64,000 nt of DNA from an uncultured delta proteobacterium. GTDB lineage: Bacteria > Desulfobacterota > WTBG01. Each line of letters opens with the position of its first letter. The stretch's first letter is position 1. A model generated the notes under the pieces. It had not been told where the DNA came from, did no database searches, and saw nothing but the letters and a program-made list of their open reading frames with translations. Below are positions 1 through 64,000 of this stretch, one piece after another. Both the position numbers and the translations under genes were made by a program. Where the stretch lies: NCBI GenBank assembly GCA_963793865.1, contig CAWCBP010000014.1, positions 192,001 to 256,000 on the forward strand, in the 5' to 3' direction.

Positions 1-1546
1 CTTTCTTGATGAAGCCGTTATTATCTGTCTCTTCGGCATCAACAAACCAGAGATGGAAGGGGGGGCAGAGTCATCATCAATTGTCAATAGCGCATGGTCT
101 TTTCCTTTGCCCGGAACCGCTGGTTCAAACGGAATCTCCCGGTACAGGAAGGGATTGGTCCCGTTTGAAAAGATGGTGTTGACCGCTTTGATCAGACCGG
201 GTTCAGAGCGCCAGTTGCGTGTGAGGGTGTATCTGGAGTCTACCTGGCCGGCGGCCTTCATGTAGGCGAAGAGGTCAGCGCCGCGGAAGCTGTAAATGGC
301 CTGCTTGGGGTCCCCGATCAGGAACAAAATGGATTCATCTTTTCCGAATACATTGTTGAAAATGGCATATTGCACCGGGTCGGTATCCTGGAATTCATCG
401 ATCAGCGCCGCCTTGTAGCGCCTCCTGATTGTCTCCGAAAGCTCACCACCGCCGGCAGCAGCCAGCGATTGGTGCAACCGGGTCAGCAGGTCATCGAAGA
501 ACTGGATATTTCTTCTCTGCTTCCGTGCCGGAAGCTCATGCTTGACGAATCTGAATATCTCCCCTTTGAGATAAAGAAGATGCCGGTCCATCGCTGCCTT
601 AAGCACCGCCTCAGCCTTTTGCAGATCATCACAGAGTTCAAAAAAGGTGATGCCGGGGCGGCGTGTTTCCTCTTTTTGTCTTCTTTTCCAGTTCAGCAAG
701 GGTAAATTTCCCGAACTTATCAGGCAGGGGAATAGGCGGGAGCGCCCCGTCCACATAGGCATCCATCATCTCCATGTATGAGGGCAGATGCTTTGTGTAG
801 TCAGCATACAGTCCCGGATGCTTAAGTTGTGCCTCAACCTCCTCTCTTCCCGAGCGCCAGGCTGCCTGCAGCTTCTCATATACCCTTCTAAACGGCTCAA
901 CATCAATCTCTGTCGCACGGAGGACTTCGGGGATTATTGCAACATCGAGGTGGGTTCTTCCTTTATTGATCAGATCCATGAAAAAGTCCGGCCCGAATTT
1001 TTTGCTCAGGGCGTAACCGACAAACTCCACCGGTGCGGTGTAGAAATGGCGGCGCCAGAAATCGCGGGCGATTTCCTCCAGAATGCCGGCTGTTTGCTCT
1101 GGTTCCAGCTCGGTATCGAAGAGGCTCCCGCTCTCAAAGGCGCTTTCATGGAGGGTGCGCTGGCAGAATCCATGAATGGTGAATATGGAGGCCTCGTCAA
1201 AGTCGTGCAGCGCCGCGCGAAGCAGGTTTATGGCGTCCTTCGCGTCCCCGGTTTTTTGAACCAGCCCTTTTATAAACGGGTCGGTGCTGCCACCCCGGGA
1301 ATAGGCATCCAGTGCTTCCCGGATCTTTTTCCTGATACGGTCGCGCAGCTCCTCGGTCGCGGCGACCGTATAGGTCACCACCAGGATGTCATTCACCGTG
1401 AGCCGCGTCTCGAGGATGAGGCGCAGGAACAGGCAGGTAATGGTATAGGTCTTGCCGGTCCCGGCGCTTGCCTCGATGAGGTTGGTTCCGCGCAGAGGGC
1501 TTTCAAGCAGCTTCAGTTCCTGCAGTGCTTCTGTATGGCCGGGCAT
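1..1546 (-). CDS. recB: Exodeoxyribonuclease V beta subunit (RecB); runs off the left edge; one frameshift near 640-650
   Basis: N-terminal IEASAGTGKT Walker A and TIHGFCQR. After a +1 shift at CACCTTTTTTGAA the frame continues with FFDDLL, ALIDEFQDTD and LIGDPKQAIYSFRGAD. The ATG overlaps the recC stop (TAATG). Confidence 0.95.
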
Positions 1547-4500
1547 TACCTGATCCTCACCTCGCATTCCATAAGCGGCTGGAAAATTTTTTTCGCGAGT
1601 TCTTCGAACGGTTCATCCAGGGGATCGGTGTGCTTGAAACAAAGCCGGAAATAAGGGTCCCTGGATTCAGCCATGCCGCCAAAATCGCTTCCTTCCCACT
1701 CTTTCCTGGCCGCACGCAACGCTTCCCCGGGCTCCTTGCGCTTCAGGTAAAGGGCTTCCGCGTAGGCAAAGGACGACCGGGGGAAAAAATGAATGGGTTC
1801 GCTCAGCCCCTGCCGGTAAACGTGGAGCAGTTCCTCCAACAGGATGCCGCTTTCATTGACCTGAACATACCTGTAGTCTTCATCTTTGCAGGCAAGGATT
1901 GAGCTTAAGGGGTAGTTCTCTTTATGAAGGTTGTGCACGACGAGATGATGAACCCAGATTATCAGGCGGTCCTTCGGCTTCACATCCGCGTAGCGGAACT
2001 GCAGAAGTCCATTGCCGTAGATGTTTCCAATGCATCCCTTCAGCCGGAAATTACCGCATTGCAGTTCGACCTGGAGAGGGGCAAGCGGGTCTCCTTTTCT
2101 GTGAGAGGCGAGGCGTTTAACAAATGATTCGACGCCGCGGCAGGTTTCGCGAAAATAAAGTTCCCCGGGCACACCATGGGGGAGCTGCCCGGATGCCCTG
2201 ATTGCCGGGAATGAATCCTTAAGCATGCCCTTTTGAAACATCCTTTCTACCAGTTCCTGTTCGAGACCGTACTTTTCCAGGCCTTTTACCTCGAAGGGTT
2301 CCGTCTCATCAAACAGCGCCTCATCTTCATTCAGGTAGATGCCCAGCCGCTCATTGAGAAGAAACTTGGCCGGATTGGCCAGGAATCGACAGAGCTGATT
2401 TACATCAATTGTCATCCACTCTTCAGAAGTTTCAGGGAGTGCGCGGGTGATGAAGCACCTTTCCTGTCTGTTTAAATCCATCATCTGTTGTGCGGCTTCG
2501 CAATTTTCCCGGGAATAGCTTATCAATCCTTTTGCCACGGAATGATGCTGCGATTTGCCATCATCCCTGAAATAGTCCGGGTTGAAGGCCTGCAGCCGGT
2601 GTTCGGTAACGATGTGCTGCCGGATAGTTCCCCCCGGCACTGCAAACCCTTCTTCAATGTAATCCAGAAGCTCGCTTACCAGGACCGAGGGAGGCCGGAT
2701 GCTGTTGTCCTGGATATTCCGCCCCATGTAGCTGATGTGCAGTTTATCCCTCACGGAAAGAATGGCTTCCAGGAAGAGGTAGCGGTCATCCTTGCGGCGG
2801 GACCTGTCGCCGGGCAGGGGGTTCCTGGCAATGAGGTCAAACCCCAGAGGTTTCGTCTGCCGGGGATAGGCATCATCGTTCATTCCCAGGAGGCAAATGA
2901 CACGGAATGGTATGCTTCTCATGGGAAGCATGGCGCAGAAGGTCACGCCGCCGGTGAGGAACCCGTGCCCGAAACCCTCTTGTTCAAGCAGCGAAGAAAG
3001 GTGCGATGTGATTACATCCAGAGGCACCTTTGTTTCAAATCCTGAGAGTTCCTGTTTGCTGCCGAGATCATGCAGAACCCGCCGGATGTATGTCATGTCC
3101 TGTTCCGTTTCATCATCCGCCTGGAAAAATGTATCGAGAACCGCTGATAAAAAATCCCCCCATTCCTTAAGACTTCTTTGCGTGCCGAGATCCCTGGCAA
3201 GAACAAACAGGCGTTCACAAAAGTCCATAAAATTGCCCAGGACCGCGGCGTCTCCTCCCTCGATCTTGTCGTAGGGAAGAATTTCGTTGTAGATGTTTTC
3301 TCCCCGGCCGGGCATGGCATAGCCGAGGAGCATCCTTTCCAGACCCGCCCTCCAGGTGTTTTCAGTGAACGGGGGAAGGCCTAGATCCTTTTTCCCTTCC
3401 CCGTCAACTCCCCAGCAGATACGGGTTTCACGGACCCACCGGTCAATCAAATCAAGGTCATTGCCGGATAAGTTAAACCGCTTTATAACCCAAGGGGAAT
3501 CAAGCAGGGCCATAACCTGGGTAGCGCCAAAGCGGCTTCCGTGAAACTCGAAGAGAGAAAGGAACGTGTCAGCCAGCTGGCTCTCCTGCCGGACACCCCG
3601 GTCTGCGATGCTGAATGGAATAAAGCGGGGATCGTCGGGAGGAACCGAGAATACCGCTTGGATAAACGGGGCATAGGTCCCGATGTCCGGGGTCATGATT
3701 ATAACGTCTTTGGGGAGAAGGGTTAAATCCCCTTCAAAGAGTGACAGGAGCCGGTCCTGCAGGACCTCAACTTCCCTCATGGGACTATGGCAGGAGTGAA
3801 TCCGGATTGAATCGTCAGCTTCGGCAAGAATTCTTTTCTCAGGGTCAGCGGAAGAACCGTCCCGGAGATTGAGAATATCATCATGGATGATGGAAATCAG
3901 GCTTTTACCTGAAGGTTCCGCAAAATGGTCGTGCTGAACCACTTCATAAATTTGGATCAGCTCGAAGAAATCCCGGCCCAGCATACCCATGGAGTTGAGC
4001 AGGGCATTTCCCTGTTCCAGATAAAGGTCCTCTTCCCTGACGTCCTTTGTCCGCTCCTTTTCCCGGATTTTCCTCTTTTCTCGGCGGGTGAGCAGGTCGC
4101 CCCAGTATTCCCTGCAGGGGTTCATCAGGAAAAGGTTTACCTGGATCAACTGTGAAACAGCGGCGAGAATCTCTACGTGATAGGGCGGCAGGGCGGAGAT
4201 GCCGAAAACCGATATCCTTTCCGGCAGGGTCTGCAGTTGCAAACCCGGTCTTTTGATCTCTTCAAACAGAATTGCCTTGAGGGCCGCACGGTGATTCTGT
4301 TTCAGTCCTTTTTCTATCTCCCGCCAGAGGATTGCCTGCCACTGGTTATCCCGGCCTTTGTCCCAGCCGAGGATTATCTCCGGCCTGAAGAGGAGGTATT
4401 GATCATAGAGTTCGGCAATGCGCCGGGACAACTGGAAGCGCTTAAGATCTGCGACTTCACCTGAAAGATAGTTGCCCAGGCTTTCGAAGCACTTCGCATT

Positions 4501-4812
4501 GACAAGGCGCGGCAGCGCTTCCATGATCTTCCAGGTCATGATCTCCGGAGAGAAGGGCGAGGTTTCTTCCAGATCAGGGATGAGCTCACGGAAAACCCGG
4601 TAGGCAAAATGGTTGGGGAAGGGAAACCGGCAGTTGGCGCAGATGCCGTTGTGCCGCGCCAATTCCATGGAGACCCACCGTTCCATTCCCTTGCTCTGGA
4701 CGAGAATTATCTCCGGCTGCAACGGTGAGGCGAGGGGAGTGCTTACAACCTGAGCAAGCTTCTCAGCCAGAATTTCCAGGCGGTTGCTAGTATAAAGGGT
4801 TAGGCCGGGCAT
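1546..4812 (-). CDS. recC: Exodeoxyribonuclease V gamma subunit (RecC)
   Basis: About 1090 aa; YTSNRLE, NPCREYWGD, HSCHSPMREVEVL and PMRSIPF motifs; adjacent to recB. Confidence 0.96.
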   Translation of the reverse strand: MPGLTLYTSNRLEILAEKLAQVVSTPLASPLQPEIILVQSKGMERWVSMELARHNGICANCRFPFPNHFAYRVFRELIPDLEETSPFSPEIMTWKIMEALPRLVNAKCFESLGNYLSGEVADLKRFQLSRRIAELYDQYLLFRPEIILGWDKGRDNQWQAILWREIEKGLKQNHRAALKAILFEEIKRPGLQLQTLPERISVFGISALPPYHVEILAAVSQLIQVNLFLMNPCREYWGDLLTRREKRKIREKERTKDVREEDLYLEQGNALLNSMGMLGRDFFELIQIYEVVQHDHFAEPSGKSLISIIHDDILNLRDGSSADPEKRILAEADDSIRIHSCHSPMREVEVLQDRLLSLFEGDLTLLPKDVIIMTPDIGTYAPFIQAVFSVPPDDPRFIPFSIADRGVRQESQLADTFLSLFEFHGSRFGATQVMALLDSPWVIKRFNLSGNDLDLIDRWVRETRICWGVDGEGKKDLGLPPFTENTWRAGLERMLLGYAMPGRGENIYNEILPYDKIEGGDAAVLGNFMDFCERLFVLARDLGTQRSLKEWGDFLSAVLDTFFQADDETEQDMTYIRRVLHDLGSKQELSGFETKVPLDVITSHLSSLLEQEGFGHGFLTGGVTFCAMLPMRSIPFRVICLLGMNDDAYPRQTKPLGFDLIARNPLPGDRSRRKDDRYLFLEAILSVRDKLHISYMGRNIQDNSIRPPSVLVSELLDYIEEGFAVPGGTIRQHIVTEHRLQAFNPDYFRDDGKSQHHSVAKGLISYSRENCEAAQQMMDLNRQERCFITRALPETSEEWMTIDVNQLCRFLANPAKFLLNERLGIYLNEDEALFDETEPFEVKGLEKYGLEQELVERMFQKGMLKDSFPAIRASGQLPHGVPGELYFRETCRGVESFVKRLASHRKGDPLAPLQVELQCGNFRLKGCIGNIYGNGLLQFRYADVKPKDRLIIWVHHLVVHNLHKENYPLSSILACKDEDYRYVQVNESGILLEELLHVYRQGLSEPIHFFPRSSFAYAEALYLKRKEPGEALRAARKEWEGSDFGGMAESRDPYFRLCFKHTDPLDEPFEELAKKIFQPLMECEVRIR

Positions 4813-5269
4813 TGTGTGCACACGAGTAACGGGCTTGGGAAGAGAACGCTATGATAAAACTTTTCCCTGCTTTCTTGTATGAAAAGGATACTAGTAAAAT
4901 TAGCAACGGGTGTCAACCAGGAGCTGATCACAGTATAGCACGCAGGTATGCCGGAACGGGTCATTCCGGTTAGAATGAAAAATTGTGGATAATCTGCCTG
5001 TGTGAAGCTGTGCATGGTTTTAATGACAAACTGCAGCAGGAAGGAAGGGAAGGAACATTACGCCCGACGGTTTGGTATGTACGCTTGATTTTTGAAGGCA
5101 GCTAAGGGCAGGTATGGCAAAACAAGCGGAACTCGATGCGCCTGGCACGCAAGTTGTCTGTTCACCTCTTTCGTTGATCTATAAGCAGGAAATCAAAAAT
5201 TTCAACGTTACAGAACCAATCTCAAACTGAAAATCTGCTGAGCACTACTGTTGCCGATTGCAAGAAAGG

Positions 5270-5485
5270 TTGAAAACCCCGATAACGCAGGTTACATACT
5301 GTAGTGGAAACTATTCGTGCCTTGAGATTCTTGCCCATATTTGTAGAACTTGAATATTTCCTTCAATCATAGCACCGCTACATTTTGTGCCTGGCATATA
5401 TAGAACAAGCCCCTCGGATTTGTTCCCGAGAGGCTTTGCTAGTCTAAAGGATACATTCATTATGGTAATGGATAACTACACCACT
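5270..5485. repeat. 3' flank duplicated at about 36200-36415 (gene tail, terminator and downstream DNA)
   Basis: Near-identical text in both places, e.g. ttccttcaatcatagcaccgctacattttgtgc and cattatggtaatggataactacacca. Confidence 0.85.
5407..5437 (-). terminator. Probable intrinsic terminator
   Basis: Hairpin aagcccctcgga-ttcccgagaggctt just after the stop; the paralogous copy at 36335-36368 has a U-tract. Confidence 0.6.
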
Positions 5486-6956
5486 CCACCCCAGTTACAC
5501 ATGAAGGGCATGGGTTCTGTAATGAACTGCGGCCGAAGTCTGCTTTGAAAAGAGCAGCGTCAGTCCCATCAGCATCACCATCGCAGTTGAAGTCACCGCG
5601 GCAGGGATCAAAAGCAGTGCATTGATAATGGGCAATACTTCTGCCAAAGTGATATTTGAACATTGATGCATCGGTGCCATCTACATCACCGTCACACATG
5701 AAGTCAGCTTCACACTCACAGGCATCGCCTATGCCGTTGCCCTGTGGGGGAAAGGAGTCTGATTGATCAGGGTTGGAAGTGGTGAGGCAGTTATCACACG
5801 CAGCATCAATTCCATCACCATCCGGGTCTATGGTGTCGGCGTCACAAATATCTCCTGTCCCGTCATTATCACAGTCAATTTGAAATGGATTATAACCATT
5901 GGGACAGCTATCAACATCGTCACATACGGTATCTCCGTCTGAATCACCCCATGACCCACAATATCCGCCCCGAACCGCCCGCACATACCCGAAAGACGAC
6001 TTATCGTCTTCGTCGACGCGGCAACTGCTGAAATGGACTGACCAGGCGCCATCCGGATACCTATTGTAAGTAGTAGACGACCAGTAGGTGGACCTTACGA
6101 TACTAAACAGAGGATCAATGGAAGAATCATATGTGTTATAATCTACGATAGATTGTAGTTCATTTCTATTCGGCAAACGCCAGTCATGGTAATCCGCAAG
6201 AGAGATGCTTTCACAGTATAAGAGTGCCTGTTGCCAGGTATAGGTGCCCGGTGCAGTATCTTTTTGCCACATAAGACCGGTAGCGGTGTCAGTTACGGTT
6301 CCGTTGTCATTGTCAACAAAATTACCAAATGATCCAGACTGTCCCCCGCGAACCGCCTGTACGCAGAAGCTATTCGACTTATTGCCGTCGTCGACGAGGC
6401 CATTGCTGAAACGGACGACCCAGGCCATGTACAGAACGCCAGCGATAGTAGTTGACGACCAGTAGTCGAACGACCGAGTATTGGGGAAATAGACGGTATC
6501 TATCGTCGGCCCGGGATAAGGTATGCTGCTGTCTAAAATACTTGAAAGCTCTTTAACTGTTGGCATACGCCAGTCAGAATACCCACCAAACTGAGTTGAA
6601 TTTAGAGTTGCAATGAATATATCTTGAGCATTCCACCAAACGTATGTATTGTCTTTATCATGAATTGACCCATCATCTGTCTTTACCTCCCAAATCAATC
6701 CGGTCACATTGTCCCTTACCATTGCCCACTCATTAGCGTCATGGGGTAGGTCATCTCCGATTAAATCAAGTTTGGTAAATGAATGTGGATTGGCTATGTA
6801 TTGAGCATCTTGCCCATAGAAAGGTTCACCTGGATTGGGGCAGGTAATCTCCTGAGTGTTATCATAGCATTTAGTCTGCCCTGTGTCGGGAACGGGCGTA
6901 GCTAGTGCTATACACGGTAAAGCCAGTAATAGTGTGCAAATTAATAATGTTTTTAT
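5460..6956 (-). CDS. Secreted protein with two DUF1566 (Lcl-type) domains, thrombospondin-3-like repeats and a C-terminal dockerin-like module; apparent ATA/ATT start
   Basis: VRDNVTGLIWE...DWRMPTVKEL and TDTATGLMWQ...DWRLPNRNEL. The frame stays open 78 codons upstream of the ORF-track start, giving signal peptide IKTLLICTLLLALPCIALA and VPDTGQTKCYD behind an AAGGAGG RBS. Confidence 0.85.
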   Translation of the reverse strand: MKTLLICTLLLALPCIALATPVPDTGQTKCYDNTQEITCPNPGEPFYGQDAQYIANPHSFTKLDLIGDDLPHDANEWAMVRDNVTGLIWEVKTDDGSIHDKDNTYVWWNAQDIFIATLNSTQFGGYSDWRMPTVKELSSILDSSIPYPGPTIDTVYFPNTRSFDYWSSTTIAGVLYMAWVVRFSNGLVDDGNKSNSFCVQAVRGGQSGSFGNFVDNDNGTVTDTATGLMWQKDTAPGTYTWQQALLYCESISLADYHDWRLPNRNELQSIVDYNTYDSSIDPLFSIVRSTYWSSTTYNRYPDGAWSVHFSSCRVDEDDKSSFGYVRAVRGGYCGSWGDSDGDTVCDDVDSCPNGYNPFQIDCDNDGTGDICDADTIDPDGDGIDAACDNCLTTSNPDQSDSFPPQGNGIGDACECEADFMCDGDVDGTDASMFKYHFGRSIAHYQCTAFDPCRGDFNCDGDADGTDAALFKADFGRSSLQNPCPSCVTGVEWCSYPLP

Positions 6957-7026
6957 AATGCCCTCCTTGAAGACAACTAACTAATACTCACACCACGCTA
7001 TCCCTGATGCACAAGCAGGGCATGGG

Positions 7027-9165
7027 TTAATTGGAAACCAAGGCCGTCACCGTATCACATCCGCTATACCAGCAATATTCAATCGTATACTCACCGGGTT
7101 CAACACCATCAATCTCTGATTCAATGGTATAACAACACAGGCAACGGCATACCGGGGGAATTTCCCTTTCTGTTAATCGCAAAATGTTCCCATCAACAGT
7201 CAATGTAACAGCTATATCTTGAGGACAACAGGTGTAAGAGGCGTTGAAGTGGGTAATGTGGATGGTATCTCCTACACTTTCTGCCACAATTTCATCATCA
7301 CCACAACGATTGTATTCCGCTTCAAACTCCATAAAACTACCAAGACAGCCGCTGTTTGAATACCCGCTAATAAAGGGTCCCTCATACCCACACCACGCTA
7401 CCCCAACCACACATGCAGGGCATGGATTCTGCATCGAACTGCGGCCGAAGTCTGCTTTGAAATGAGCAGCGTCAGTCCCATCAGCATCACCATCGCAGTT
7501 GAAGTCACCGTTGCAAGGGCTTTCGCCAGTACAGGGTTCTAATATTATACTTCTCCCGAAAGCTGCCTTGAATAAGGCTGCATCGCTACCATCAACATCG
7601 CTGTCGGTATCGCAGTTAAAGTTACCCTCGCAATCGCAGGCGTCCCCTATGCCGTTTCCCTGTGGAGGAAATGTATCTTCCTGATTCAAGCTGCAAATTC
7701 CATTAGCGCCGCATGCCGCATGAGCAATACAGGGGCTTCCTACCTTGCCTGAGGTGCAAGTTCCCAGATACGGCCCATTTGGCATATCAGAACAATTATC
7801 TCCATCAGCCAGGAATGAACTGCTGAGCATACTGCCTGCTATTGCCCCACCAGGATTGGACTCGACTCCATCTCCATCAATGTCATTGGGGTCTTCAAAG
7901 TAACAAAGGACTGATGTATCTACCACAATGTCTTGAGGTATAGTATCTGTATCAAAAACTGTGATTTGTGGCGATTCAACAGTCGCATTGGTATTCTGAA
8001 TGGTCATGTTAGCGGCAGATACTATTGCATGACTGTCACCGACGATATCACAACCGGGGACATCTCCATTACTATCAAGTTTCAATGTCATTACACCACT
8101 AGCATAGGAATCAGTGGAAACTGCCACAATGCTTCCTCCATCTGATGTATTCCCATGGTACACGATAGAGTCTTCATCAAATCCACCGTAAGTTTTTTCC
8201 CAAACAATTTCGCCATTGCTGTCAAGTTTCAATAGCCAACCATCATAATCGCCAGTACCATGAAATGACTTAGAACCTCCACTCACAGTATAATTTCCAT
8301 CTATGGTCTGTTGAATGAAATACCCCGTCTCATAATCATACCCACCATACGTTCTCTGCCAGACAACACTACCATTTCCATCGAGCTTCAGCACCCATAA
8401 ATCTTCGCTTTCAGCACCGCAGTTTATACAATTAGCTATTACAAATCCTCCATCTGAGGTCTGCTGGATAGATGGCTGGTCATTGTTCCTACCTCCATCA
8501 TATCTTTTCTGCCACGAAATATTTCCATCGTTATCTACCTTGAAGATCCAAATATCATAATCAGAAGCCCAGGTATGACCGGCCACAATATATCCTTCAT
8601 CATAAGTCTGTAAAACAGAAGATGGTTCCTGCAAATTGTCAAGACGATATGCCTTGCCCCAATTAATATTCCCCGTGCTGTCAAGCCTTAAAAGTATTAC
8701 ATCAGCCATATCTTGGCCTGCTGCGATATATCCCCCATCTGTCGTTTGTTGTATTGATTTAAACTGAACAATTCCATCATAAGCCTTCTGCCAGATAATG
8801 TTACCATTACCGTCGAGTTTCAATATCCATCCTCCGTAAGCATTAAGCGACATGGTACAACCTGCCACGATGTAACCTCCATCCGTAGTTCGCTGTATAG
8901 CATAAGCATCATTTATCCATGTAAAATAGCGATAGTTCTTCCGCCATGAAATATCCCCATTAACATCAAGTTTCATTACGAAGAGGTCGATAACTGAATG
9001 ATTCCCAGCAGCAATATACCCCCCATCTATGGTTTGCTTTGTACAATGAATCATATCTTGTTCACTTCCCCCATACGTCTTTATCCATTGCTGCGAAACA
9101 TGGCTGGCATACGAAGGAGTACCCAAAGCTATCAATACTGCAATGAATATAAATGTCTTTTTCAT
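7027..9165 (-). CDS. Secreted beta-propeller repeat protein with TSP3-like linker, dockerin-like module and an extra Cys-rich C-terminal domain
   Basis: Signal peptide MKKTFIFIAVLIALGTPSYA; repeated IQQTxDGGYIVAG..LKLDxNGxIxWxKxYGG; CDCEGNFNCD...FGRS twice. Confidence 0.85.
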   Translation of the reverse strand: MKKTFIFIAVLIALGTPSYASHVSQQWIKTYGGSEQDMIHCTKQTIDGGYIAAGNHSVIDLFVMKLDVNGDISWRKNYRYFTWINDAYAIQRTTDGGYIVAGCTMSLNAYGGWILKLDGNGNIIWQKAYDGIVQFKSIQQTTDGGYIAAGQDMADVILLRLDSTGNINWGKAYRLDNLQEPSSVLQTYDEGYIVAGHTWASDYDIWIFKVDNDGNISWQKRYDGGRNNDQPSIQQTSDGGFVIANCINCGAESEDLWVLKLDGNGSVVWQRTYGGYDYETGYFIQQTIDGNYTVSGGSKSFHGTGDYDGWLLKLDSNGEIVWEKTYGGFDEDSIVYHGNTSDGGSIVAVSTDSYASGVMTLKLDSNGDVPGCDIVGDSHAIVSAANMTIQNTNATVESPQITVFDTDTIPQDIVVDTSVLCYFEDPNDIDGDGVESNPGGAIAGSMLSSSFLADGDNCSDMPNGPYLGTCTSGKVGSPCIAHAACGANGICSLNQEDTFPPQGNGIGDACDCEGNFNCDTDSDVDGSDAALFKAAFGRSIILEPCTGESPCNGDFNCDGDADGTDAAHFKADFGRSSMQNPCPACVVGVAWCGYEGPFISGYSNSGCLGSFMEFEAEYNRCGDDEIVAESVGDTIHITHFNASYTCCPQDIAVTLTVDGNILRLTEREIPPVCRCLCCYTIESEIDGVEPGEYTIEYCWYSGCDTVTALVSN

Positions 9166-9545
9166 ACCCTTGCCCCTCCTCAAACAATTAAACCCCACCC
9201 TCTCAGACCTTCTCCATCTGAGAAAAAGCGGGGTTATGTCAATAAGTGCGTTCATCGGAACACCTATAAATGACCTTATGATTTTAAATTAAAGCACAGA
9301 ATCCCTCTTTTATCAATGTAATTCTATCTTCTTCATTCCGGGGATTAATACCATATCTTGCGGATGCCTGTAATGAGAAAATTCTGAATGCTATAACAAA
9401 AATCTGAGTTTCAGATAATGCCCAAGATACATCCTCGAACTGCGTAGATCGAGGGAGATGCAATTTATGAAGGTTACTACCATTTATGCGAAGCAAAAGG
9501 TGTCAGAGCAGGGATCAATATTACGTTGTAAAATATTGAATGTGG
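9166..9545 (-). repeat. Upstream leader/promoter region duplicated at about 38194-38580
   Basis: Shared blocks such as aaaaatctgagtttcagataatgcccaagatac, cgtagatcgagggagatg and a conserved hairpin before the RBS. Confidence 0.8.
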
Positions 9546-9685
9546 ATGACCTTTGATCGTGGCGCAAAATAAGAAGACAATGGAGGCAGATCTCATGATT
9601 CAACATACGCAGTGCACCGCCCTTAAGCAGAGCGGTATAGCAGTATGGAATAGAGAGACATTACCCAGAAGTTATTGATGGGCTG

Positions 9686-10969
9686 CTATCCTTCGGTTGC
9701 GCGGGCGCTGCCGGTCTGTGTGCCGAGTGAACTGATAACCGCTTCAGCGGCACGGCGGCCTGAGACCATGGCCCACTGGATCGATGCTGCAGAGCCGTAT
9801 TCGCCGCAGACGAACAGACGGGGACGGATTTGAGCAGGTGCTGCGGCGGGATGTAAGACAGGCGGGATTTGTAGGGGTAATGCGTGAGGAATGCGGTAGA
9901 TGCGCAAATAATGCCAGCTGCTGACTTGCGGCCCGAACCATTCCTGCAACTGGGTCCTGACGCTCGTTTCCAGCTGCTGATCGTTCTGTCCGGGATTGCC
10001 TAAAACGCTTACACTGATAAGAGACCTGCCTCGTGGTGCATAGCCCGAAGCCACTCTGCTCGGTGAACAGAGACTGTTGATAGGTCCCCGTCCGTCGCCA
10101 TTAAGGATCAGGACGGGTTCTGACACCGGAGGTTCATCAGCACCGTAGTAGATGCAGCTTGCGCTGCGGGAGCCGGGAGTTGTTGCATCACCCAGAAGCC
10201 GGGCCGCTTCAGGTCCCTCGGTTGCCACAACCACCGCATGCGCCCTGATCTGTTCCCCGCCGGCGAGGGTCACACAATCATCCTGAATCGATGCGACTCG
10301 GGCCTCCGTGCGCACGCTTCCGGAGGGTAATCGTGCAGCAAGCTGCTTCGGAATGGCCTCCATTCCACCCGAAGGTAACGCCGTATCACCCATCGAAAAG
10401 AAGCGAAATCCGAATTCGAGCATCCGGCTGGAGACCCCGAGCGCCGGATCAAAGAAGACCCCTCCGATAAAAGGTCTGAAGAAGCGATCGATCATGCCTT
10501 CCGAAAAGCCGATGCTGCGCAGTGCCTGCATGGTCGTGGTTTCCGGTCGATGATAGAGATCATCAAGCGAACCGGCCAGGGCCTGTCGTCTGAGTTTCCC
10601 GATCCGGAGCTTGTCCGTGAAACTTCCTATGGGTGCGAAGATGCCGCGCAGGCCGTCCAGCGGGTGGCGCCAGGGATCTGCAAAACGGTAGAATCGATTC
10701 TTATAGCGGATCAAAGCGCCCGGATAGAAGCTGCAGAGATTGAGGGCATCATAGTCAAGCACATGTTGCGCCTCTGGATAGGCGGCCAACAGGACCTGGA
10801 ATCCATGGTCAAGTAAAAAACCATCCACCCTGTCGGTTTTAATCCTTCCACCTATCCGGTTGTCCGCCTCCAGCACCTGGAATGAAAGCCCGCCCTGATG
10901 CAATCGAAGTGCGCAGCACAAACCCGACAGCCCTCCGCCGATAATCAGAACATCAGCCCCGGATGCCAT
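9686..10969 (-). CDS. FAD-dependent oxidoreductase (amine oxidase / protoporphyrinogen oxidase-like family)
   Basis: IIGGGLSGL..A, EA..RIGGRI.TD..DGFLLDHGFQ, C-terminal SIQWAMVSGRRAA. Confidence 0.85.
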   Translation of the reverse strand: MASGADVLIIGGGLSGLCCALRLHQGGLSFQVLEADNRIGGRIKTDRVDGFLLDHGFQVLLAAYPEAQHVLDYDALNLCSFYPGALIRYKNRFYRFADPWRHPLDGLRGIFAPIGSFTDKLRIGKLRRQALAGSLDDLYHRPETTTMQALRSIGFSEGMIDRFFRPFIGGVFFDPALGVSSRMLEFGFRFFSMGDTALPSGGMEAIPKQLAARLPSGSVRTEARVASIQDDCVTLAGGEQIRAHAVVVATEGPEAARLLGDATTPGSRSASCIYYGADEPPVSEPVLILNGDGRGPINSLCSPSRVASGYAPRGRSLISVSVLGNPGQNDQQLETSVRTQLQEWFGPQVSSWHYLRIYRIPHALPLQIPPVLHPAAAPAQIRPRLFVCGEYGSAASIQWAMVSGRRAAEAVISSLGTQTGSARATEG

Positions 10970-11143
10970 TTCCTGTATCCTCCAATGCGAAAGCCGCATT
11001 TATTGGGATTGCCAAAATCAAATGAACCATGTAAAAATAGTATCCGAGCCGTTGGCGGGGTGTCAAGATGAAAAGAACGGTTCAGAGGAACCGATCTTTT
11101 CAAGTGCCGACACTTTTCTCAATCATGTATGGGGATGACGCGG

Positions 11144-11596
11144 ATGAAAAAAACAGCGCAGTTGAGGGCATTTCTCAAGGACCTTTTCGCTTCCCAGCGA
11201 CTGGCGGTCCTGGCCACGCAGAACAATGGGGCGCCCTACGGGAACCTCATCGCCTTTATGGCCACCGACGACCTGAAGCATATTCTCTTTGCCACGACCC
11301 GGGCCACCCGGAAGTATGACTATATGGCAAGCAATCCCCGGATTGCCCTGGTGGTGGACAACCGGTCCAACCGGGAAGCCGATTTCCATCAGGCCGCCGC
11401 GGTGACCGTCACGGGAGTCGTATCGGATGTGGAAGGAGCGGAACGGGAGCGGTTCCAAAAGCTGTATCTTGCAAAACATCCTTATCTCAAGGATTTTGTC
11501 TCCTCCCCCACCTGCGCGCTGTTGAAGGTTGATGTGGAAACCTACTACGTGGTGAGCCGGTTTCAAAATGTGGTGGAACTGCAGATACACCGATGA
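11144..11596 (+). CDS. Pyridoxamine 5'-phosphate oxidase-family (split-barrel) protein
   Basis: LAVLAT..GAPY..LIAF, FATTRATRK, NPRIALVVDNR. Confidence 0.85.
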   Translation: MKKTAQLRAFLKDLFASQRLAVLATQNNGAPYGNLIAFMATDDLKHILFATTRATRKYDYMASNPRIALVVDNRSNREADFHQAAAVTVTGVVSDVEGAERERFQKLYLAKHPYLKDFVSSPTCALLKVDVETYYVVSRFQNVVELQIHR

Positions 11597-13773
11597 ATTA
11601 CATGCTTGCGCTTCGCGAGATTGATGACCGGGACCGGAAAGAGGTTGGAGGAAAGGCACTGTCCCTTGCGCGCCTCTCCCGGATAGGAATGAATGTTCCG
11701 GAAGCGTATTGCGTAAAGGCAGCGGTCTATCGCGCATTTATCTCCGCCGCCGGTCTCAAGGAGCGCATCCTGCTGGAAATCAGCCGCAAGCCGTTTGGGG
11801 ACATGCGCTGGGAGGAGCTGTGGGACGCCTCCCTGCGGATTCGCAACATGTTCCTGCAGACGCCTCTTCCGCCGGAGATGACGCAGGCATTGCGGTTGAG
11901 CATAGAGGAAACATTCGGCGATAAAGCGGTTGTGGTCAGATCCTCCGCGCCCGGTGAGGATTCCGGTGAGACATCTTTTGCCGGCCTTCATGAGTCTTAC
12001 GTCAACGTGCGCGGGCCTGAGGCCATCCTGGAACACATGCGGCTGGTGTGGGCATCGTTATGGTCGGATGCCGCGCTCCTGTACCGGCAGGAATTGGGCC
12101 TGGACATTGAAAAGAGTTCCATGGCTGTGCTCATCCAGGAGATTGTTAATGGGGATCGATCCGGCGTTGCCTTTGGAAAGAATCCTCATGATGGAGCGCA
12201 GGCGGTGATCGAGGCGGTTTATGGGCTGAACACGGGTCTGGTAGACGGCACGGTAGAGCCGGACCGATGGATACTCGACCGCCGCACCGGGAAAATACTT
12301 TCTCACCGACCTGTCGTCCGGGAGAAATCCGTAAGGCCTGCATCCGAGGGCATCCGCCTCGAACCACTGGCACCCGCTCTGTCAGAGAAGCCGCCTCTGA
12401 ATGAAGACGAGATTGGGAGCATCTTCGGCCGGGTATGCCGGGCTGAGGAACATTTCGGGGCGCCCCAGGATGTGGAGTGGACGTACCGGGGAGACGAACT
12501 GTTTATTCTCCAATCCCGCCCCATCACCACTGTTTCCTCTGAATCGTCGGAAGACAGGAGGCCATGGCATCTCAGCCTGCGCAGAAGTTTCGAAAACCTC
12601 AAGGCCCTGCGCACGAGAATTGAAGAAGAATTAATCCCGGCCATGACCGACGATGCCGATCGGCTTGCAGACGTTGATTATACCATGCTTTCCGATGCAC
12701 AACTGGCTGATGAAATTGCCCGGCGAAGGGATATGCGCGAGCATTGGATTTCAGTCTATTGGAGCGATTTCATTCCCTTTGCCCACGGGATGCGCCTGTT
12801 CGGCCAGTTTTACAATGACCGGGTAAAACCGGAAGACCCGTATGAGTTTATGGATCTGCTTGGCAGCGGATCTCTGCAAAGCCTGGAACGTAATCAGCAG
12901 CTTGAAGCAATGGCACAGATGATTCGAGAAGATCCTTCGCTCGCTTTCCGTTTGAGGGAGGGCACGGTTGATGAGGGCGGCGACTTCCAGAGACGATTGG
13001 ATGCGTTTATCCGGCAGTTCGGAGATCTTTCCTGTTCCATTGGTGAGCAGACGCAGTGTCTTCAGGGTCCCCAAGGGATTATCAGGATTTTACTTACCAT
13101 GGCGTCACGGCAACCGGTGAACAGAAGACGTGTATCGCATGATCTCAGCACGCTCACGTCCGGCTTTCTTTCCCGTTTTGAAGGTAAAGAAAGGGAATTT
13201 GCCGCTGAACTGCTTGACCTGGGCCGGGCGAGTTATCGGTTGCGGGATGATGATAACATCTATCTTGACAGGATTGAGCGGGAAGTGATTGCTGCCGCGG
13301 AGGAGGGAAGACGCAGAATCGAAAAACGCTGCAGTATGAAAGTTGATTCTTCAGATCCCGATGAAATCATGCGAGCGCTGCAAGACCCGCATTACATTCC
13401 GGCAAAGCGCTCCGCTGCTGAAGAGATACAGCCTTCCTCCGGGCTGAAGCTGCGGCAAATCGTCGGTCAACCTGCGGGTCCCGGCATTACAAAAGGCAAG
13501 GCGAGGGTTATTCTGAGCCCATCAGATATCTTTGCCTTTGAATCAGGGGAGATTCTGGTCTGTGATGCCATTGAGCCCACCATGACCTTTGTGGTTCCTC
13601 TGGCATCGGGAATCATAGAGCGCAGGGGCGGGATGCTGATTCACGGGGCCATCATCGCTCGCGAGTATGGCATTCCCTGCGTAACCGGGATTCCCGATGC
13701 CACCTCTCTGATCCGTACCGGAGATGTGGTTACGGTGGACGGATATTTGGGAATCGTCATAGTCGGCGCGTGA
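11593..13773 (+). CDS. PEP-utilising / pyruvate-phosphate dikinase-type protein (ATP-grasp N-terminus, C-terminal His swivel domain; rifampicin phosphotransferase-like layout)
   Basis: VGGKA, VRSSAPGEDS..SFAG, QDVEW, LQSRPIT, GGMLIHGAIIAREYGIP. Confidence 0.85.
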   Translation: MNYMLALREIDDRDRKEVGGKALSLARLSRIGMNVPEAYCVKAAVYRAFISAAGLKERILLEISRKPFGDMRWEELWDASLRIRNMFLQTPLPPEMTQALRLSIEETFGDKAVVVRSSAPGEDSGETSFAGLHESYVNVRGPEAILEHMRLVWASLWSDAALLYRQELGLDIEKSSMAVLIQEIVNGDRSGVAFGKNPHDGAQAVIEAVYGLNTGLVDGTVEPDRWILDRRTGKILSHRPVVREKSVRPASEGIRLEPLAPALSEKPPLNEDEIGSIFGRVCRAEEHFGAPQDVEWTYRGDELFILQSRPITTVSSESSEDRRPWHLSLRRSFENLKALRTRIEEELIPAMTDDADRLADVDYTMLSDAQLADEIARRRDMREHWISVYWSDFIPFAHGMRLFGQFYNDRVKPEDPYEFMDLLGSGSLQSLERNQQLEAMAQMIREDPSLAFRLREGTVDEGGDFQRRLDAFIRQFGDLSCSIGEQTQCLQGPQGIIRILLTMASRQPVNRRRVSHDLSTLTSGFLSRFEGKEREFAAELLDLGRASYRLRDDDNIYLDRIEREVIAAAEEGRRRIEKRCSMKVDSSDPDEIMRALQDPHYIPAKRSAAEEIQPSSGLKLRQIVGQPAGPGITKGKARVILSPSDIFAFESGEILVCDAIEPTMTFVVPLASGIIERRGGMLIHGAIIAREYGIPCVTGIPDATSLIRTGDVVTVDGYLGIVIVGA

Positions 13774-13964
13774 GGTTCATCCCGCGGTTCTTTACTAATT
13801 GATTTCTCCTTGATAGGAAGGCAGGTTCGGGAACAGCTATGCATTGGCAAAACCTGAGGAGGTAGCAGGGAAGGGGGGACGTTGATGCAGAGGGTGCTTT
13901 GCGGGAAAGAGGTGCAGCCAGCAACAGCGAACATATCGCGCCTGAATGCGCTGCGGGCATAATT

Positions 13965-15251
13965 TCAAATGCCGCGGCGCCCTGCTGTTGCTGATAGCGT
14001 GTACGGTTGAAATCCTTCGCCCTTCATGGTGCATCTGCTCTTATACGCTTCATAGGCGTCTACATTATTTACACAGCCGGGATACTGAATGGGGAACGGC
14101 AATGACTCCATGGCGGTCTTGCTGATTTCGTGGGAAAGGAATCTTCCTTTTGCGGTGAAGCAACCGTTCTCGGTATAACCACACAGGTTTAAGCACGCCG
14201 CAAAGGTACGCAGATACCAGGGCAGGCTGACGGATGCATCAATATTTAAGTCATACATCATTTTTGATAAAGCACGCATATGCTTATTGCTCCCGCTACC
14301 GGTTGATAAAAATCCCATGCGTTTAGCATCAGCCATTGCCTGTAAATACACCGGGATTTCAGGATTCATCATTCGGGCAGTGCCATATGCCGAATATGCC
14401 CCGGCACCAAAACCAATATAATCTATGGCCAGTTCATTGCCGGACGAATCATACACCTCACCAGTATCCTCCCGGCTGAGAATCCATGCGGTTCTTCTGA
14501 TGTAGCCTCGTTCCGCCAGCCGTGCGCTGATGCGTTCAATATGCTCAAATTGGTCCATGGAAGAGAAAGAAGGTGTGAACGGCACACGCTTGCCTTTCAC
14601 CTGTACGATTGGATAAAGAGCAATTTGGTCAGGTGCAATGCGCTCGATTGCTGAAACATCATCGGCAAGAGATGCTTCGGTTTGCCCGGGCAAGCCGATC
14701 ATAAAGTCCAGGCTGGTCCACAGGCCTATGGACCGGGCATGTTCAACCACATCACTGATAAACCAGGATGGCGCGTTCTTTCTGCCGGTTTTTTTTAGGG
14801 GCTCCGCGGCAAAAGACTCGATGCCCATGCTGATTTTTGAAAAGCCCATATGCTTTAAGCCGTCCAGGTACTCTTTGGTCAAAAGAGACGGCAGAAGCTC
14901 AATGGCGTAGTACGATGCAGTAATATATTTTTGCAAGCACGCAATGATTTCATTGAGTGAAGCAAGCGAAAGGCAATTCGGGGTGCCTCCGCCAAAATAG
15001 ACCCACCGGGCATGTCCTGCCGGCTTGCACAATTTGATCTCTTGCAGTACCGCCGCTGTATAATCAGATTGGCTGTATTTGCTGAACCGTTCGCTGTAAA
15101 AAGCGCAAAACGAACAACGCTGGATGCAAAGCGGTATATTAACATAGACGCCGAAAGCATCTGGCACATTGATTTCCGGAAGCTCAGTAAACTGATAGCT
15201 TATTTTTGAAAGCTTTTTTTTCAGCATCAGACAAAATAATTTTTCAATCAT
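13965..15251 (-). CDS. HemN/HemW-like (class C-type) radical SAM protein
   Basis: YVNIPLCIQRCSFC (CxxxCxxC), VYFGGGTP, DFMIGLPGQT, YIGFGAGA. Confidence 0.85.
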   Translation of the reverse strand: MIEKLFCLMLKKKLSKISYQFTELPEINVPDAFGVYVNIPLCIQRCSFCAFYSERFSKYSQSDYTAAVLQEIKLCKPAGHARWVYFGGGTPNCLSLASLNEIIACLQKYITASYYAIELLPSLLTKEYLDGLKHMGFSKISMGIESFAAEPLKKTGRKNAPSWFISDVVEHARSIGLWTSLDFMIGLPGQTEASLADDVSAIERIAPDQIALYPIVQVKGKRVPFTPSFSSMDQFEHIERISARLAERGYIRRTAWILSREDTGEVYDSSGNELAIDYIGFGAGAYSAYGTARMMNPEIPVYLQAMADAKRMGFLSTGSGSNKHMRALSKMMYDLNIDASVSLPWYLRTFAACLNLCGYTENGCFTAKGRFLSHEISKTAMESLPFPIQYPGCVNNVDAYEAYKSRCTMKGEGFQPYTLSATAGRRGI

Positions 15252-15380
15252 CCATTATTCTCCGGAATGAAAGAGAATCCCCTGACCCGCCATACAGCAG
15301 ATCAGGGGACGCCGTTTTTTATCCACCGACAGACGATGCAGTCCCTTTTCCACGGGGATGCATCATTTTCCATGACATTA

Positions 15381-15535
15381 CAGGCAGGTCTTCTGGCTTC
15401 CGGATCTTCCCTCGGGCTGCGCCTTCCCGTCATTTCCGACAGTGGCATGATGCAGCGTCAGTCCCCGGTTACAGCGACGGGTCCGCGACGGATTTACACC
15501 GTCTTCCCTTTTAAACCTCTCTGGGTTCCCGTAAG
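15381..15535 (-). ncRNA. Cobalamin (AdoCbl) riboswitch
   Basis: Minus strand reads AAAAGGGAAGACGGTGTAAATCCGTCGCGGACCCGTCGCTGTAA...GCCACTG...GGGAAGG...AGCCAGAAGACCTGCC, the consensus B12-element motifs. Confidence 0.95.
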
Positions 15536-15571
15536 TAGTTTTTTAGGGCGCATTTGCCTTGCGCCGAGGAA

Positions 15572-15600
15572 ACTATAGGCGGGTCAGGTGTATATGTCAA
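15572..15600 (-). promoter_or_regulatory. Sigma70 promoter for the riboswitch and radical SAM gene
   Basis: TTGACA-17 nt-TATAGT on the minus strand. Confidence 0.8.
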
Positions 15601-15622
15601 TACAAAATTTGAAATAAACAAG

Positions 15623-15697
15623 GGGGTCGGGTCTCAATATTCAACATTTTATTTCAAAGCGATACCACGCATGTGTTGAATGTTGAGACCTGACCCC
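15623..15697. repeat. REP-like inverted repeat
   Basis: ggggtcgggtctcaatattcaaca ... tgttgaatgttgagacctgacccc. Confidence 0.7.
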
Positions 15698-15711
15698 ATG
15701 ACAATACGCCC

Positions 15712-16191
15712 CTATTTTTCGGCAATTTTTTCAGCCAGCGCAAAGAGTTCTTTGAGGGATTCGGGAGTTGCAAAGCCCTGTCCCTGCCATCGGATGATTC
15801 CCTCCTTGTCCAGCAGAAAGGCATAACCGTAACGTGGCTCAAGGTTCAATTCTTTCATGTATTTTTCCACATCACCGTACATGGTCACGACATTTTTATG
15901 CTTTTCCCTGGGGATGCCGCCGCGCATGCCGCTGTCAATGATAATCCGCATGAATCTATATCCCGAGGAAATCATCGGCACCTCGTAAAAGGTGAACCCA
16001 TCCTTACCGCCAAATCGTTCGGCAAATGGCCCAAGCCATGAATCAAGCTGTGGCTGACTCTGCTGCAGGAAGGCAACAGCGATAAGCGCAACTTTCCCCT
16101 TGGCTGACTCGGGGATGGATTCGCGGGTTTTTGCCAGTGACTCCGCAGTGACTTCAGGAAATTTTTTTCCAATATTAGGGTTTGCTTGCAT
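15712..16191 (-). CDS. ATP10-like thioredoxin-fold protein
   Basis: LIAVAF..SQPQLDSW, DSGMRGGIP, AFLLDKEGIIRWQGQGFAT. Confidence 0.65.
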   Translation of the reverse strand: MQANPNIGKKFPEVTAESLAKTRESIPESAKGKVALIAVAFLQQSQPQLDSWLGPFAERFGGKDGFTFYEVPMISSGYRFMRIIIDSGMRGGIPREKHKNVVTMYGDVEKYMKELNLEPRYGYAFLLDKEGIIRWQGQGFATPESLKELFALAEKIAEK

Positions 16192-16364
16192 CGGTCATGA
16201 TGGTCCCTCCTCTCTGGTTGTTCGATCTTGTGCGAATGACTTTGTCTAAGGATGTGTCAGAAAAACTGCTTGCCAGCACCATGTCCGGCGCCAAGTACCA
16301 TAACTAAACAATTTCTAGCAAAGTAATGAGCAGACATTTTTAACTCCTGATAGAGAAGATAAAG

Positions 16365-18319
16365 CTACTGTTCAATCTCCCTGACCGCGTTAAACCCTCC
16401 CCATACGGCATCCATAATTGTGCCCGGTTCCCTGCAGTCACCGATGCTCATAACCTTTGGGTCGTCGGCAAACGACCTGCTGAGTTCGTTTTGTGAAAAC
16501 AGGCGACCGGCAAAAACGAGGCTGTCCATCGGTATCCTCTTCTCCGCGCCCAGCTGATCCGCCACCACTCCGTCACCGTCCAGCCGTAAAGGGATCGTGC
16601 CGCGCAACACGGTGATGTTTTTTTCTTCCCGCAGCATCCTGAGAAGCATTTCGCGATTGTGGATATCCATGATATTGGTATCAAGTTCAGCGGAATCCTC
16701 CCGCGCACAGAGCGTAACCAGCTTACCCCGTCTGGCCAGATAAAGGGCGGTTTCACACCCGGTGACCCCGGCGCCCATGATCAGGATTCTTTCTCCGTCG
16801 GGCTCCTTGCCGGACAAAACCTGAATGGTTGTCAGCACGTTACCTTCCTCAATGGGGGAGGGCTCCATGCCTGCGCCGGTGGCGAGGATGACGTAATCGG
16901 CGGCGAAGCTGCTTATAGCTTCGACGGTTGCCCGCCTGTTCAGCACAACATCAATGGCTAAACGGCCCGCAAGCTCCCTCAGGTAACTGAGATAATCAGC
17001 ATATATCCCGTTTGAAATCAGGCCTTGAGGCGGGCCACAAATTACCCCCCAATCGGTCAGACGACTTCCCACAGGGTAACCGCAAAGCCCCGCTGCACGC
17101 CCACCCGCGCTGCTTCAACGCCGGCCGGGCCGCCTCCGACCACGAGGAGGGTGCGCTTTTGTTTGAGCGGGATCAGCGGCCTATCGGTTTCATGTCCGCA
17201 GACCGGGTTGAGCGCGCAGCTGGTCGGCTCTCCGGCGATCATCTGCCACAGGCAACCCTCATGGCAGCCAATGCAGGGCATCATCTCCGCAGTTCTGCCG
17301 CGTTGCACCTTATTGACCCATTCCGGCTCCGCCAGCAGGCCTCTGCCGATGGCAATAAAGTCGGCTTTTCCCTCGGAGAGCGCCCGCTCAGCCACCTCCG
17401 GGTATTGCAAACGACCGACGGATATGACCGGCAGACTGCAAACCTTTTTGACCTTCGCAGCCAGATCCACCATGCAGCCCGGCGGCTGATACTGGGGGGG
17501 ATGGGGCCACCAGCCGGTTTCGTAACAGCCCGCGTCAACATGCAAAGCGTCAACCCCCATTTTCTCCAGCTCTGCCGCAATCCACAATCCTTCTTCCTCC
17601 TCCCGGCCGCCTTCGAGATGATGCTTTATTCCAAAGCGGTAGATGATGGGAAAATCAGCGCCGGCATCGCGCTTGATGGCCTGAATCGCTTCCCGGGCAA
17701 AGGTAAGCCGCTTTTCCCGCGACCCGCCATAGCGGTCATCGCGCCGGTTCCAGAGGCCGGTCATAAACTGGTCAAGCAGATAGCCCTCGTGGCCGTGCAG
17801 TTCAACGCAGTCGGCTCCCGCCTCGCGGCAACGCATGGCAGCGTAGCCAAAAGCCGCGGACAATGCCGCTGCTTCTTCAGTGGTGAGCGCCCGGCTGTTC
17901 AAATCAGCATAATCAGGCACATAAAAGTTGGTGTTCTCCGAAGCGGAAACCGGTTTCACGCCGTCGGGCACGACAAAAGGCGGGACAACCCGGCCAAATC
18001 CGGCGGTGAGCTGCATGCTCAGCCGGCAATCATGGGCATGAAGCCGATCCGCCAGCTTGCGCACGGCCGCGACATGCGTATCATTTGCCATGCTGAGCAG
18101 TCCTTCTGAACAGGGTTCCAGCGCCCGTGAAACGAATACCATCTCGGTGGTAATCATGCCGACACCGCCTGCGGCGCGGGTGCCGTAGTAAGCCCGTACC
18201 CGCTCACCCCAGTATTCCTCTGAGCCGGCATCACATGTCCCGCGGATGCCCATGGCCGCCATGATAATGCGGTTTTTAATGGTAAGCTTACCGATATGTC
18301 CCGGTTCCAAAAGTTTCAT
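16365..18319 (-). CDS. NADH:flavin oxidoreductase (OYE / enoate reductase-type, FeS-FAD), broken by two +1 frameshifts near 17063 and 17003
   Basis: ELHGHEGYLLDQF, CIGCHEGC...CALNP, VVGGGPAG. Removing two bases restores WE.SDRLGGNLWPA..PDFKRDI.DY as in the intact paralogue at 26197. Confidence 0.85.
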
Positions 18320-18344
18320 AAAGAATCCAGTTCGTATTTTTTAT

Positions 18345-18672
18345 TGGATCCTGCGATCAAGTCGCAGGATGACAGTTGGTGACGGAGGGCCATGCTCTGC
18401 CATGGCCATATACACAATTCGGACGCGACGGAGCGCGTCCCTCCTTGTCATTCTTATCCAGATGTAGAGGCAGCCGGCCGGTTGCCTCTACAAAGCGGAT
18501 ATTACTTTCGAATGAAACCCTTATGCCCCTTCGGGGCGCCACAAATCATGAAAACTGGTTTCAGTACTCTGTTTCCCCCTCACCTCAATCCTCTCCCCCG
18601 GGGAGAGGAGGTTTAAAAGGTTCCCTCTACCCTCCGGGGAGGGTTAGGGTGAGGGGGCACAATCTATTTTCG
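18345..18672. repeat. Cluster of REP-like hairpins; composite block repeated at about 28240-28580
   Basis: Shared gcgtccctcc..gtagaggca.cc.gccggttgc..ctac..gcccct.cggg.cgccac.aa.catgaaaa and gagggttagggtgagggg..aatctattttcg. Confidence 0.75.
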
Positions 18673-18674
18673 TG

Positions 18675-20423
18675 TCAATATTCCATCAGGAGCTCGGTTA
18701 CGGGTATTGATAACTCCAATAGCTTTCTCGCGGGATATTTGATCCAGGTGTTGCGGTCAAAAAATGCGACTACCCTTTGACCGTTGTTGTAATACAGGTT
18801 AATGAGTTTTTCCCCGGCAGCGCTTTTTGCCAGTACCGTATCGCGAAATTGGTGTAATGTGACGATACCTTTATTATCTGCACCCAAAAGTAAAGATGCC
18901 GGACAGGCATTATCTTTGAACTGATCAAGAAAATCCAGGGTGCTATTAACAATTATCCGCTGCTGTTTTTCCCTGGAAATATCAGCCGGGTTGTCACCAT
19001 CCTGAACATAATTCTCATTGACGCCATCCCAGTAGTAACCACACTGGGTATGGTTTCCTCCCTCGATCTCCACAAACGGCGTGCCTTCAGGAAGATACTC
19101 TGCTCCGGCCCTGATCTCATCCGGGTGACCATCATTGGTGCCGTAAATGGAGATTGCTTTAAGGTCCGTGCCGTCCAGGCGGCAATTCCCCGGCGGCCAG
19201 GCAGCCCAGAGCACCACTCCGTCAATGCTCTCCAGATGGCCATAGGCATAACAGGCGGCGAAAGAGCCGCCGATAGAATGCCCGCCGATTATCCATGTTT
19301 TGATGTCGCTGTAATCACTGATGACCTGTCTGCCCTGATCGGCGCTGAGCACGGCAAGGTCACCCACCATCTTTACAATCACCACCAAGTAACCTTGTGC
19401 CGCAATGGCGCGGGCGGGGGGCGCGTATGCCCGCGGGTCAACCAGCCCTCCCGGATAAAAGATAAACCCTATAGTCGGGTTGGCATGTTTTGGCTTAAAG
19501 GCAAAATAAAAGTTTGACCCTTCTTCCCACTCCGCCACTTCCACCGTCGACACATCCACACGCAAATCCGATTCCATGGCCTCCAACGCTTCAGGCATTG
19601 GCGGGTGAGTTTCTCCCAGTTGCGTATTAAACTGCGTCAGAAAATCCGAGGTAACCTTTACAATTATTTCCTGCTGCTCTTCAATGGTGATGGTCGCGGC
19701 ATTGTCCAGTTCCAGATAAGCATTGGGGGAGGGGTCAATCCATCCGAACTGGGTGTGATTTCCGCCTTCAATTTCCACAAAGACCGTGTCCGCGGGCAGA
19801 ACAACAGCGTTTTCCATTACCTGTTCAGGTGTTGCCCTGCCGTCCAGAGAGCCGTAAACCGAAAGGACCTTGAGCGCCGTCTCATTCAACTTGCTCGATG
19901 GATCTGCAAACGATGCCCATATGACTACACCGCTGATGGTATCAGATTGTACGGCATAATTGCCGGCTGCCGTGCCTCCGACTGAATGTCCGCCTATGAC
20001 CCATGTTTCAATGTTTCCATAGTCCTCGATGATTTTATCCGCTCTGGTATACCCGAACATTGCAATGCAGGAAGGCATGGGGATAATGCAGGTAAAAAAT
20101 CCCTTTGCGGCAATGGCATGGGCAGCGGGAGCGTAGGACCGGGGATCGCAGTTGCCGCCCGGAAGTATTATGAAGCCGACCGTCGGCGGTGTTTTCTTAG
20201 GCATGAAGGCATAATAGATGTTGTCATCTTCCGGGGCCGGAGTCGCGCCGTCCCAGCTTTCCACCTCTACGACTGAGACCGCTACCGTAGCGCTTGAAGT
20301 CAGGGCATCCAGGGCCTCCGGCAGGGGCGGGCGCAGACATTCAATGGCGTTTGCAACATGAAAGCCGAGCAGCACCATTAAAATAGATATTGATGCAATA
20401 ATCAGTTTATGGGTTTTTTTCAT
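18675..20423 (-). CDS. Secreted tandem alpha/beta hydrolase with a C-terminal CFI-box-CTERM-like domain
   Basis: Two GGHSxGG nucleophile motifs and two IEGGNHTQ motifs; C-terminal CPA..L...FRD.VL..S..G..LI.LYY. Confidence 0.8.
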   Translation of the reverse strand: MKKTHKLIIASISILMVLLGFHVANAIECLRPPLPEALDALTSSATVAVSVVEVESWDGATPAPEDDNIYYAFMPKKTPPTVGFIILPGGNCDPRSYAPAAHAIAAKGFFTCIIPMPSCIAMFGYTRADKIIEDYGNIETWVIGGHSVGGTAAGNYAVQSDTISGVVIWASFADPSSKLNETALKVLSVYGSLDGRATPEQVMENAVVLPADTVFVEIEGGNHTQFGWIDPSPNAYLELDNAATITIEEQQEIIVKVTSDFLTQFNTQLGETHPPMPEALEAMESDLRVDVSTVEVAEWEEGSNFYFAFKPKHANPTIGFIFYPGGLVDPRAYAPPARAIAAQGYLVVIVKMVGDLAVLSADQGRQVISDYSDIKTWIIGGHSIGGSFAACYAYGHLESIDGVVLWAAWPPGNCRLDGTDLKAISIYGTNDGHPDEIRAGAEYLPEGTPFVEIEGGNHTQCGYYWDGVNENYVQDGDNPADISREKQQRIIVNSTLDFLDQFKDNACPASLLLGADNKGIVTLHQFRDTVLAKSAAGEKLINLYYNNGQRVVAFFDRNTWIKYPARKLLELSIPVTELLMEY

Positions 20424-20464
20424 GCAATGTTCTCCTGGGTTTATTTCAGTCGTGCCGCAGCCGT

Positions 20465-21619
20465 TTATTGACCCAATTCCTCCGGGTAGAATAACACAAA
20501 ACCGCCGCATCGTGTCTCCGGATCTTCGTTGTAAATATTCAGGATAAACTCATTGGTCTCCTTGCAATGGACAACGCAGATGCCGGTCAGGCCCTGGTAG
20601 CCCGGTATGTAATCGGCAATTTCGTCGCTCCGTGCGCTGCACGGCGAGTCGCTGTAGGTTTCGTTCATGTAGGCAGCGTTTGTTTCGCATTTGTCCTTCG
20701 CGTTCTCCGGGGTGAAGCCTGATCCGGTAAAATCAGCGCAGAAATAATTCTGTCCGTATAATTCTGAATAGAACAGGCAGCTGCCGTTTCCCGAGTCCAG
20801 TGAAGAGGGCCGGTCACAAACAGGTTTGCTGGGAGTTATTAAAACCGGATTTTCTTCAAAACTCTTTTCGAGCATCCAGCTCAGTATTGCCTGGTGGCTT
20901 AACAATTTGCAATATCTGACTCCCCGCAGATTTTCATCGGAAATATCCGGGTCATCGAGCGTTACATACAGGCTCCATGGTTCATAATAGAAGTGGTTTC
21001 CTTCCCGGGTTACTTTGGTGGCCGGATCAACATCAAGCCACGACGTTCCCATATGCACCGGGTTGGTCGTATCATCAAGCGGCGGCAGGTCATCGTCGGG
21101 GATGAAGGATAATTGTTTCCCCTGGGAAGGTAGCTGTCCCGCTCATCCTGTGATAAAACGTCATTGAGCACGGTGTCATAGACTGTCCTGCTGCACATCC
21201 GCGCAGATACCCTGCGGCTCATTGTTGCTGAATCCAAAGGCATCATCGACGCTGTCCTTGGATTTGAATTTAGCCAGTATCACACCATTGATGCTTGACG
21301 GTGCGTCCGGGTAAGTGCTCATGTCTTCCGGGACTATGGTATAAAAGGGCTGTATCCAGTTTTCCGCAGCATTCAGCGCCGCGTAGGATCCGCTGAATTC
21401 CAGCAGCGGCAGGTTGGTGGCCCTGATATCGATATCCTCTGACTCAGTGCGGGTCATGGTCTTCTGGGCATTCCAGACCAGGCAATCATCATATGCCCCG
21501 GCCAGCTCATACCCTGTTTTGCCGGTGTCGACATCACAGGTATAGGTCGGCGGTCTCTTGCACTGGCTATTCAGTGCCATGAGAAGGAGAATCTGCATTC
21601 CTATCAATACATACCTCAT
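20465..21619 (-). CDS. Cys-rich exported protein/lipoprotein of unknown function, split by about two frameshifts (near 21185 and 21110)
   Basis: N-terminal signal ending ALNSQC; three consecutive ORF pieces in different frames read as one protein. Confidence 0.55.
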
Positions 21620-21915
21620 ATTTCACCCCTTTGACGTTGTGATTGAACATGCTTTGTTGTTTATATATAAACCATAACTGTTTTTTTTGCTACATTGCCG
21701 ACATATTTATTTTGTGAAGATACATCAGTTAACTCGAACTAATAGTGCACCTACCGTTAAGCAGAGGGGAGGGGTTTTTCAAAACATTCGTGCCGAAATC
21801 AACTTTGAACCGCGCTGCATCAGTCCCATCCACATTGCCTTTCTTTTCTTCTCGGGGCGAGCGAGTGTGTTAATCAGCATGGATGTTGCACATAATAAAG
21901 ATGGACCATACCATA

Positions 21916-24402
21916 TCAAGGAGCTGTGACCACAAACCCTTCCCAGATTACTTCTCCGGTTTCACTCTGGGAATCCGTGACCACACACCGAATGGCATAG
22001 GTGCCCGCATCCCCGCTTCCGGTGTTCCACTGCCAGCTGGCGCTGTTTCCACCCACCGCGGTCCAGCCGGGATCAGATGCTTTCTTGATGGACCACTGAT
22101 AGGCGTAGGCGGGCTTGCCTCCGGTTACGTGTGAACTAAAGGTTACACTCCCTCCCGCCACAATAGATTCGGTTTCCCCGTTGGTAAGGTATACCAGGGG
22201 TTTCACGATGGCATTGAGCACATGGGAGGCGAGCATCTGGCCTACCCGGGGATCATCATTGGGTGGAATGTAAATCTCCCATGTTCCCGTATATTGATCC
22301 TGCACCGGGCCATTTGGATCCGGAGGGTCGCCGGCGGGATCATAACCCAAATGTCCGTATGCACTCATGTCAAAGCATAGCGATGGGTCCAGATCGCTCA
22401 TGCCCTGATTGATGGGCGTCTGCCGCACCGGCGGATACGGCATCAATGGATCACCGCATCCTCCCATCTCAAAGCAGCACTCAGGTTTTGAGGTCTGAGT
22501 TTCAACACCGTTGGTCAGGGCATTGCCGGCCGGGCTTCGGTTATCACGTATTATTTCATTGTCGCTGAACGTGCCGGAGAGCTGTTTTAGGGTAAGGGTG
22601 CCGGATGCTGTGTTCCCCTCTATCCATTTTATGACCGCTGTTGCATGGGATGACTGACCGGTTAGCGTTGCCCCCGCATGAAAAACTGCTGTACCGGTAT
22701 CGTAATTCAGTTTCCACTCCCCACAGTCGGTATCAACCCAGATACCCCAGTAATCGGCAAAGGGGTGACCCACGGTGGGATACCTGACGTAATCACCAGT
22801 ACCCCACTTGGCCCAGTTCTTATACCCGATCTCTCTGCCGGCAATCTGGTTATATATCTCAACCATGTTAAGGGCAGTATCGGTTACCACTTGGGGAAAC
22901 CCGATTGCGATATGCTGAACGCCCCGATCCTTAAGATATTCCAGGGCATCCCAGTAGCGATAGCCCCACTCTTCACCGGGCAGCACCTTATCAGTCTGGT
23001 AAAGCCAGGCGTGTCCATAGGATTCACCGCGCATATCCCGGTTTCGTTCCTCCAGCCCGTTTTCAGGATTCACCATCTGGATACCCCCATAGGCTCCGAT
23101 AATATTGTCCGGGTCCATGGTAGAATGACGGCTGAGTAGCTCTGCCTTCACATTCTTATTGATAATCTGGGTATCATTCACCTTCGGATCAAACCACTCG
23201 TTATAATCGTGGAGGGCATGATTGAAGAGGATGACGCCCGTATCGGCAACAGAAACGGTGCTTGAGAAAGCACCCTCAATGGCTTCCACATTGAGGTCAG
23301 TCACCACCGGATCCGTTACAATGGGGTTGGGACTGCCGTTGAGCAGCACGTGGCTGTCCACAGTCGGATCCTTGAGAACACGGGTCCATCCCGCAGGTTC
23401 TGTAGGATAGGAACGCTCCATCAGGTTGCTGTAATCATTTACCCAGAGCAAAGGGATGGAGATGCCGTATTTGGTTTTCCAGGCATCAAGGGTGCGCTTG
23501 GTCATCTCCACCACGTCGTAGGATTTGGAGAAGCGCGGCCCCCCCACCGTCCAGTCAACCATGATGATCCGGTAGGCGCCCTTTTTCAGCAATCGCTCCG
23601 CCGGGCCGTCTACGTTGTACCGATCCGGATTACAACCGTCCCAGGGCCCGCCTGTTGCACCTTCGCCGCAGTAGGTGCAGTCGGGATAGGCCCCTGCCGG
23701 GTCAGCCAACCCGTCGGGTCCATAGTAAATGAACCGCGGGTAGGCATAATGATCCACACGGTCAGCGGCCATGTAACCCGCCCAATCCACCTCGAAGTTG
23801 AGACCATAAGTATTTGCGTCGAGCGCAGCCTTCATATCCAGCAGCTGCTGGTCAGAAAGAGAGTGAAAGGGATCAGTTCCGCCAATCCGTTCGTACTCGA
23901 ACTCATACATCCTGATAAACCTGGCCGCAAACTCCCCAAATGAGGGATCCAGCACCAGGGGCCATAAGGGTGGGTTCCAGATGACAAGCTTGTACACCGA
24001 GTGGTTCGGATCATATGAAAACTGGTGCACCGAGGCATCCCACATGTATTGTGGTTGGTAGGTGTCCATGCCGCCATGGATTACAAAGATGACACCAACG
24101 GGCCGGGTGCACGCAGGGCATGGGTTGCTCAGTGAGGTTCTGCCGAAGTCTGATTTGAACACCGCCGCATCAGTGCCATCGGCATCGCTATCCCCGTCAA
24201 AATTTCCATAACAGGGATTATCGTAGGTACAGGGATTGTTATTATAAGTGCTTCTGCCGAAATGCTTCTTGAAAACTGCCGCGTCGGTTCCATCCTGGTC
24301 CAGGTCGCAGTCGAAATTTCCCTGGCACTGATCCTGTGCCATTACTGGAGTCACTGCGAATAGTAACAACCCCGCAAGCACTAATAATAGTTTCATCATC
24401 AT
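21916..24402 (-). CDS. Secreted protein: N-terminal dockerin-like module, ferrochelatase (class II chelatase)-like core, C-terminal Ig/PKD-like domain
   Basis: Signal peptide; VGVIFVIHG; YERIGGTDPFHSLSDQQLLDMKAAL (cf. HemH YxxIGGxSPLxxxTxxQxxxL); GVILFNHAL; DALEYLKDRGVQHIAIGFPQVVTD. Confidence 0.65.
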   Translation of the reverse strand: MMMKLLLVLAGLLLFAVTPVMAQDQCQGNFDCDLDQDGTDAAVFKKHFGRSTYNNNPCTYDNPCYGNFDGDSDADGTDAAVFKSDFGRTSLSNPCPACTRPVGVIFVIHGGMDTYQPQYMWDASVHQFSYDPNHSVYKLVIWNPPLWPLVLDPSFGEFAARFIRMYEFEYERIGGTDPFHSLSDQQLLDMKAALDANTYGLNFEVDWAGYMAADRVDHYAYPRFIYYGPDGLADPAGAYPDCTYCGEGATGGPWDGCNPDRYNVDGPAERLLKKGAYRIIMVDWTVGGPRFSKSYDVVEMTKRTLDAWKTKYGISIPLLWVNDYSNLMERSYPTEPAGWTRVLKDPTVDSHVLLNGSPNPIVTDPVVTDLNVEAIEGAFSSTVSVADTGVILFNHALHDYNEWFDPKVNDTQIINKNVKAELLSRHSTMDPDNIIGAYGGIQMVNPENGLEERNRDMRGESYGHAWLYQTDKVLPGEEWGYRYWDALEYLKDRGVQHIAIGFPQVVTDTALNMVEIYNQIAGREIGYKNWAKWGTGDYVRYPTVGHPFADYWGIWVDTDCGEWKLNYDTGTAVFHAGATLTGQSSHATAVIKWIEGNTASGTLTLKQLSGTFSDNEIIRDNRSPAGNALTNGVETQTSKPECCFEMGGCGDPLMPYPPVRQTPINQGMSDLDPSLCFDMSAYGHLGYDPAGDPPDPNGPVQDQYTGTWEIYIPPNDDPRVGQMLASHVLNAIVKPLVYLTNGETESIVAGGSVTFSSHVTGGKPAYAYQWSIKKASDPGWTAVGGNSASWQWNTGSGDAGTYAIRCVVTDSQSETGEVIWEGFVVTAP

Positions 24403-24470
24403 GGTTCCCCCCTGTTTGTAAAAATTTGTCTCGAATTAAAAAGATGCACGCACTGCCGGCACCTCGTAAA

Positions 24471-25133
24471 TCAGGGCTTCAATTTTTTCTTGAGGTTGCT
24501 TGAAAGCTCTTCATCCTTAATTATTTTTCCTGTAAGCAATAAGATTTTTGCAATTTTCTCTTTAGAAATATTGAATTCAGACAGCGCCATGTTGATTATC
24601 AACGAATAAATATCTACAGGACTTACCGGTATTTGTTCATTAATCGCAGCCATCATGAGTGCTTTGGTAGCTCCATGAATGGCCACAATTTTGGAATGAA
24701 TCTCCTTATCAGAAAAATGAAGGTTTAAATCGTTTAATAATTTCTTCATTTTGTTGACTTTGATGTTAATCACTGCATGGTCAACGGATGCAGTTTGAGA
24801 GATGGCCTTGTAAAGATTTAACAGGTGTTTATCCTTTAAAATCTCACATGTTGCCAATGCCACATCCAATGCATATCGCAACAATGGCTCCTGGCATTCC
24901 ACGGCAATCCTGTCGGTGAGACGGCTGATGTCCACAAGGGCATCGTGCAAGCCGGAGAGAAGGATCTCCTCCTTGTTCTTAAAAAAGTGATAAAGGGTTC
25001 CCGTTGACAATCCGGACTTTTGCAAGATCTGCCGGACAGACGTTGCATCATATCCCTGCTCAAGGAAGAGCCGACGGGAAATCCTTATTATTCTTCGTTT
25101 CGTCACTAAAGCATTAGCTTCCCTGATGTTCAT
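24471..25133 (-). CDS. TetR/AcrR family transcriptional regulator
   Basis: LFLEQGYDATSVRQI....GLSTGTLYHFFKNKEEIL helix-turn-helix. Confidence 0.95.
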   Translation of the reverse strand: MNIREANALVTKRRIIRISRRLFLEQGYDATSVRQILQKSGLSTGTLYHFFKNKEEILLSGLHDALVDISRLTDRIAVECQEPLLRYALDVALATCEILKDKHLLNLYKAISQTASVDHAVINIKVNKMKKLLNDLNLHFSDKEIHSKIVAIHGATKALMMAAINEQIPVSPVDIYSLIINMALSEFNISKEKIAKILLLTGKIIKDEELSSNLKKKLKP

Positions 25134-25185
25134 GCGCCCTATACCTTTTTGCGGATTGATTGTGGGGTCCTGAGCCGCAATGAAT

Positions 25186-25266
25186 TAGAACATGTTTTTT
25201 TTCTCTTGACAAGCAAAAAATAGGCATGATACAGGTAGAACATGTTCTAATTTAGAAGGATGTTTT
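25186..25266. promoter_or_regulatory. Divergent promoter with probable TetR operators
   Basis: Perfect palindrome TAGAACATGTTCTA at 25236-25249, degenerate copy TAGAACATGTTTTT at 25186-25199, TTGACA at 25206. Confidence 0.75.
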
Positions 25267-25350
25267 TACCACGCTGCCGGGATTTTTAGCGACACGTGAT
25301 CTTGACAGCAGATGACCATCCGGACACAGGCAATTTACAGGAGGAAAAAC

Positions 25351-26059
25351 ATGAAGACAATTCTCTTATACTCAGCGGATAATCGAGGCGCTTGCCCCGC
25401 TCAATCCACAGCCCATGACGACATATCAGGGAGAGGACGTCACCCGGTTTGAAAATATTGAAACCGATATGATGATCCACACCATGCGCTGCTTTGAAGC
25501 GGACAAGCTGGATAAAATCGTCACTATTAAAGCGGATGTGATGGGCGGCAAGATCATCGTGTGGGGCACTACCATTGTTCCATCTGATGAGTACCCGCTG
25601 CCCATGTTTACGTCAGAGATTGTTCAGGCAGTGAATCATCTCAGCCTGCGGGTAGATCTTATTCCCTTGGCTGATTGCGGACGCGATATGGCGTATCTTG
25701 AAAAATATATGGCCCCCATGGAGCCTGTCTGGGAGAAATACAAAGACATTGAGGGAATGGGAACTGAGCGATACCTCTGGCACCGGGTGATGCTCTCCCC
25801 GTTTTATACCTATGGGAAGATTAAGTATGACGTTAAAAATATTGAGGAACTATCTCTGGACATTACCACTGAATACTTGAAACTGTACACCCGATTCTGG
25901 TCCGAAGCGGAAAAGGCCGACCCCTCCTACCTGGAAGCATTGAATGGAAGGAAAAGGGACATGCTTAAAATCATGCTGGAGAACGATCCCGGTGAAGGAC
26001 CGCTTAAGAAGGCTTTGGGTAAGGAAAACGCGGAAAAGCTGCTTGCACTCCTTTTTTAG
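25351..26059 (+). CDS. Ferredoxin-dependent bilin reductase / RCCR-like protein; real start probably 25351 with a frameshift near 25365
   Basis: PSDEYPLPMF, VDLIPLADC...YLEKY, MLSPF, EYLKLY, ENDPGEGPLKKALG...LLF; RBS AGGAGG before ATG 25351. Confidence 0.7.
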
Positions 26060-26196
26060 AGGAACAGACACATTCATCGACATTTCCTCACGTTGCATGG
26101 AGGAACAGCCTTACGCCTGAGTTTATGGATAAGGTACAAGACAAGCGATCTTCCGAGAAATAACACCATACCTATGAAGGGAAAGGGTCGGTAACC

Positions 26197-28155
26197 ATGA
26201 AGCTTTTAGAACCCGGTTATATCGGTACACTCAAGGTTAAAAACCGTGTGGTTATGGCAGCAATGGGTGCCCATGGCCTGCATGAAGGTGACGCAGTCTG
26301 GGGGAAACGATATCGTGCCTACTATGGGGCACGGGCTGCCGGCGGGGTGGGCCTCATTACGACCGAGGCCACCTTTGCCACCCAGGAACTCGAACCGTTC
26401 TCCCGGGGACTGTTTAACGTGGCGTCAGACAAGCATCTGGATTCCATGCGACTGCTTGCCAATACCCTCCATTTCTATGGCTGTAAGCTTTCAATTCAGC
26501 TGACCGCCGGCTTCGGCCGAGTTGTTCCCCCGCCGGTGGTACCTGAAGGTGTGCTGCCTGTTTCGGCCTCGGTTAACACCCACTATTCACCGGTCATGCA
26601 TCTCGATCCGGACGCCATGACCAGGGAGATAACCACTGAGGAGGCATCAGCCCTTGCCCAGGCCTTCGGCTATGCCGCGATGCGCTGCCGCGAAGGCGGA
26701 GCAGACTGCGTCGAGCTGCATGGTCATGAGGGTTATTTACTGGACCAGTTTATGACCCCCCTCTGGAACCGGCGTGACGACCGCTATGGCGGCTCGCGTG
26801 AGAAAAGACTCAACCTGGCCCGGGAAGCGATAGCGGCCATTAAGCGTGATGCCGGTCAGGATTTTCCCGTTATCTACCGCTTTGGCATTACCCATCACCT
26901 CGAAGGCGGAAGAGACGAGGAAGAAGGTCTCTGGATTGCCCGGGAGCTGGAAAACATGGGGGTTGATGCGCTTCATGTCGATGCCGGCTGTTACGAGACA
27001 CACTGGTGGCCCCATCCTCCCCAGTATTTCCCGCCCGGCTGCATGGTGGATATCGCTGAAAAGGTTAAGAAGGTCACCTCGCTGCCGGTTATTGCCGTTG
27101 GCAGGCTCCATCATCCGGAAACAGCCGAAAGGGCACTGGCGGAAGGCAAGGCCGACTTTATTGCCATCGGCAGGGGACTGTTATCCGAGCCTGACTGGGT
27201 CAATAAAATTGCGGACGGGAAGACCGATGAGCTGATTCCCTGTTTAGGGTGTCACGAAGGGTGCAAGTGGCAGATGATTGTCGGACAGCCGACAAGTTGT
27301 GCCATAAATCCTTCCTGCGGCCATGAAATCGAGTGGGCACTTACCCCTCTTGCCGAGAAAAGGTCTCTTCTGGTGGTCGGCGGCGGTCCGGCCGGGATTG
27401 AGGCGGCACGGGTTGGCGCAGCGCGCGGGTTTGATGTTACGCTCTGGGAAGCTTCAGACCGGCTGGGCGGAAATCTCTGGCCTGCGGCACAACCGGATTT
27501 CAAGCGTGATATTTCTGATTACATACACTACCTCTCAGGACTTGTGAAGCGGTTGCCGATCAATCTCGTTCTTAATAAAAAGGCGACTGCCGAAGATGTC
27601 CGAAACTGTGGCGCAGATTATGTCGTTCTTGCGACCGGGGCACAGATGGAGAAGCCGCCTTTTGATAATGGAGCAGGGGAGAAGGTGCTCACGGTGATCC
27701 AGGTGCTGAAAGGTTTGGAACCCCGGGGCGAGAGGGTGCTTATCATGGGGGGAGGGGTGATCGGCTGTGAGACGGCCCTCTACCTGGCACGCCGGGGTAA
27801 GCAGGTTACCATCAGCACCAGGCGGGATAAAAGTGCACTGGCGGAAGATCTCTACGATCACAATAATCACGATGTGCTGCTCATGATGATAAAAGCTGCT
27901 GACATCACGGTGCTTTCAGAGGCCGTCCCCGTAAGGGTGGAGAACGATGGTGTGGTAATCAACAAAGCCGGCGCCGAAACAAAAATCCCGGTTGACAGCC
28001 TTGTGTTTTCCGGTCGGATGATACCGGAAAATGGGCTTGGCAAATCTCTTGCGAACATGCATAATGTTTTCAGCGTTGGCGACTGCGTAAACCCGGAAAG
28101 AATTATGGAAGCTGTTTGGGCGGCTTTTAAGACGGTGAGAGAAATCGAACCGTAA
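26197..28155 (+). CDS. NADH:flavin oxidoreductase (OYE / enoate reductase-type with FeS and FAD domains)
   Basis: ELHGHEGYLLDQF, CLGCHEGC...CAINP, two GxGxxG motifs. Confidence 0.92.
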   Translation: MKLLEPGYIGTLKVKNRVVMAAMGAHGLHEGDAVWGKRYRAYYGARAAGGVGLITTEATFATQELEPFSRGLFNVASDKHLDSMRLLANTLHFYGCKLSIQLTAGFGRVVPPPVVPEGVLPVSASVNTHYSPVMHLDPDAMTREITTEEASALAQAFGYAAMRCREGGADCVELHGHEGYLLDQFMTPLWNRRDDRYGGSREKRLNLAREAIAAIKRDAGQDFPVIYRFGITHHLEGGRDEEEGLWIARELENMGVDALHVDAGCYETHWWPHPPQYFPPGCMVDIAEKVKKVTSLPVIAVGRLHHPETAERALAEGKADFIAIGRGLLSEPDWVNKIADGKTDELIPCLGCHEGCKWQMIVGQPTSCAINPSCGHEIEWALTPLAEKRSLLVVGGGPAGIEAARVGAARGFDVTLWEASDRLGGNLWPAAQPDFKRDISDYIHYLSGLVKRLPINLVLNKKATAEDVRNCGADYVVLATGAQMEKPPFDNGAGEKVLTVIQVLKGLEPRGERVLIMGGGVIGCETALYLARRGKQVTISTRRDKSALAEDLYDHNNHDVLLMMIKAADITVLSEAVPVRVENDGVVINKAGAETKIPVDSLVFSGRMIPENGLGKSLANMHNVFSVGDCVNPERIMEAVWAAFKTVREIEP

Positions 28156-28404
28156 AACAGGACCTTTATGCGCTCCCCTAAGATTGCCATGCTCGCACCC
28201 CTGTGGGTGTTGATGTTCCTCTGGCTTGCTCCGGCCGCATACACCATGCGGATGCAAGGAGTGCGTCCCTCCCTGTGATTCTTATCTACATGTAGAGGCA
28301 ACCAGCCGGTTGCTCCTACGAAGCAGATATTATTTTTGTGTTACCCCCCTGCCCCTGCGGGTCGCCACGAAGCATGAAAATATATAATTCCCCTCTCCCC
28401 GCGG

Positions 28405-28534
28405 GAGACTGTGTCATAATGGGTGAAATGCTTTGTTTGTCATTCTGAACGCAGTGAAGAATCTCATAGAATCAACTAATTAGAAAATGGAGATTCTTCG
28501 GCTTCGCCTCAGAATGACATTGTGACACAGGCTC
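28405..28534. mobile_element. 130-bp MITE with 16-bp terminal inverted repeats and GCGG target duplication, inserted in a REP hairpin
   Basis: GAGACTGTGTCATAAT / ATTGTGACACAGGCTC (14 of 16 match); gcgg directly flanks both ends. Confidence 0.8.
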
Positions 28535-28563
28535 GCGGTGGGAGAGGGTTAGGGTGAGGGGGT

Positions 28564-30504
28564 ATGCTAAATCTATTTTCGAATCACAGTAATACCTCTA
28601 TAGTGCACCTGATAAATCTGTGGGATGGTTTATTAATAGGAAGCTCACTGCATCAAACCATCCATTCAACACAGGAGGGAATAGGGATGAGATATGCGTT
28701 TTGTACAAAGCTGAGTAAAAGTTTGACATGGCTGGCGTCATTGGTGATGACTTTTTGCTGGACCGTTTCTGTATATGCAATTTCCAATATGAAAAGAATG
28801 CGGTCTCTCATTTATTGTAACATGGTTATGCTTATGCTTGTAGTGATGTTTGGGTGTGTGCCATACCCGGAGAGTGGACCGGCTGATCTTGTAATCAAGA
28901 ATGCGAAAGTTGTTACGGTTGATAAGGAAAATCCGGAAGCCGAGGCCGTCGCGTTTGTTGGAGAGTTTATTGTAGACGTAACATCCAACAGGAACATTGC
29001 AAAGTACATTCAAAAAGGAAAGACGGAAGTTATTGATGCCGGAGGGAGACTTGTCATACCCGGATTCAATGATGCTCATGCGCATTTTTCATCCGTTAAC
29101 CTTGATTTCATTGACCTCCGGTATATCACCGATCCGAGTATCATTACAGAAAAGGTGCGGGACAAGATAGCTGTATCACAACCGGGAGAGCTTATCATGG
29201 GTGGTAACTGGGACCACGAGATGTTTCCCGACAAAAGGTGGCCAACCAAAGAGTTAATCGACCCTGTTTCTCCTGACAACCCCGTGTTACTCTTCCGGAC
29301 AGATTACCACTCGGTATTGGTTAACAGCTATGTGTTAAGGAATTCGGGAATAACCAAGGATACGCCCGATCCGGAGGGCGGAGAGATTCAGAGAGACAGC
29401 ATGACGGGAGAGCCTACAGGTATACTCAAGGAATCGGCAAAGGGGTTGATTAAAACCGGGGAAATACCGGTTGAAAGAACCCCTGAAGAGATTAAGCAAC
29501 GCCTGATCGAAGGTTGGAAGGCAGCATTTAGGATGGCTGCTGAACTTGGTGTGACAAGTATTCAGCATCCGGGAGAGGGAGACGCTGAATTTTACCAGGA
29601 ATGGTTTGACCAGGGAATGCTCACGTGCCGGATAGATGTTGCCGGTCGGCTCACTAACGATACAGACGCCCTGGAAAAATACGATGAGTTGAGAGAGAAA
29701 TATCCACCCGAAGGAAACTGGATCCGTTTCGGATACCTGAAAGGGCAAATTGATGGGACACTGGGTTCAGCTACCTGTATGCTTTATGAACCGTTCATCG
29801 GTGACCCGGATAATACAGGTTTATCTCAGATGACCTATGAAGAGCTGGAACAGAAAGTGGTGACATGCGACAGTATGGGATTCCAGATCGGAATACATGC
29901 CATTGGCGATAAGGCCAATACCTGGATCCTGAATGCTTTTGAAAAAGCAGCCGAAGCAAACGGCTGGAGGGATAGCAGACACCGTAGTGAACACGCTCAG
30001 ATCCTTATTGAAGAAGATATTCCCAGGTTTGCACAACTGGGTGTCATCGCTTCCATGCAACCCACCCACTGCATAACAGATAAACGGTTTTGTGAAAAAC
30101 GGATTGGTATGGAGCGATCTAGGTATGCATATGCCTGGAGGAGTTTATTGGATGCAGATGCAAAGATTGCTTTTGGAACCGATCACCCTGTTGAACCACT
30201 GGATCCAATGGAAGGATTATATGCAGCCGTTACCCGCAAAGACCGTATGGGAGAGGAAGGTGATGGCTGGTTCCCGGAACAGAAACTGACCATGGAAGAA
30301 GCCATTGAGCTCTATACCCGTGGGGCAGCATATGTTCAATTCATGGAGAACAGGAAGGGCGTGATCAAAAAGGGTTATCTGGGGGATGTTGTTATTGTAA
30401 ACCAGGATCTGATGACCGTCCCTGAAGAAGATATTATGAAGACAAAAATTGATTATACCATAGTTGGAGGTAACGTGGTTTTTAAGAGGAACGACACCGA
30501 CTGA
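28564..30504 (+). CDS. Amidohydrolase 3 family (YtcJ-like), probable lipoprotein; true start likely downstream of 28564
   Basis: VIPGFNDAHAH, IHAIGDKA, RHRSEHAQ, SMQPTH, FGTDHP; hydrophobic stretch ending FGC. Confidence 0.88.
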   Translation: MLNLFSNHSNTSIVHLINLWDGLLIGSSLHQTIHSTQEGIGMRYAFCTKLSKSLTWLASLVMTFCWTVSVYAISNMKRMRSLIYCNMVMLMLVVMFGCVPYPESGPADLVIKNAKVVTVDKENPEAEAVAFVGEFIVDVTSNRNIAKYIQKGKTEVIDAGGRLVIPGFNDAHAHFSSVNLDFIDLRYITDPSIITEKVRDKIAVSQPGELIMGGNWDHEMFPDKRWPTKELIDPVSPDNPVLLFRTDYHSVLVNSYVLRNSGITKDTPDPEGGEIQRDSMTGEPTGILKESAKGLIKTGEIPVERTPEEIKQRLIEGWKAAFRMAAELGVTSIQHPGEGDAEFYQEWFDQGMLTCRIDVAGRLTNDTDALEKYDELREKYPPEGNWIRFGYLKGQIDGTLGSATCMLYEPFIGDPDNTGLSQMTYEELEQKVVTCDSMGFQIGIHAIGDKANTWILNAFEKAAEANGWRDSRHRSEHAQILIEEDIPRFAQLGVIASMQPTHCITDKRFCEKRIGMERSRYAYAWRSLLDADAKIAFGTDHPVEPLDPMEGLYAAVTRKDRMGEEGDGWFPEQKLTMEEAIELYTRGAAYVQFMENRKGVIKKGYLGDVVIVNQDLMTVPEEDIMKTKIDYTIVGGNVVFKRNDTD

Positions 30505-30574
30505 CTGAATTGTCCCTGACACTTAATCTCATCTAACCGCCTCTTCGGATAATAGCAATCGGCATTAAATCCAA

Positions 30575-32987
30575 ATGAAAGGAGGGCGCATATGTTTGAG
30601 AAGTCGCTACAGCCTGTTAGTTATGCTTTGGGCAGTTGTCACGGTTTGTTGTTTCACCGTTGTATTCGTTCCGGTCGGCTCGGCACACCAGCCGGAGATG
30701 CAAAAATGGTGGGACGTCACTCCCGAAAAAGAAATCCCTTCCCCACATTATAATTCCATTCTTTATTCTGAAATCGCGCCGCGCTTACATGAGATTACGG
30801 AAAACAGCCGCCGGGTTATGGTAAAGGTCATGGGGCAATCCGCAGCCGGCCGCGACCTGTACCTGGCCATCGTAGCTGCCCCGGGTGATGAAGGTCGTTT
30901 CGGTCACTACCAGAATCTGCGTCGATTAATGATTCATAACCCGGAAAGAGCGCAGGCGATGATTGACCTGTTTGATGATTTCAAGGTGCCCGTGTTTATT
31001 AATGGCAGTATTCACGGCTTTGAATATGCCGGAACCGACGCTTGTATACGGTTGATTGAAACTTTGGCCTACGACGATTCAGAGGAGGTGCAGGGCATAC
31101 TTGACAACATTATTCTGCTGGTGAACGTCTGTAATAACCCCGACGGCCGTGTATTGGGTACCCGTCAAAATTCCGCGGGCTTTGACTTAAACCGTGACAT
31201 GCTTACCCAGACTCAGCCGGAAACCCGGGCTCTGGCCAGGGTCATTGCCCAGTGGAACCCCATGTCTTTTATTGATCTCCATGGATTTTTAAATCCGATG
31301 CTGATCGAGCCGTGCACACCGCCGCATAACCCGAATTATGAGTATGACCTTTTCCTGGAATGGGCCTATGCGCAGGCTCTGGCAATGAGTGAAGAATTGT
31401 TCGCCCAAACCGGTGAAACAGCAGTGACAATTCCCTATCGCGATTGGTCTGATCGATGGGATGATTGGCCGCCTATTTATGCGAACCAGTATTCCATGCT
31501 GCATGGTTCTTATGGTCTTCTCCTGGAAACGCCTTACCAGGACGAGAGAGGAGTCGATGCCGATTATGCCGCCGTCTGGGGTATGCTCAAATTTATAGTT
31601 GAGAACAAAAAAGAGATGATCCGCGACCAAATTGAAATCTACCGGCGCGGATTCTTCGACCTGCCGCAGGTCCTGATACCGGATACGCTCCTGGCGGAGA
31701 CCCCCTGGGAGCAATTCAATGAACTGACAATACAGGAGTTTCCGGCTGCCTACATTATCCCCGCTGATGCGCCGTTTCAACAAAGTTCCCACCAGGCCGC
31801 CTACTTAATCGATTTCCTGTTGTTCAACGGTGTTCAGGTGGATGAGACAACGAGCACTTATTTGATAAACGGAGCGAAATATCCTGCAGGCACCTACATT
31901 GTCTGGATGGATCAACCCAAACGCGGATTGGCCAATACAATTCTCGAAGACGGTATGGATCTGTCCGACATTCAGGACCTGACCTTTTATTCGCCGCCTG
32001 CCGCGTGGAGTCATCCGCTTCTCTGGGGTGTGACCCGGGTGGTAATGGAAGAAAAGATGGACATCAGAACTCGTCCGGTTATCATGGCCACATCACCAAA
32101 GGGATCAATTGATTTCAAACCGGGCAGTTTTTTTGCCTATCAGCCCGGCAGCATAGCGGCATTTCAAGCCACTAACGATTTTCTCGCGCAGGGGATCACC
32201 GTATTCCGTGCCACTGAATCGTTTGACTGATCAGTACCATACAGTGAGTGCTGGTACTTTCATTGTCCCTCAAGATTGGGCGCTGGCGTGGGAATTAGTA
32301 AATAAGTATAAGCTGGATATTTTTACTGTCAAAGAATTACCACAAACTGTTATGCAACTGACAAATCGGAGAATTGCAGTATATGCCGATGAAGGAACCA
32401 CATACTGCTTGCGGGAGCTGGGATTTGCTTATGAAGAGCTGACCACCTCCAATCTCAATTCGGGAATTGATCTTTCCCAATACGATGTCTTAATCCACAG
32501 CAAAAAGGGCTGGCTTAATCTTCTCAACGGTACAGGGCAATCGACTTTGAAGAATTTCATTGAGGCCGGTGGTGATTTTATCGGTGCCGGCTCAGGTGGC
32601 GTAACATTTGCGGAAAGCACAGGACTTTTTGAGATCACTTTTCTGAGTGCAGTGGGAAACGGCATTGTAAACATACAATACGACCGCTTCGACCCGGTAG
32701 CTGCCGGATTTCTTGAAGATAGCTATGCCTTTGTTTACGATCCCGTCTGGTTTTCAGACCTGGCAGCTGGCTTTAACATTGTTGCCACGCTCGAGGATGG
32801 TGACTTCTTTGTCTCCGGATACTGGCCTGATTGGAAGAACAGTAATGCCAACGGTAAACCAATAATTGTTCGAGCTGAAGAGAATGGGCAGGACATCATG
32901 CTCATCGGGAGTGATCCCACCTTCCGTGGACATCCCAGAAATGACTTCAGGGTTATAGGCAATGCAATCTATAGTGGATTGGAATAG
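30575..32987 (+). CDS. Secreted M14 zinc carboxypeptidase with C-terminal GAT-like domain; one frameshift near 32225
   Basis: SIHGFE, NPDGR, DLNRD, DLHG; removing one base in TTTGACTGAT joins the two ORFs. Confidence 0.85.
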
Positions 32988-33082
32988 CCTGAGGTACAGG
33001 ATCTTTTTAACAACCTCTGACGGAAGCTCACCGTGAGGTAAAGACGTGGCATCTGCGACGTGGGCATTGTAATGATAAGGGA

Positions 33083-34309
33083 GTGAGCATGAGAAAAAGT
33101 AAAATGGTTTTACTGGCGCTAACCGTTTCTCTTGGTGTGCTTGTTTCGTGTGTAGCACTGTTCTTCAGGAGTTCCGGTTGCGGACCCGGCAGCGGATTTG
33201 CCACCGGTGAGAGAACAATCATGTCAAACGGCATTGAAAGGGTGTTCTATTTAAAGCTTCCCGAACATTACAATGCTCACATTTCTTACCCCCTCGTGTT
33301 TGCCTTCCATGGACTTGGCGGGGACTACACGCGGTGGACAGATGGTTATTACGACCTGCAAGAGGTGGTGGGTGACGAGGCCATTTTAGTATACCCCAAT
33401 GCGCTTTTAAAAAATAATCAGCCCCAGTGGGATTATGACACCGACCTGCTTTTTTTTGATGACCTTTACGCAGAGCTCGAAGCCAACCTTTGTTTTGACA
33501 TCAGAAAGGTATTCGCGGTGGGTCACAGCAATGGCGCGGGCATGGCCCATGCTCTTGGCTGTAAAAGGGGGAACATATTGAGGGCTATTGGCCCTGTGGC
33601 CGGCACCCTTACGGACTATGAAGGGCTCATCGGTCAGGTTGCGGTAATACAGATACACGGAAGTAATGATACTATAATGCCGGTGGAATCGGTCAAGCCC
33701 ACGCGCGACTACTGGATAGCAATAAACGGCTGCAACAAGGGAGAAACGGAAGAGGGGATGGATCCTGATTGCAAGGCATATAGCACCTGCGATCCCGGCT
33801 TTCCCGTGCAGTATTGTGAACATAGTGGCGGGCATGACTGGCCTGACTTTGCATCTGAGGCAATCTGGAGCTTCTTTCAAAACCTCCCGCCGGTAACCCC
33901 CTCTGACCAAACCGGGAGCGGGGATACTGAGGACCTGGGTAAGGGTACAATCAGTTTTAAAGTGCTCTACCCATCCGATTTTACGGGTACTCCCTATAAA
34001 GTGGCATTAGCCCTCTACCCGTATGACAGCGTTCAGCCCTTTGCCGGATCACCGTTATATTTATTGAATCTTGATATTCCGGTTGGAGATTACACCTTTG
34101 GTGAAGTTACAGACTACGGCACTGTGGAGATTAACCTGCTGGGTGTGGAATATGGCGACTATACGTTGGCAGTCGTCGTTTTTATTGAAGGCAGCAGCTA
34201 TCCCATGCCAAGCGATGGAATAGATTATATAGGTTTGCAGAATATTACTCTGGAGAGCGACACGCTTGAAGTTACCACACCTTTTGAATTAGAATTAGTG
34301 GAGTGGTAA
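33083..34309 (+). CDS. Exported esterase (PHB depolymerase / LpqC-like) with a C-terminal extra domain
   Basis: PLVFAFHGLGG, GHSNG, IHGSND, GGHDWP. Confidence 0.8.
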   Translation: MSMRKSKMVLLALTVSLGVLVSCVALFFRSSGCGPGSGFATGERTIMSNGIERVFYLKLPEHYNAHISYPLVFAFHGLGGDYTRWTDGYYDLQEVVGDEAILVYPNALLKNNQPQWDYDTDLLFFDDLYAELEANLCFDIRKVFAVGHSNGAGMAHALGCKRGNILRAIGPVAGTLTDYEGLIGQVAVIQIHGSNDTIMPVESVKPTRDYWIAINGCNKGETEEGMDPDCKAYSTCDPGFPVQYCEHSGGHDWPDFASEAIWSFFQNLPPVTPSDQTGSGDTEDLGKGTISFKVLYPSDFTGTPYKVALALYPYDSVQPFAGSPLYLLNLDIPVGDYTFGEVTDYGTVEINLLGVEYGDYTLAVVVFIEGSSYPMPSDGIDYIGLQNITLESDTLEVTTPFELELVEW

Positions 34310-34430
34310 TAAAACAACCCAACACTACTGCATGCAGCCGTTTGCCACTACTTATCCCACCATATTTGCAGTAATGTTAAAAATTTATCATTTCTTCGAT
34401 ATTACTAAATCTGGTATCTGTCTTAAAAAG

Positions 34431-34470
34431 AAAAGCCCCCACAGCCTCTGAGCTGCGAGGGCTTTGATTT
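34431..34470. terminator. Probable bidirectional terminator between convergent genes
   Basis: aaaagccc..cagc..gagctg..gggcttt with A and T tracts on the flanks. Confidence 0.6.
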
Positions 34471-34483
34471 TCGAATTTAGTGA

Positions 34484-35947
34484 TTAGGGATACACGCACC
34501 ACGGATCCGTCGGACAGATGGGGCATGGGTTGCCGGTAATCTTGCTTCTGCCGAAATCTGTTTTGAACAGTGACGCATTAGTTCCGTCCACATCGGTATC
34601 ACACTCAAAGTCGCCATTGCAGGGAAGCGCGTTGGTACAGGGATTACCACTGATTTTACTTCTGCCAAAATCAGCTTTGAAAGTTGATGCATCGGTGCCG
34701 TCAACGTCTGTGTCACAGTCAAAATCCCCCTTGCACAGAGCAGAGCAGCCTTCCGATGGGCACAGCTTGAAAAGCTCTCCGCCGAGGTCAACGATATAAA
34801 GCTCCCCATTTCCATCTTCTCCGAATGATGCAATACTGTCTATTGTGATGCCGTTGCCGGGATTAAGCTCCGCTGTCCGGTCGGTAAATGAGGTCAGGTT
34901 AAACCCGTCGTAGCGAAAGGACCATATTTGACCACTGCAAAAATCGGCAAAGAAATAGGTGCCCTGAAGACCGGCGATGTCACTGCCCCGGTACACATAT
35001 CCCCCTGTCACGGAGCAGCGGAAGGGGGTTCCTCCATGGGTGTATTCATGGATGGGATAGGTGAGTCCGCCGGGATCGCAGTTGACCGGCGGATTGTAGC
35101 AATGGGCGCCTTCCAAAAGCCTCCAGCCGTAGTTTTCGCCGCCGGTGCTGAGCGTCGGTTGAAAGTCTATTTCCTCATAGGCACTCTGCCCAACGTCCGC
35201 AATGTACAGATCGCCGGTAAGCCTATCGAAACTGAACCGCCAAGGGTTCCTCAAACCCTTTGCCCAAATTTCATCAAGGGGATCCCCTGGTCCTATATAG
35301 GGATTGTCAGGCGGTATGGCGTAGGGCTGCGTGCTATCCACGTCGATCCTGAGCAATTTACCCAGGAGCTCACCGTCATTTTGTGCCCTGTTATCTGGAT
35401 CTCCTGCCGAACCACCGTCGCCCATGCCGATATAGAGGTATCCGTCATTAGGTCCGAAGGCCAGCATTCCGCCGTTGTGGTTTGCATAGGGCTGGGGTAT
35501 GGTCATGAGTATGAGAGCGCTGTCGAGATCGGCAACATCAGGATTCCCCGAGACCGAGTAACGCGCCACAACGGTGTTGCCGGCATTGTCGGTATAGTTT
35601 ACATAAAAATAGCCATTGACCTGGTAGTCGGGATGGAAGGCAAGCCCCAGGAGTCCCCGTTCGCTTCCGCTGTCGATGACCAGGCTGTTGATGTCGAGGA
35701 AAGGTGTCGCCAACGCCACACCTCCCTTTAAGATCTTTATTTGTGCCGTGTATTGTTCCAGCACGAAAAGCCGTATCGCATCGCCGGGGGGCGCAGTAAC
35801 GAAAACTGGACGTGTTAATCCGGAGGCAATCCTCTCTGTTTGAAGCGCAAGAGCGTTGCAGTAAAAGAAACATGTGAAGAAAAAGACAAGGAACATCGCA
35901 ATACACATAACCATTTTTCTAACCGGAGCTGTGCTTTTTATGTTCAT
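34484..35947 (-). CDS. Secreted PQQ-dependent sugar dehydrogenase-family protein with C-terminal dockerin-like module
   Basis: ERGLLGLAFHP, NHNGG, GDGG, GLRNPWRFSFD, SFGEDGNGELY. Confidence 0.9.
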   Translation of the reverse strand: MNIKSTAPVRKMVMCIAMFLVFFFTCFFYCNALALQTERIASGLTRPVFVTAPPGDAIRLFVLEQYTAQIKILKGGVALATPFLDINSLVIDSGSERGLLGLAFHPDYQVNGYFYVNYTDNAGNTVVARYSVSGNPDVADLDSALILMTIPQPYANHNGGMLAFGPNDGYLYIGMGDGGSAGDPDNRAQNDGELLGKLLRIDVDSTQPYAIPPDNPYIGPGDPLDEIWAKGLRNPWRFSFDRLTGDLYIADVGQSAYEEIDFQPTLSTGGENYGWRLLEGAHCYNPPVNCDPGGLTYPIHEYTHGGTPFRCSVTGGYVYRGSDIAGLQGTYFFADFCSGQIWSFRYDGFNLTSFTDRTAELNPGNGITIDSIASFGEDGNGELYIVDLGGELFKLCPSEGCSALCKGDFDCDTDVDGTDASTFKADFGRSKISGNPCTNALPCNGDFECDTDVDGTNASLFKTDFGRSKITGNPCPICPTDPWCVYP

Positions 35948-36390
35948 TGCGTCACCCTTTTTGGTATAGATAAGGTTATCCCTTCCGTGCCTAGCCATTA
36001 TGCCCTTCATTATCCCATTCACTAATATATCACAAAAGAAAGCACGATTCCAGCTGGCCTACAATCGGCGGAGAGGCTATTTCGCAGGATTTCAGTACTA
36101 AAACACTCAGTAACTGGTGGCAGATGAAAATTTACACTATAAGCTCTAACATGCAGTCCTCGTTTATGTAGTCAACATTGATCTTTTTGCAAGTAAGGTT
36201 AAATACTCCGATACCGCAGATTACATATCGTAGTAGACACTATTCTTGTATTGAGATATTCACCCTTCTTGCCAGTTCTCTTGTAAATTTCCTTCAATCA
36301 TAGCACCGCTACATTTTGTGCATGGTATGTATAGAAAAAGCCCCTCAGAATTGTTCCCGAGAGGCTTTGTCAGTCTAAAGCATACATTCA

Positions 36391-38193
36391 TTATGGTAAT
36401 GGATAACTACACCACGCTACCCCAGCTATACAAGCAGGACATGGTTTTTGCATTGAACTACGGCCGAAGTCGGATTTGAACAGGGCTGCATCAGAACCAT
36501 CCACATTGCCATTACAGGAAAAATCACCGTTGCATGGACTTTCATTATTACAGGGGTCTAATATTGTGCTTCTCCCGAAAGCTGCCTTGAATAAGGCTGC
36601 ATCGCTACCATCAACATCGCTGTCGGTATCGCAGTTAAAGTTACCCTCGCAATCGCAGGCGTCCCCTATGCCGTTTCCCTGTGGAGGAAATGTATCTTCC
36701 TGATTCATGCTGCAAATTCCATTAGCACCGCATGCCGCATCAGCAATGCAGGTGCTTCCTATCTTGCCAGAAGTGCAAGTGCCTAAGTACGGCCCATTTG
36801 GCATATTAGAACAGTTATCTCCATCAGCCAGGAATGAACTACTTTGTATACTGCCTGCCATTGTCCCACCAGGATTGGACTCGACTCCATCACCATCAAT
36901 GTCACTTGGGTCTTCGTAGTAACATGGAACCGAAGTGTTTATCACAATGTCTTGAGGTATAGTATCTGTATCAAAAATGGTGACTTCTTGGAAATCGGCA
37001 GTAAAATTAATATCCTGACTTGTAATGCCAGCATCGTGTTCAGTTGCATATGTAGTATTTATGATGCCACAATCAGGAATCTCTCCATTGCTGTCGAGTT
37101 TTAGTATCATTAAATCCCCAATGATAGTCCCAAAGGAAGATGTGTTGCCTGCTACGATGATTCCTCCATCCATGGTCTGCCCAAAGTAAACACCAAAATC
37201 ACCATTTGTCCCTCCATAGGATTTTTGCCATATAATATTTCCGCTACTGTTAACATGTAAGATAAAAACATCCCACCCATGTAACGATTTCGAACCAACT
37301 ACATTATAACCTCCATCCGAGGTTTGTTTAATACCAGAAGCTAGACTTGTTCCATATGGATAGCTCCTTTGCCAAATAATACCGCCATCAGCATCCAGTT
37401 TTAAAACCATCGCTGAATCATTAGTTACCCCAGCTACAATGTACCCTCCATCAGCAGTTTGCTGGATTGAAGAAGCACTACTGAAAGATTCGTTTCCATA
37501 GGACTTCTGCCAGATAATATTTCCATCATTATCCAGATTGAGGATACACACGCTGTAATTACTTGTAAGAGCAGCATGCACAGTTAAAATATAACCGCCA
37601 TCACTAGTTTGTACAACAGTATCGGCTCCTTCATAATAGGATAAATTAAATTGCTTAACCCATGTAATATTTCCAGCACTATTTAATTTAAGAATCTCTA
37701 CCACTTCTCCGCCATCGTTATTAAGATAGTCACCAGATGCGATATAGCCCCCATCCGTCGTTTGCTGTATAGACGTGAACTGAACCACTCCATTATAAGC
37801 TTTCTGCCAGCTTATATCACCATTGCCATCAAGCTTTAATATCCAGCCTTTGACAGAGCTTGTTAGGTCAGTCCAACCTGCTAGGACATATCCCCCATCC
37901 GTAGTTTGCTGTATTGATGTAGCAAAATTTGAATTGCCATAGCGATAGGTTTTCTTCCATGAAACATTTCCATTCGTATCAATCTTCAGTACGAGAAGGT
38001 CGATTAACCATCCATCAAACGATTTAGTATACCCAGCAGCAATATATCCTCCATCCATTGTTTGCTGAATACAATACATAACATCTTCATTACTCCCCCC
38101 ATATGTTTTAATCCATTGCTGTGAAACAGGGCTGGCATAAGAAGGAGTAGTCAGAGCCATCAATAATGCAATGATTATAAGTGACTTCTTCAT
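36391..38193 (-). CDS. Secreted beta-propeller repeat protein with dockerin-like C-terminus; paralogue of 7027-9165
   Basis: Same repeats and linker (DIDGDGVESNPGG...FPPQGNGIGDACDCEG). Confidence 0.88.
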   Translation of the reverse strand: MKKSLIIIALLMALTTPSYASPVSQQWIKTYGGSNEDVMYCIQQTMDGGYIAAGYTKSFDGWLIDLLVLKIDTNGNVSWKKTYRYGNSNFATSIQQTTDGGYVLAGWTDLTSSVKGWILKLDGNGDISWQKAYNGVVQFTSIQQTTDGGYIASGDYLNNDGGEVVEILKLNSAGNITWVKQFNLSYYEGADTVVQTSDGGYILTVHAALTSNYSVCILNLDNDGNIIWQKSYGNESFSSASSIQQTADGGYIVAGVTNDSAMVLKLDADGGIIWQRSYPYGTSLASGIKQTSDGGYNVVGSKSLHGWDVFILHVNSSGNIIWQKSYGGTNGDFGVYFGQTMDGGIIVAGNTSSFGTIIGDLMILKLDSNGEIPDCGIINTTYATEHDAGITSQDINFTADFQEVTIFDTDTIPQDIVINTSVPCYYEDPSDIDGDGVESNPGGTMAGSIQSSSFLADGDNCSNMPNGPYLGTCTSGKIGSTCIADAACGANGICSMNQEDTFPPQGNGIGDACDCEGNFNCDTDSDVDGSDAALFKAAFGRSTILDPCNNESPCNGDFSCNGNVDGSDAALFKSDFGRSSMQKPCPACIAGVAWCSYPLP

Positions 38194-38579
38194 ACCCTTA
38201 CCCTCCATCAAAATAATTAAACCCCACCTTCTCAGACTTCTCCATCTGAGAAAAAGCGGGGCTATGTCAACAAGTACGTTCATTGGAGCACCTTTAAAGA
38301 GCCTTCGGACATTTAAATTAAAGCATAGAATCCCTCTTTTATCAATGTAATTTATAGACCTGTATTCTTGGACATTAATATTCTATATATGGGGTTTCCC
38401 ATAATGAGCCGTCTTCTGCTACCTTATACCAAAAATCTGAGTTTCAGATAATGCCCAAGATACGCCCTGCAAACATCCGTAGATCGAGGGAGATGATTTA
38501 TGCAGGTTACTACCATTAATGCGTAACAAAAGGCAGCTGAGCAGGTGGTCGCTATTACGTTATGAAATGTCGAATGTGA

Positions 38580-38828
38580 AGGATGGAGGGCCACGCTCTG
38601 CGTGGTCGAAGATTATGTCGGCAGATGCATGGTTTGTTACTCCAAGAGTTCCTGGATCCTGTGATCAAGTCATAGGATGACGACAAGGAAAGTGAAAAGG
38701 AGGGATGCTTCGCGAAGCCAGCCCTGAGTGTAATGATGAGATTCTGCACTGCGCTCAGAATGACAGGTGGAGAGCTCAACATGTCAGGATGCAGTAGGTT
38801 TGTCATCCTGAGTGAAACGAAGGATCTG
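38580..38828. repeat. REP-like hairpin cluster
   Basis: ggagggccacgctctg.gtgg, ggatcctgtgatcaagtcataggatgac, gagattctgcactgcgctcagaatgac...gtcatcctgagtgaaacgaaggatct. Confidence 0.65.
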
Positions 38829-39402
38829 CTAATAATTTTCTGCGAGCACCTCAAAGTGTGCGCGGGGATGTTTGCACACCGGACACAGTTCAGGTGCCTC
38901 CTTTCCTTCAAACACATAGCCGCAGTTCCGGCAGTGCCATTGTACCGGGAGCATCCTTTTTGAATACCTTCCCTTCCTTGACGGCCTTCAGGAGAGCCAC
39001 ATACCGCGATTCGTGATATTTTTCCACCTTTGCGACCTGCGTGAAGGTTGCAGCAGCTTCTGAAAAACCCTCCTTTTGGGCGGTGTCGGCAAAGTTCTGG
39101 TAGAGCGTTGTCCATTCAAGCCTCTCACCGTCGGCTGCGGCCTTCAAGTTTGCTGCCGTATCGCTTATCATACCTGCCGGGTAAGAAGCGACAATTTCCG
39201 TTTCCCCGCCCTGGAGCAGGCTAAAGAAAAGCTTGGCATGCTCTTTCTCGTTGTCGGCCGTTTCGAGAAAGATGGCGGCAATTTGTTCGTAACCCTCTTT
39301 TCTGGCTTTGCCGGCAAAGTAGGTGTAACGGTTCCTGGCCTGGGATTCACCGGCAAAAGCGGCCAAAAGATTTTTTTCTGTCTGACTTCCTTTCAGATTC
39401 AT
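38829..39402 (-). CDS. rbr: Rubrerythrin; +1 frameshift near 38946 hides the C-terminal rubredoxin-like domain
   Basis: [24 protein letters not shown]; the shifted frame gives [24 protein letters not shown]. Confidence 0.92.
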
Positions 39403-39436
39403 GCTTCTTTCCCCCTATATGGTTGTGGCTCATACA

Positions 39437-40336
39437 TTAAACACCATAGTATCCGGCACGCCAGAAGGAGTCGAGAAAATATTTTTCAAATTCCTCCTGG
39501 TCGCCAAAGAGAATGAGACCAAGCCCGACAGCGGTATCTTCCGCAATCAGCACATCCATCACTACCTCCGTACCTTCTTTCGTCCCGTCAATTAAGGCAG
39601 AGTCATCTTCAGCCTCCAAACGGGCAAGGCTGATCAGGTAGGCATCGGTATAGAGCTTGAATGCCGCGAGCGCGGCATCATAATAGGCCTTGCGCTCATT
39701 TTCATCATCGGTTTCAGGTTCTTCAATCTCTATCCGGTAATCTTCCCACTTGTAGGGTACGAGATGCTGGGTATATTTGCCGCGGTCTTCGCCCGTCCGC
39801 TGGTATGGCGCAACCAGGGCATGTCCCTGCTCAAGCTTTTCGATCTGGTCGCCAAAAAATTCTACCCAGTCGATGGAATCCTTGTTCACATTCCAGAAAT
39901 CCATGCTGAAGGAGGTGTCCATACCCGCCATGCCCTTGAGCGCGTCTCCATGCATGAAGGGGGCGCGCAGGTTGGCCTTCGGCCGGACGGTGAATGCCAC
40001 GTCGGTAAAATTTTCCGAATCGGGCGGGACTTCAAACTGGCTGATGGAGGCCACTGCCATGGCATCGCTCTCATACGAATACAGATGAACTTCCAGCTGT
40101 TTCGAACCAAACACCAGCCGGGGGATGAGAGAAAGCTTCAAAATATAGTTGTCATAATACTGGGCAATGTCCTCCCGTTCCGCAATGCCTTCCATCTCAT
40201 TCAGTTTCTCCTGCAGGTAGACGCGCATGTCCTCATAGAGGTTGTAATCCTCTTCAGGCGGTTTGGTGCAGCCATTGAAGACAAACGTCATTGCCAATGC
40301 TATCACGATTACTGAAAATGTTTTGCAGATGTTCAT
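39437..40336 (-). CDS. Lipoprotein with a probable bilin-reductase (FDBR)-like fold
   Basis: Lipobox FNGC; RPKANLRAPFMHGD, AFKLYTDAYL, EDTAVGLGLILFG..EFEKYF..FW resemble FDBR motifs. Confidence 0.5.
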   Translation of the reverse strand: MNICKTFSVIVIALAMTFVFNGCTKPPEEDYNLYEDMRVYLQEKLNEMEGIAEREDIAQYYDNYILKLSLIPRLVFGSKQLEVHLYSYESDAMAVASISQFEVPPDSENFTDVAFTVRPKANLRAPFMHGDALKGMAGMDTSFSMDFWNVNKDSIDWVEFFGDQIEKLEQGHALVAPYQRTGEDRGKYTQHLVPYKWEDYRIEIEEPETDDENERKAYYDAALAAFKLYTDAYLISLARLEAEDDSALIDGTKEGTEVVMDVLIAEDTAVGLGLILFGDQEEFEKYFLDSFWRAGYYGV

Positions 40337-40397
40337 AACATGCCTCCTTCCGGTTAAAGGGTATCTGATAATTCCAGCCAAAGATATTTGAAATTCC

Positions 40398-40437
40398 GGT
40401 AGGCGCGATGCATTCGCGGCTGCAAGCCGCTCCTACC
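40398..40437. repeat. GTAG-type REP; further copies at 47886-47937, 50981-51031, 56921-56967 and 58510-58545
   Basis: gtaggagcggc...gccgcgaatgcatcgcg motif recurring in intergenic spaces. Confidence 0.75.
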
Positions 40438-40666
40438 GGATACCAACGCTCTTGAGAAAAAAATTCTCAGATCAGCATATGATTATCTATTAATAGGCTT
40501 CGCGCGCACTGTCAAGGTAAAAATCCTTAACACAGATAGCGCATATCACATGAGTTGTTGTGGGATGTTCTCTCATTAAATCCTGTGAGAATTCCGGCAA
40601 ATGTGCTATAGAGGGATGAAAAAAGTTTGCAGTTTCACTGTCAATCTTTAAGAAAGGTGGTTGTGT

Positions 40667-41227
40667 ATGAGTGAAAAGTCCCCCGTCATCCCAAACGTGC
40701 TGAAGAGAGAGGAGAGCGTTCTTGTCGTTATCGACATACAGGAAAAGCTGATGCCCACAATCGCTGAAAGCAGCAAGGTGATCCATAACACCGTTCGGCT
40801 GCTTCAATATGCAAAGATCATTGGTCTTCCGGTTATTCTGTCAGAGCAGGATAAGCTGGGAGCCACCGTTCCGGAGATCAAGCAGGAGCTTGCAGGTTGT
40901 ACGCCGGCTGTAAAAATAACCTTTGATGCCCTCCTCTGCGATGCCTTCGCCGAACAGCTCCACAAGCTGAACAGGAAGGCGATCATTCTAACCGGGGTCG
41001 AAACACACGTTTGCGTCACCCAAACCGCGCTTCATGCCCTCCCTGATTATTCGGTCCACGTGGTGAGCGATGCCGTTTCCTCGCGCACCCAGGAGAACTG
41101 GAAAGTGGGCCTGGAGAGAATGCGGCAGCATGGCGCCGTTGTTACCTCCACCGAGATGGTAATGTTTGAGCTGCTCAAGCGGGCGGGAACCGATGAGTTC
41201 AAGAAGGTGCTGCCGCTGGTGAGATGA
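40667..41227 (+). CDS. Isochorismatase family hydrolase
   Basis: VVIDIQEKL, GVETHVCVTQTA, DAVSSR. Confidence 0.92.
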   Translation: MSEKSPVIPNVLKREESVLVVIDIQEKLMPTIAESSKVIHNTVRLLQYAKIIGLPVILSEQDKLGATVPEIKQELAGCTPAVKITFDALLCDAFAEQLHKLNRKAIILTGVETHVCVTQTALHALPDYSVHVVSDAVSSRTQENWKVGLERMRQHGAVVTSTEMVMFELLKRAGTDEFKKVLPLVR

Positions 41228-41228
41228 A

Positions 41229-42149
41229 GTGGACGGCAATCCCGGGAGAAGAAGGATGCTGGTCATCGGTGCCGCGGGCCTGGTGGGCGGAAACCTGCTT
41301 CGTCTCAGTTCCCGCTATCAATGTACTGTCATCCCAACCTTCCATACCTATTCTCCGACCGGATATCCTCAAACCGCGCTGAATCTGGATATAACCAACC
41401 CTGATGCGGTACAAAAAGGATTGGAAGTATCACGTCCCGACTGCGTGGTTAATCTGAGCTGCATGGAAGTAGCTCAATCTGAAGCGGATCCGGCGCGGGC
41501 CCGTGAGGTCCATGCAGCAGGAGCAAGAGAGCTTGCGCGTGCCTGCAGAGACCATGAAATCCGTCTCATTCATCTCTCAACCGACATGGTTTACAGCGGA
41601 AAGAAGGGGATTCCGTACACACTCGAGGATGAACCGAACCCCATTTCCGTTTACGGACGCACCAAGCTTGAAGGTGAAGCGGTTCTTCGGGAAACCGGGG
41701 GCAACTGTGTTATTGTGAGGAGCGCGCTCGTCCTGGGCAGAGACAGATTCAGGAATCGGGGATTCATGGAATGGATGGTTGATAAAGCTACGAAAGGTGA
41801 GCCGCTCCCGCTTTATGCCGACCAGCTCAGGACCCCTATTGTGGTTGATGATCTGGTGGATGTCATTTTCAGGCTGGCGGCATCATCCTTTACCGGCACC
41901 ATTCTTGCCGGCGGTGATGAAGGCCTCAACCGGGTGGAAATAGGCAGGAAGCTCTTATCGGCCATGAGATGTTCCCACGGGTTGATACAACCAATTCTTG
42001 CGACTGAACAAAAATCCCCGGTGCCGCTCCAGCTTGATTTGCGATTGGATAACAGCAGCCTGAAAAAGATACTTGACGGGAAAGAGCTAATGCGGCTGGA
42101 TGATTATTTTGCGGGTTTGTTTAAATCCCCTCACCCCTTTATCCCTTGA
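41229..42149 (+). CDS. dTDP-4-dehydrorhamnose reductase-like SDR
   Basis: GAAGLVG, STDMVY.G, YGRTK, DQLRTP. Confidence 0.85.
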   Translation: MDGNPGRRRMLVIGAAGLVGGNLLRLSSRYQCTVIPTFHTYSPTGYPQTALNLDITNPDAVQKGLEVSRPDCVVNLSCMEVAQSEADPARAREVHAAGARELARACRDHEIRLIHLSTDMVYSGKKGIPYTLEDEPNPISVYGRTKLEGEAVLRETGGNCVIVRSALVLGRDRFRNRGFMEWMVDKATKGEPLPLYADQLRTPIVVDDLVDVIFRLAASSFTGTILAGGDEGLNRVEIGRKLLSAMRCSHGLIQPILATEQKSPVPLQLDLRLDNSSLKKILDGKELMRLDDYFAGLFKSPHPFIP

Positions 42150-43576
42150 GCTTTTTCACCAGCATTTCTTTGATTATCTTGGGATTGCCCTTGCCCCCGG
42201 AAGCTTGCATGGCCCGCCCGATGAGAAACCCCATGGCCTTCTCCATGCCGTTGCGGTAATCATTCACTGCCCCGGGGTTGGCCGCCAGCACCTCATCGAC
42301 TATCTTTTCCAGCTGGCTGGTGTCAGAGAACTGCCGGAAGCCGAATTGTTCCACGATCTCGGACGGCGTTTGGTCACTCTCGAAGAGATGGCGCATGACC
42401 TCTTTTGCGGCATTGGCGTTGACCTCATTTTTTTCAAGCATGGTCAGCAATCCGGCGAAGCGGAGAGGCGATAACCCGTGTGTCGGAAATGGTCTGGCTG
42501 CGCTCCCTGAGGGCGGGAAGAAGCTGGGTGGCCACCCAGTGGGACGCCGTCCGGGGAGGAACGCGGCTCTTTACCACTTCTTCAAAATATTCCGATAACA
42601 TCCCTCTCCGCGCTCATCAGGACGGCCTCTTCCCGGGTCAGGCCGTATTGCCTGCTGAAGCGCTCCGCCTTGCTGCCCGGCATTTCCGGAAGCCGCGCCC
42701 GCATCCCGTTTTTCCATTCTTCGGTGACGGCTATCTGCGGAACCGACGGATCTGGGAACGCAGGGCCCTTCGAATTTGCCGCGCATGGGCACGGTGATGC
42801 ACCTTGTCCGGATCCCAGAGGCGGGTGTGGAGCACGATGGCCTCACCCGACCTGATGCATACGCTCTGACGGCCGATCTCATAGGTGATGGCATCGCCCA
42901 GGTGCCGGATGGAATTCATGTTTTTGACTTCGACCTTGGTGTTGAGTACATCGCTTCCCTTCGGCCGCAGCGAGATATTGGCATCAACGCGCATGGTCCC
43001 CGCCTCCATGCTGCATTCGGAGGTGCCGATGTAGCGGATCTGGGTTCGCAGGGCGCGGATAAACTCCATGGCATCGTGAGGGCTGCGCATGTCGGGCTCG
43101 GTCACGATTTCGACCAGCGGCACGCCGGCACGGTTGAAATCAACCAGGCTGATGGGAGTCCGTCCCTTCGATTTCGTGGACGAGCTTGGCCACATCCTCT
43201 TCCATGTGGATCTTGTGAATACGGAGGCGCTTCATCTGTCCGTCAGCGCCGATGATATCAAGGTGGCCGTTTCGTGCCAGCGGCAGGTGGGCCTGGGAAA
43301 GCTGAAATCCCTTGGGAAGGTCCGGGTAGTAGTACACCTTCTGGTCGAAGGCGCTCAGCTCCTGGACGGTAGCAATTGAGTCCCAGAGCCGGTGAACGCT
43401 GCCTTTTCAAGGGCCTCTTCGCTGAACCGGGGGATGGCTCCGGGCAGCCAGAGGCAGATGGGGCAGGTGTTCCGGTTGGGCTCATCCCCGATGCGGTTGG
43501 GGCAATCACAGAACATCTTGGTGGCGCAGTTAAGCTCAGCATGAATTTCCAGACCGATGACCGCTTCGTATTCCAT
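42139..43576 (-). CDS. gatB: Asp/Glu-tRNA amidotransferase subunit B; many frameshifts
   Basis: [57 protein letters not shown]-terminal YqeY-like domain. Confidence 0.9.
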
Positions 43577-43580
43577 TGCA

Positions 43581-44814
43581 TCAAGCCCCTTCTTCTGTCG
43601 GCACAGCCGTGCCGGCACGAGAGAGCAGCCGCGCGTCACTGAATCGCGCCCCGACCAGCTGCAAACCGTAATCGGTGTCTCCCTCGAGAACAAAGCCGGG
43701 TATCTGAAGGGCGGGCAGCCCCAGCACATTGGCCGGGAGCGTCAGGTCACAGGCGTCATAAATATCGGCGATGCCGCGTTTCCGCTGCCCTGATGCAATC
43801 CCTGTCGCCGCGTGGGGAAGGCAAGCGCGTCAACTCGCAGCGAACAAACCGTTGCAGCCTTTGGACCAGGCGCGCCCTGATGCGGCATGCGTTCTCGAAG
43901 GCGGCATAATTTTCAAACTGGAAATAGGCGCCCTGGAAAAGATAGGTTTTGAGCGTAAGGCCGAAGCGACTCGGAGCGGGTTTTAAGGTACATCTCATTC
44001 CAGTTTTTGGCTGATGCGGTGCGGTGGCCATAGCGCACCCCGTCGTATTTCCCGCAGCTTGAAGATGCCTCCACCGAACCGGCGACGTGATGCACGGTGC
44101 GGAACAGGTCAAAATCAGGCAGGCTGACTTCCTTGAACCTCGCATCCGCACGCCGCGAGCTTTTTAATGCCGCACCAGAAGAATGCATCCGACTCGTGAT
44201 CAGTGAGGCTTTTGATGCATTCACCCACGATGCCGATTGACCTATCGGACTCATCGGCAGTAGCTTGCATGTCGACAAAGCGCGGCAGGGTACCTTCGCA
44301 GAGTGAGAAGTCGCGGTCGTCACTGCCGGCAATGATCCCCATCACCAGCGGCGATATCGCCGGGCTGATCGGGCCAGAATACCGAAACACTCCATGGAAG
44401 GCACGAGACCGATCAATCCGAAGCGGGAGACGATGCCGTCGGTCGGTTTGAATCCGTAGACGCCGGCGCGGGAGGCGGTGATGCGCGGCTCGCCCATCGT
44501 GTCCGTCATGAGCGCCACGTCAGCCAGGCTCTCGGGAAAACGCAATGCCTGTTGTATCGCCCGTTCAGGCCGAGACCAAATTCGCTCATGCGGGTACTTC
44601 CGACAATGACCGCGCCCGCTTGTTTCAGACGTTGGATCGACCGTAGCGTCTTCGATGGCGATATAATCCTTCAAGGCTACAGACCCGGCGTCAGTCGGCC
44701 AACCGCGAACGGACATGTTGGGCTGGACAATGAAGGATGTTCCTTCCAGGGTACCACCCTTAATCGACTGATGACGGTGAGGGATTGATATGAGTGAAAG
44801 ACATCTGTTTTCAT
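43581..44814 (-). CDS. gatA: Amidase, amidotransferase subunit A-like (divergent); many frameshifts
   Basis: Fragments DAGS.AL, GFKPT.GIVSRFGLIGL, EASSSCGKYDGVRYGHR; position between aspS-gatC and gatB. Confidence 0.75.
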
Positions 44815-44832
44815 GGATATGCCTCCTGATGC

Positions 44833-46954
44833 TTATTCCAAAATGCTGGCCACCTTGAAATACTTTCCTTTCAAGGCGGGGGCGTTTTTGAAGATTTCTT
44901 CTTTTCCCGAATGAGATGCTTTCTGTGCATCACCCGCTTTTCTCATGCGGTTTACCGTGCCGGCATGACGGAAAAGAGGGGCGCTTCGTCCCCGCCCTTT
45001 CATTGACCACCCCGGCAAGACGCTTCGCCTGCATCCAGCGCGGCGGCGATGGCGGTACGTTCATGTTCTCGAGCCGATGCGGGAAACCCAGGAGAGGGAA
45101 TCGATGAGGTCTTGTTTCTGTTCCATGCCCGGATAGTAGTCCGTTCCGCCGAGATTAAGAAGCCCAAGCTCCGCAAGTTGCTCGCGTGCAACCTCCGAGG
45201 GGGCCTGAGTCAGGGGGCAGAAGGCGCTGCGGTTCTTCGGAAAGGCGATAACCTCGCGGATGGATGAGGTTCCGAGAATCATCGAACACGACCCGGTCCA
45301 TACCCAGGGCGATACCGCCGTGGGGAGGGGCGCCGAAATCCAGGGCGCGCAGGAAGAATCCGAACTTTTCCTCGACCTCTCTTTCGGTTAATCCCAGGGC
45401 CTGAAAAATTTTCCATTGCACCTCACGGTCGTTTATCCGTATGCTGCCCCCGCCAAGCTCCTCTCCGTTGACGACGACGTCGTAGGCCCGTGAACGGAGT
45501 GAGAGAAGCCCCTCGCGGTCTGCCGGATCAAAGTCCATCCGGTCGGGCGACGGTAAAGGGATGGTGGCTGGAGGTGATGCCCTTCCTCGGTGGCCGTAAA
45601 AAGGGGGAAATCGGTAACCCAGAGGGGACTGAATGTGTTTTCAGGGATCAGACCGAGACGATCGGCAAGATGGAGGCGGAGCTGACCGAGGGCGGATGTT
45701 ACAACTTCATACGAGGCGTCGGCAATCATGATGATAACGTCGCCGTTTTCCGCCCCGAAACGCTCCATAATCGCCTTTTGCTCATCCGTGCTGAAAAACT
45801 GGACAATGTTCGATTCGAGCCCGCTCTCCAAAACCCGCATCCAGGTCATCCCTTTGGCGCCGAATCCGGGGACGATCTCCTTTGCGTATTCATTCTGGAG
45901 CACATTCTTGCTGAGCTTTTCCGACTGCCGCTTGATATTGATTCCCTTAATGCACCCCCGCGCTGGAGGATCTGCTTGAATATGCCGTAGTGGTATTCCA
46001 TGAAGATATCCGTGGCTTCCACGAACCGCAAGCCGAAGCGCGTGTCCGGCCGGTCGGAACCCATGGTATCCATGGCTTCCTGGTAGGTCATGCGGGGAAA
46101 GGGCGGGGGAGTGTGATGCCGCCCACGGTAAACATCCGCACGATAAGCTCCTCCATGAGATTCATAGATGAATTCCTCATCGATAAAAGACGCTTCCAGA
46201 TCGAGCTGTGTGAACTCGGGCTGGCGGTTGGGGCGAAGGTCCTCGTCGCGGAAACACCGGACTACCTGGAAGTACCGCTCATATCCACCCACCATGAGGA
46301 GCTGTTTAAAAAGCTGGGGGGACTGGGGCAGGGCATAAAAGCGTCCCTGGATGAACCCGGCTGGGGACAAGATAATCCCGCGCGCCTTCCGGCGTACTCT
46401 TTGTCAACATCGGTGTCTCGATCTCGATAAAGCCCCGTTCATCGAGGAAATCCCGCACACGTTTTGATAATCCGATGCCGCTTCATAAGATACTCCTGCA
46501 TGGTGGGGCGCCGCAGGTCCAGGTACCGGTACTGAAGCCGAATATCCTCAGCCACCGAGTCTGCTCCTTTGATACTGGTGCCGGCGACCATCGCCTTTTC
46601 TGAAATAGAAAAAGGCAGAATCTCTGATTTGCTCAGGATTGTAAGATCAGTCGCCATAACCTCAATGAGTCCTGTATCAAGGTTGGGATTTTCTGTGTCC
46701 TCGGAACGTTTGTGAACATGTCCTGTGAGGGCGATACAAAACTCGTTTCTCAGCGAAGCGGCGGCTTTGCAGACCGATTGCGAAGCAAACTCAGGACTGA
46801 AAACTGCTTGAATAATGCCGCTCCGATCCCGCAGGTGGATAAAAAGCACCTCACCGTGATCCCGGAGCGCATCCACCCAGCCGGCGAGCTATACCTCGCG
46901 CCCGACATCTGCAAGCGTGATGCTGCCGCAGTGCACCCGTTCCCGGTAGGTCAT
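44833..46954 (-). CDS. aspS: Aspartyl-tRNA synthetase with a C-terminal GatC-like extension; many frameshifts; start approximate
   Basis: [64 protein letters not shown]; tail ...[16 protein letters not shown]. Confidence 0.9.
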
Positions 46955-47095
46955 GCCATTAAACAGACCTTATTTAGAATCTGTCTATTTGGTTCCCATG
47001 TTGAGTTGGGTCAGTATAGAAAAGTTCCATTCCCGTGTCAAGATAAACGCCTGAACGCGTCCTGCCCTATGACTGAAGATTCCGTAAAAAAACAG

Positions 47096-47146
47096 TTGAC
47101 AGATATATTTTTATATTCTAGTATTCCGGAATCGAAATATCCGGAA
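47096..47146 (+). promoter_or_regulatory. Sigma70 promoter with an overlapping inverted-repeat operator
   Basis: TTGACA(47096)-17 nt-TAGTAT(47119), then TTCCGGA-N9-TCCGGAA. Confidence 0.75.
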
Positions 47147-47173
47147 CTGAACTAAAGAGAAAGAGAGGGTATC

Positions 47174-47890
47174 ATGGACAAGAAGGCGGTTGAGCGGGCA
47201 TTGAAAGAGGACCTGGGAGTCAAAAAGGAACTCATTGCGCTGAAGCCCTTAAAAGCGCTGCCGAAGGATATTGACGCATATGAAGGGGTGGCCGCGCCGG
47301 GACTGTGCGCCCAGATCGGCGAGGTGCTTAAGAGCGGGAGCATGTTTTACACCACCCGGGAGAACCACCAGTGCTATGAGGGCTTGATCGCGACCGGGGT
47401 GTGCGAGGTTTCACGCGAGGAATACCGCAAGGCGGTTGAGAGCTTCATTGATGACTTCCCCTACCACAAGGATGTCCCCACTGCCATGAGCTTTTATGAA
47501 ACCTGCATCAACGAGATAAAGCCGCCCAAGGTGGAAAACAGCTGCCTGGTGGTGGGTCCCTTGAGCAAAGTCGATGATCCCGACCTCGTCCTCATATTCT
47601 GCAATCCCAAACAGGCGGATATCCTCATACGCATCCAGGCCTACCTGGGAGACCTGGTTAAAGGATACGGGGGCAGCGGCGGTTGTCTGTTTACCATCCG
47701 TCACGCATTTCAGAGCCGGCAGCCGAGCTTTTCCACCAGCGATCTTTCTTGGAGGATGTTTGTGGGGCTCAATGAGAACGAGCTGACCGTGACCTATCCC
47801 TATGAGCAGCTCGCGCGGATAGCACCCCACATCAAGCAGACCGCGGATTATGTCAACAGCTTTTCCTCCATGTTTGACAACCTCGGGTAG
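47174..47890 (+). CDS. DUF169 family Cys-containing protein
   Basis: LCAQI, HQCYEG, VVGPL....DPDLVLIFCNP.Q, GGC, R...G....ELTVTYP pattern. Confidence 0.7.
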   Translation: MDKKAVERALKEDLGVKKELIALKPLKALPKDIDAYEGVAAPGLCAQIGEVLKSGSMFYTTRENHQCYEGLIATGVCEVSREEYRKAVESFIDDFPYHKDVPTAMSFYETCINEIKPPKVENSCLVVGPLSKVDDPDLVLIFCNPKQADILIRIQAYLGDLVKGYGGSGGCLFTIRHAFQSRQPSFSTSDLSWRMFVGLNENELTVTYPYEQLARIAPHIKQTADYVNSFSSMFDNLG

Positions 47891-47967
47891 GCGCGCAGTA
47901 ATGTGCGATGCATTCGCGGCGTAAGGCCGCTCCTACCGTCAATTAACCTGTCCGGCGGGGAAAACAT

Positions 47968-49221
47968 ATGCCCCTCAAGTGTTACGAGCACTGCTGCTCC
48001 TCATGCATAGCCCTGGCCAATCTGGGTAAGATAGAAGGAGTGATCCCCATACTCCATGGCCCCCAGGCCTGCGCCTTCGGCAACCAGATGGGTTCCATGT
48101 TCTGCAGGCCGTCGCGGCTGCTCACCGTCGGGACCATGCTTAAGAAGAGCGAGGTGATCTTCGGTGGGGAGGAGAACCTCAAACAGCAGATCATCAATGT
48201 CTACCGCCAGTATAAACCCAGGATTATCGTCATCATCAGCACCTGTGTCCCCCAGCTCATCGGGGAGGACGTGAAGGGCGTCATCACCGAGCTGCAGGAG
48301 CAGATTCCTGAATTGAAGGTGACGTACTGCGAGACAGGATTCAATCATCCCCGGTCCACCCCCATGGGGAATGATGTTTCCTGGAAGGCCATCGTTGACG
48401 TTCTCGAGACGCAGGAGATGGTGAAAAACTCGGTAGGGCTGCTGGGGCGCGCGGGACAGGACGCGGACAGCCTGGGAACGCTCACCGCGCCCCTCCGGGA
48501 AGCGGGCATTACCACCTACGCCTTTCCCGCCGGCCACCTTGACGAGATGGCCGGGATCGTTAAGGCTGAATATCTCTGTCCCATTCAGCTGGTTCCCTAT
48601 CTCACCTGCAGGCGCTTGAGCGAGCGGTTCGGTTCGGTGGTAAAGTTTTTTGAGATTCCGGCGGGCATTGAAGGCACATCCCGTTTCCTGCGGGGTGTGG
48701 CGGAGCTCACCGGCAATCAGCAGCTCCCGGGGATCATTGACCGCGAGGAGGCACGGGTGCTTCCCCGCTTGCAAAAGATCCAGGCGCGCTTCAGGGAAGA
48801 GCCGGTCAGGGCCCTGCTGGTTACCGGGCCGTCCAATGAGATGTCCATTGGAAAAATCCTTGCCGAGTTCGGGGCCGAGGTAATCATCGTTCCCGCCATG
48901 CGCAACGCCTTCGCCCGTCAGGAGCAAAATATCCTTCGTGACCGCTACGGGTCCCGCATCACCTTTCATGAAGCTGACTTTGACACGGTGGCACAGCTGA
49001 CCGATGTGTATAAACCGGATGTGGTCTTTGCCGATTTTCAGGGGCGGGTTGAGCTGGTGCACCGGCTTGTCCCCTGCCTCATCAATGAAAATTACTTGAA
49101 TGAGTACGGGTACGACTATGCCATCGACTTTGGCGAGCATTTTTTTGAAAACCTCAAGATGCCGGTTTTCAGGGAGTGGCAGGATTTGATGGATCGCTAC
49201 GGGGAGGGCAACTATGCCTGA
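47968..49221 (+). CDS. Nitrogenase component 1-type oxidoreductase, alpha-like (BchN/BchY-like)
   Basis: CCSSC..HGPQAC..VIFGGEENL..ISTCVPQLIGED. Confidence 0.85.
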   Translation: MPLKCYEHCCSSCIALANLGKIEGVIPILHGPQACAFGNQMGSMFCRPSRLLTVGTMLKKSEVIFGGEENLKQQIINVYRQYKPRIIVIISTCVPQLIGEDVKGVITELQEQIPELKVTYCETGFNHPRSTPMGNDVSWKAIVDVLETQEMVKNSVGLLGRAGQDADSLGTLTAPLREAGITTYAFPAGHLDEMAGIVKAEYLCPIQLVPYLTCRRLSERFGSVVKFFEIPAGIEGTSRFLRGVAELTGNQQLPGIIDREEARVLPRLQKIQARFREEPVRALLVTGPSNEMSIGKILAEFGAEVIIVPAMRNAFARQEQNILRDRYGSRITFHEADFDTVAQLTDVYKPDVVFADFQGRVELVHRLVPCLINENYLNEYGYDYAIDFGEHFFENLKMPVFREWQDLMDRYGEGNYA

Positions 49222-50962
49222 TGGTTCAGCGGGCGGTCAGCGGCGCGAGACGTTTTCAGCCGCCTCAAAGATGAAGGTGAAGGAGATTCATAAGCCCTCA
49301 TCTTTTGAGGGAGCGGTATGGGCCATGCAGGGCATAAGGGACATCCGCCTGATTTTTCACGCGCCGCCGGGATGCTACATGATGCAGCACATGTACTCCC
49401 TCTGTAATGAGTGGCATCCAGATTTTTACAGCACGCTTCTCTCGTACGGAAACGTGATGCAGGGGACAGAGGCGCAGCTGGAGAAGATCCTCGAAAAGGC
49501 GGCGGCGGAAAACCCCGCTGCGATTGTGGTGATCACCTCTCCGGTGGTGGAAATTACCGGTGATGATGTGGCGGGCGTTGCGAAAAAAGTGGGTTATGAC
49601 AGGACCGTGGTCATCCGCCCGGCCCTCGGAGGGTCGCTTGCGGAGGGAAAAGAGCAGGCCCTGCTTGTCCTCGCTGAGCTTATGGACCCGGCGGCGGAGA
49701 AGATGGAGAAAACGGTCAACCTTATCGGCCCGACCTACAACACCTTCAACTGGAGGGCTGATGTTTGTGAGCTGCGAAGAATGCTTTCGCATATCGGCGT
49801 GTCCGTCAATGCGGTGTTAAGCGCGGATTGTACGGTCGACCAGATTTGCAGGGCGCCGGGGGCGCAGCTCAACATCTGTGTCTATCCTTATGACTGCGGA
49901 GAGGCGCTTGCCCGGAGCATGCAGGAACGCTTTGGGCTGCCCTATGTTGCAGCTCGCGTTCCCATAGGATACCGGGAGTCGGCAGCCTGGCTGGAGGAGA
50001 TCGCCCGCTTTTTTCATATTGATGCGGGGGCCTATCTTGCCCGGGAGATGAAAAATGGTTTGGACCTGTTTACCTCGCTTCTGGTTTCCAACACCTTCTT
50101 TGAATCGAGCGTGGCGCTCTCCACCGACAACTGCGACAGCTACAGCGTGGGACTGAGCGGCTTCCTGCAGCGGGAGCTGGGCATGCACGTGTGCTTTGCC
50201 GCGGTATCCACTGAGAAGGCGGGGGAGACAGTTGCCGGGGCATGTGAGCGGGTTTTGCTCAATTCAAGTATCGATGAGAAAAAGAACCTGCTGCTCCAAA
50301 CCTCTCCCACCATTATTCTGGGCAATTATTATGATCTCAAACTGTCAACCGACCTGGGCTTTAAAAATTTTCTTTTCGCAGACATCCCCCTCATTGGCTA
50401 TATCTTCTCCGAGACCACCCCTTTCATGGGCTTTATGGGAGCGCAGCACCTTATCCAGGCAATCGGCAATGAGATCTATACCAAGATTTTTATCGAAACC
50501 AAGGGAGAGCTGGAAGGGGCCATCTCATCGGGCGAGGTGCACTGGGAACTGGATGCGGAACAGGCGTTGGGCAGGATGGCCCAGCTGCTTCCCCATTTTG
50601 TCCGCTCGATTGCCATCAAAAAGCTGCACCAGGTAGCTGATGGGATCGCCGTTGAGCGGGGGACAAGCGTGACCCTTGCCATTTTGCGGGAGGTGGCTGA
50701 ACGATATACGCCCACCCGGTTCAAGGCAAAGTTCTCAACTCTTTTTACGGATATGGAAGGCACAACCCGTCAGCCGGCCGGGGTGGATGATCCGGAGTTT
50801 ACCATGGAATGGGACGCGCCGGCACAAGAGATGCTGGAGATGGTACCCGCTGAATTCAGGCAGCAGGCGGTTGCGGGTACAGAGGCGTATGCGCGGGAAC
50901 ATGGCTACGGTGCCGTTTCAGTCCGGGTGGTGGAGGAGTATCGGAAGGAACTGGGCTTTTAG
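49214..50962 (+). CDS. Nitrogenase component 1-type oxidoreductase, beta-like (BchB/BchZ-like) with two C-terminal PCP_red domains
   Basis: HAPPGC, EITGDD, VNLIGP, PFMGFMGA; WELDAEQAL..LPHFVR and WDAPAQEML..VPAEFR...EAYARE. Confidence 0.85.
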   Translation: MPDGSAGGQRRETFSAASKMKVKEIHKPSSFEGAVWAMQGIRDIRLIFHAPPGCYMMQHMYSLCNEWHPDFYSTLLSYGNVMQGTEAQLEKILEKAAAENPAAIVVITSPVVEITGDDVAGVAKKVGYDRTVVIRPALGGSLAEGKEQALLVLAELMDPAAEKMEKTVNLIGPTYNTFNWRADVCELRRMLSHIGVSVNAVLSADCTVDQICRAPGAQLNICVYPYDCGEALARSMQERFGLPYVAARVPIGYRESAAWLEEIARFFHIDAGAYLAREMKNGLDLFTSLLVSNTFFESSVALSTDNCDSYSVGLSGFLQRELGMHVCFAAVSTEKAGETVAGACERVLLNSSIDEKKNLLLQTSPTIILGNYYDLKLSTDLGFKNFLFADIPLIGYIFSETTPFMGFMGAQHLIQAIGNEIYTKIFIETKGELEGAISSGEVHWELDAEQALGRMAQLLPHFVRSIAIKKLHQVADGIAVERGTSVTLAILREVAERYTPTRFKAKFSTLFTDMEGTTRQPAGVDDPEFTMEWDAPAQEMLEMVPAEFRQQAVAGTEAYAREHGYGAVSVRVVEEYRKELGF

Positions 50963-51085
50963 ATTCGTGCGCGTAGAACCGGTAGGAGCGGCTTTCAGCC
51001 GCGAATGCATCGCGCATGAATGCGCTCCTACAGAAATTTTACATATCTTTGGCAAACGTTTCAGCGAACCCAGGGAGAGGGGCCA

Positions 51086-51556
51086 ATGACCAGGGCAGGC
51101 AAAGGCGGGAGGGCAACCGGCGAGATTAATGACCGGATGCTGGTGGTGAAGGACTTTATCGATGAGCTTTACAACAAGACCGTTTTTCGGAACGGGAGAG
51201 CCGCCAATTATGATTTAACCCCTGCTCAAATAAAGGCATTCTTTGCTTTCAAAGAGGATGACCGCGCGTATCCCATCGGCGAACTGGGCAGGAATGCCCG
51301 GGTCAAGAGCTCTACCATCACCGACATGATTGACCGGCTGGAAAAAGAGGGCATTGCCGAACGACTGAAAGACCACGGGGACCGGCGGGTGGTAAAAGTG
51401 CGGCTCACCACCAAGGGCAGGGAAATCAAGAATCAGTTTGTCGTAAGGATGCGATCCGGCATGGAGCAGACATTCTCAAAATTGAGCGAAGGGGAGAAAA
51501 AGGCCCTGCTTGATCACCTCAAGGGGGCATACGAGATATTGAAGAGAATAAAGTAG
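51086..51556 (+). CDS. MarR family transcriptional regulator
   Basis: LTPAQ...IGEL.....VKSSTITDMIDRLEKEG.AER....DRRVVKVRLTTKG. Confidence 0.92.
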   Translation: MTRAGKGGRATGEINDRMLVVKDFIDELYNKTVFRNGRAANYDLTPAQIKAFFAFKEDDRAYPIGELGRNARVKSSTITDMIDRLEKEGIAERLKDHGDRRVVKVRLTTKGREIKNQFVVRMRSGMEQTFSKLSEGEKKALLDHLKGAYEILKRIK

Positions 51557-51596
51557 GACCGGCAAAAATCCATAATCATCGAGGATAGCATACGCC

Positions 51597-52277
51597 ATGC
51601 ATGACGTTCACCGTGATTCTCTCATCACAGAGAAAAAGAAACGGCAGGTAAAAAAATCCGGATCTGCTCATGCGCATGAAGGGCACGATCATTCCCACGA
51701 CCGTGATCACCCTCACGATCATGAAAAGCATCATGGCGACGATGATCATGGGCACGACCACGGGGCTCCTCACGGGCACGACCATGACCACGCCGAAGAT
51801 GCCTATGAAGAACATGATCAGGACTTCCATGGCCATGAACATGCTCACGGGCAGGGAGAGGATGAGGACCGGGCATTCGCGCACATCCACGAACACGGTC
51901 ATGATTTCTTTCACGCGCACCATCACACCCACCATCCGGAGCATGCGGGCGCGGTGCATAAGATTTTCGGTGATCCGCTGAGGGACTGGTTTGCCGCCTT
52001 GTTAATGCTGCTCCTGATGGGGGCGGGGTATTTCAAGTTGCTTCCCGGATACCTGCCGGAGGGGATGCTGCTCTGCGCCGCAGTTATCGGTGTTTTCCCG
52101 CTGCTTAAAAATGCGCTCTTTGATGCGCTCTATAAAAGGAGGTTCCGTTTTGAATTGCCGGTCGGAATCCTCCTGCTTGCCGGGCTCTTCATGGGGAAGT
52201 TTCTGGAGGTGGCCCTCATTGCCCTGCTGCTGCTGGTGGGAAGTTTTATGAGGCTCAATTTTTCATGGAAGGACTGA
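51597..52277 (+). CDS. His-rich membrane protein
   Basis: About 100-aa His/Asp/Glu-rich tract followed by hydrophobic helices resembling P1B-ATPase N-terminal TM segments. Confidence 0.75.
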   Translation: MHDVHRDSLITEKKKRQVKKSGSAHAHEGHDHSHDRDHPHDHEKHHGDDDHGHDHGAPHGHDHDHAEDAYEEHDQDFHGHEHAHGQGEDEDRAFAHIHEHGHDFFHAHHHTHHPEHAGAVHKIFGDPLRDWFAALLMLLLMGAGYFKLLPGYLPEGMLLCAAVIGVFPLLKNALFDALYKRRFRFELPVGILLLAGLFMGKFLEVALIALLLLVGSFMRLNFSWKD

Positions 52278-52287
52278 ATAACCATGC

Positions 52288-54222
52288 ATGATGTTGCACG
52301 GGATGCGCTGGTTGTTAAGCAATCGGATGGATGCCGTTCCTGCGGGGAGTCACGTTTTGAACAATGTTACTGAACGGTACTGGGCATTTACCAATCCCCT
52401 GGCGTGTATAATTCTCATCTTAATCGCCTGGCGCCAGGGAGAGACCGCACCCGGCGGCATGTATCTCGCACTTGCTGCTGTCGTGCTTTCCGGCTATCCC
52501 ATCGTCAGAAATTCCGTGGTATCCACCATAACCAACAGGAAGTTGAATGCCGAGGTGCTGGTTACCTGCGCGCTCATTGCCTCCATCTGGGTGGGCGAAT
52601 ATCTGGCAGCGGCCATGGTGGTGCTCATGATGAACATCGGCGAGCTTCTGGAGGATGCCACCATAGCCAGGACCGGCGAGGCGGTTCGTGCGCTGATGGA
52701 GCTGAAATCGGATACTGCCCGGGTTGTAAGAGATGGCCGCGAGATGGAATTGGATATCGGTGCGGTCTGCATCGGTGATGTGGTGCTGGTCAGGGCTGGT
52801 GAAACCATCCCCATAGACGGCAGGATAAAAGAGGGGCGGGGTGAAGTGAATCAGGCTCCCATCACGGGTGAATCTGCCTTGATTGCCAAGGGCCCGGGAG
52901 ATGAAGTTTTCGGCGGAACATTGAACCAGCTGGGGGTATTCAGGATTGAAGTGACCCGGGTTGCTGCGGAAACGGTTCTGTCAAAAATCGTGGATTTGGT
53001 TCGCCGCGCGCAAGCGGCAAAACCACCCATTGAAAGGATAGCTGATCGTTTTGCCGGCTGGTTTACTCCAACCATGCTGGGCCTGGCATTTTTGGTCTGG
53101 TTCGTTACCGGAGAGGTGCTTCGTGCGGTAACCGTCCTGGTGGTTGCGTGTCCCTGCGCGCTGGTAATCGCCACACCGACGGCCGTGGTTGCGGGTATCG
53201 GAAATGCGGCACGCCGGGGTATCCTTATCAAAGGAGGGGCGGTGCTTGAAATCATAGGCAAGCTCACCACATTTGTATTTGATAAAACCGGAACGCTCAC
53301 CTACGGCACCCCGGCAGTGCGCCTTGTGCGCAGTTTCGGAAAGGCGTCCGAGCATGAGGTTCTCAGCCTTGCCGGCACGGCGGAGAAACATTCGGAACAC
53401 CCTCTGGCGGAAGCCATTTTAAGGTACTGCCGCGAAAAAGATGCGGAGCCGTCTGAGCCGGAGGAGACGAATGTGGTGGTGGGAAGGGGTGTTGTAGCCA
53501 GAAAAAACGGCACAGAGATTATCGTCGGCAATGAACGCCTTGTGGAAGAAAAAGGCATGCCTCTGACTGACGAGGCGAAGACCTTTTTGAGTGATATGGC
53601 TGACGCGGGCTCAACCGGCGTGCTGGTGGGGCATGGATCGGTGCTTGTCGGCGGTATCGGCATCGCGGATGCGGTCAGGGCGGATGTCAGGCAGTCTATT
53701 GAAAATATAAGGCGCATGGGCATCAGGAAGGTGCTGATGCTGACAGGGGACACGCGGACCGTTGCCGAGGTGATTGGCGCAGGGGTTGGACTCGATGCAA
53801 TAGTGGCCGATCTTCTTCCCGAAGAGAAGCTCCGCTACATAAAAAAATTGAGGGAGCAGGGCGATGTAGTAGCCATGGTAGGAGATGGAATCAATGATGC
53901 GCCTGCGCTGGTCGAAGCAGACGTGGGTATTGCCATGGGGGTTATGGGTACGGATGCAGCCATCGAAGCGGCAGACATAGCCCTTACCGGCGACGATCTC
54001 ACCAAGGCATCAGAGGCCATCGCCCTCTCCCGGAAAACGGTCAGCATAATCAAGCAGAGCATTTTCATGTCGATTGCAATAAACGGGATTGCCCTCATCC
54101 TTGCCTCAGCCGGTGAGATCGGTCCAGTTGTCGGTGCGATCGTTCACAATGTTGGCTCGGTAGTGGTGGTGGGTAATTCGTCGCGCCTTATAGGATATCG
54201 ATTTGATAAAGCGCTGCATTGA
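52288..54222 (+). CDS. Heavy-metal-translocating P1B-type ATPase
   Basis: ITGES, CPC, DKTGTLT, SEHP, MLTGD, GDGINDAP. Confidence 0.96.
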   Translation: MMLHGMRWLLSNRMDAVPAGSHVLNNVTERYWAFTNPLACIILILIAWRQGETAPGGMYLALAAVVLSGYPIVRNSVVSTITNRKLNAEVLVTCALIASIWVGEYLAAAMVVLMMNIGELLEDATIARTGEAVRALMELKSDTARVVRDGREMELDIGAVCIGDVVLVRAGETIPIDGRIKEGRGEVNQAPITGESALIAKGPGDEVFGGTLNQLGVFRIEVTRVAAETVLSKIVDLVRRAQAAKPPIERIADRFAGWFTPTMLGLAFLVWFVTGEVLRAVTVLVVACPCALVIATPTAVVAGIGNAARRGILIKGGAVLEIIGKLTTFVFDKTGTLTYGTPAVRLVRSFGKASEHEVLSLAGTAEKHSEHPLAEAILRYCREKDAEPSEPEETNVVVGRGVVARKNGTEIIVGNERLVEEKGMPLTDEAKTFLSDMADAGSTGVLVGHGSVLVGGIGIADAVRADVRQSIENIRRMGIRKVLMLTGDTRTVAEVIGAGVGLDAIVADLLPEEKLRYIKKLREQGDVVAMVGDGINDAPALVEADVGIAMGVMGTDAAIEAADIALTGDDLTKASEAIALSRKTVSIIKQSIFMSIAINGIALILASAGEIGPVVGAIVHNVGSVVVVGNSSRLIGYRFDKALH

Positions 54223-54242
54223 TTGGATAACGGGTTCATTCT

Positions 54243-55202
54243 ATGGAGATTGATTTTTCGCAGGCGGGTTTGTGGACATTGATGGTTGGCACCTTTACGC
54301 TGGCGGCCACCCACACCGTATCGCCGGATCACTGGTTTCCCTTTGTCATGGTGGGCAGGGCAAACAAGTGGAAGGTTTCCTGGGTGCTGGGACTTGCTCT
54401 GCTTGCCGGCATCGGTCACGTGGGAACCTCGGTTTTCATCGGGATGGTGGGGGTGTTTGCGGAAAAGGGTGTCTCAAAAAATATCGCCCTGTTTCTGGAA
54501 AAGGCCACCCCCATGCTGCTCATCGTTTTCGGTTTCGGATATGCCGCGTATGCCCTTTACAAACAACGTGTGGGATCCCTGGGGCACTCCCACGGCATAC
54601 CCATTATCAATAAGTGGCTCGGTATCAATGCCCATGCTTATGATCTGCCGGGACAAACCCACGGCCATGCCCAGGATGTGTGTCTTACAATCGGCGGGAA
54701 GTTTGTTATTTGTCTTCATAAACTGGATATAGTGACGTACGTCGTTCATGATGATCACATGCACGGCTATGACGCCACCGCCGAGGCGGATCATGAACAT
54801 AAGCACTTTCACGACGAGAAACTGCATGAGCACCGGCACAAACACAGCGTCAAAGGGATCGACGGGTTCGTCCACAGCCATGGAGATGAAAACCCCCAGG
54901 AGGGGGTGCGTGACCTGAAGGATAAAAGGGCCGGATGGGGATTGGTGGCGATTCTGGGCTTGACCCCCTGTATTGCCCTGCTGCCCCTGACCTTTGCTGC
55001 GATTAAGTACGGCACCGGGGCAGTGATACTGGTCAATATAGCATTTACCATTGGCACGCTGGGAACCATTGTCCTGTTTACCTGGCTGGGATACCTGGGG
55101 CTTTCCTGGCTTAAACTTGACTTTTTTGAGAAGTACGGTGACGTAATCGCCGGCACCATCATCGGTCTGCTGGGACTTGCCACGAAGGTGTTTGAGCTAT
55201 AG
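54243..55202 (+). CDS. Nickel/cobalt transporter (NiCoT/RcnA/UreH-like)
   Basis: HTVSPDHW (HX4DH), GIGHV, central His-rich loop, LTPC. Confidence 0.75.
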   Translation: MEIDFSQAGLWTLMVGTFTLAATHTVSPDHWFPFVMVGRANKWKVSWVLGLALLAGIGHVGTSVFIGMVGVFAEKGVSKNIALFLEKATPMLLIVFGFGYAAYALYKQRVGSLGHSHGIPIINKWLGINAHAYDLPGQTHGHAQDVCLTIGGKFVICLHKLDIVTYVVHDDHMHGYDATAEADHEHKHFHDEKLHEHRHKHSVKGIDGFVHSHGDENPQEGVRDLKDKRAGWGLVAILGLTPCIALLPLTFAAIKYGTGAVILVNIAFTIGTLGTIVLFTWLGYLGLSWLKLDFFEKYGDVIAGTIIGLLGLATKVFEL

Positions 55203-55232
55203 CATGCATCAATAACCGGAAGGGAGGGTGGT

Positions 55233-56069
55233 ATGAGTGATATCATTACCGACATAGGATTTGATTCCAAAAGTCTATGGCAGGCCAAGGGATTTGAGCC
55301 GCACTCGTTTCCGGAGAGCACCTGGCCGCATTTAAGGGAGCTGCAATTGAAACGGCTCACCAGCGCAGAAGGCGAAGATTTGACCCCGGTGCAGGAGATG
55401 ATCAGGCGTCCCATGTGTGAAGGCACCTTTCGCCACTTTCATAATCAAAAGATAGAAAAGCTGGCCCTGATGTGGGTGCTTATCTCCAAAAGCATTGCAG
55501 GAGGAAGCTGGGTGGGATGGCCCACTGATGACTACGATTTTCCCGCCCTCATCATTGCCTGGGAGGAATCGAAGAAACGGCTGCACATCATCATCGATCT
55601 CATGCCTATAGCGGACTGCGTGGAATACGAGTGGTACCGGGAAAAGTACCTGGATGGCATAGAACCCGTATACAATGAATACAAGGATCTCATCGGGCCG
55701 AACTCGACCTACCGCTGGTTCCGTGCCATGCAGGGTCCCTACCACATCTTTGATGGGCCGGGTGAAAAACGGGACAGGTCGCTGCAGTGTGAAATTGAGT
55801 ATATCAAACAATGGGTCAGGGTGGTACAGGAGGCGGAGCCGGTAAAGGATGAAGAGTATAAACAATACGTGATCCGGCGGAAGAAGATCCTTCAGACACA
55901 GCTGCGGCAGCGGGACCCGCTGGGATCGGTGCTGATGCGCACCCTTGGAGAGGAACTGGGGAAGAAAACCATCTTGGGTACACATAGAGGGGGAATTTCA
56001 AAGTCCAAAGATCAAATTTCAAAACAAGTTCAAATGACCAAAATGCAAATGTATACAAATCCTCTTTGA
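55233..56069 (+). CDS. Ferredoxin-dependent bilin reductase / RCCR-like protein; true stop may be TAG at 55985-55987
   Basis: WPTDDYDFPAL, IDLMPIADC...YREKY, WFRAM.GPY, RDPLGSVLMRTLG; paralogue of 57310 and 25351. Confidence 0.7.
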   Translation: MSDIITDIGFDSKSLWQAKGFEPHSFPESTWPHLRELQLKRLTSAEGEDLTPVQEMIRRPMCEGTFRHFHNQKIEKLALMWVLISKSIAGGSWVGWPTDDYDFPALIIAWEESKKRLHIIIDLMPIADCVEYEWYREKYLDGIEPVYNEYKDLIGPNSTYRWFRAMQGPYHIFDGPGEKRDRSLQCEIEYIKQWVRVVQEAEPVKDEEYKQYVIRRKKILQTQLRQRDPLGSVLMRTLGEELGKKTILGTHRGGISKSKDQISKQVQMTKMQMYTNPL

Positions 56070-56157
56070 GGCAGTGTGCATATCTTGGGGAGCAGGAGCG
56101 TTTTGACTATTTGATATTTGGACTTTGGATTTGCTTTGGATTTGGTGCTTTGAAATT
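55994..56157. repeat. Imperfect AT-rich inverted repeat element
   Basis: aatttcaaagtccaaagatcaaat... versus ...atttggactttggattt...ctttgaaatt. Confidence 0.65.
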
Positions 56158-56244
56158 TGGATTTGCACCACAATGATTACTGTGCGCGATTTACACTTAG
56201 CTCAAACGCGGATTGAATCTAAAGAACGGGAAAGGAGGAACGCT

Positions 56245-56649
56245 ATGGCTTCGATGCTTGAAATAATGAAACGTGGTGCTGAGCTGGTCAATGCGGATGA
56301 GGAGTTCAAGGCCCAGATGGTTGAGCTTGACGGGGATATCATCTTCTGGCGTTTTGAAGATGACCAGCCCGCGGTTACCACCCGGCTGGACAAAGGAGTG
56401 ATAGTGGTTGAGGGAGGCGAGCATCCCGATTCCCAGATCGGGATGAAGCTCAAGGCCAAGGTGCTCCTGGACGTGATTGACAATTCCCTCGAGGCCAAGA
56501 TGATGTACACCTACACGGAGTTAGTCAAAGGCGACATTGAGCTGGCCCGTCACCATGTGTTTGCACTGGTTCCCTACATCTACGGCATGCAGGACTACTA
56601 TGATTCCGACGCAGCATTCAAGAAGATGGTGGTTGAAAAAAAGGGGTGA
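56245..56649 (+). CDS. SCP2-like (sterol/lipid carrier fold) protein
   Basis: AGGAGG RBS; strand pattern ...KGVIVVEGGEHPDSQIGMKL..LLDVID..L....VKGDI resembles SCP2. Confidence 0.5.
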   Translation: MASMLEIMKRGAELVNADEEFKAQMVELDGDIIFWRFEDDQPAVTTRLDKGVIVVEGGEHPDSQIGMKLKAKVLLDVIDNSLEAKMMYTYTELVKGDIELARHHVFALVPYIYGMQDYYDSDAAFKKMVVEKKG

Positions 56650-56656
56650 GTAAGCG

Positions 56657-56890
56657 ATGACCGTACATGAGCAGGAACACGCTATCGTAATAGATGAGGA
56701 GAAGTGCATCGGCTGCGGGATATGTGTGGACTTCTGTAATGTTGATGCCATTGCAGTTAACCAGGAGCGGGGGGTGCTGGAAGTCGTTGCCCTGGAAGAC
56801 TGCATTGAATGCCACAGCTGCCAGCAGAACTGCTCCGAGGGCGCCATCATGGTGTTTCCTCAGGTGGAAGATTCCCTGAAAAATCTGTAG
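56657..56890 (+). CDS. 2[4Fe-4S] ferredoxin
   Basis: CIGCGICVDFC and CIECHSCQQNC. Confidence 0.92.
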   Translation: MTVHEQEHAIVIDEEKCIGCGICVDFCNVDAIAVNQERGVLEVVALEDCIECHSCQQNCSEGAIMVFPQVEDSLKNL

Positions 56891-56988
56891 GGGCACATTT
56901 ATGTGCGATGATGTAACTCTGTAGGAGCGCATTCATGCGCGATTAATTAGCGGCTAAAGCCGCTCCGGCCAGATGCGGGAGGGTTCCG

Positions 56989-57225
56989 GTGAGTGAAATT
57001 CAATTTATTCTGGATCAGGAAAAGTGCATAGGTGCTGACCGATGTGAAGGGGTGTGCGCCCGCATCTGTCCCCCTGATATCATCGAGTATGCCGATGAGG
57101 GCGGCAAAAAAGTGCCCTTCGTTACCGACATGGAGCTCTGCATGAAGGATCACGGCTGCCAGAACAGCTGTCCCGCGGGGGCCATTACCATACTTCCTCC
57201 GCAGGGGGAAGGAAGGGGGTTTTGA
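56989..57225 (+). CDS. Atypical dicluster ferredoxin
   Basis: CIGADRCEGVCARICP and CMKDHGCQNSCP. Confidence 0.85.
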   Translation: MSEIQFILDQEKCIGADRCEGVCARICPPDIIEYADEGGKKVPFVTDMELCMKDHGCQNSCPAGAITILPPQGEGRGF

Positions 57226-57309
57226 TGAAAGTAGCCGGGACACTCTAATTTATAATGATAGAGCCATTTGATGATCTAATGCTTCATTAACCAGGAAAGG
57301 AGGTACTCC

Positions 57310-58089
57310 ATGCCTGAATATCATCTGGAAAAAGAAGTTGGCTTTAAGTGTGACACCTGGCCGGCCAAGAATGTCCCCAATATCCGGCCATTCCCGGAGG
57401 AGTGCTGGGAAATTCTCCGGACCCTTGATCTCCGGCCATTGAGAGGTGAATACCAGGGCTACAATATGGATCTGCTGCTGGAGAATCTAGATTCTCCCAT
57501 GGCCAAAGGGGCCGTTCGGGTTTTTGAATCAGATAAGATCGAGAAGGTTTGCATCTGGTGGCAGGTGCTCTCAGGCCGGTCGCTTTCTGGGGCTGTCATC
57601 GGTTTCCCGCGGGATGATTATGATTTTCCGGTCATGCTGATTGACTGGGACGAAGGCCGCGGTCCCGGGCATGGGATGGTTGATCACATGCCGCTCTGCG
57701 ATATCGTGCTCAATGAAGAGTACCGCTTGAAATATCTTGATAAACTGGACAACACCTTCCGTGAGTACTATGACATTATCGGGCCTCCCTCCCTGCACGT
57801 CTGGTTTCGGACCCTGTCCGGCCCCTACTACAGTTTCTTCAGAACGCAGGCAGGGGGAACCCCGGAATATCGGCAGCGCATTTTAAATCTTCCGCTCAGG
57901 TATTTGGAGAAGTGGGCTGAAACGGTGAAAGAGGCACAGCCCATCACCGATCCGGCCCACCGGGAGTATTGCATTAAGAGAAAACGGGTCCTCCAGGAGT
58001 GGCTGTTTGTCCGCGATCCGGTGACATCGGTCATGCTGCGTTGCTATGGAAAGGAAATCGGTTCGCTGGTGATGAAGGGACTCTCTTAA
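57310..58089 (+). CDS. Ferredoxin-dependent bilin reductase / RCCR-like protein
   Basis: FPRDDYDFPVM, VDHMPLCD...YRLKY, WFRTLSGPY, RDPVTSVMLRCYG. Confidence 0.7.
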   Translation: MPEYHLEKEVGFKCDTWPAKNVPNIRPFPEECWEILRTLDLRPLRGEYQGYNMDLLLENLDSPMAKGAVRVFESDKIEKVCIWWQVLSGRSLSGAVIGFPRDDYDFPVMLIDWDEGRGPGHGMVDHMPLCDIVLNEEYRLKYLDKLDNTFREYYDIIGPPSLHVWFRTLSGPYYSFFRTQAGGTPEYRQRILNLPLRYLEKWAETVKEAQPITDPAHREYCIKRKRVLQEWLFVRDPVTSVMLRCYGKEIGSLVMKGLS

Positions 58090-58125
58090 GCAGAAATATG
58101 TATACCGGAAAAGGAGGTTTATGCA

Positions 58126-58404
58126 ATGCCGAAAATCAGTCAGGATGATATCGTTCAGATTGAAATACGGATTGATGAAGAAAAGTGTGTCGGCTGCGGC
58201 ACCTGCATATCAGTGTGCCCGGTCAATCTGCTTGAACTGAAGGTGGTGGGCAAGAAGAAGAAGAGCTGTGCGCCGGACCAGAGCTTTTGCCTCAAATGCC
58301 ATATGTGCGAATTTCACTGCGGCTACGAGGCGATCAAGGTCTATCCTCCTTTTGAGGGCCAGCAGCCCACCGATCAGGCAAGGGTACCCATGCGCCATCG
58401 ATAG
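58126..58404 (+). CDS. 2[4Fe-4S] ferredoxin
   Basis: CVGCGTCISVCP and CLKCHMCEFHC. Confidence 0.92.
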   Translation: MPKISQDDIVQIEIRIDEEKCVGCGTCISVCPVNLLELKVVGKKKKSCAPDQSFCLKCHMCEFHCGYEAIKVYPPFEGQQPTDQARVPMRHR

Positions 58405-58566
58405 GGGCAGTAACCGATAAGCATATATTATATGGAGGGACGCACTCCGTTGCGTCCGCTAATTTATTCGGCCACGACAGAGCGTGGCCCTCCAGAACCT
58501 TATTAAGCAGTAGGAGCGGCTTCAGCTGCGATGTATCGCGCAGGAAGCGGAATTAAACAAGGGCGT

Positions 58567-60000
58567 ATGAAGGTACTCCTTATCCAGCCACCCATGTATC
58601 ATCAAAAGGTTCAGTTATCCCCCAATTTGGGACTGGCCTCCATTGCCGCCGTTCTTGAGCGGGATGGTGTCCGGGTGGGAGTGCTTGATGCCGCCGCGGA
58701 AGATCTCTCCTATACGGATATTTTGGAACGGGTCCGGGCCTTTAAGCCCCGCGTCGTGGGCGCCGGGGGGCAAACGCCGGTGGCACCCCGATCCATGGCC
58801 ATTTTTAGCCGCATCAAACAGGAGATAAGCCGGGACATTACAACCATTGCCGGCGGTCCGCACTTCAGCTTTACCGACCATGAATCACTTCAGGAGTGCC
58901 GGGAACTTGACATCGTGGTGCGCGGTGAAGGAGAGGCGACCATCAGTCATTTGTGCAAAGCACTCGAAACGGGAGAATCACTCAACAATGTACAAGGCAT
59001 AACCTTCCGTGACCACAATGGATCCATCGTGCGCAATGCCGACCGTGAGCCGATTGCCGATATTGACTCCCTGCCATTCCCTGCCTGGCACCTGTTTCCG
59101 CTGGACAAGTACCACTGGGTGGGAAACCGGCTGCTTGCCGTTTCCTCATCCCGGGGATGCCCGTTCAGATGCCCCTATTGCATAACCTGGAAAGTCCATT
59201 CGGGAGTCCGCCATAGAAGGCCTGCCAAAATAGTTGAAGAAATGGTATGGGTTAAAAAGAATTTTAACCACGATACCTTCTTCTTCCAGGATGATGCCTC
59301 GTTTCTGGTGCGTGAGCAGATGGAGGGGTTTCTGGACGCACTGGAAGCCTGCGGAGAGAAGCTGTACTGGTACTATGAAACCAGGGAGGATGTTTTTCTC
59401 GGTTACCGGGATCTCTGGAAGAGGATGAAGCACAACGGCCTGTTTAAAATTGTCTTCGGGCTTGAGACCCCGGACCCTGCAATGCGGGAGAGGTTCGGCA
59501 AAAAGGCCTTTGACGCGCGGGCGGTTGAGCAGATGATGGATACGCTTGAGCACGAGCTGGACATAATGGTGTCCGTGTATCTCCTGTTCGGGCTGCCTGA
59601 GGATACGGAAGAGTCTTTGAAGGAGATACTTGATTATGGTAAGCATCTCTATCCCGCCCACTGCTCATTTATCGTCGGCTCCATGGCAACCCCCTTTCCC
59701 GGCACTGATATGTATGAGGACCTGAAGCGGCGGGATATGATAACCAGCTATAACTGGAAAGACTACGGGTTCGGCACCTCGGTTATCAGGACCAGCATCG
59801 CGCCGGAAAAACTTCAGGAGGTATTTAAGGGCTTTTGGATAAAAACCTATGTGCGGCCCAGGGCATTTTTACGCCAGATTCAATTCCTGTTATCCGGCAA
59901 CCGCTTTCGCCGGGCAATGGCAAAACAATATGTAAAGATGGCCGTGGAAATGATATCGGATGTCAAGAAGATGAGCGGTGAAAAGGATGAGGGTTTCTAG
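58567..60000 (+). CDS. B12-binding radical SAM protein (class B; BchE/methyltransferase-like)
   Basis: PNLGLASIAA, AGGPH, VRGEGE, SSRGCPFRCPYC, TPFPGT. Confidence 0.92.
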   Translation: MKVLLIQPPMYHQKVQLSPNLGLASIAAVLERDGVRVGVLDAAAEDLSYTDILERVRAFKPRVVGAGGQTPVAPRSMAIFSRIKQEISRDITTIAGGPHFSFTDHESLQECRELDIVVRGEGEATISHLCKALETGESLNNVQGITFRDHNGSIVRNADREPIADIDSLPFPAWHLFPLDKYHWVGNRLLAVSSSRGCPFRCPYCITWKVHSGVRHRRPAKIVEEMVWVKKNFNHDTFFFQDDASFLVREQMEGFLDALEACGEKLYWYYETREDVFLGYRDLWKRMKHNGLFKIVFGLETPDPAMRERFGKKAFDARAVEQMMDTLEHELDIMVSVYLLFGLPEDTEESLKEILDYGKHLYPAHCSFIVGSMATPFPGTDMYEDLKRRDMITSYNWKDYGFGTSVIRTSIAPEKLQEVFKGFWIKTYVRPRAFLRQIQFLLSGNRFRRAMAKQYVKMAVEMISDVKKMSGEKDEGF

Positions 60001-60020
60001 AGGTGGGGGAGTTTTTTTTC

Positions 60021-60049
60021 TTGCCAACCCAATTATTTGCTGATAGAGT
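60021..60049 (+). promoter_or_regulatory. Probable metK promoter
   Basis: TTGCCA-17 nt-TAGAGT with extended TG. Confidence 0.6.
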
Positions 60050-60112
60050 AGCGGCCATTTTGTTAAGGATTTAAAGGGGATAGTTTAGTAATCACTCTAA
60101 AGGAGATGTGCC

Positions 60113-61279
60113 ATGTCGATGACCAATTACCTTTTTACCTCTGAATCAGTGACAGAGGGGCATCCGGACAAGGTTGCCGATCAAATATCTGATTCCATTC
60201 TTGACGCCATTCTTGCCAAGGATAAAAAGGCGCACGTTGCCTGTGAAACCATGGTTACAACCGGCATGGCCATTGTTGCCGGTGAAATCACCACCAACTG
60301 CTATGTACACATACCCGATATTGTCAGGCAAACCATAAAGGACATAGGATACAATGATTCAAGCATGGGCTTTGACTGGGAAACCTGCGCGGTTATCACC
60401 TCCATTGATACCCAGTCACCGGATATCGCCATGGGTGTCAATCCCCGGAAAGGTAAAAAGCAGGGTGCCGGGGACCAGGGACTGATGTTCGGCTACTCCT
60501 GCGCGGAGACCCCGGAGCTGATGCCCATGCCCATCAGCTATGCCAATAAGCTGGCGCGACGACTGGCTGAAGTCCGAAAGAAAGGCATCCTTGATTTTTT
60601 GAGGCCCGACGGGAAGTCACAGGTTACCGTGGAGTATCTTGACGGTCATCCCAAGCGGGTTGATACCGTGGTGATCGCGGCCCAGCACAACCCCACGGTC
60701 AAGGACAAGGTTTTGCGCGAAGGCATTATAGAGGAAGTGATAAAGCAGGTGATACCGGCAAAAATGCTGGACGGTAAGACCAAGTACCATATTAATTCTA
60801 CCGGCCGGTTTGTGCAGGGCGGTCCCAAGGCTGACTGCGGCCTGACCGGGAGAAAGCTTATCTGTGATACCTACGGCGGACAGGGGAGTCACGGCGGCGG
60901 TTCCTTTTCCGGGAAAGATCCTTCCAAGGTGGACCGGTCGGCGTCCTATATGGCCCGCTATGTCGCAAAAAATATTATTGCCGCCGGCCTGGCCAGACGG
61001 TGCGAGGTACAGCTTTCCTACAGCATCGGCGTTCCTGAACCGGTTTCGGTGATGATCGACACCTCCAACACCAGCAAGATTCCGCCCGACGAAATTGCGC
61101 GGCTGGTTATAAAATATTTCCGTTTGACCCCGGCGGAGATGATAAGTTACCTTGATCTCCTGCGGCCGATCTACAAAAAGACCGCCACCTACGGGCATTT
61201 CGGAAGAACGGAACCTGAGTTTACCTGGGAGCGGACGGACATGGCTGATAAACTTCGCAGGGCAGCCGGTCTCAAGTAA
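60113..61279 (+). CDS. metK: S-adenosylmethionine synthetase
   Basis: [28 protein letters not shown]. Confidence 0.98.
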
Positions 61280-61304
61280 TGATACGGCTTGAAAGGGGCA
61301 AGGA

Positions 61305-62561
61305 ATGAAATACCACATTAAGGATATGGCTCTGGCAAAGAAAGGTATGCTGCGGATCGAGTGGGCGAACCAGAGCATGCCGGTTTTGAACCTGGTTAAA
61401 GAACGGTTTAAGAAGGAAAAGCCGCTGCGGGGGATAAAGCTTGCCGCCTGCCTGCACGTGACAACTGAAACCGCAAGCCTTATGGAAACATTGCAGGCGG
61501 GAGGCGCGCAACTGGCCCTCTGCGCTTCAAACCCCTTGAGCACACAGGATGACGTGGCTGCGGCCCTGGTCAAGTGCCACAGGATTGCCGTGTTCTCCAT
61601 CAAGGGGGAAAACCGCAAAACCTATTATGATCACATTAACGCGGCGCTTGACAGCAAGCCCCATATTACCATGGATGACGGGGCGGACCTGGTGTCTACC
61701 ATCCACGCGAAGCGTCAGCAACTGGTGCAGGGAATTATCGGCGGAACCGAGGAGACAACCACCGGTGTCATCAGGTTGCGTGATATGGCGCGCAAGAAGG
61801 TGCTGCGTTTCCCCGTCATATCGGTAAACGATGCCTATACCAAGCATCTGTTCGATAACCGCTACGGAACCGGACAGAGCACCATTGACGGCATGATACG
61901 GGCGACAAACAGGCTGGTTGCGGGCAGCACCTTTGTGGTGTGCGGCTACGGATGGTGCGGACGCGGTCTGGCTATGAGGGCCAAGGGGATGGGGGCAAAG
62001 GTTGTCGTAACCGAGGTTGACCATCTCCGCGCGTTGGAGGCAACCATGGATGGATATCAGGTGATGCCCCTGGCCGAGGCATCGAAAATCGGTGATTTTT
62101 TCTGCACGCTCACCGGTGATAAGCACGTCATAGACACAAAACATTTTCTCTCCATGAAGGAAGGGGCCATTGTGGCCAATTCCGGTCATTTTAATGTCGA
62201 GCTGAATCTTGAGGGACTTGCCAAAATAACCAAATGCAGCAGGGCGATCCGGGATTTTGTCCAGGAGCACACCCTGAAGAACGGGAAACGAATCTATGTG
62301 CTCGCGGAGGGAAGACTGGTTAATCTTGCCGCAGCGGAAGGACATCCCTCAAGTGTCATGGATATGAGCTTTGCCAACCAGGCCCTGTCCGCCGAATACC
62401 TGGTGAAAAAGGGGAGGGGTTTGAAGAAAGAGGTGTATCCGGTGCCGGCCGACATAGATGAAATGATTGCCAGACTGAAACTGAAATCGATGGGCATTCG
62501 CATTGACACCCTGACTGCCGAACAAAAGGAGTACCTGGCCTCCTGGGAGGCAGGGACGTAA
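61305..62561 (+). CDS. ahcY: Adenosylhomocysteinase
   Basis: [40 protein letters not shown]. Confidence 0.98.
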
Positions 62562-62595
62562 CGCTTTGCAAATAATAAAATTTCTGCTGTAAGTT

Positions 62596-62628
62596 AAAGA
62601 AAAGGGCCTTCGGGTCCTTTTCTTTTTG
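62596..62628 (+). terminator. Intrinsic terminator after ahcY
   Basis: aaagaaaagggcc-ttcg-ggtccttttcttttt. Confidence 0.85.
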
Positions 62629-63158
62629 ATTATATCAGGTAATAAATAATTTTATGGCGCGTATAATATATGAAATTATTTAAAATAAGCCTTAAGAAAA
62701 TTTTTTTTTATCCGAATAATAATGATATACAGTCAAACCGGTATCTGCTACCTGTTATTCCACCCGCAAACACGTTTTCGAGATTATTGACAAAAGGGTC
62801 GGTTTATAATATAAGTTATATGAGGAAATCAATGATGCATTACACTATCATTCTCCATTAATGCTGCGACGAATCATACCCTCGATTCTGACCTCATCAA
62901 TTACTGAATACGATCGAAATAAATTATAAATAACAATTAGTTAGGTATCAACAGGAAGAACAACCTCATTTTTTTATCCTTCCTTCTGTCTTTGTTTCGT
63001 TAGCTTCCATCAGTTTGAAACATCAGACAAATAGCCGGGAGGTAGCAGTTCAAGTGAGCGCATCCTGCGGCGTGAGCCGTTAATACAATGTGCTGTGCAG
63101 GACAGGTAGCGGTAAAATATACGAAAAATGCAATTTGAACGGACGGCAAAAGTTTTCT

Positions 63159-64000
63159 ATGACACATAAAAAGGTTGTTGATCAAATAAATCAGATGATT
63201 GACAAAGGCAGGCAAAGGGGCTTTCTTACCTATGGTGAGGTTGCCGCTTTATTGCCTCCGGAGGCGGCATCTCAAGATCGGCTTGATGATCTGGTGATGA
63301 CGCTTGACGAGCTTAACATCGAGGTGGTTGATGCTGTTTCTTCGCCGCAGGATCAGGCCGATACTGCGGATGATGACCATGACCAGGACCTGCCCGATGA
63401 AAAGGCCGGATTCGAAGAAGCAGCCGATGATCAATCGTACGACCCCATGGGCCGATATCTTAATGAGCTGTCCTCGGAATCACTCCTGACCCGCGCGGAA
63501 GAAGTGGAAACCGCTCAGGAGATGGAAGCGGGTGAGCAAGGTCTCATGGATGCCCTGCTTGGCGCGCCGTATACTATCAGTGAAATTGTGAGCCTGGGGA
63601 AAAAGCTTAAGTCGGGTGAGGTGTCAATACGGGAAGTAATAGAGGACTGCGGAGCGGGCGACGCGGTCAAGGATGTCGACTGGGAAAAGCGATTCCTTTC
63701 CCTGGTGGAGAAGCTGAACAGGAATGAGCAGAAGAAGCGAGCGCTGGAAATGACGCTGGCAAAGGGGCACAACCTGAGCGCGTCCAGAAAAATCGCCCTG
63801 AGGCGCACGCTTGAGCAGTATTCCAATAAGAGGGACGCGATTTTCAGATCGCTGAGGTTGCGCACGGACAGGCTTGAGCGAATAGTCCTGGGGCTCAAGG
63901 ATTGTTTAAGCCGGCTTGAAGAGCAGGAAAGGGTCATTGCTTCCTGCGTGTGCGCCTCCGGTGTTCCCCTTGATGAACTAAAAACGCTCATTCGCCGGGT
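63159..64000 (+). CDS. RpoD-like sigma70 factor, partial (absent from the ORF track because it runs off the end)
   Basis: Region 1.1 MIDKGRQRGFLTYGEV...DDLVMTLDELNIEVVD; region 1.2 DPMGRYLNEL....LLTRAEEVE. Confidence 0.85.
   Translation, partial: MTHKKVVDQINQMIDKGRQRGFLTYGEVAALLPPEAASQDRLDDLVMTLDELNIEVVDAVSSPQDQADTADDDHDQDLPDEKAGFEEAADDQSYDPMGRYLNELSSESLLTRAEEVETAQEMEAGEQGLMDALLGAPYTISEIVSLGKKLKSGEVSIREVIEDCGAGDAVKDVDWEKRFLSLVEKLNRNEQKKRALEMTLAKGHNLSASRKIALRRTLEQYSNKRDAIFRSLRLRTDRLERIVLGLKDCLSRLEEQERVIASCVCASGVPLDELKTLIRR

Follow-up and report, generated by a model that had tools for sequence, protein, structure and literature searches.

Gene content of the locus

The window, i.e., the whole 64-kb stretch of DNA that was analysed, belongs to an uncultured anaerobic Thermodesulfobacteriota bacterium of the sulfate-reducer type from sediment. 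It holds a divergon in which tetR and the gene of an 828-aa exported protein run leftward, while an FDBR-like gene and the gene of a 652-aa FadH/OYE-type reductase run rightward. This layout had been given in an earlier note on the same DNA and was recovered here (21916-24402 and 24471-25133 on the minus strand, 25415-26059 and 26197-28155 on the plus strand). The leftward arm runs on to a second, broken OYE copy. The features are as follows.

16365..18319, minus strand: second FadH/OYE-type reductase copy, in three frames in this assembly, ~71% identical to the first
18675..20510, minus strand: exported tandem alpha/beta-hydrolase with two Abhydrolase_5 domains (PF12695, 274.5 bits, 2 stretches)
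20465..21058, minus strand: Cys-rich hypothetical protein, 197 aa, conserved in sister genome G003 only (67%)
21176..21619, minus strand: hypothetical protein, 147 aa, hydrophobic N-terminus (by eye), 84% identical in G003
21916..24402, minus strand: exported ferrochelatase-fold protein, 828 aa (structure model and fold match)
24471..25133, minus strand: TetR-family repressor, 220 aa (PF00440, 55.1 bits, E 6.6e-15)
25186..25199, no strand: degenerate operator copy TAGAACATGTTTTT, overlapping a leftward TTGTCA-N17-TCTAAT promoter (by eye)
25207..25212, plus strand: TTGACA box (other strand: TTGTCA) between both operator copies
25236..25249, no strand: perfect 14-bp palindrome TAGAACATGTTCTA, probable TetR operator
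25351..26059, plus strand: FDBR-like reductase gene (PF05996, E 1.9e-18, 67.4 bits vs. a cut-off of 31)
26197..28155, plus strand: FadH/OYE-type Fe-S flavoenzyme, 652 aa (PF00724, 204.7 bits; PF07992, 93.7 bits)

The second OYE copy matches the first in three tblastn pieces (1-425, 418-439 and 440-651), with two TGA codons and one TAA codon within the match. PF00724 lies on 17057-18319 and PF07992 on 16365-17072, and the counterpart in G003 is unbroken (L025:1460-3406). The tandem hydrolase shows a signal-peptide-like MKKTHKLIIASISILMVLLGFHVANA starting at an internal Met (read by eye); its homologues adjoin an OYE gene in three loci (L025, L030, L056). Pfam and NCBIfam searches gave no family match for the 197-aa and 147-aa proteins.

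The TetR repressor and its probable operator

The palindrome and its degenerate copy lie on either side of the TTGACA box, as the earlier note had described; both arms share this box as a -35 element. The genome contains a single exact copy of the 14-mer, against 0.009 expected from base composition. The genome-wide motif scan which that note had suggested gives three sites in 3.85 Mb at up to one mismatch, all of them beside this TetR or its 52% paralogue (C1:209413), which is the only close one in the genome. Two of these sites (C1:209298 and C1:209346) are 48 bp apart and directly upstream of the paralogue. Both repressors share one operator/promoter architecture, an operator pair about 50 bp apart around TTGACA/TTGTCA. 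Inside the window alone, two palindrome matches at up to three mismatches are not unusual (1.47 expected; 43/100 shuffles reach 2). A consensus promoter scan listed no promoter at the TTGACA box.

Both operator sites are retained in G003, where the TetR orthologue is 78% identical, and the degenerate copy is conserved in G003 and G002. The G002 operator, TAGAACGCGTTCTA, is still a perfect palindrome via a compensated CATG-to-CGCG change. As judged from these sequence comparisons, a role of the palindrome as operator for this subfamily of TetRs is well supported.

All NCBIfam equivalogs score far below their cut-offs for this TetR. Its ligand domain matches no characterised one, and only the HTH aligns to solved TetRs; ligand inducibility of the divergon may thus be assumed from the TetR family only. 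The divergon resembles TetR/tetA and QacR/qacA in that its arms diverge from a pair of operators that flank and overlap promoter elements, and by analogy autoregulation is likely. The differences from these systems lie in the ligand domain, which is not related to any characterised member, and in the operator, whose sequence is specific to this small group of TetRs. TetR control is seen only in this genus (1/78 chelatase-fold loci), and LuxR, PadR or two-component regulators are found at other relatives' loci.

The FDBR-like reductase

The true start of the FDBR-like gene is ATG 25351 behind GGAGGA. Compared to three orthologues and one metagenome contig, the gene has one extra base at ~25364 (near codon 5), such that the frame from 25351 closes after 33 codons and leaves the 214-aa ORF 25415-26059. 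Most of the 104 related clusters found are 235 aa long, including nearly all near-full-length matches.

The structure model of an orthologue (pLDDT 95.3) matches GtPEBB (Z 26.6), PcyA (26.3), HY2 (26.2) and RCCR (23.6). Among the matches listed at Z>12, all but two are bilin reductases, RCCR or coproporphyrinogen oxidases, i.e., tetrapyrrole enzymes; the two exceptions are Ycf2/Orf2971-FtsHi motor-complex chains. Across 32 orthologues and paralogues, Asp102 is kept by at least 90% and Asp212 by all, and the Asp residues in VDLIPL and NDPGEG align with GtPEBB and HY2. The model thus supports a bilin-reductase fold that is complete, and the Asp pair is retained.

In fold, in the aligned Asp pair and in a PF05996 score above cut-off, the protein is like PebB, HY2 and PcyA. 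It differs from these, and from the pre-PcyA lineages of heterotrophic bacteria, by its 13 family copies in this genome and by the genomic background, since haem oxygenase (PF01126) was not found in this 98.6%-complete genome. In addition, none of the NCBIfam FDBR equivalogs comes near its cut-off (46.9 vs. 327 bits at best). Of the earlier label "FDBR/RCCR-like", the first half holds. RCCR has the same fold, but its structural score is below that of the FDBRs. RCC_reductase (PF06405) gives no match at E<=0.001, which makes FDBR-like the better name.

The OYE-type flavoenzyme

The 652-aa protein combines an FMN TIM barrel, a four-Cys cluster motif and an FAD/NAD(P)H domain. Its best solved relatives are 2-naphthoyl-CoA reductase NCR (6qkg, 274.7 bits) and FadH (1ps9, 256.5 bits), with which it shares the Cys motif and a Tyr aligned with FadH Tyr166. 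By these alignments, the enzyme has all parts of the FadH type (FMN, 4Fe-4S, FAD/NAD(P)H), and this Tyr is the predicted proton donor. FadH is a 2,4-dienoyl-CoA reductase, and both FadH and NCR act on CoA thioesters. Here, unlike for these two, no CoA-activating genes are nearby and the OYE gene is linked to an FDBR-like gene.

The top three NCBIfam matches are bili_reduct_long (382 bits), BaiCD (378) and mycofactocin OYE_2 (374), all below their cut-offs. The active-site loop reads HGHEGY (within ELHGHEGYLLDQF) in place of HGDR, in agreement with the earlier note. We rejected the assignments as BilR (HGDR absent) and as BilV (AHAH absent); the FadH-type Tyr is kept and every NCBIfam score is below its cut-off.

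BilR and BilV are two OYE-family enzymes which divide the C=C bonds of a single bilin between them (PMC13252198; 10.64898/2026.06.10.731317), i.e., such a division of labour exists, and a pair of reductases acting on a common pigment would fit the cluster. One may thus ask for a biliverdin/bilirubin-type module like that of the gut, in which OYE and FDBR-like enzyme reduce a linear tetrapyrrole stepwise. The FDBR fold with its Asp pair, the three-domain build of the OYE (that of long BilR/BilV of gut Firmicutes) and the nominal top rank of bili_reduct_long point this way. We nevertheless consider this module improbable. The OYE reaches only 382 of the 750 bits required for bili_reduct_long and 197 of 425 for bili_reduct_N, on a level with BaiCD and mycofactocin OYE, and lacks both HGDR and AHAH. 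According to PMC10769871, known bil operons carry a MarR regulator (bilQ) and a flavodoxin (bilS); these are absent as partners here, where TetR, the FDBR-like and the chelatase-fold protein take their place. The host is a non-gut anaerobe as well: four metagenome runs carry DNA of the locus (freshwater, sediment, freshwater-sediment and soil), and the relatives stem from freshwater, sediment and soil, not gut, with MAGs from lakes and sediments among them. Together with the lack of a haem oxygenase hit, this leaves any specific tie to bilirubin/BilR chemistry unsupported.

The exported ferrochelatase-fold protein

Following a signal peptide, the 828-aa protein has two dockerin-like repeats (~25-98), a chelatase-fold core (~100-736) with large insertions (~330 residues) and a PKD/Ig-like domain (~735-828). 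Pfam and NCBIfam searches gave no match for it. Its AF2 model (pLDDT 81.8, pTM 0.80) hits 9f0f in Foldseek (E 2.1e-8) and aligns with 304 of the 309 residues of coproporphyrin ferrochelatase CpfC (8aw7, VIA; Z 24.7, rmsd 2.8); PKD domains give Z ~10.8. The earlier designation "chelatase-like" is thus confirmed at the fold level. When aligned to seven ferrochelatases by hhalign (E 3.6e-4, probability 37%), the invariant His395 falls on the SAH His, while the position of the HxE Glu is a near-invariant Leu (L511) in this family.

Extracytoplasmic class II chelatases that bind metalloporphyrins are the periplasmic CbiK of Desulfovibrio vulgaris and FetB of Porphyromonas gingivalis (PMC13065792). 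Like them, the 828-aa protein is an exported chelatase-fold protein of an anaerobe. It differs in that its core is closer to HemH/CpfC (Z 24.7 vs. 14.9 to FetB, 9b86), in its insertions, dockerin-like repeats and PKD domain, in the missing Pfam match and in the HxE Glu, which is apparently not kept.

Conserved gene linkage and interpretation

In four families of the host's class, genes of the chelatase-like, FDBR-like and OYE types repeatedly occur together, mostly accompanied by a PNPOx-like gene and an RND/DUF1302/DUF1329 transporter; an alpha/beta-hydrolase and a BNR envelope-transporter component are also among their usual companions. The following counts were taken over related genomes and hence are not independent. 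Of the orthologue loci with enough flank, 8/8 carry a chelatase-like sequence no more than 4 kb from the FDBR orthologue, and 5/8 carry it directly upstream on the same strand; one of these sequences is a 114-aa remnant. The OYE orthologue is within 12.5 kb on the same contig in 7/8 genomes. Starting from the OYE orthologue, present in 26 genomes, an FDBR-like gene is found within 2.5 kb in 10 and within 13 kb in 15. Three loci (L047, L050, L048) share an operon of MMPL, DUF1302, DUF1329, BNR, chelatase-like, FDBR-like, unknown and PNPOx_N genes, followed further downstream by OYE and MFS genes in L047 and an MFS gene in L050.

Alternatively, the genes might be neighbours that share no pathway. 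In that case, the 828-aa protein would simply belong to a set of about 100 exported proteins with dockerin tags, and TetR control would cover no more than its own gene and one reductase gene. The dockerin-like module indeed has ~100 tblastn matches across the genome, gaps of 296 and 355 bp interrupt the leftward string, and the flanks are rich in unrelated exported hydrolases (amidohydrolase, M14 peptidase). Since the chelatase-like/FDBR-like adjacency is kept across the four families despite changing gene orders, and the OYE recurrently adjoins FDBR-like genes of different paralogue groups, we regard such a chance neighbourhood as very unlikely. Given the conserved synteny of three enzyme genes, one may fairly assign them to a common regulated pathway that uses two different C=C reductases, and this part of the "module for sequential bilin reduction" proposed earlier stands.

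We tentatively favour, at somewhat less than even chances, a TetR-repressed cluster for uptake and reduction of a putative tetrapyrrole-type pigment. Here, the exported chelatase-fold protein would bind, and perhaps demetallate, an external porphyrin-like pigment, and the hydrolases would trim its side groups. After uptake, the FDBR-like enzyme would reduce some C=C bonds with electrons from ferredoxin and the OYE others with electrons from NAD(P)H, and pigment or product would free TetR from the DNA. Several observations count against this. The exported protein and the cytoplasmic reductases are located in different compartments. The HxE Glu is apparently replaced, the nearest solved OYE relatives use CoA thioesters, and the FDBR gene and second OYE copy are frame-broken in this assembly. 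Most chelatase-fold loci are not near FDBR-like genes (any in 11/78; OYE in 4/78) and TetR control is found in one genus. With no haem oxygenase hit, the genome offers none of the known routes to a linear tetrapyrrole.

The substrate could also be a hydrophobic non-tetrapyrrole compound with conjugated double bonds (aryl-/dienoyl-CoA, a terpenoid or a polyene), which we think possible but rather unlikely. In such a cluster, the FDBR-like protein would act as a ferredoxin-dependent ene-reductase put to a new use, and the chelatase-fold protein would bind the compound or a metal at the envelope. The 13 FDBR-like copies occur in varied contexts (beside AFOR, SDR, FAD_binding_4 and O-methyltransferase genes); the family need not be confined to tetrapyrroles. 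The TetR paralogue that has this operator as well lies opposite FAD_binding_4 and ETF genes, and the chelatase-fold members of Proteobacteria have diverse neighbourhoods unrelated to tetrapyrroles, with CN_hydrolase, MFS, UbiD and SDR genes alongside. The linked MMPL/DUF1302/DUF1329/BNR set appears in papers on fatty acid/alcohol and monoterpene metabolism. On the other hand, no CoA ligase or thioesterase was seen within the divergon, the FDBR-like protein retains both Asp positions, and three different proteins of the recurring gene set belong to folds in which the known members are tetrapyrrole binders. For two of them (ferrochelatase and FDBR/RCCR/HemF) the fold was computed here; the third, the PNPOx-like split barrel, is a fold linked elsewhere to haem and biliverdin. 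If the favoured uptake and reduction of a tetrapyrrole-type pigment applies, the cluster may show how haem-/chlorophyll-type pigments are processed without oxygen, since its kinds of reductases elsewhere handle pigments derived from haem and chlorophyll.

Divergent layout and putative operator

The earlier note had described tetR and a chelatase-like gene running leftward and an FDBR-like and an OYE gene running rightward, and this divergent layout is borne out by both the ORF listing and the Pfam matches. It had also placed a perfect palindrome and a degenerate copy around a TTGACA box, and all three were located within the 281-bp spacer between tetR and the FDBR-like ORF (25133 to 25415).

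Genes of the divergon and elements within its central spacer

21916-24402, minus strand: gene of the 828-aa chelatase-fold protein (ORF listing)
24471-25133, minus strand: tetR (PF00440, E 6.6e-15, 55.1 bits vs. cut-off 24)
25186-25199: degenerate palindrome copy TAGAACATGTTTTT, putative second operator copy
25207-25212: TTGACA box, between both copies
25236-25249: exact palindrome TAGAACATGTTCTA, putative operator
25415-26059, plus strand: FDBR-like ORF (PF05996, 67.4 bits vs. cut-off 31)
26197-28155, plus strand: OYE, 652 aa (PF00724, 204.7 bits; PF07992, 93.7 bits)

A scan of the window with up to 3 mismatches finds 2 matches (1.47 expected), a number that is also reached by 43 of 100 shuffles. 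Since this in-window count is not significant, we replaced it by a scan of the whole genome (3.85 Mb in 14 contigs, 98.6% complete), as suggested by the earlier note. Here, the exact 14-mer occurs once, compared to 0.009 occurrences expected from base composition, and three sites remain in 3.85 Mb when one mismatch is allowed. The remaining two, i.e., TAGAACACGTTCTA at C1:209298 and AAGAACATGTTCTA at C1:209346, are 48 bp apart and directly upstream of the sole close TetR paralogue (52% identity, C1:209413-210072). That is, sites with at most one mismatch are confined to this tetR and its paralogue. The order of elements also matches at the paralogue locus (operator, T-run, TTGTCA, operator). 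On the minus strand, we find by eye TTGTCA-N17-TCTAAT with the degenerate copy lying over the -10 element, and the same arrangement is observed at the paralogue. The promoter consensus scan lists no site at the TTGACA box, and it misses TTGTCA-N17-TCTAAT due to its -10 rule.

Among the related genomes, the sister genome G003 retains both copies as well as TTGACA in its spacer. The spacer of G002 shows TAGAACGCGTTCTA, where two bases are changed and the palindrome is still perfect. For G006, no comparable spacer was found and the motif is absent.

We take the palindrome as the predicted operator of this TetR subfamily. Respective family features are present in silico, i.e., an N-terminal HTH (PF00440) and a palindrome adjoining the regulator's own gene. 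All NCBIfam equivalogs score far below their cut-offs and solved TetRs align almost solely to the N-terminal DNA-binding region. The ligand domain is unlike any characterised one.

Around the paralogue (locus L024, G000:C1:203000-217000), genes for FAD_binding_4 flavoproteins and for an ETF subunit lie opposite the regulator, with an ABC-2 exporter that has its own TetR located downstream.

Neighbouring genes and frame disruptions

In the leftward direction, tetR is followed after a 68-bp gap by the chelatase-fold gene and after another 296 bp by genes for two hypothetical proteins of 147 and 197 aa, a tandem Abhydrolase_5 gene and, behind a 355-bp gap, a second OYE copy (16365-18319, minus strand). 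This leftward order is retained in G003. Neither hypothetical protein shows similarity to the small ORF or the PNPOx-like gene located 3' of the FDBR-like gene in a related genome (locus L047). No terminators were found 3' of the OYE gene. In G003, an extra FDBR-like gene (L025:14022-14648, 30% identical) lies between the OYE and an amidohydrolase gene, where the window holds 0.4 kb only (28156-28563).

Three orthologues of the FDBR-like gene start 63 nt upstream of the listed ORF, where GGAGG precedes their ATG. The window carries one extra base after codon 4 (~25364), which closes this upstream frame after 33 codons and leaves the listed ORF to begin from an ATG within the gene. In 104 related clusters, most proteins have 235 aa, including nearly all near-full-length matches. 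A related metagenome contig (X4) is without the extra base (a single contig of depth 4.5 with 16 differences in 469 nt), and none of the metagenome contigs compared is near-identical over position 25364. The second OYE copy is spread over three frames with 2 TGA and 1 TAA inside, its G003 counterpart being intact, and an aldehyde:ferredoxin oxidoreductase (AFOR) gene at L013:8937-10786 is likewise frame-split. Given several such frame-broken genes in a 14-contig genome, we suspect the frameshifts to be assembly indel errors.

The FDBR-like protein

The fold was assessed on an orthologue, whose model has a pLDDT of 95.3. Its best structural match is the bilin reductase GtPEBB (6qx6_B; Z 26.6, rmsd 2.0, 225 aligned, residues 1-235), followed by PcyA (Z 26.3), HY2 (Z 26.2), RCCR (Z 23.6) and coproporphyrinogen oxidases (Z 12.7-18.5). 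Since the matches span residues 1-235, the 21 residues missing from the window's ORF belong to the fold. The RCCR model PF06405 gives no match at E<=0.001, which makes "FDBR-like" a better label than "RCCR-like".

In sequence alignments, VDLIPL and NDPGEG pair with the Asp-bearing motifs of GtPEBB and HY2. Within 32 orthologues and paralogues, D102 is found in at least 90% and D212 is invariant; we take the respective motifs to hold the catalytic Asp residues of FDBRs. For PcyA, the catalytic residue is Asp105, according to PMC10151467. The protein is thus like FDBRs in its PF05996 score, its fold, and its central Asp and C-terminal Asp-Pro, but falls into no named subfamily (PebA, PebB, PcyA equivalogs: best 46.9 bits vs. 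cut-off 327) and resides in a genome without PF01126. PMC13446030 reports that FDBR variants can bind porphyrins.

The pre-PcyA clusters (pre-1, pre-2, pre-3) are distinguished in PMC10151467 by their neighbours, i.e., HO, Fe-S, a V4R pair and a globin, or a B12-binding protein plus globin. In contrast, no such marker neighbours are among the Pfam matches of the genes around the FDBR-like gene. Of the papers listed on PF05996, FDBR-like or RCCR-like proteins, the pre-PcyA work alone concerns bacteria. Among the papers listed on bilin reductases in Desulfobacterota, Thermodesulfobacteriota or sulfate reducers, or on anaerobilin, the term was met only in a general tetrapyrrole review.

The 828-aa chelatase-fold protein

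For the 828-aa protein, neither Pfam (including PF00762) nor NCBIfam provides a match, phmmer against the PDB returns an Ig-like match alone, and the ESM Atlas holds no usable match. We found 625 homologues, for 120 of which names and domains were listed; these 120 are unnamed or "hypothetical protein", and Pfam assigns no domain to the core of any of them.

An AlphaFold2 model from 35 sequences (pLDDT 81.8, pTM 0.80) has coproporphyrin ferrochelatase 9f0f as top Foldseek match (E 2.1e-8). VIA-align superposes model residues 100-736 on the CpfC ferrochelatase structure 8aw7 with Z 24.7 (rmsd 2.8 A, 304/309 residues aligned), on human and yeast ferrochelatases with Z 21-23 and on P. gingivalis FetB with Z 14.9. 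Residues ~735-828 are matched by PKD domains (Z ~10.8). A profile search against the PDB reaches B. subtilis ferrochelatase solely at YERIGGTDPF (the YxxIGGxSP motif, E 0.18), and hhalign against seven ferrochelatases of the same phylum covers 277 columns (E 3.6e-4) with a probability of 37%. In this low-confidence alignment, His395, which is invariant in 35/35 sequences, falls on the SAH His, and the Glu position of HxE is taken by Leu511, with Asp508 and Glu515 nearby. No protein of the genome matches PF00762 above cut-off.

At its N-terminus, the protein has a signal peptide, then two dockerin-like repeats (~25-98). In most homologues, the N-terminus resembles a signal peptide or lipobox. 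Six Cys are kept without exception. The dockerin-like repeat module has ~100 tblastn matches across the genome. It is common to a large secretome and also found within the window at ~5487-5717, 7399-7632, 34514-34804 and 36418-36651.

Taking together the fold, the N-terminus, the absent Pfam match and the hhalign residues, the model suggests an extracytoplasmic protein of ferrochelatase fold that stands outside the Pfam family and may have part of the catalytic set only. That is, it would share with ferrochelatases and class II chelatases the fold and the SAH His (the latter by the 37%-probability hhalign) but not the PF00762 match. The term "chelatase-like" used previously is accordingly apt for the two-domain fold of the predicted model and fails at the family level. 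Periplasmic CbiK and FetB bind metalloporphyrins, as described in PMC13065792.

The OYE and its relatives

The OYE contains PF00724 and PF07992, which the BilR definition permits. Its active-site stretch ELHGHEGYLLDQF reads HGHEGY, such that the absence of HGDR claimed before, with HGHEGY in its place, is confirmed. Scores of the three top NCBIfam models are almost level, each at about half of its cut-off.

NCBIfam models with the highest scores for the OYE

bili_reduct_long (NF045599): 382.4 bits, cut-off 750
BaiCD: 378 bits, cut-off 825
mycofactocin OYE_2: 374 bits, cut-off 793

The BilR N-domain model NF045592 yields 197.3 bits vs. a cut-off of 425. Among solved structures, 2-naphthoyl-CoA reductase (274.7 bits) and E. 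coli FadH (256.5 bits) come closest. When aligned, CLGCHEGC...C of the OYE falls on CIGCNQAC...C, and GHEGY on GSEGY with its Tyr at the position of FadH Tyr166. Domains, four-Cys motif and this Tyr are all alike to FadH, and the OYE is thereby a complete FadH-type Fe-S flavoenzyme (4Fe-4S plus FAD/NAD(P)H domain).

Two bilin-related identities were considered and rejected. BilR has the HGDR motif with Arg167 at the FadH Tyr166 place (PMC10769871); the OYE shares its domains but is without HGDR and scores below the NF045599 and NF045592 cut-offs. BilV has a conserved AHAH loop (section 5 of PMC13252198; section 9 of 10.64898/2026.06.10.731317), where the aligned loop of the OYE has HGHEGY instead. 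According to the latter two sources, BilR and BilV split the bonds of one bilin between them.

The main rival to a tetrapyrrole reading enters here: the closest solved relatives of the OYE act on CoA esters, which argues for a hydrophobic non-tetrapyrrole substrate.

Gene linkage in related genomes

FDBR-like genes have 13 matches in the source genome and are found in 31/41 related genomes. Within the former, their neighbours are AFOR, PNPOx-like, SDR, FAD_binding_4, radical-SAM and methyltransferase genes. This broad range of contexts again favours a non-tetrapyrrole substrate, as may the transporter type of the linked genes.

Among the paralogues on contig C1, one protein (L014:7142-8143) is a fusion of a 2x Fer4 ferredoxin to an FDBR-like domain (RCC_reductase Pfam 30.6 bits vs. 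cut-off 24.9). Within L013:5216-10786, another one, 79% identical to the FDBR-like gene of the window, is located 3' of aldehyde:ferredoxin oxidoreductase genes. A PNPOx-like gene is found nearby, as is a gene for a Coprogen_oxidas-like protein of 262 aa, which is related to the FDBRs by fold.

For the FDBR orthologue group, we extended eight loci from six genera and four families. All eight have a chelatase-like sequence within 4 kb of the FDBR orthologue, and in 5/8 it immediately precedes the latter on the same strand. One is a 114-aa remnant, one has a tetR in between and one a penicillin-amidase gene. In 7/8 genomes, the same contig also carries an OYE orthologue no more than 12.5 kb away. 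From the OYE side, a match at E<=1e-100 exists in 26/41 genomes, and a listed FDBR-like gene is within 2.5 kb of it in at least 10 and within 13 kb in at least 15 of these 26, which are lower bounds given 132 unlisted FDBR matches and many short contigs. The FDBR-like genes near OYE orthologues are often of other paralogue groups.

Viewed from the whole chelatase-fold family, the linkage is weaker, i.e., 78 loci show 6 FDBR orthologues, 5 distant FDBR-like genes, 4 OYEs and 1 TetR, where six of the loci are the same contigs as in the eight-locus survey. Proteobacterial chelatase-fold genes are found in varied unrelated contexts with no tetrapyrrole signal. Since all genomes are kin, the synteny counts overstate independence.

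In loci L047, L050 and L048 of relatives, the operon starts with a regulator, MMPL, DUF1302, DUF1329 and a YCF48/BNR propeller, followed by the chelatase-like, the FDBR-like, a ~150-aa unknown and a PNPOx_N gene. Further 3', L047 has OYE and MFS genes, and L050 has an MFS gene. Alpha/beta-hydrolases recur as well. In another Thermodesulfobacteriota MAG, the pair of chelatase-like gene and OYE orthologue is directly followed by a gene (L056:6021-8663) whose 880-aa product weakly matches Chlorophyllase (31.3 bits) and PETase-like (30.7 bits) models. Searching the PNPOx-like proteins against the PDB gave Rv2991 and general stress protein 26 alone (E ~1e-3), which is uninformative.

Setting and proposed role

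Parts of the stretch are present in freshwater, sediment and soil metagenomes, where pieces from four runs are 90-100% alike; none of the sequencing runs listed for the stretch is RNA. The search for haem-opening enzymes covered PF01126, i.e., haem oxygenase, with 0 matches in the 98.6% complete genome (the control search matched 3/14 known genomes). Given this result and the metagenome sources, a role of the cluster in gut bilirubin turnover is unlikely.

To our knowledge, the anaerobic turnover of haem, chlorophyll and their breakdown products is largely unknown, and the bilin reductases we know of all act downstream of oxygen-dependent ring opening. Against this background, the best-supported reading sees in the cluster a module that handles a tetrapyrrole-type pigment and is gated by a repressor. 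The folds of the predicted models, the in silico operator and the synteny are shown here. The compact gene set combines a repressor with putative operator, an exported chelatase-fold protein and two reductases of differing cofactor logic, and it is met again across an entire class of sediment bacteria. The substrate as well as the direction and order of the steps we infer. The exported protein would be a pigment binder or demetallase, the pigment would pass envelope transport (transporter genes being known from relatives), and the ferredoxin-type and NAD(P)H-type reductases would each act on different double bonds. Should the substrate be a tetrapyrrole, the biology of FDBRs would no longer be limited to the making of pigments by phototrophs but include their processing by anaerobes, and the chelatase-fold family (625 matches, "hypothetical" where named among the 120 listed) would gain a function. 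If the substrate is no tetrapyrrole, FDBR and ferrochelatase folds would have been taken over for other chemistry, a finding of interest in its own right.

Going beyond the tetrapyrrole module as such, it is conceivable, albeit rather doubtful as a whole, that uncultured Thermodesulfobacteriota of anoxic sediments scavenge buried haem- or chlorophyll-derived pigments via an oxygen-independent route. For this, the ferrochelatase-fold protein might run in reverse or serve as pigment receptor, an RND-type envelope system might import the pigment, and the expanded FDBR-like family together with FadH-type reductases might saturate double bonds, both vinyl and bridge ones, in tetrapyrroles that are cyclic or were opened anaerobically. 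FDBRs would then be catabolic enzymes in organisms without haem oxygenase.

Further genes within the window

At 9686-11596, 10 kb left of the cluster, genes for an Amino_oxidase flavoprotein (9686-10999, minus strand) and a PNPOx_N protein (11129-11596, plus strand) diverge from each other; in relatives, PNPOx_N genes are found directly 3' of the FDBR orthologue. Another cluster of tetrapyrrole flavour spans 47174-62561 on the plus strand. It comprises DUF169 and two nitrogenase-like Oxidored_nitro genes, of which the second carries a protochlorophyllide-reductase PCP_red tail, as well as MarR, P-type ATPase and FDBR-like genes (the latter at 55233-56069 and 57310-58089), a 2x[4Fe-4S] ferredoxin, a B12-binding radical SAM enzyme, SAM synthetase and SAH hydrolase.

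Follow-up and report, generated by a model that had tools for sequence, protein, structure and literature searches.

A nitrogenase-like gene pair encoded apart from its probable Fe proteins in an uncultured delta proteobacterium

An intact, nitrogenase-like N/B gene pair (N1 and B1) follows a DUF169 gene at positions 47174-50962 of the window, the whole 64,000-nucleotide stretch of contig C14 that was analyzed from an uncultured delta proteobacterium. To our knowledge, and in the part of a review that we drew on, every characterized member of the nitrogenase superfamily requires its ATP-dependent Fe protein; a whole-genome search with PF00142 gave no match on contig C14, hence none in the window. 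The initial annotation had remarked on this absence and offered two explanations, a reductase encoded elsewhere or electrons arriving by another route, from the ferredoxins of the cluster or the Cys-containing DUF169 protein.

The features of the window are collected in Table 1. DUF169 leads the plus-strand unit, as first annotated; the plus-strand ORF 5' of it (46712-47155) is antisense to the N-terminal part of a divergent aspS and is probably spurious. The N1 stop and the B1 start overlap by 8 nt, with the B1 ATG lying within ATGCCTGA. Promoter-like consensus sites in the region number 6, against 3.1 expected.

Table 1. Features of the N1B1 locus and of a second tetrapyrrole-type islet (window coordinates; scores in bits)
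Feature	Position	Strand	Basis or remark
Second tetrapyrrole-type islet	24471..28155		TetR (-), FDBR-like c 25415-26059 (+), OYE/FAD reductase 26197-28155 (+)
Promoter-like site, TTGACA-17-TAGTAT	47096..47124	+	about 50 nt 5' of DUF169; consensus match only
DUF169 protein, 238 aa, first gene of unit	47174..47890	+	PF02596, 82.7 (cut-off 27)
Inverted repeat, left arm, 52 nt, flanks N1-B1	47887..47938		copy of dispersed REP-like element
N1, N/D-like subunit, 417 aa	47968..49221	+	Oxidored_nitro PF00148, 189.2 (28.6)
B1, B/K-like subunit, 582 aa	49214..50962	+	Oxidored_nitro PF00148, 217.5 (28.6); plus PCP_red
PCP_red-like copy 1, divergent, B1 residues 436-505	50519..50728	+	hhalign against copy 2 and model topology
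PCP_red copy 2, canonical, B1 residues 526-582	50789..50959	+	PF08369
Inverted REP-like repeat, right arm	50980..51031		87% complementary to left arm
MarR1, MarR-family regulator	51020..51556	+	conserved in related loci, behind B1 or DUF169
u226, conserved, no known family	51597..52277	+	kept in L018, L054, L056, L091
Heavy-metal P1B-type ATPase	52288..54222	+	TIGR01525, 586.5 (346)
u319, faint RcnA (Ni/Co efflux) likeness	54243..55202	+	E 8e-5, far below cut-off
FDBR-like protein a	55233..56069	+	PF05996, 34.6
u174, conserved, no known family	56125..56649	+	sequence searches
Small ferredoxin-like ORF, 77 aa, two Cys-rich motifs	56657..56890	+	read from translation; matches in L018, L084
Small ferredoxin-like ORF, 78 aa, degenerate motifs	56989..57225	+	read from translation
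FDBR-like protein b	57310..58089	+	PF05996, 28.3, below cut-off 31
2x[4Fe-4S] ferredoxin, 92 aa	58126..58404	+	
B12-binding radical SAM enzyme, top match BchE	58531..60000	+	TIGR02026, 207.7 (481)
SAM synthetase and SAH hydrolase (SAM recycling)	60113..62561	+	

Judged by sequence, N1B1 belongs to an uncharacterized family beside DPOR and COR (Group V) and scores short of the equivalog cut-offs of both. B1 reaches 165.8 with the BchB model TIGR01278 (cut-off 490.35) and 132.5 with the BchZ model TIGR02014 (529), and N1 reaches 66.1 with the BchN model TIGR01279 (419.95) and 29.4 with the BchY model TIGR02015 (425.15). In trees where one reference, on a long branch, stands for each known subfamily, the N family (98/98) falls outside the (BchN, BchY) clade (94/84), and the B family (100/100) is recovered as the sister of BchZ (100/97), not within the BchZ clade. 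The first description of the locus as more BchZ-like thus suits B1, by its Cys ligand and sister position, and does not extend to the pair, which appears to be neither COR nor DPOR.

The Cys reported at the ligand position of BchB is indeed present: in the B1 motif HAPPGC, Cys54 occupies the column of BchB Asp36 (wild-type solved chains and Tateyamaria BchB) and is aligned with BchZ Cys35. In BchB, Asp36 is a ligand of the inter-subunit [4Fe-4S] cluster and Asp274 is the proton donor; at the Asp274 position, B1 has Ser, and three further members of the family have F, G or L (one 8-sequence alignment). Residues H49, P51, P52, G53 and C54 of B1 are invariant in 26/26 aligned family members. On the N side, Cys10, Cys35 and Cys93 are the predicted cluster ligands, aligned with Cys of BchN, BchY, NifD and NifE, and C10, C35, C46 and C93 are invariant in 28/28 sequences. 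Given a Cys at the B-side ligand position, the three N1 Cys and B1 Cys54 are predicted to form an all-Cys, COR-like site, presumably for a [4Fe-4S] cluster.

B1 was initially credited with two PCP_red domains. The second is called by Pfam (PF08369, residues 533-576, 42 bits against a cut-off of 32.5; copy 2 alone, 34.2 bits), and the solved PCP_red domain 2KRU superposes on it with Z 9.3 and an rmsd of 1.3 A over 54 residues. The first is not Pfam-called, and residues 436-500 searched alone matched 0 Pfam families at E<=1e-5; it was recognized by hhalign against copy 2 (62.5% probability, E 7.3e-5, 45 columns) and by the strand-helix-helix-strand-helix order that both copies have when the tail is modelled with AlphaFold (pLDDT 77). 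Each copy can also be superposed on one and the same RuvBL lid segment (Z 7.3-7.8). From profile comparison and modelled topology, the B1 tail is best described as one canonical PCP_red copy and one divergent, enlarged copy.

With COR (BchX plus BchYZ) the system shares a two-component design with N/D-like and B/K-like subunits, besides the B-side Cys; with DPOR (BchL plus BchNB) it shares the HAPxG context and a C-terminal PCP_red domain, and BchB tops the NCBIfam and PDB matches of B1, 3AEK-type chains having E values of about 1e-17 to 1e-18. Unlike COR, it has tandem PCP_red-like copies in the B-side tail, two paralogous Fe proteins (described below) where COR has one BchX, N/B modules encoded apart from Fe-protein genes, and non-phototrophic hosts. 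Unlike DPOR, it has two PCP_red-like copies where BchB has one, and N1/B1 are without a cognate BchL. Could the genes still be a genuine DPOR or COR that makes bacteriochlorophyll a? Genes annotated as chlLNB and bchXYZ in a non-phototrophic Desulfobacterota class have been read as bacteriochlorophyll a synthesis, in a preprint that itself reports, in the portion cited here, no reaction centre (bioRxiv 10.1101/2021.03.22.436540). BchB and BchZ are the top NCBIfam matches of B1, BchE-like and BchF-like genes are present, and the CobN/BchH family (PF02514) occurs in 4/5 other genomes with the N/B family. We nonetheless find this reading very unlikely: N1, B1 and the Fe proteins all score far below the BchN/BchB/BchL and BchY/BchZ/BchX equivalog cut-offs, the Asp36 and Asp274 columns hold Cys and Ser in B1, the N family branches outside (BchN, BchY), the BchM domain PF07109 was found in 0/6 genomes with the N/B family, including this one (completeness 91-98.6%), and this genome (98.6% complete) has no match to PF02514 or PF07109.

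Group VI NflHDK, uncharacterized proteins of Elusimicrobia, Gracilibacteria and Myxococcales, are likewise nitrogenase-like, predicted to reduce tetrapyrroles and linked to B12-radical-SAM genes; some of these genomes have several H, D and K copies, and the Group VI NifH clade adjoins Group V (Meheust et al. 2020). Compared by description only, and as far as the published account was drawn on here, Group VI is described without PCP_red tails, a fixed tandem H1/H2 or FDBR-like neighbours (Meheust et al. 2020).

The whole-genome search located NifH-like genes on another contig, in line with the initial suggestion of a reductase encoded elsewhere. Two genes, H1 (C6:8311-9123, 293.6 bits) and H2 (C6:9223-10041, 311.8 bits), lie in tandem directly 5' of a second N/B pair, in the order MarR-H1-H2-N2-B2. 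N1 and N2 are 58% identical over 412 residues, B1 and B2 52% over 373, and H1 and H2 55% over 275. In this assembly, a G-run of B2 has one G more than in a 98%-identical relative, which splits the gene, and B2 has an in-frame TAA as well; partial decay of the C6 operon or indel errors in the assembly may account for this. The P-loop and the two cluster Cys are retained in 22 H1 and 22 H2 sequences. H1 and H2 score 211-214 with BchL (cut-off 345) and 177-178 with BchX (331), and are below the NifH and CfbC cut-offs too.

We consider it reasonably likely, from sequence comparisons, that N1B1 is an accessory catalytic module that depends in trans on H1/H2 as a shared reductase, with a tetrapyrrole as the probable substrate. 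Service in trans is suggested by gene counts and linkage, for which the genomes compared are related to one another and are not independent samples. Exactly two PF00142 matches (E<=1e-20), in tandem and beside an N/B pair, were found in 11/11 genomes checked (G000, G001, G004, G006, G008, G044, G115, G177, G265, G292, G341), and B-family matches numbered 1, 2 or 3 per genome. Both H genes accompany a single N/B pair in G001 (a complete 3.49-Mb chromosome), G177, G265, G341 and G006, while G044 and G292 have three N/B pairs without a third H; the number of H genes therefore does not track that of N/B pairs. H1-H2 lies upstream in 22/22 informative clade-2/3 loci. In clade 1, which includes the pair of the window, 0/7 informative loci adjoin H genes in a B-based scan, and a clade-2 B with the H pair is also present in 5/5 further genomes that have a clade-1 B (G004, G008, G044, G115, G292). 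Both loci are visible in 6/8 assemblies in the genome contig scan.

These counts bear on a different assignment, in which H1 and H2 would each form a homodimeric reductase of its own, as BchL and BchX do, one for N2B2 and the other for N1B1. H genes and N/B pairs do number two each in this genome. H1 and H2 form reciprocally monophyletic sister clades (SH-aLRT 90, 97) with mirrored branching in a 98-supported family, as would befit an old division, and show 13 fixed class differences; in the DPKADS motif, Ser replaces the conserved Asp in 16/21 H1, whereas Asp is kept in 22/22 H2. Such a division of labor is rather unlikely, as the one-pair genomes retain both H genes and the three-pair genomes have no third.

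Clade-1 pairs can also sit directly behind the H1-H2 reductase, as indicated by one metagenome contig (L072) with the order H1-H2-N1-B1, whose clade-1 placement is supported for both B (100/100) and N (97/95). That operon position, together with equal conservation of N/B clades 1, 2 and 3 and of the four predicted ligands in clade 1 (N, 28/28; B C54, 26/26 aligned), argues against a non-catalytic N1B1 that would scaffold, carry or sense a tetrapyrrole or cluster, comparable to NifEN beside NifDK. Although NifE is the top NCBIfam and PDB sequence match of N1, and N1B1 is an accessory copy beside the main operon, we regard such a role as most improbable.

Shared service by H1/H2 has a known parallel. 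NifH is the one Fe protein of both NifDK and NifEN, and partners need not be encoded adjacently. Here, too, one Fe-protein module would serve more than one paralogous D/K-type partner; unlike in that system, the partners are N/B pairs of the tetrapyrrole type, two conserved paralogues take the place of the single donor, and the accessory partner is encoded in a separate gene cluster on another contig.

A further possibility is that N1B1 uses no Fe protein and takes electrons, independently of ATP, from the cluster ferredoxins or DUF169. The window has three ferredoxin-like genes and no H gene, and the DUF169 subfamily has four invariant Cys (Cys45, Cys67, Cys77, Cys171); its model (pLDDT 92) has no look-alike among solved structures. 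A Fer4-DUF169 fusion occurs near the type-2 locus L022. Co-occurrence of DUF169 with the N/B clade, proposed initially as a check, is seen at the level of genomes (an orthologue of at least 69% identity in 5/6 with clade-1 N/B vs. 0/5 without clade 1) and is weaker at the level of loci, where DUF169 is next to N/B in only 3/7 informative clade-1 loci (B-based scan). The exception among genomes is G115, whose clade-1 pair has no DUF169 orthologue (best match, 41%). Neither N/B nor MarR1 is the next gene in 11/19 informative metagenome loci of DUF169 orthologues, and more distant relatives have an N/B neighbour in 0/30 loci. The FDBR-like and radical SAM enzymes themselves use ferredoxin, and H1/H2 accompany the N/B family in 11/11 genomes. 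Since DUF169 is only loosely linked to clade-1 N/B and H1/H2 are in the genome, no alternative electron route need be invoked, and given the dependence of characterized superfamily members on an Fe protein we hold ATP-independent supply to be highly improbable. The evidence is mixed for the initial picture of DUF169 in the place of an adjacent Fe protein: the nifH-like pair is always in the genome and linked to clade 1 only once (L072), and DUF169 is partly co-conserved. A redox role of DUF169 with N1B1 may still be entertained from its co-occurrence with clade 1, its invariant Cys and the Fer4 fusion.

In the mechanism that we favor, N1B1 would be the catalytic component of a two-component, nitrogenase-like reductase that depends on ATP. 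Having no dedicated reductase gene, the pair would be one of as many as three interchangeable N/B modules (clades 1, 2 and 3) that would share the tandem H1/H2, here on contig C6. Electrons would pass from ferredoxin to H1/H2 and from there, singly and with hydrolysis of ATP, to N1B1; H1 and H2 would probably cooperate, possibly as a heterodimer. The inter-subunit [4Fe-4S] cluster would be held by the three N1 Cys and B1 Cys54, and the substrate, most likely a cyclic tetrapyrrole, would be reduced at the N/B interface. DUF169, with its loose linkage, would play an accessory part in this pathway and would not be the main source of electrons.

Gene context points to an anaerobic tetrapyrrole pathway. 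The window encodes three FDBR-like proteins, a BchE-like B12-radical-SAM enzyme, three ferredoxin-like proteins, a metal ATPase and SAM recycling, and the B12-radical-SAM gene is directly 5' of N1 in L018 and L019. Elsewhere, CbiX/ferrochelatase-like genes lie 3' of N/B modules (L014, L022, L035, G004), and a BchF-like gene is present in 4/8 genomes with the N/B family vs. 0/393 without it in the same phylum sample. Taken together, the genes probably act in the oxygen-independent conversion of a ring molecule resembling chlorophyll or haem; with chelatase-like and CobN-like genes near relatives, biosynthesis and breakdown fit equally well. FDBR-like protein b has orthologues of 85-90% identity in L018 and L084, u319 is conserved in L018, L058, L059 and L084, and homologues of the second islet are found 3' of type-2 loci in L031 and L038.

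The core motif of the REP-like element that flanks N1-B1 occurs 51 times in the genome (control pattern, 0). In contigs from public runs, a depth spike and loose ends at 50977-51031 lie over its right arm.

The window's nitrogenase-like pair, N1-B1, is best regarded as an orphan catalytic module of clade 1, part of a modular, uncharacterized nitrogenase-like tetrapyrrole system whose paired reductase is encoded by two tandem NifH-like genes (H1, H2) on another contig (C6) of the same genome. A whole-genome PF00142 search gave no match on the window's contig; the initial annotation had likewise seen no NifH, BchL or BchX gene in the window and had offered, as one possibility, a reductase encoded elsewhere. 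The two strong matches in this genome lie in tandem on C6 and are followed by a second N/B pair, in the order MarR-H1-H2-N2-B2, which locates the reductase genes. Identities are 55% for H1/H2, 58% for N1/N2 and 52% for B1/B2. The window genes are listed in the table; the stop of N1 and the start of B1 overlap by 8 nt. The plus-strand ORF 5' of the DUF169 gene is antisense to aspS, and the DUF169 gene is therefore the first of its unit, as initially annotated.

Features of the window (positions in nt of the whole stretch; empty cells, no value)
Feature	Position	Strand	Assignment
Amine-oxidase/protoporphyrinogen-oxidase-like flavoprotein and PNPOx-like FMN protein	9686-11596		near the HemN-family gene
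HemN-family radical SAM (HemN/ChuW-like)	13965-15251	-	HemW, ChuW/HutW and HemN scores about equal
OYE/FAD reductase	16365-18319	-	split into 420-aa and 235-aa ORFs
Islet	24471-28155		TetR, FDBR-like protein (PF05996, 67.4 bits), 652-aa OYE/FAD reductase
REP-like palindrome	40395-40440
gatB, gatA, aspS	43355-46876	-	several short ORFs in different frames
ORF	46712-47155	+	antisense to N-terminal OB-fold part of divergent aspS
Promoter-like site	47096-47124		consensus match only
DUF169	47174-47890	+	238 aa; PF02596, 82.7 bits
REP-like palindrome	47887-47938
N1	47968-49221	+	417 aa; PF00148, 189.2 bits
B1	49214-50962	+	582 aa; PF00148, 217.5 bits; PF08369 (PCP_red), 42 bits
REP-like palindrome	50980-51031
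MarR	downstream of B1	+
226-aa protein	after MarR	+	no family assigned
Heavy-metal P1B ATPase	downstream	+	TIGR01525, 586.5 bits
319-aa protein	downstream	+	faint RcnA-like match
Two FDBR-like proteins and a 174-aa protein	downstream	+	174-aa protein of no assigned family
Three ferredoxin-like genes	downstream	+
B12-radical-SAM enzyme	downstream	+	best match BchE, 207.7 bits (cut-off of 481 not reached)
SAM synthetase and SAH hydrolase	downstream	+

H1 and H2 score best against the NifH and CfbC models and lower against BchL and BchX, and fall below every equivalog cut-off tested (NifH, CfbC, BchL, BchX). They form sister clades with mirrored internal branching (SH-aLRT 90 and 97), and the P-loop and the two cluster Cys positions are retained in each. 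In 16 of 21 H1 sequences Ser replaces the DPKADS-motif Asp that H2, BchL and BchX keep. B2 is split in this assembly by one extra G in a G-run (the ORF of a 98%-identical relative is continuous) and also shows an in-frame TAA. Together with the fragmented gatB, gatA, aspS and OYE/FAD reductase genes of the window, this insertion suggests assembly indels or recent gene decay; we suspect the former.

Exactly two PF00142 matches (E<=1e-20), in tandem beside an N/B pair, were found in all 11 genomes checked, including a complete Chromatiales chromosome. The number of N/B pairs varies: one in G001, G006, G177, G265 and G341, two in the genome under study (G000), G004, G008 and G115, and three in G044 and G292. 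In all five other genomes with a clade-1 B, the H pair and a clade-2 B are present as well. Both H genes persist even where there is a single N/B pair, which is at odds with a scheme of one H for each pair; a reductase formed jointly by H1 and H2, possibly as a heterodimer, is the more economical interpretation. Between one and three catalytic modules, some of which are encoded at a distance, appear to share a single reductase module. This layout explains orphan N/B pairs such as that of the window and cautions against postulating new electron routes from neighboring genes alone. The route through DUF169 or a ferredoxin considered in the initial annotation is possible but not needed to bring electrons to N1B1. 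To our knowledge, every characterized system of the nitrogenase superfamily has a homodimeric Fe protein, so the fixed pair of paralogous Fe proteins that this family adds raises the question of a heterodimeric reductase.

Many relatives of B1, about 575-590 aa long, fall into two identity tiers of 59-93% and about 46-53%. A scan of one genome per species, with gene order mapped by tblastn, yielded 33 loci. H1-H2 lies immediately upstream of N-B in 22/22 informative loci of clades 2 and 3, usually preceded by MarR; the hosts are labeled Thermodesulfobacteriota/‘delta proteobacterium’, Spirochaetota and Gammaproteobacteria/Chromatiales. Clade 1 comprises eight loci and the window, seven of them informative upstream, and none of these seven has an H gene there: the upstream gene is DUF169 in three (window, L013, L030), a B12-radical-SAM gene in two (L018, L019) and neither in L014 and L017. 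A third pair is present in L014, L015 and L017 (N1-B1-MarR-N3-B3). The clade-1 pair can also occupy the operon slot behind H1-H2, as the gene order of a metagenome contig (L072: H1-H2-N-B-FDBR-like-DUF169-SDR-AFOR, its N and B in clade 1) indicates. The locus L035:12453-18573 reads H1-H2-N3-B3-MarR, followed by a second N (83% identical to the first) without a B, two CbiX/ferrochelatase-like genes, FeoB and an FDBR-like gene.

Support for clades 1, 2 and 3 and for the whole family is 100/100, 100/97, 100/100 and 100/100 in the B tree and 97/95, 96/100, 100/100 and 98/98 in the N tree. With a single reference per subfamily and long branches, the family is sister to (BchN, BchY) in the N tree and to BchZ in the B tree, with BchB outside. 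It occurs in 8 of 401 genomes of the phylum (>=80% complete), all in the window's class, and in 4/11 genomes of the window's order.

BchB and BchZ are the families nearest to B1. Cys54 of its IFHAPPGC motif, invariant in the 26 family members aligned, shares a column with Asp36 of wild-type BchB chains and Cys35 of BchZ, which bears out the earlier observation of a Cys at the position of the BchB Asp ligand. Cys10, Cys35 and Cys93 of N1 (invariant in 28/28 N sequences) align with the cluster Cys of BchN, BchY, NifD and NifE. Assuming the ligand roles of the aligned residues in DPOR (BchL with BchNB) and COR (BchX with BchYZ), we infer a predicted all-Cys inter-subunit [4Fe-4S] site in N1B1. 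At the ligand position, one Gammaproteobacteria/Chromatiales B subunit (L036) has Tyr (HSAPGY), and that clade may therefore have a different cluster site.

The two PCP_red domains initially ascribed to B1 were recovered in unequal form. Pfam calls a single, canonical copy (residues 533-576), and residues 436-500 submitted alone matched no family at E<=1e-5. Profile-profile comparison of copies 1 and 2 gave E 7.3e-5 (62.5% probability), the AlphaFold model of the tail (pLDDT 77) has a strand-helix-helix-strand-helix order common to both, the solved PCP_red structure 2KRU superposes on copy 2 (Z 9.3, rmsd 1.3 A), and one RuvBL lid segment fits both (Z 7.3-7.8). The tail therefore consists of one canonical and one divergent, enlarged copy that Pfam does not call. 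We know of a PCP_red tail otherwise only in BchB. The B subunits of L032-L034, L036 and L041 (Gammaproteobacteria/Chromatiales) are ~508 aa long and have no second copy. In G004, a 799-aa ORF (L137; C42, 7549-9948, minus strand) combines two Oxidored_nitro stretches with a PCP_red domain, either through an N-B fusion or because an assembly error merged two genes.

Co-occurrence of DUF169 with the clade-1 pair holds in part. An orthologue of >=69% identity is present in 5 of 6 clade-1 genomes and in 0/5 genomes without clade 1 (58% in G177; <=41% or none in the others), but it is absent from the clade-1 genome G115 (best match 41%) and adjacent to the pair only in G000, G004 and G008; in G044 and G292 it is on another contig. 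The genomes examined are related, and the counts therefore reflect few independent events. In a DUF169-side survey of 80 metagenome loci, 19 orthologues of >=69% identity had >=700 nt downstream, and the next gene was N1 in 6, MarR1 in 2 and another in 11; an N/B gene was found in 0/30 loci of orthologues below 69%. Other recurrent neighbors are short-chain dehydrogenases, aldehyde:ferredoxin oxidoreductases, FDBR-like proteins and alpha/beta hydrolases. We conclude that DUF169 belongs to the same functional neighborhood as N1B1, with nothing to indicate that it takes the place of the Fe protein.

Four Cys (45, 67, 77, 171) are invariant in the DUF169 subfamily, and the protein may be a metal or Fe-S protein. 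Its predicted model is good (pLDDT 92) and has no solved look-alike: Foldseek found no PDB match at E<=0.001, a wide VIA-align search reached a best Z of 5.2, and the sequence matched no solved structure at E<=1. A protein atlas search returned DUF169 clusters only, and among the papers whose text was accessible, none on DUF169 was found to name ‘nitrogenase-like’. About 4 kb upstream of a type-2 locus, a 289-aa protein (L022:1573-2442) joins a 2x[4Fe-4S] ferredoxin domain to DUF169, a hint that members of the DUF169 family cooperate with Fe-S electron carriers. A chlorophyllase lead was dropped: one locus only has a PF07224 gene (L078:4939-5931, 190 bits) immediately 5' of a DUF169 orthologue, the PF07224 gene of this genome (C4:80964-81770, 180 bits) is in an unrelated context, and 7 of 14 control genomes have PF07224 matches.

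Two inverted copies of a REP-like palindrome bracket N1-B1 exactly, and in three relatives (L056, L062, L082) DUF169 is followed directly by MarR1. In a search for expression, the contigs of four public runs gave short pieces only. We discarded, as the main explanation, a mobile N1-B1 cassette bounded by a 52-nt inverted repeat: that repeat is a dispersed REP-like element whose 16-nt core motif occurs 51 times in the genome at <=1 mismatch (26 forward, 25 reverse; control, 0).

Few nitrogenase-like enzymes have known functions: nitrogenase, DPOR, COR, CfbCD, Mar and Isr. Classified by sequence, the present family is a Group-V-related nitrogenase-like lineage whose members did not test as DPOR or COR; Group VI was compared by description only. 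In its accessible text, a 2026 review names the assignment of functions to the remaining clades as the main challenge of the field and, among Groups IV-VI, lists Group VI and several Group IV clades as uncharacterized; Group VI has been proposed to reduce a tetrapyrrole (Meheust et al. 2020, accessible text). The available part of a 2021 preprint on new Desulfobacterota classes (bioRxiv 10.1101/2021.03.22.436540) describes annotated chlLNB, bchXYZ, bchE, bchF and bchC without reaction centers. These genes, matched by description only, may be the present family read as bacteriochlorophyll synthesis, a reading that the DPOR/COR membership tests argue against. The Chromatiales chromosome searched for references contains no BchL, X, N, B, Y or Z.

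Gene context points to tetrapyrroles. A third islet, on contig C2 of this genome (L136; 9000-28999), encodes a YgiQ-type radical SAM, an FDBR-like protein, an amine-oxidase-like flavoprotein, a BchF-like hydratase (88 bits), MarR, a Fer4 membrane protein, AFOR, and ferrochelatase-like and flavodoxin-like proteins. BchF-like genes occur in 4/8 family-positive genomes versus 0/393 family-negative genomes of the same phylum sample. CbiX/ferrochelatase-like genes follow N/B modules in L014, L022, L035 and G004, and the G004 operon ends with a CobN/BchH-family gene. No BchM domain was found in six family-positive genomes and no CobN/BchH-family match in the genome under study, which makes canonical bacteriochlorophyll synthesis unlikely. 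The FDBR-like, BchE-like, BchF-like and chelatase-like set recurs in non-phototrophic anaerobes without a BchM domain, and suggests an undescribed anaerobic tetrapyrrole pathway.

Such a pathway could build a new metallo-tetrapyrrole, as the chelatase-like genes would suit, or break down or remodel exogenous pigments. The latter is weakly favored by MarR control, by metal-export and bilin-reductase-like genes, and by a patchy distribution (a same-genus genome of 94% completeness has no family member). A complete version of pigment breakdown or remodeling, tentative and unlikely to hold in all its parts jointly, would place the window in the O2-independent uptake and reductive dismantling or remodeling of exogenous chlorophyll-type or other metallo-tetrapyrroles by sediment anaerobes. 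Up to three substrate-specific N/B modules, all powered by a single heterodimeric H1/H2 Fe protein, would dearomatize or saturate the macrocycle; the BchF-like hydratase, BchE-like and HemN/ChuW-like radical SAM enzymes and FDBR-like reductases would act later; chelatase-like proteins would serve as (de)chelatases, the P1B ATPase would export the metal, and MarR repressors would sense the pigment. If true, H1/H2 would give the nitrogenase superfamily its first hetero-paired reductase. The accessible literature on anaerobic bacterial chlorophyll degradation yielded no enzymology, and term searches of the available texts of pre-PcyA/FDBR papers found no mention of nitrogenase-like genes.

The HemN-family, oxidase-like and PNPOx-like genes are further tetrapyrrole-type genes in the window, which has three FDBR-like genes in all. 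Bilirubin reductase is among the best models for its two OYE/FAD reductases, far below cut-off; the 652-aa protein scores highest in NCBIfam against bilirubin reductase long form, BaiCD and a mycofactocin OYE, in each case reaching about half the cut-off. The type-2 loci in L031 and L038 are followed downstream by homologues of the islet that encodes this protein.
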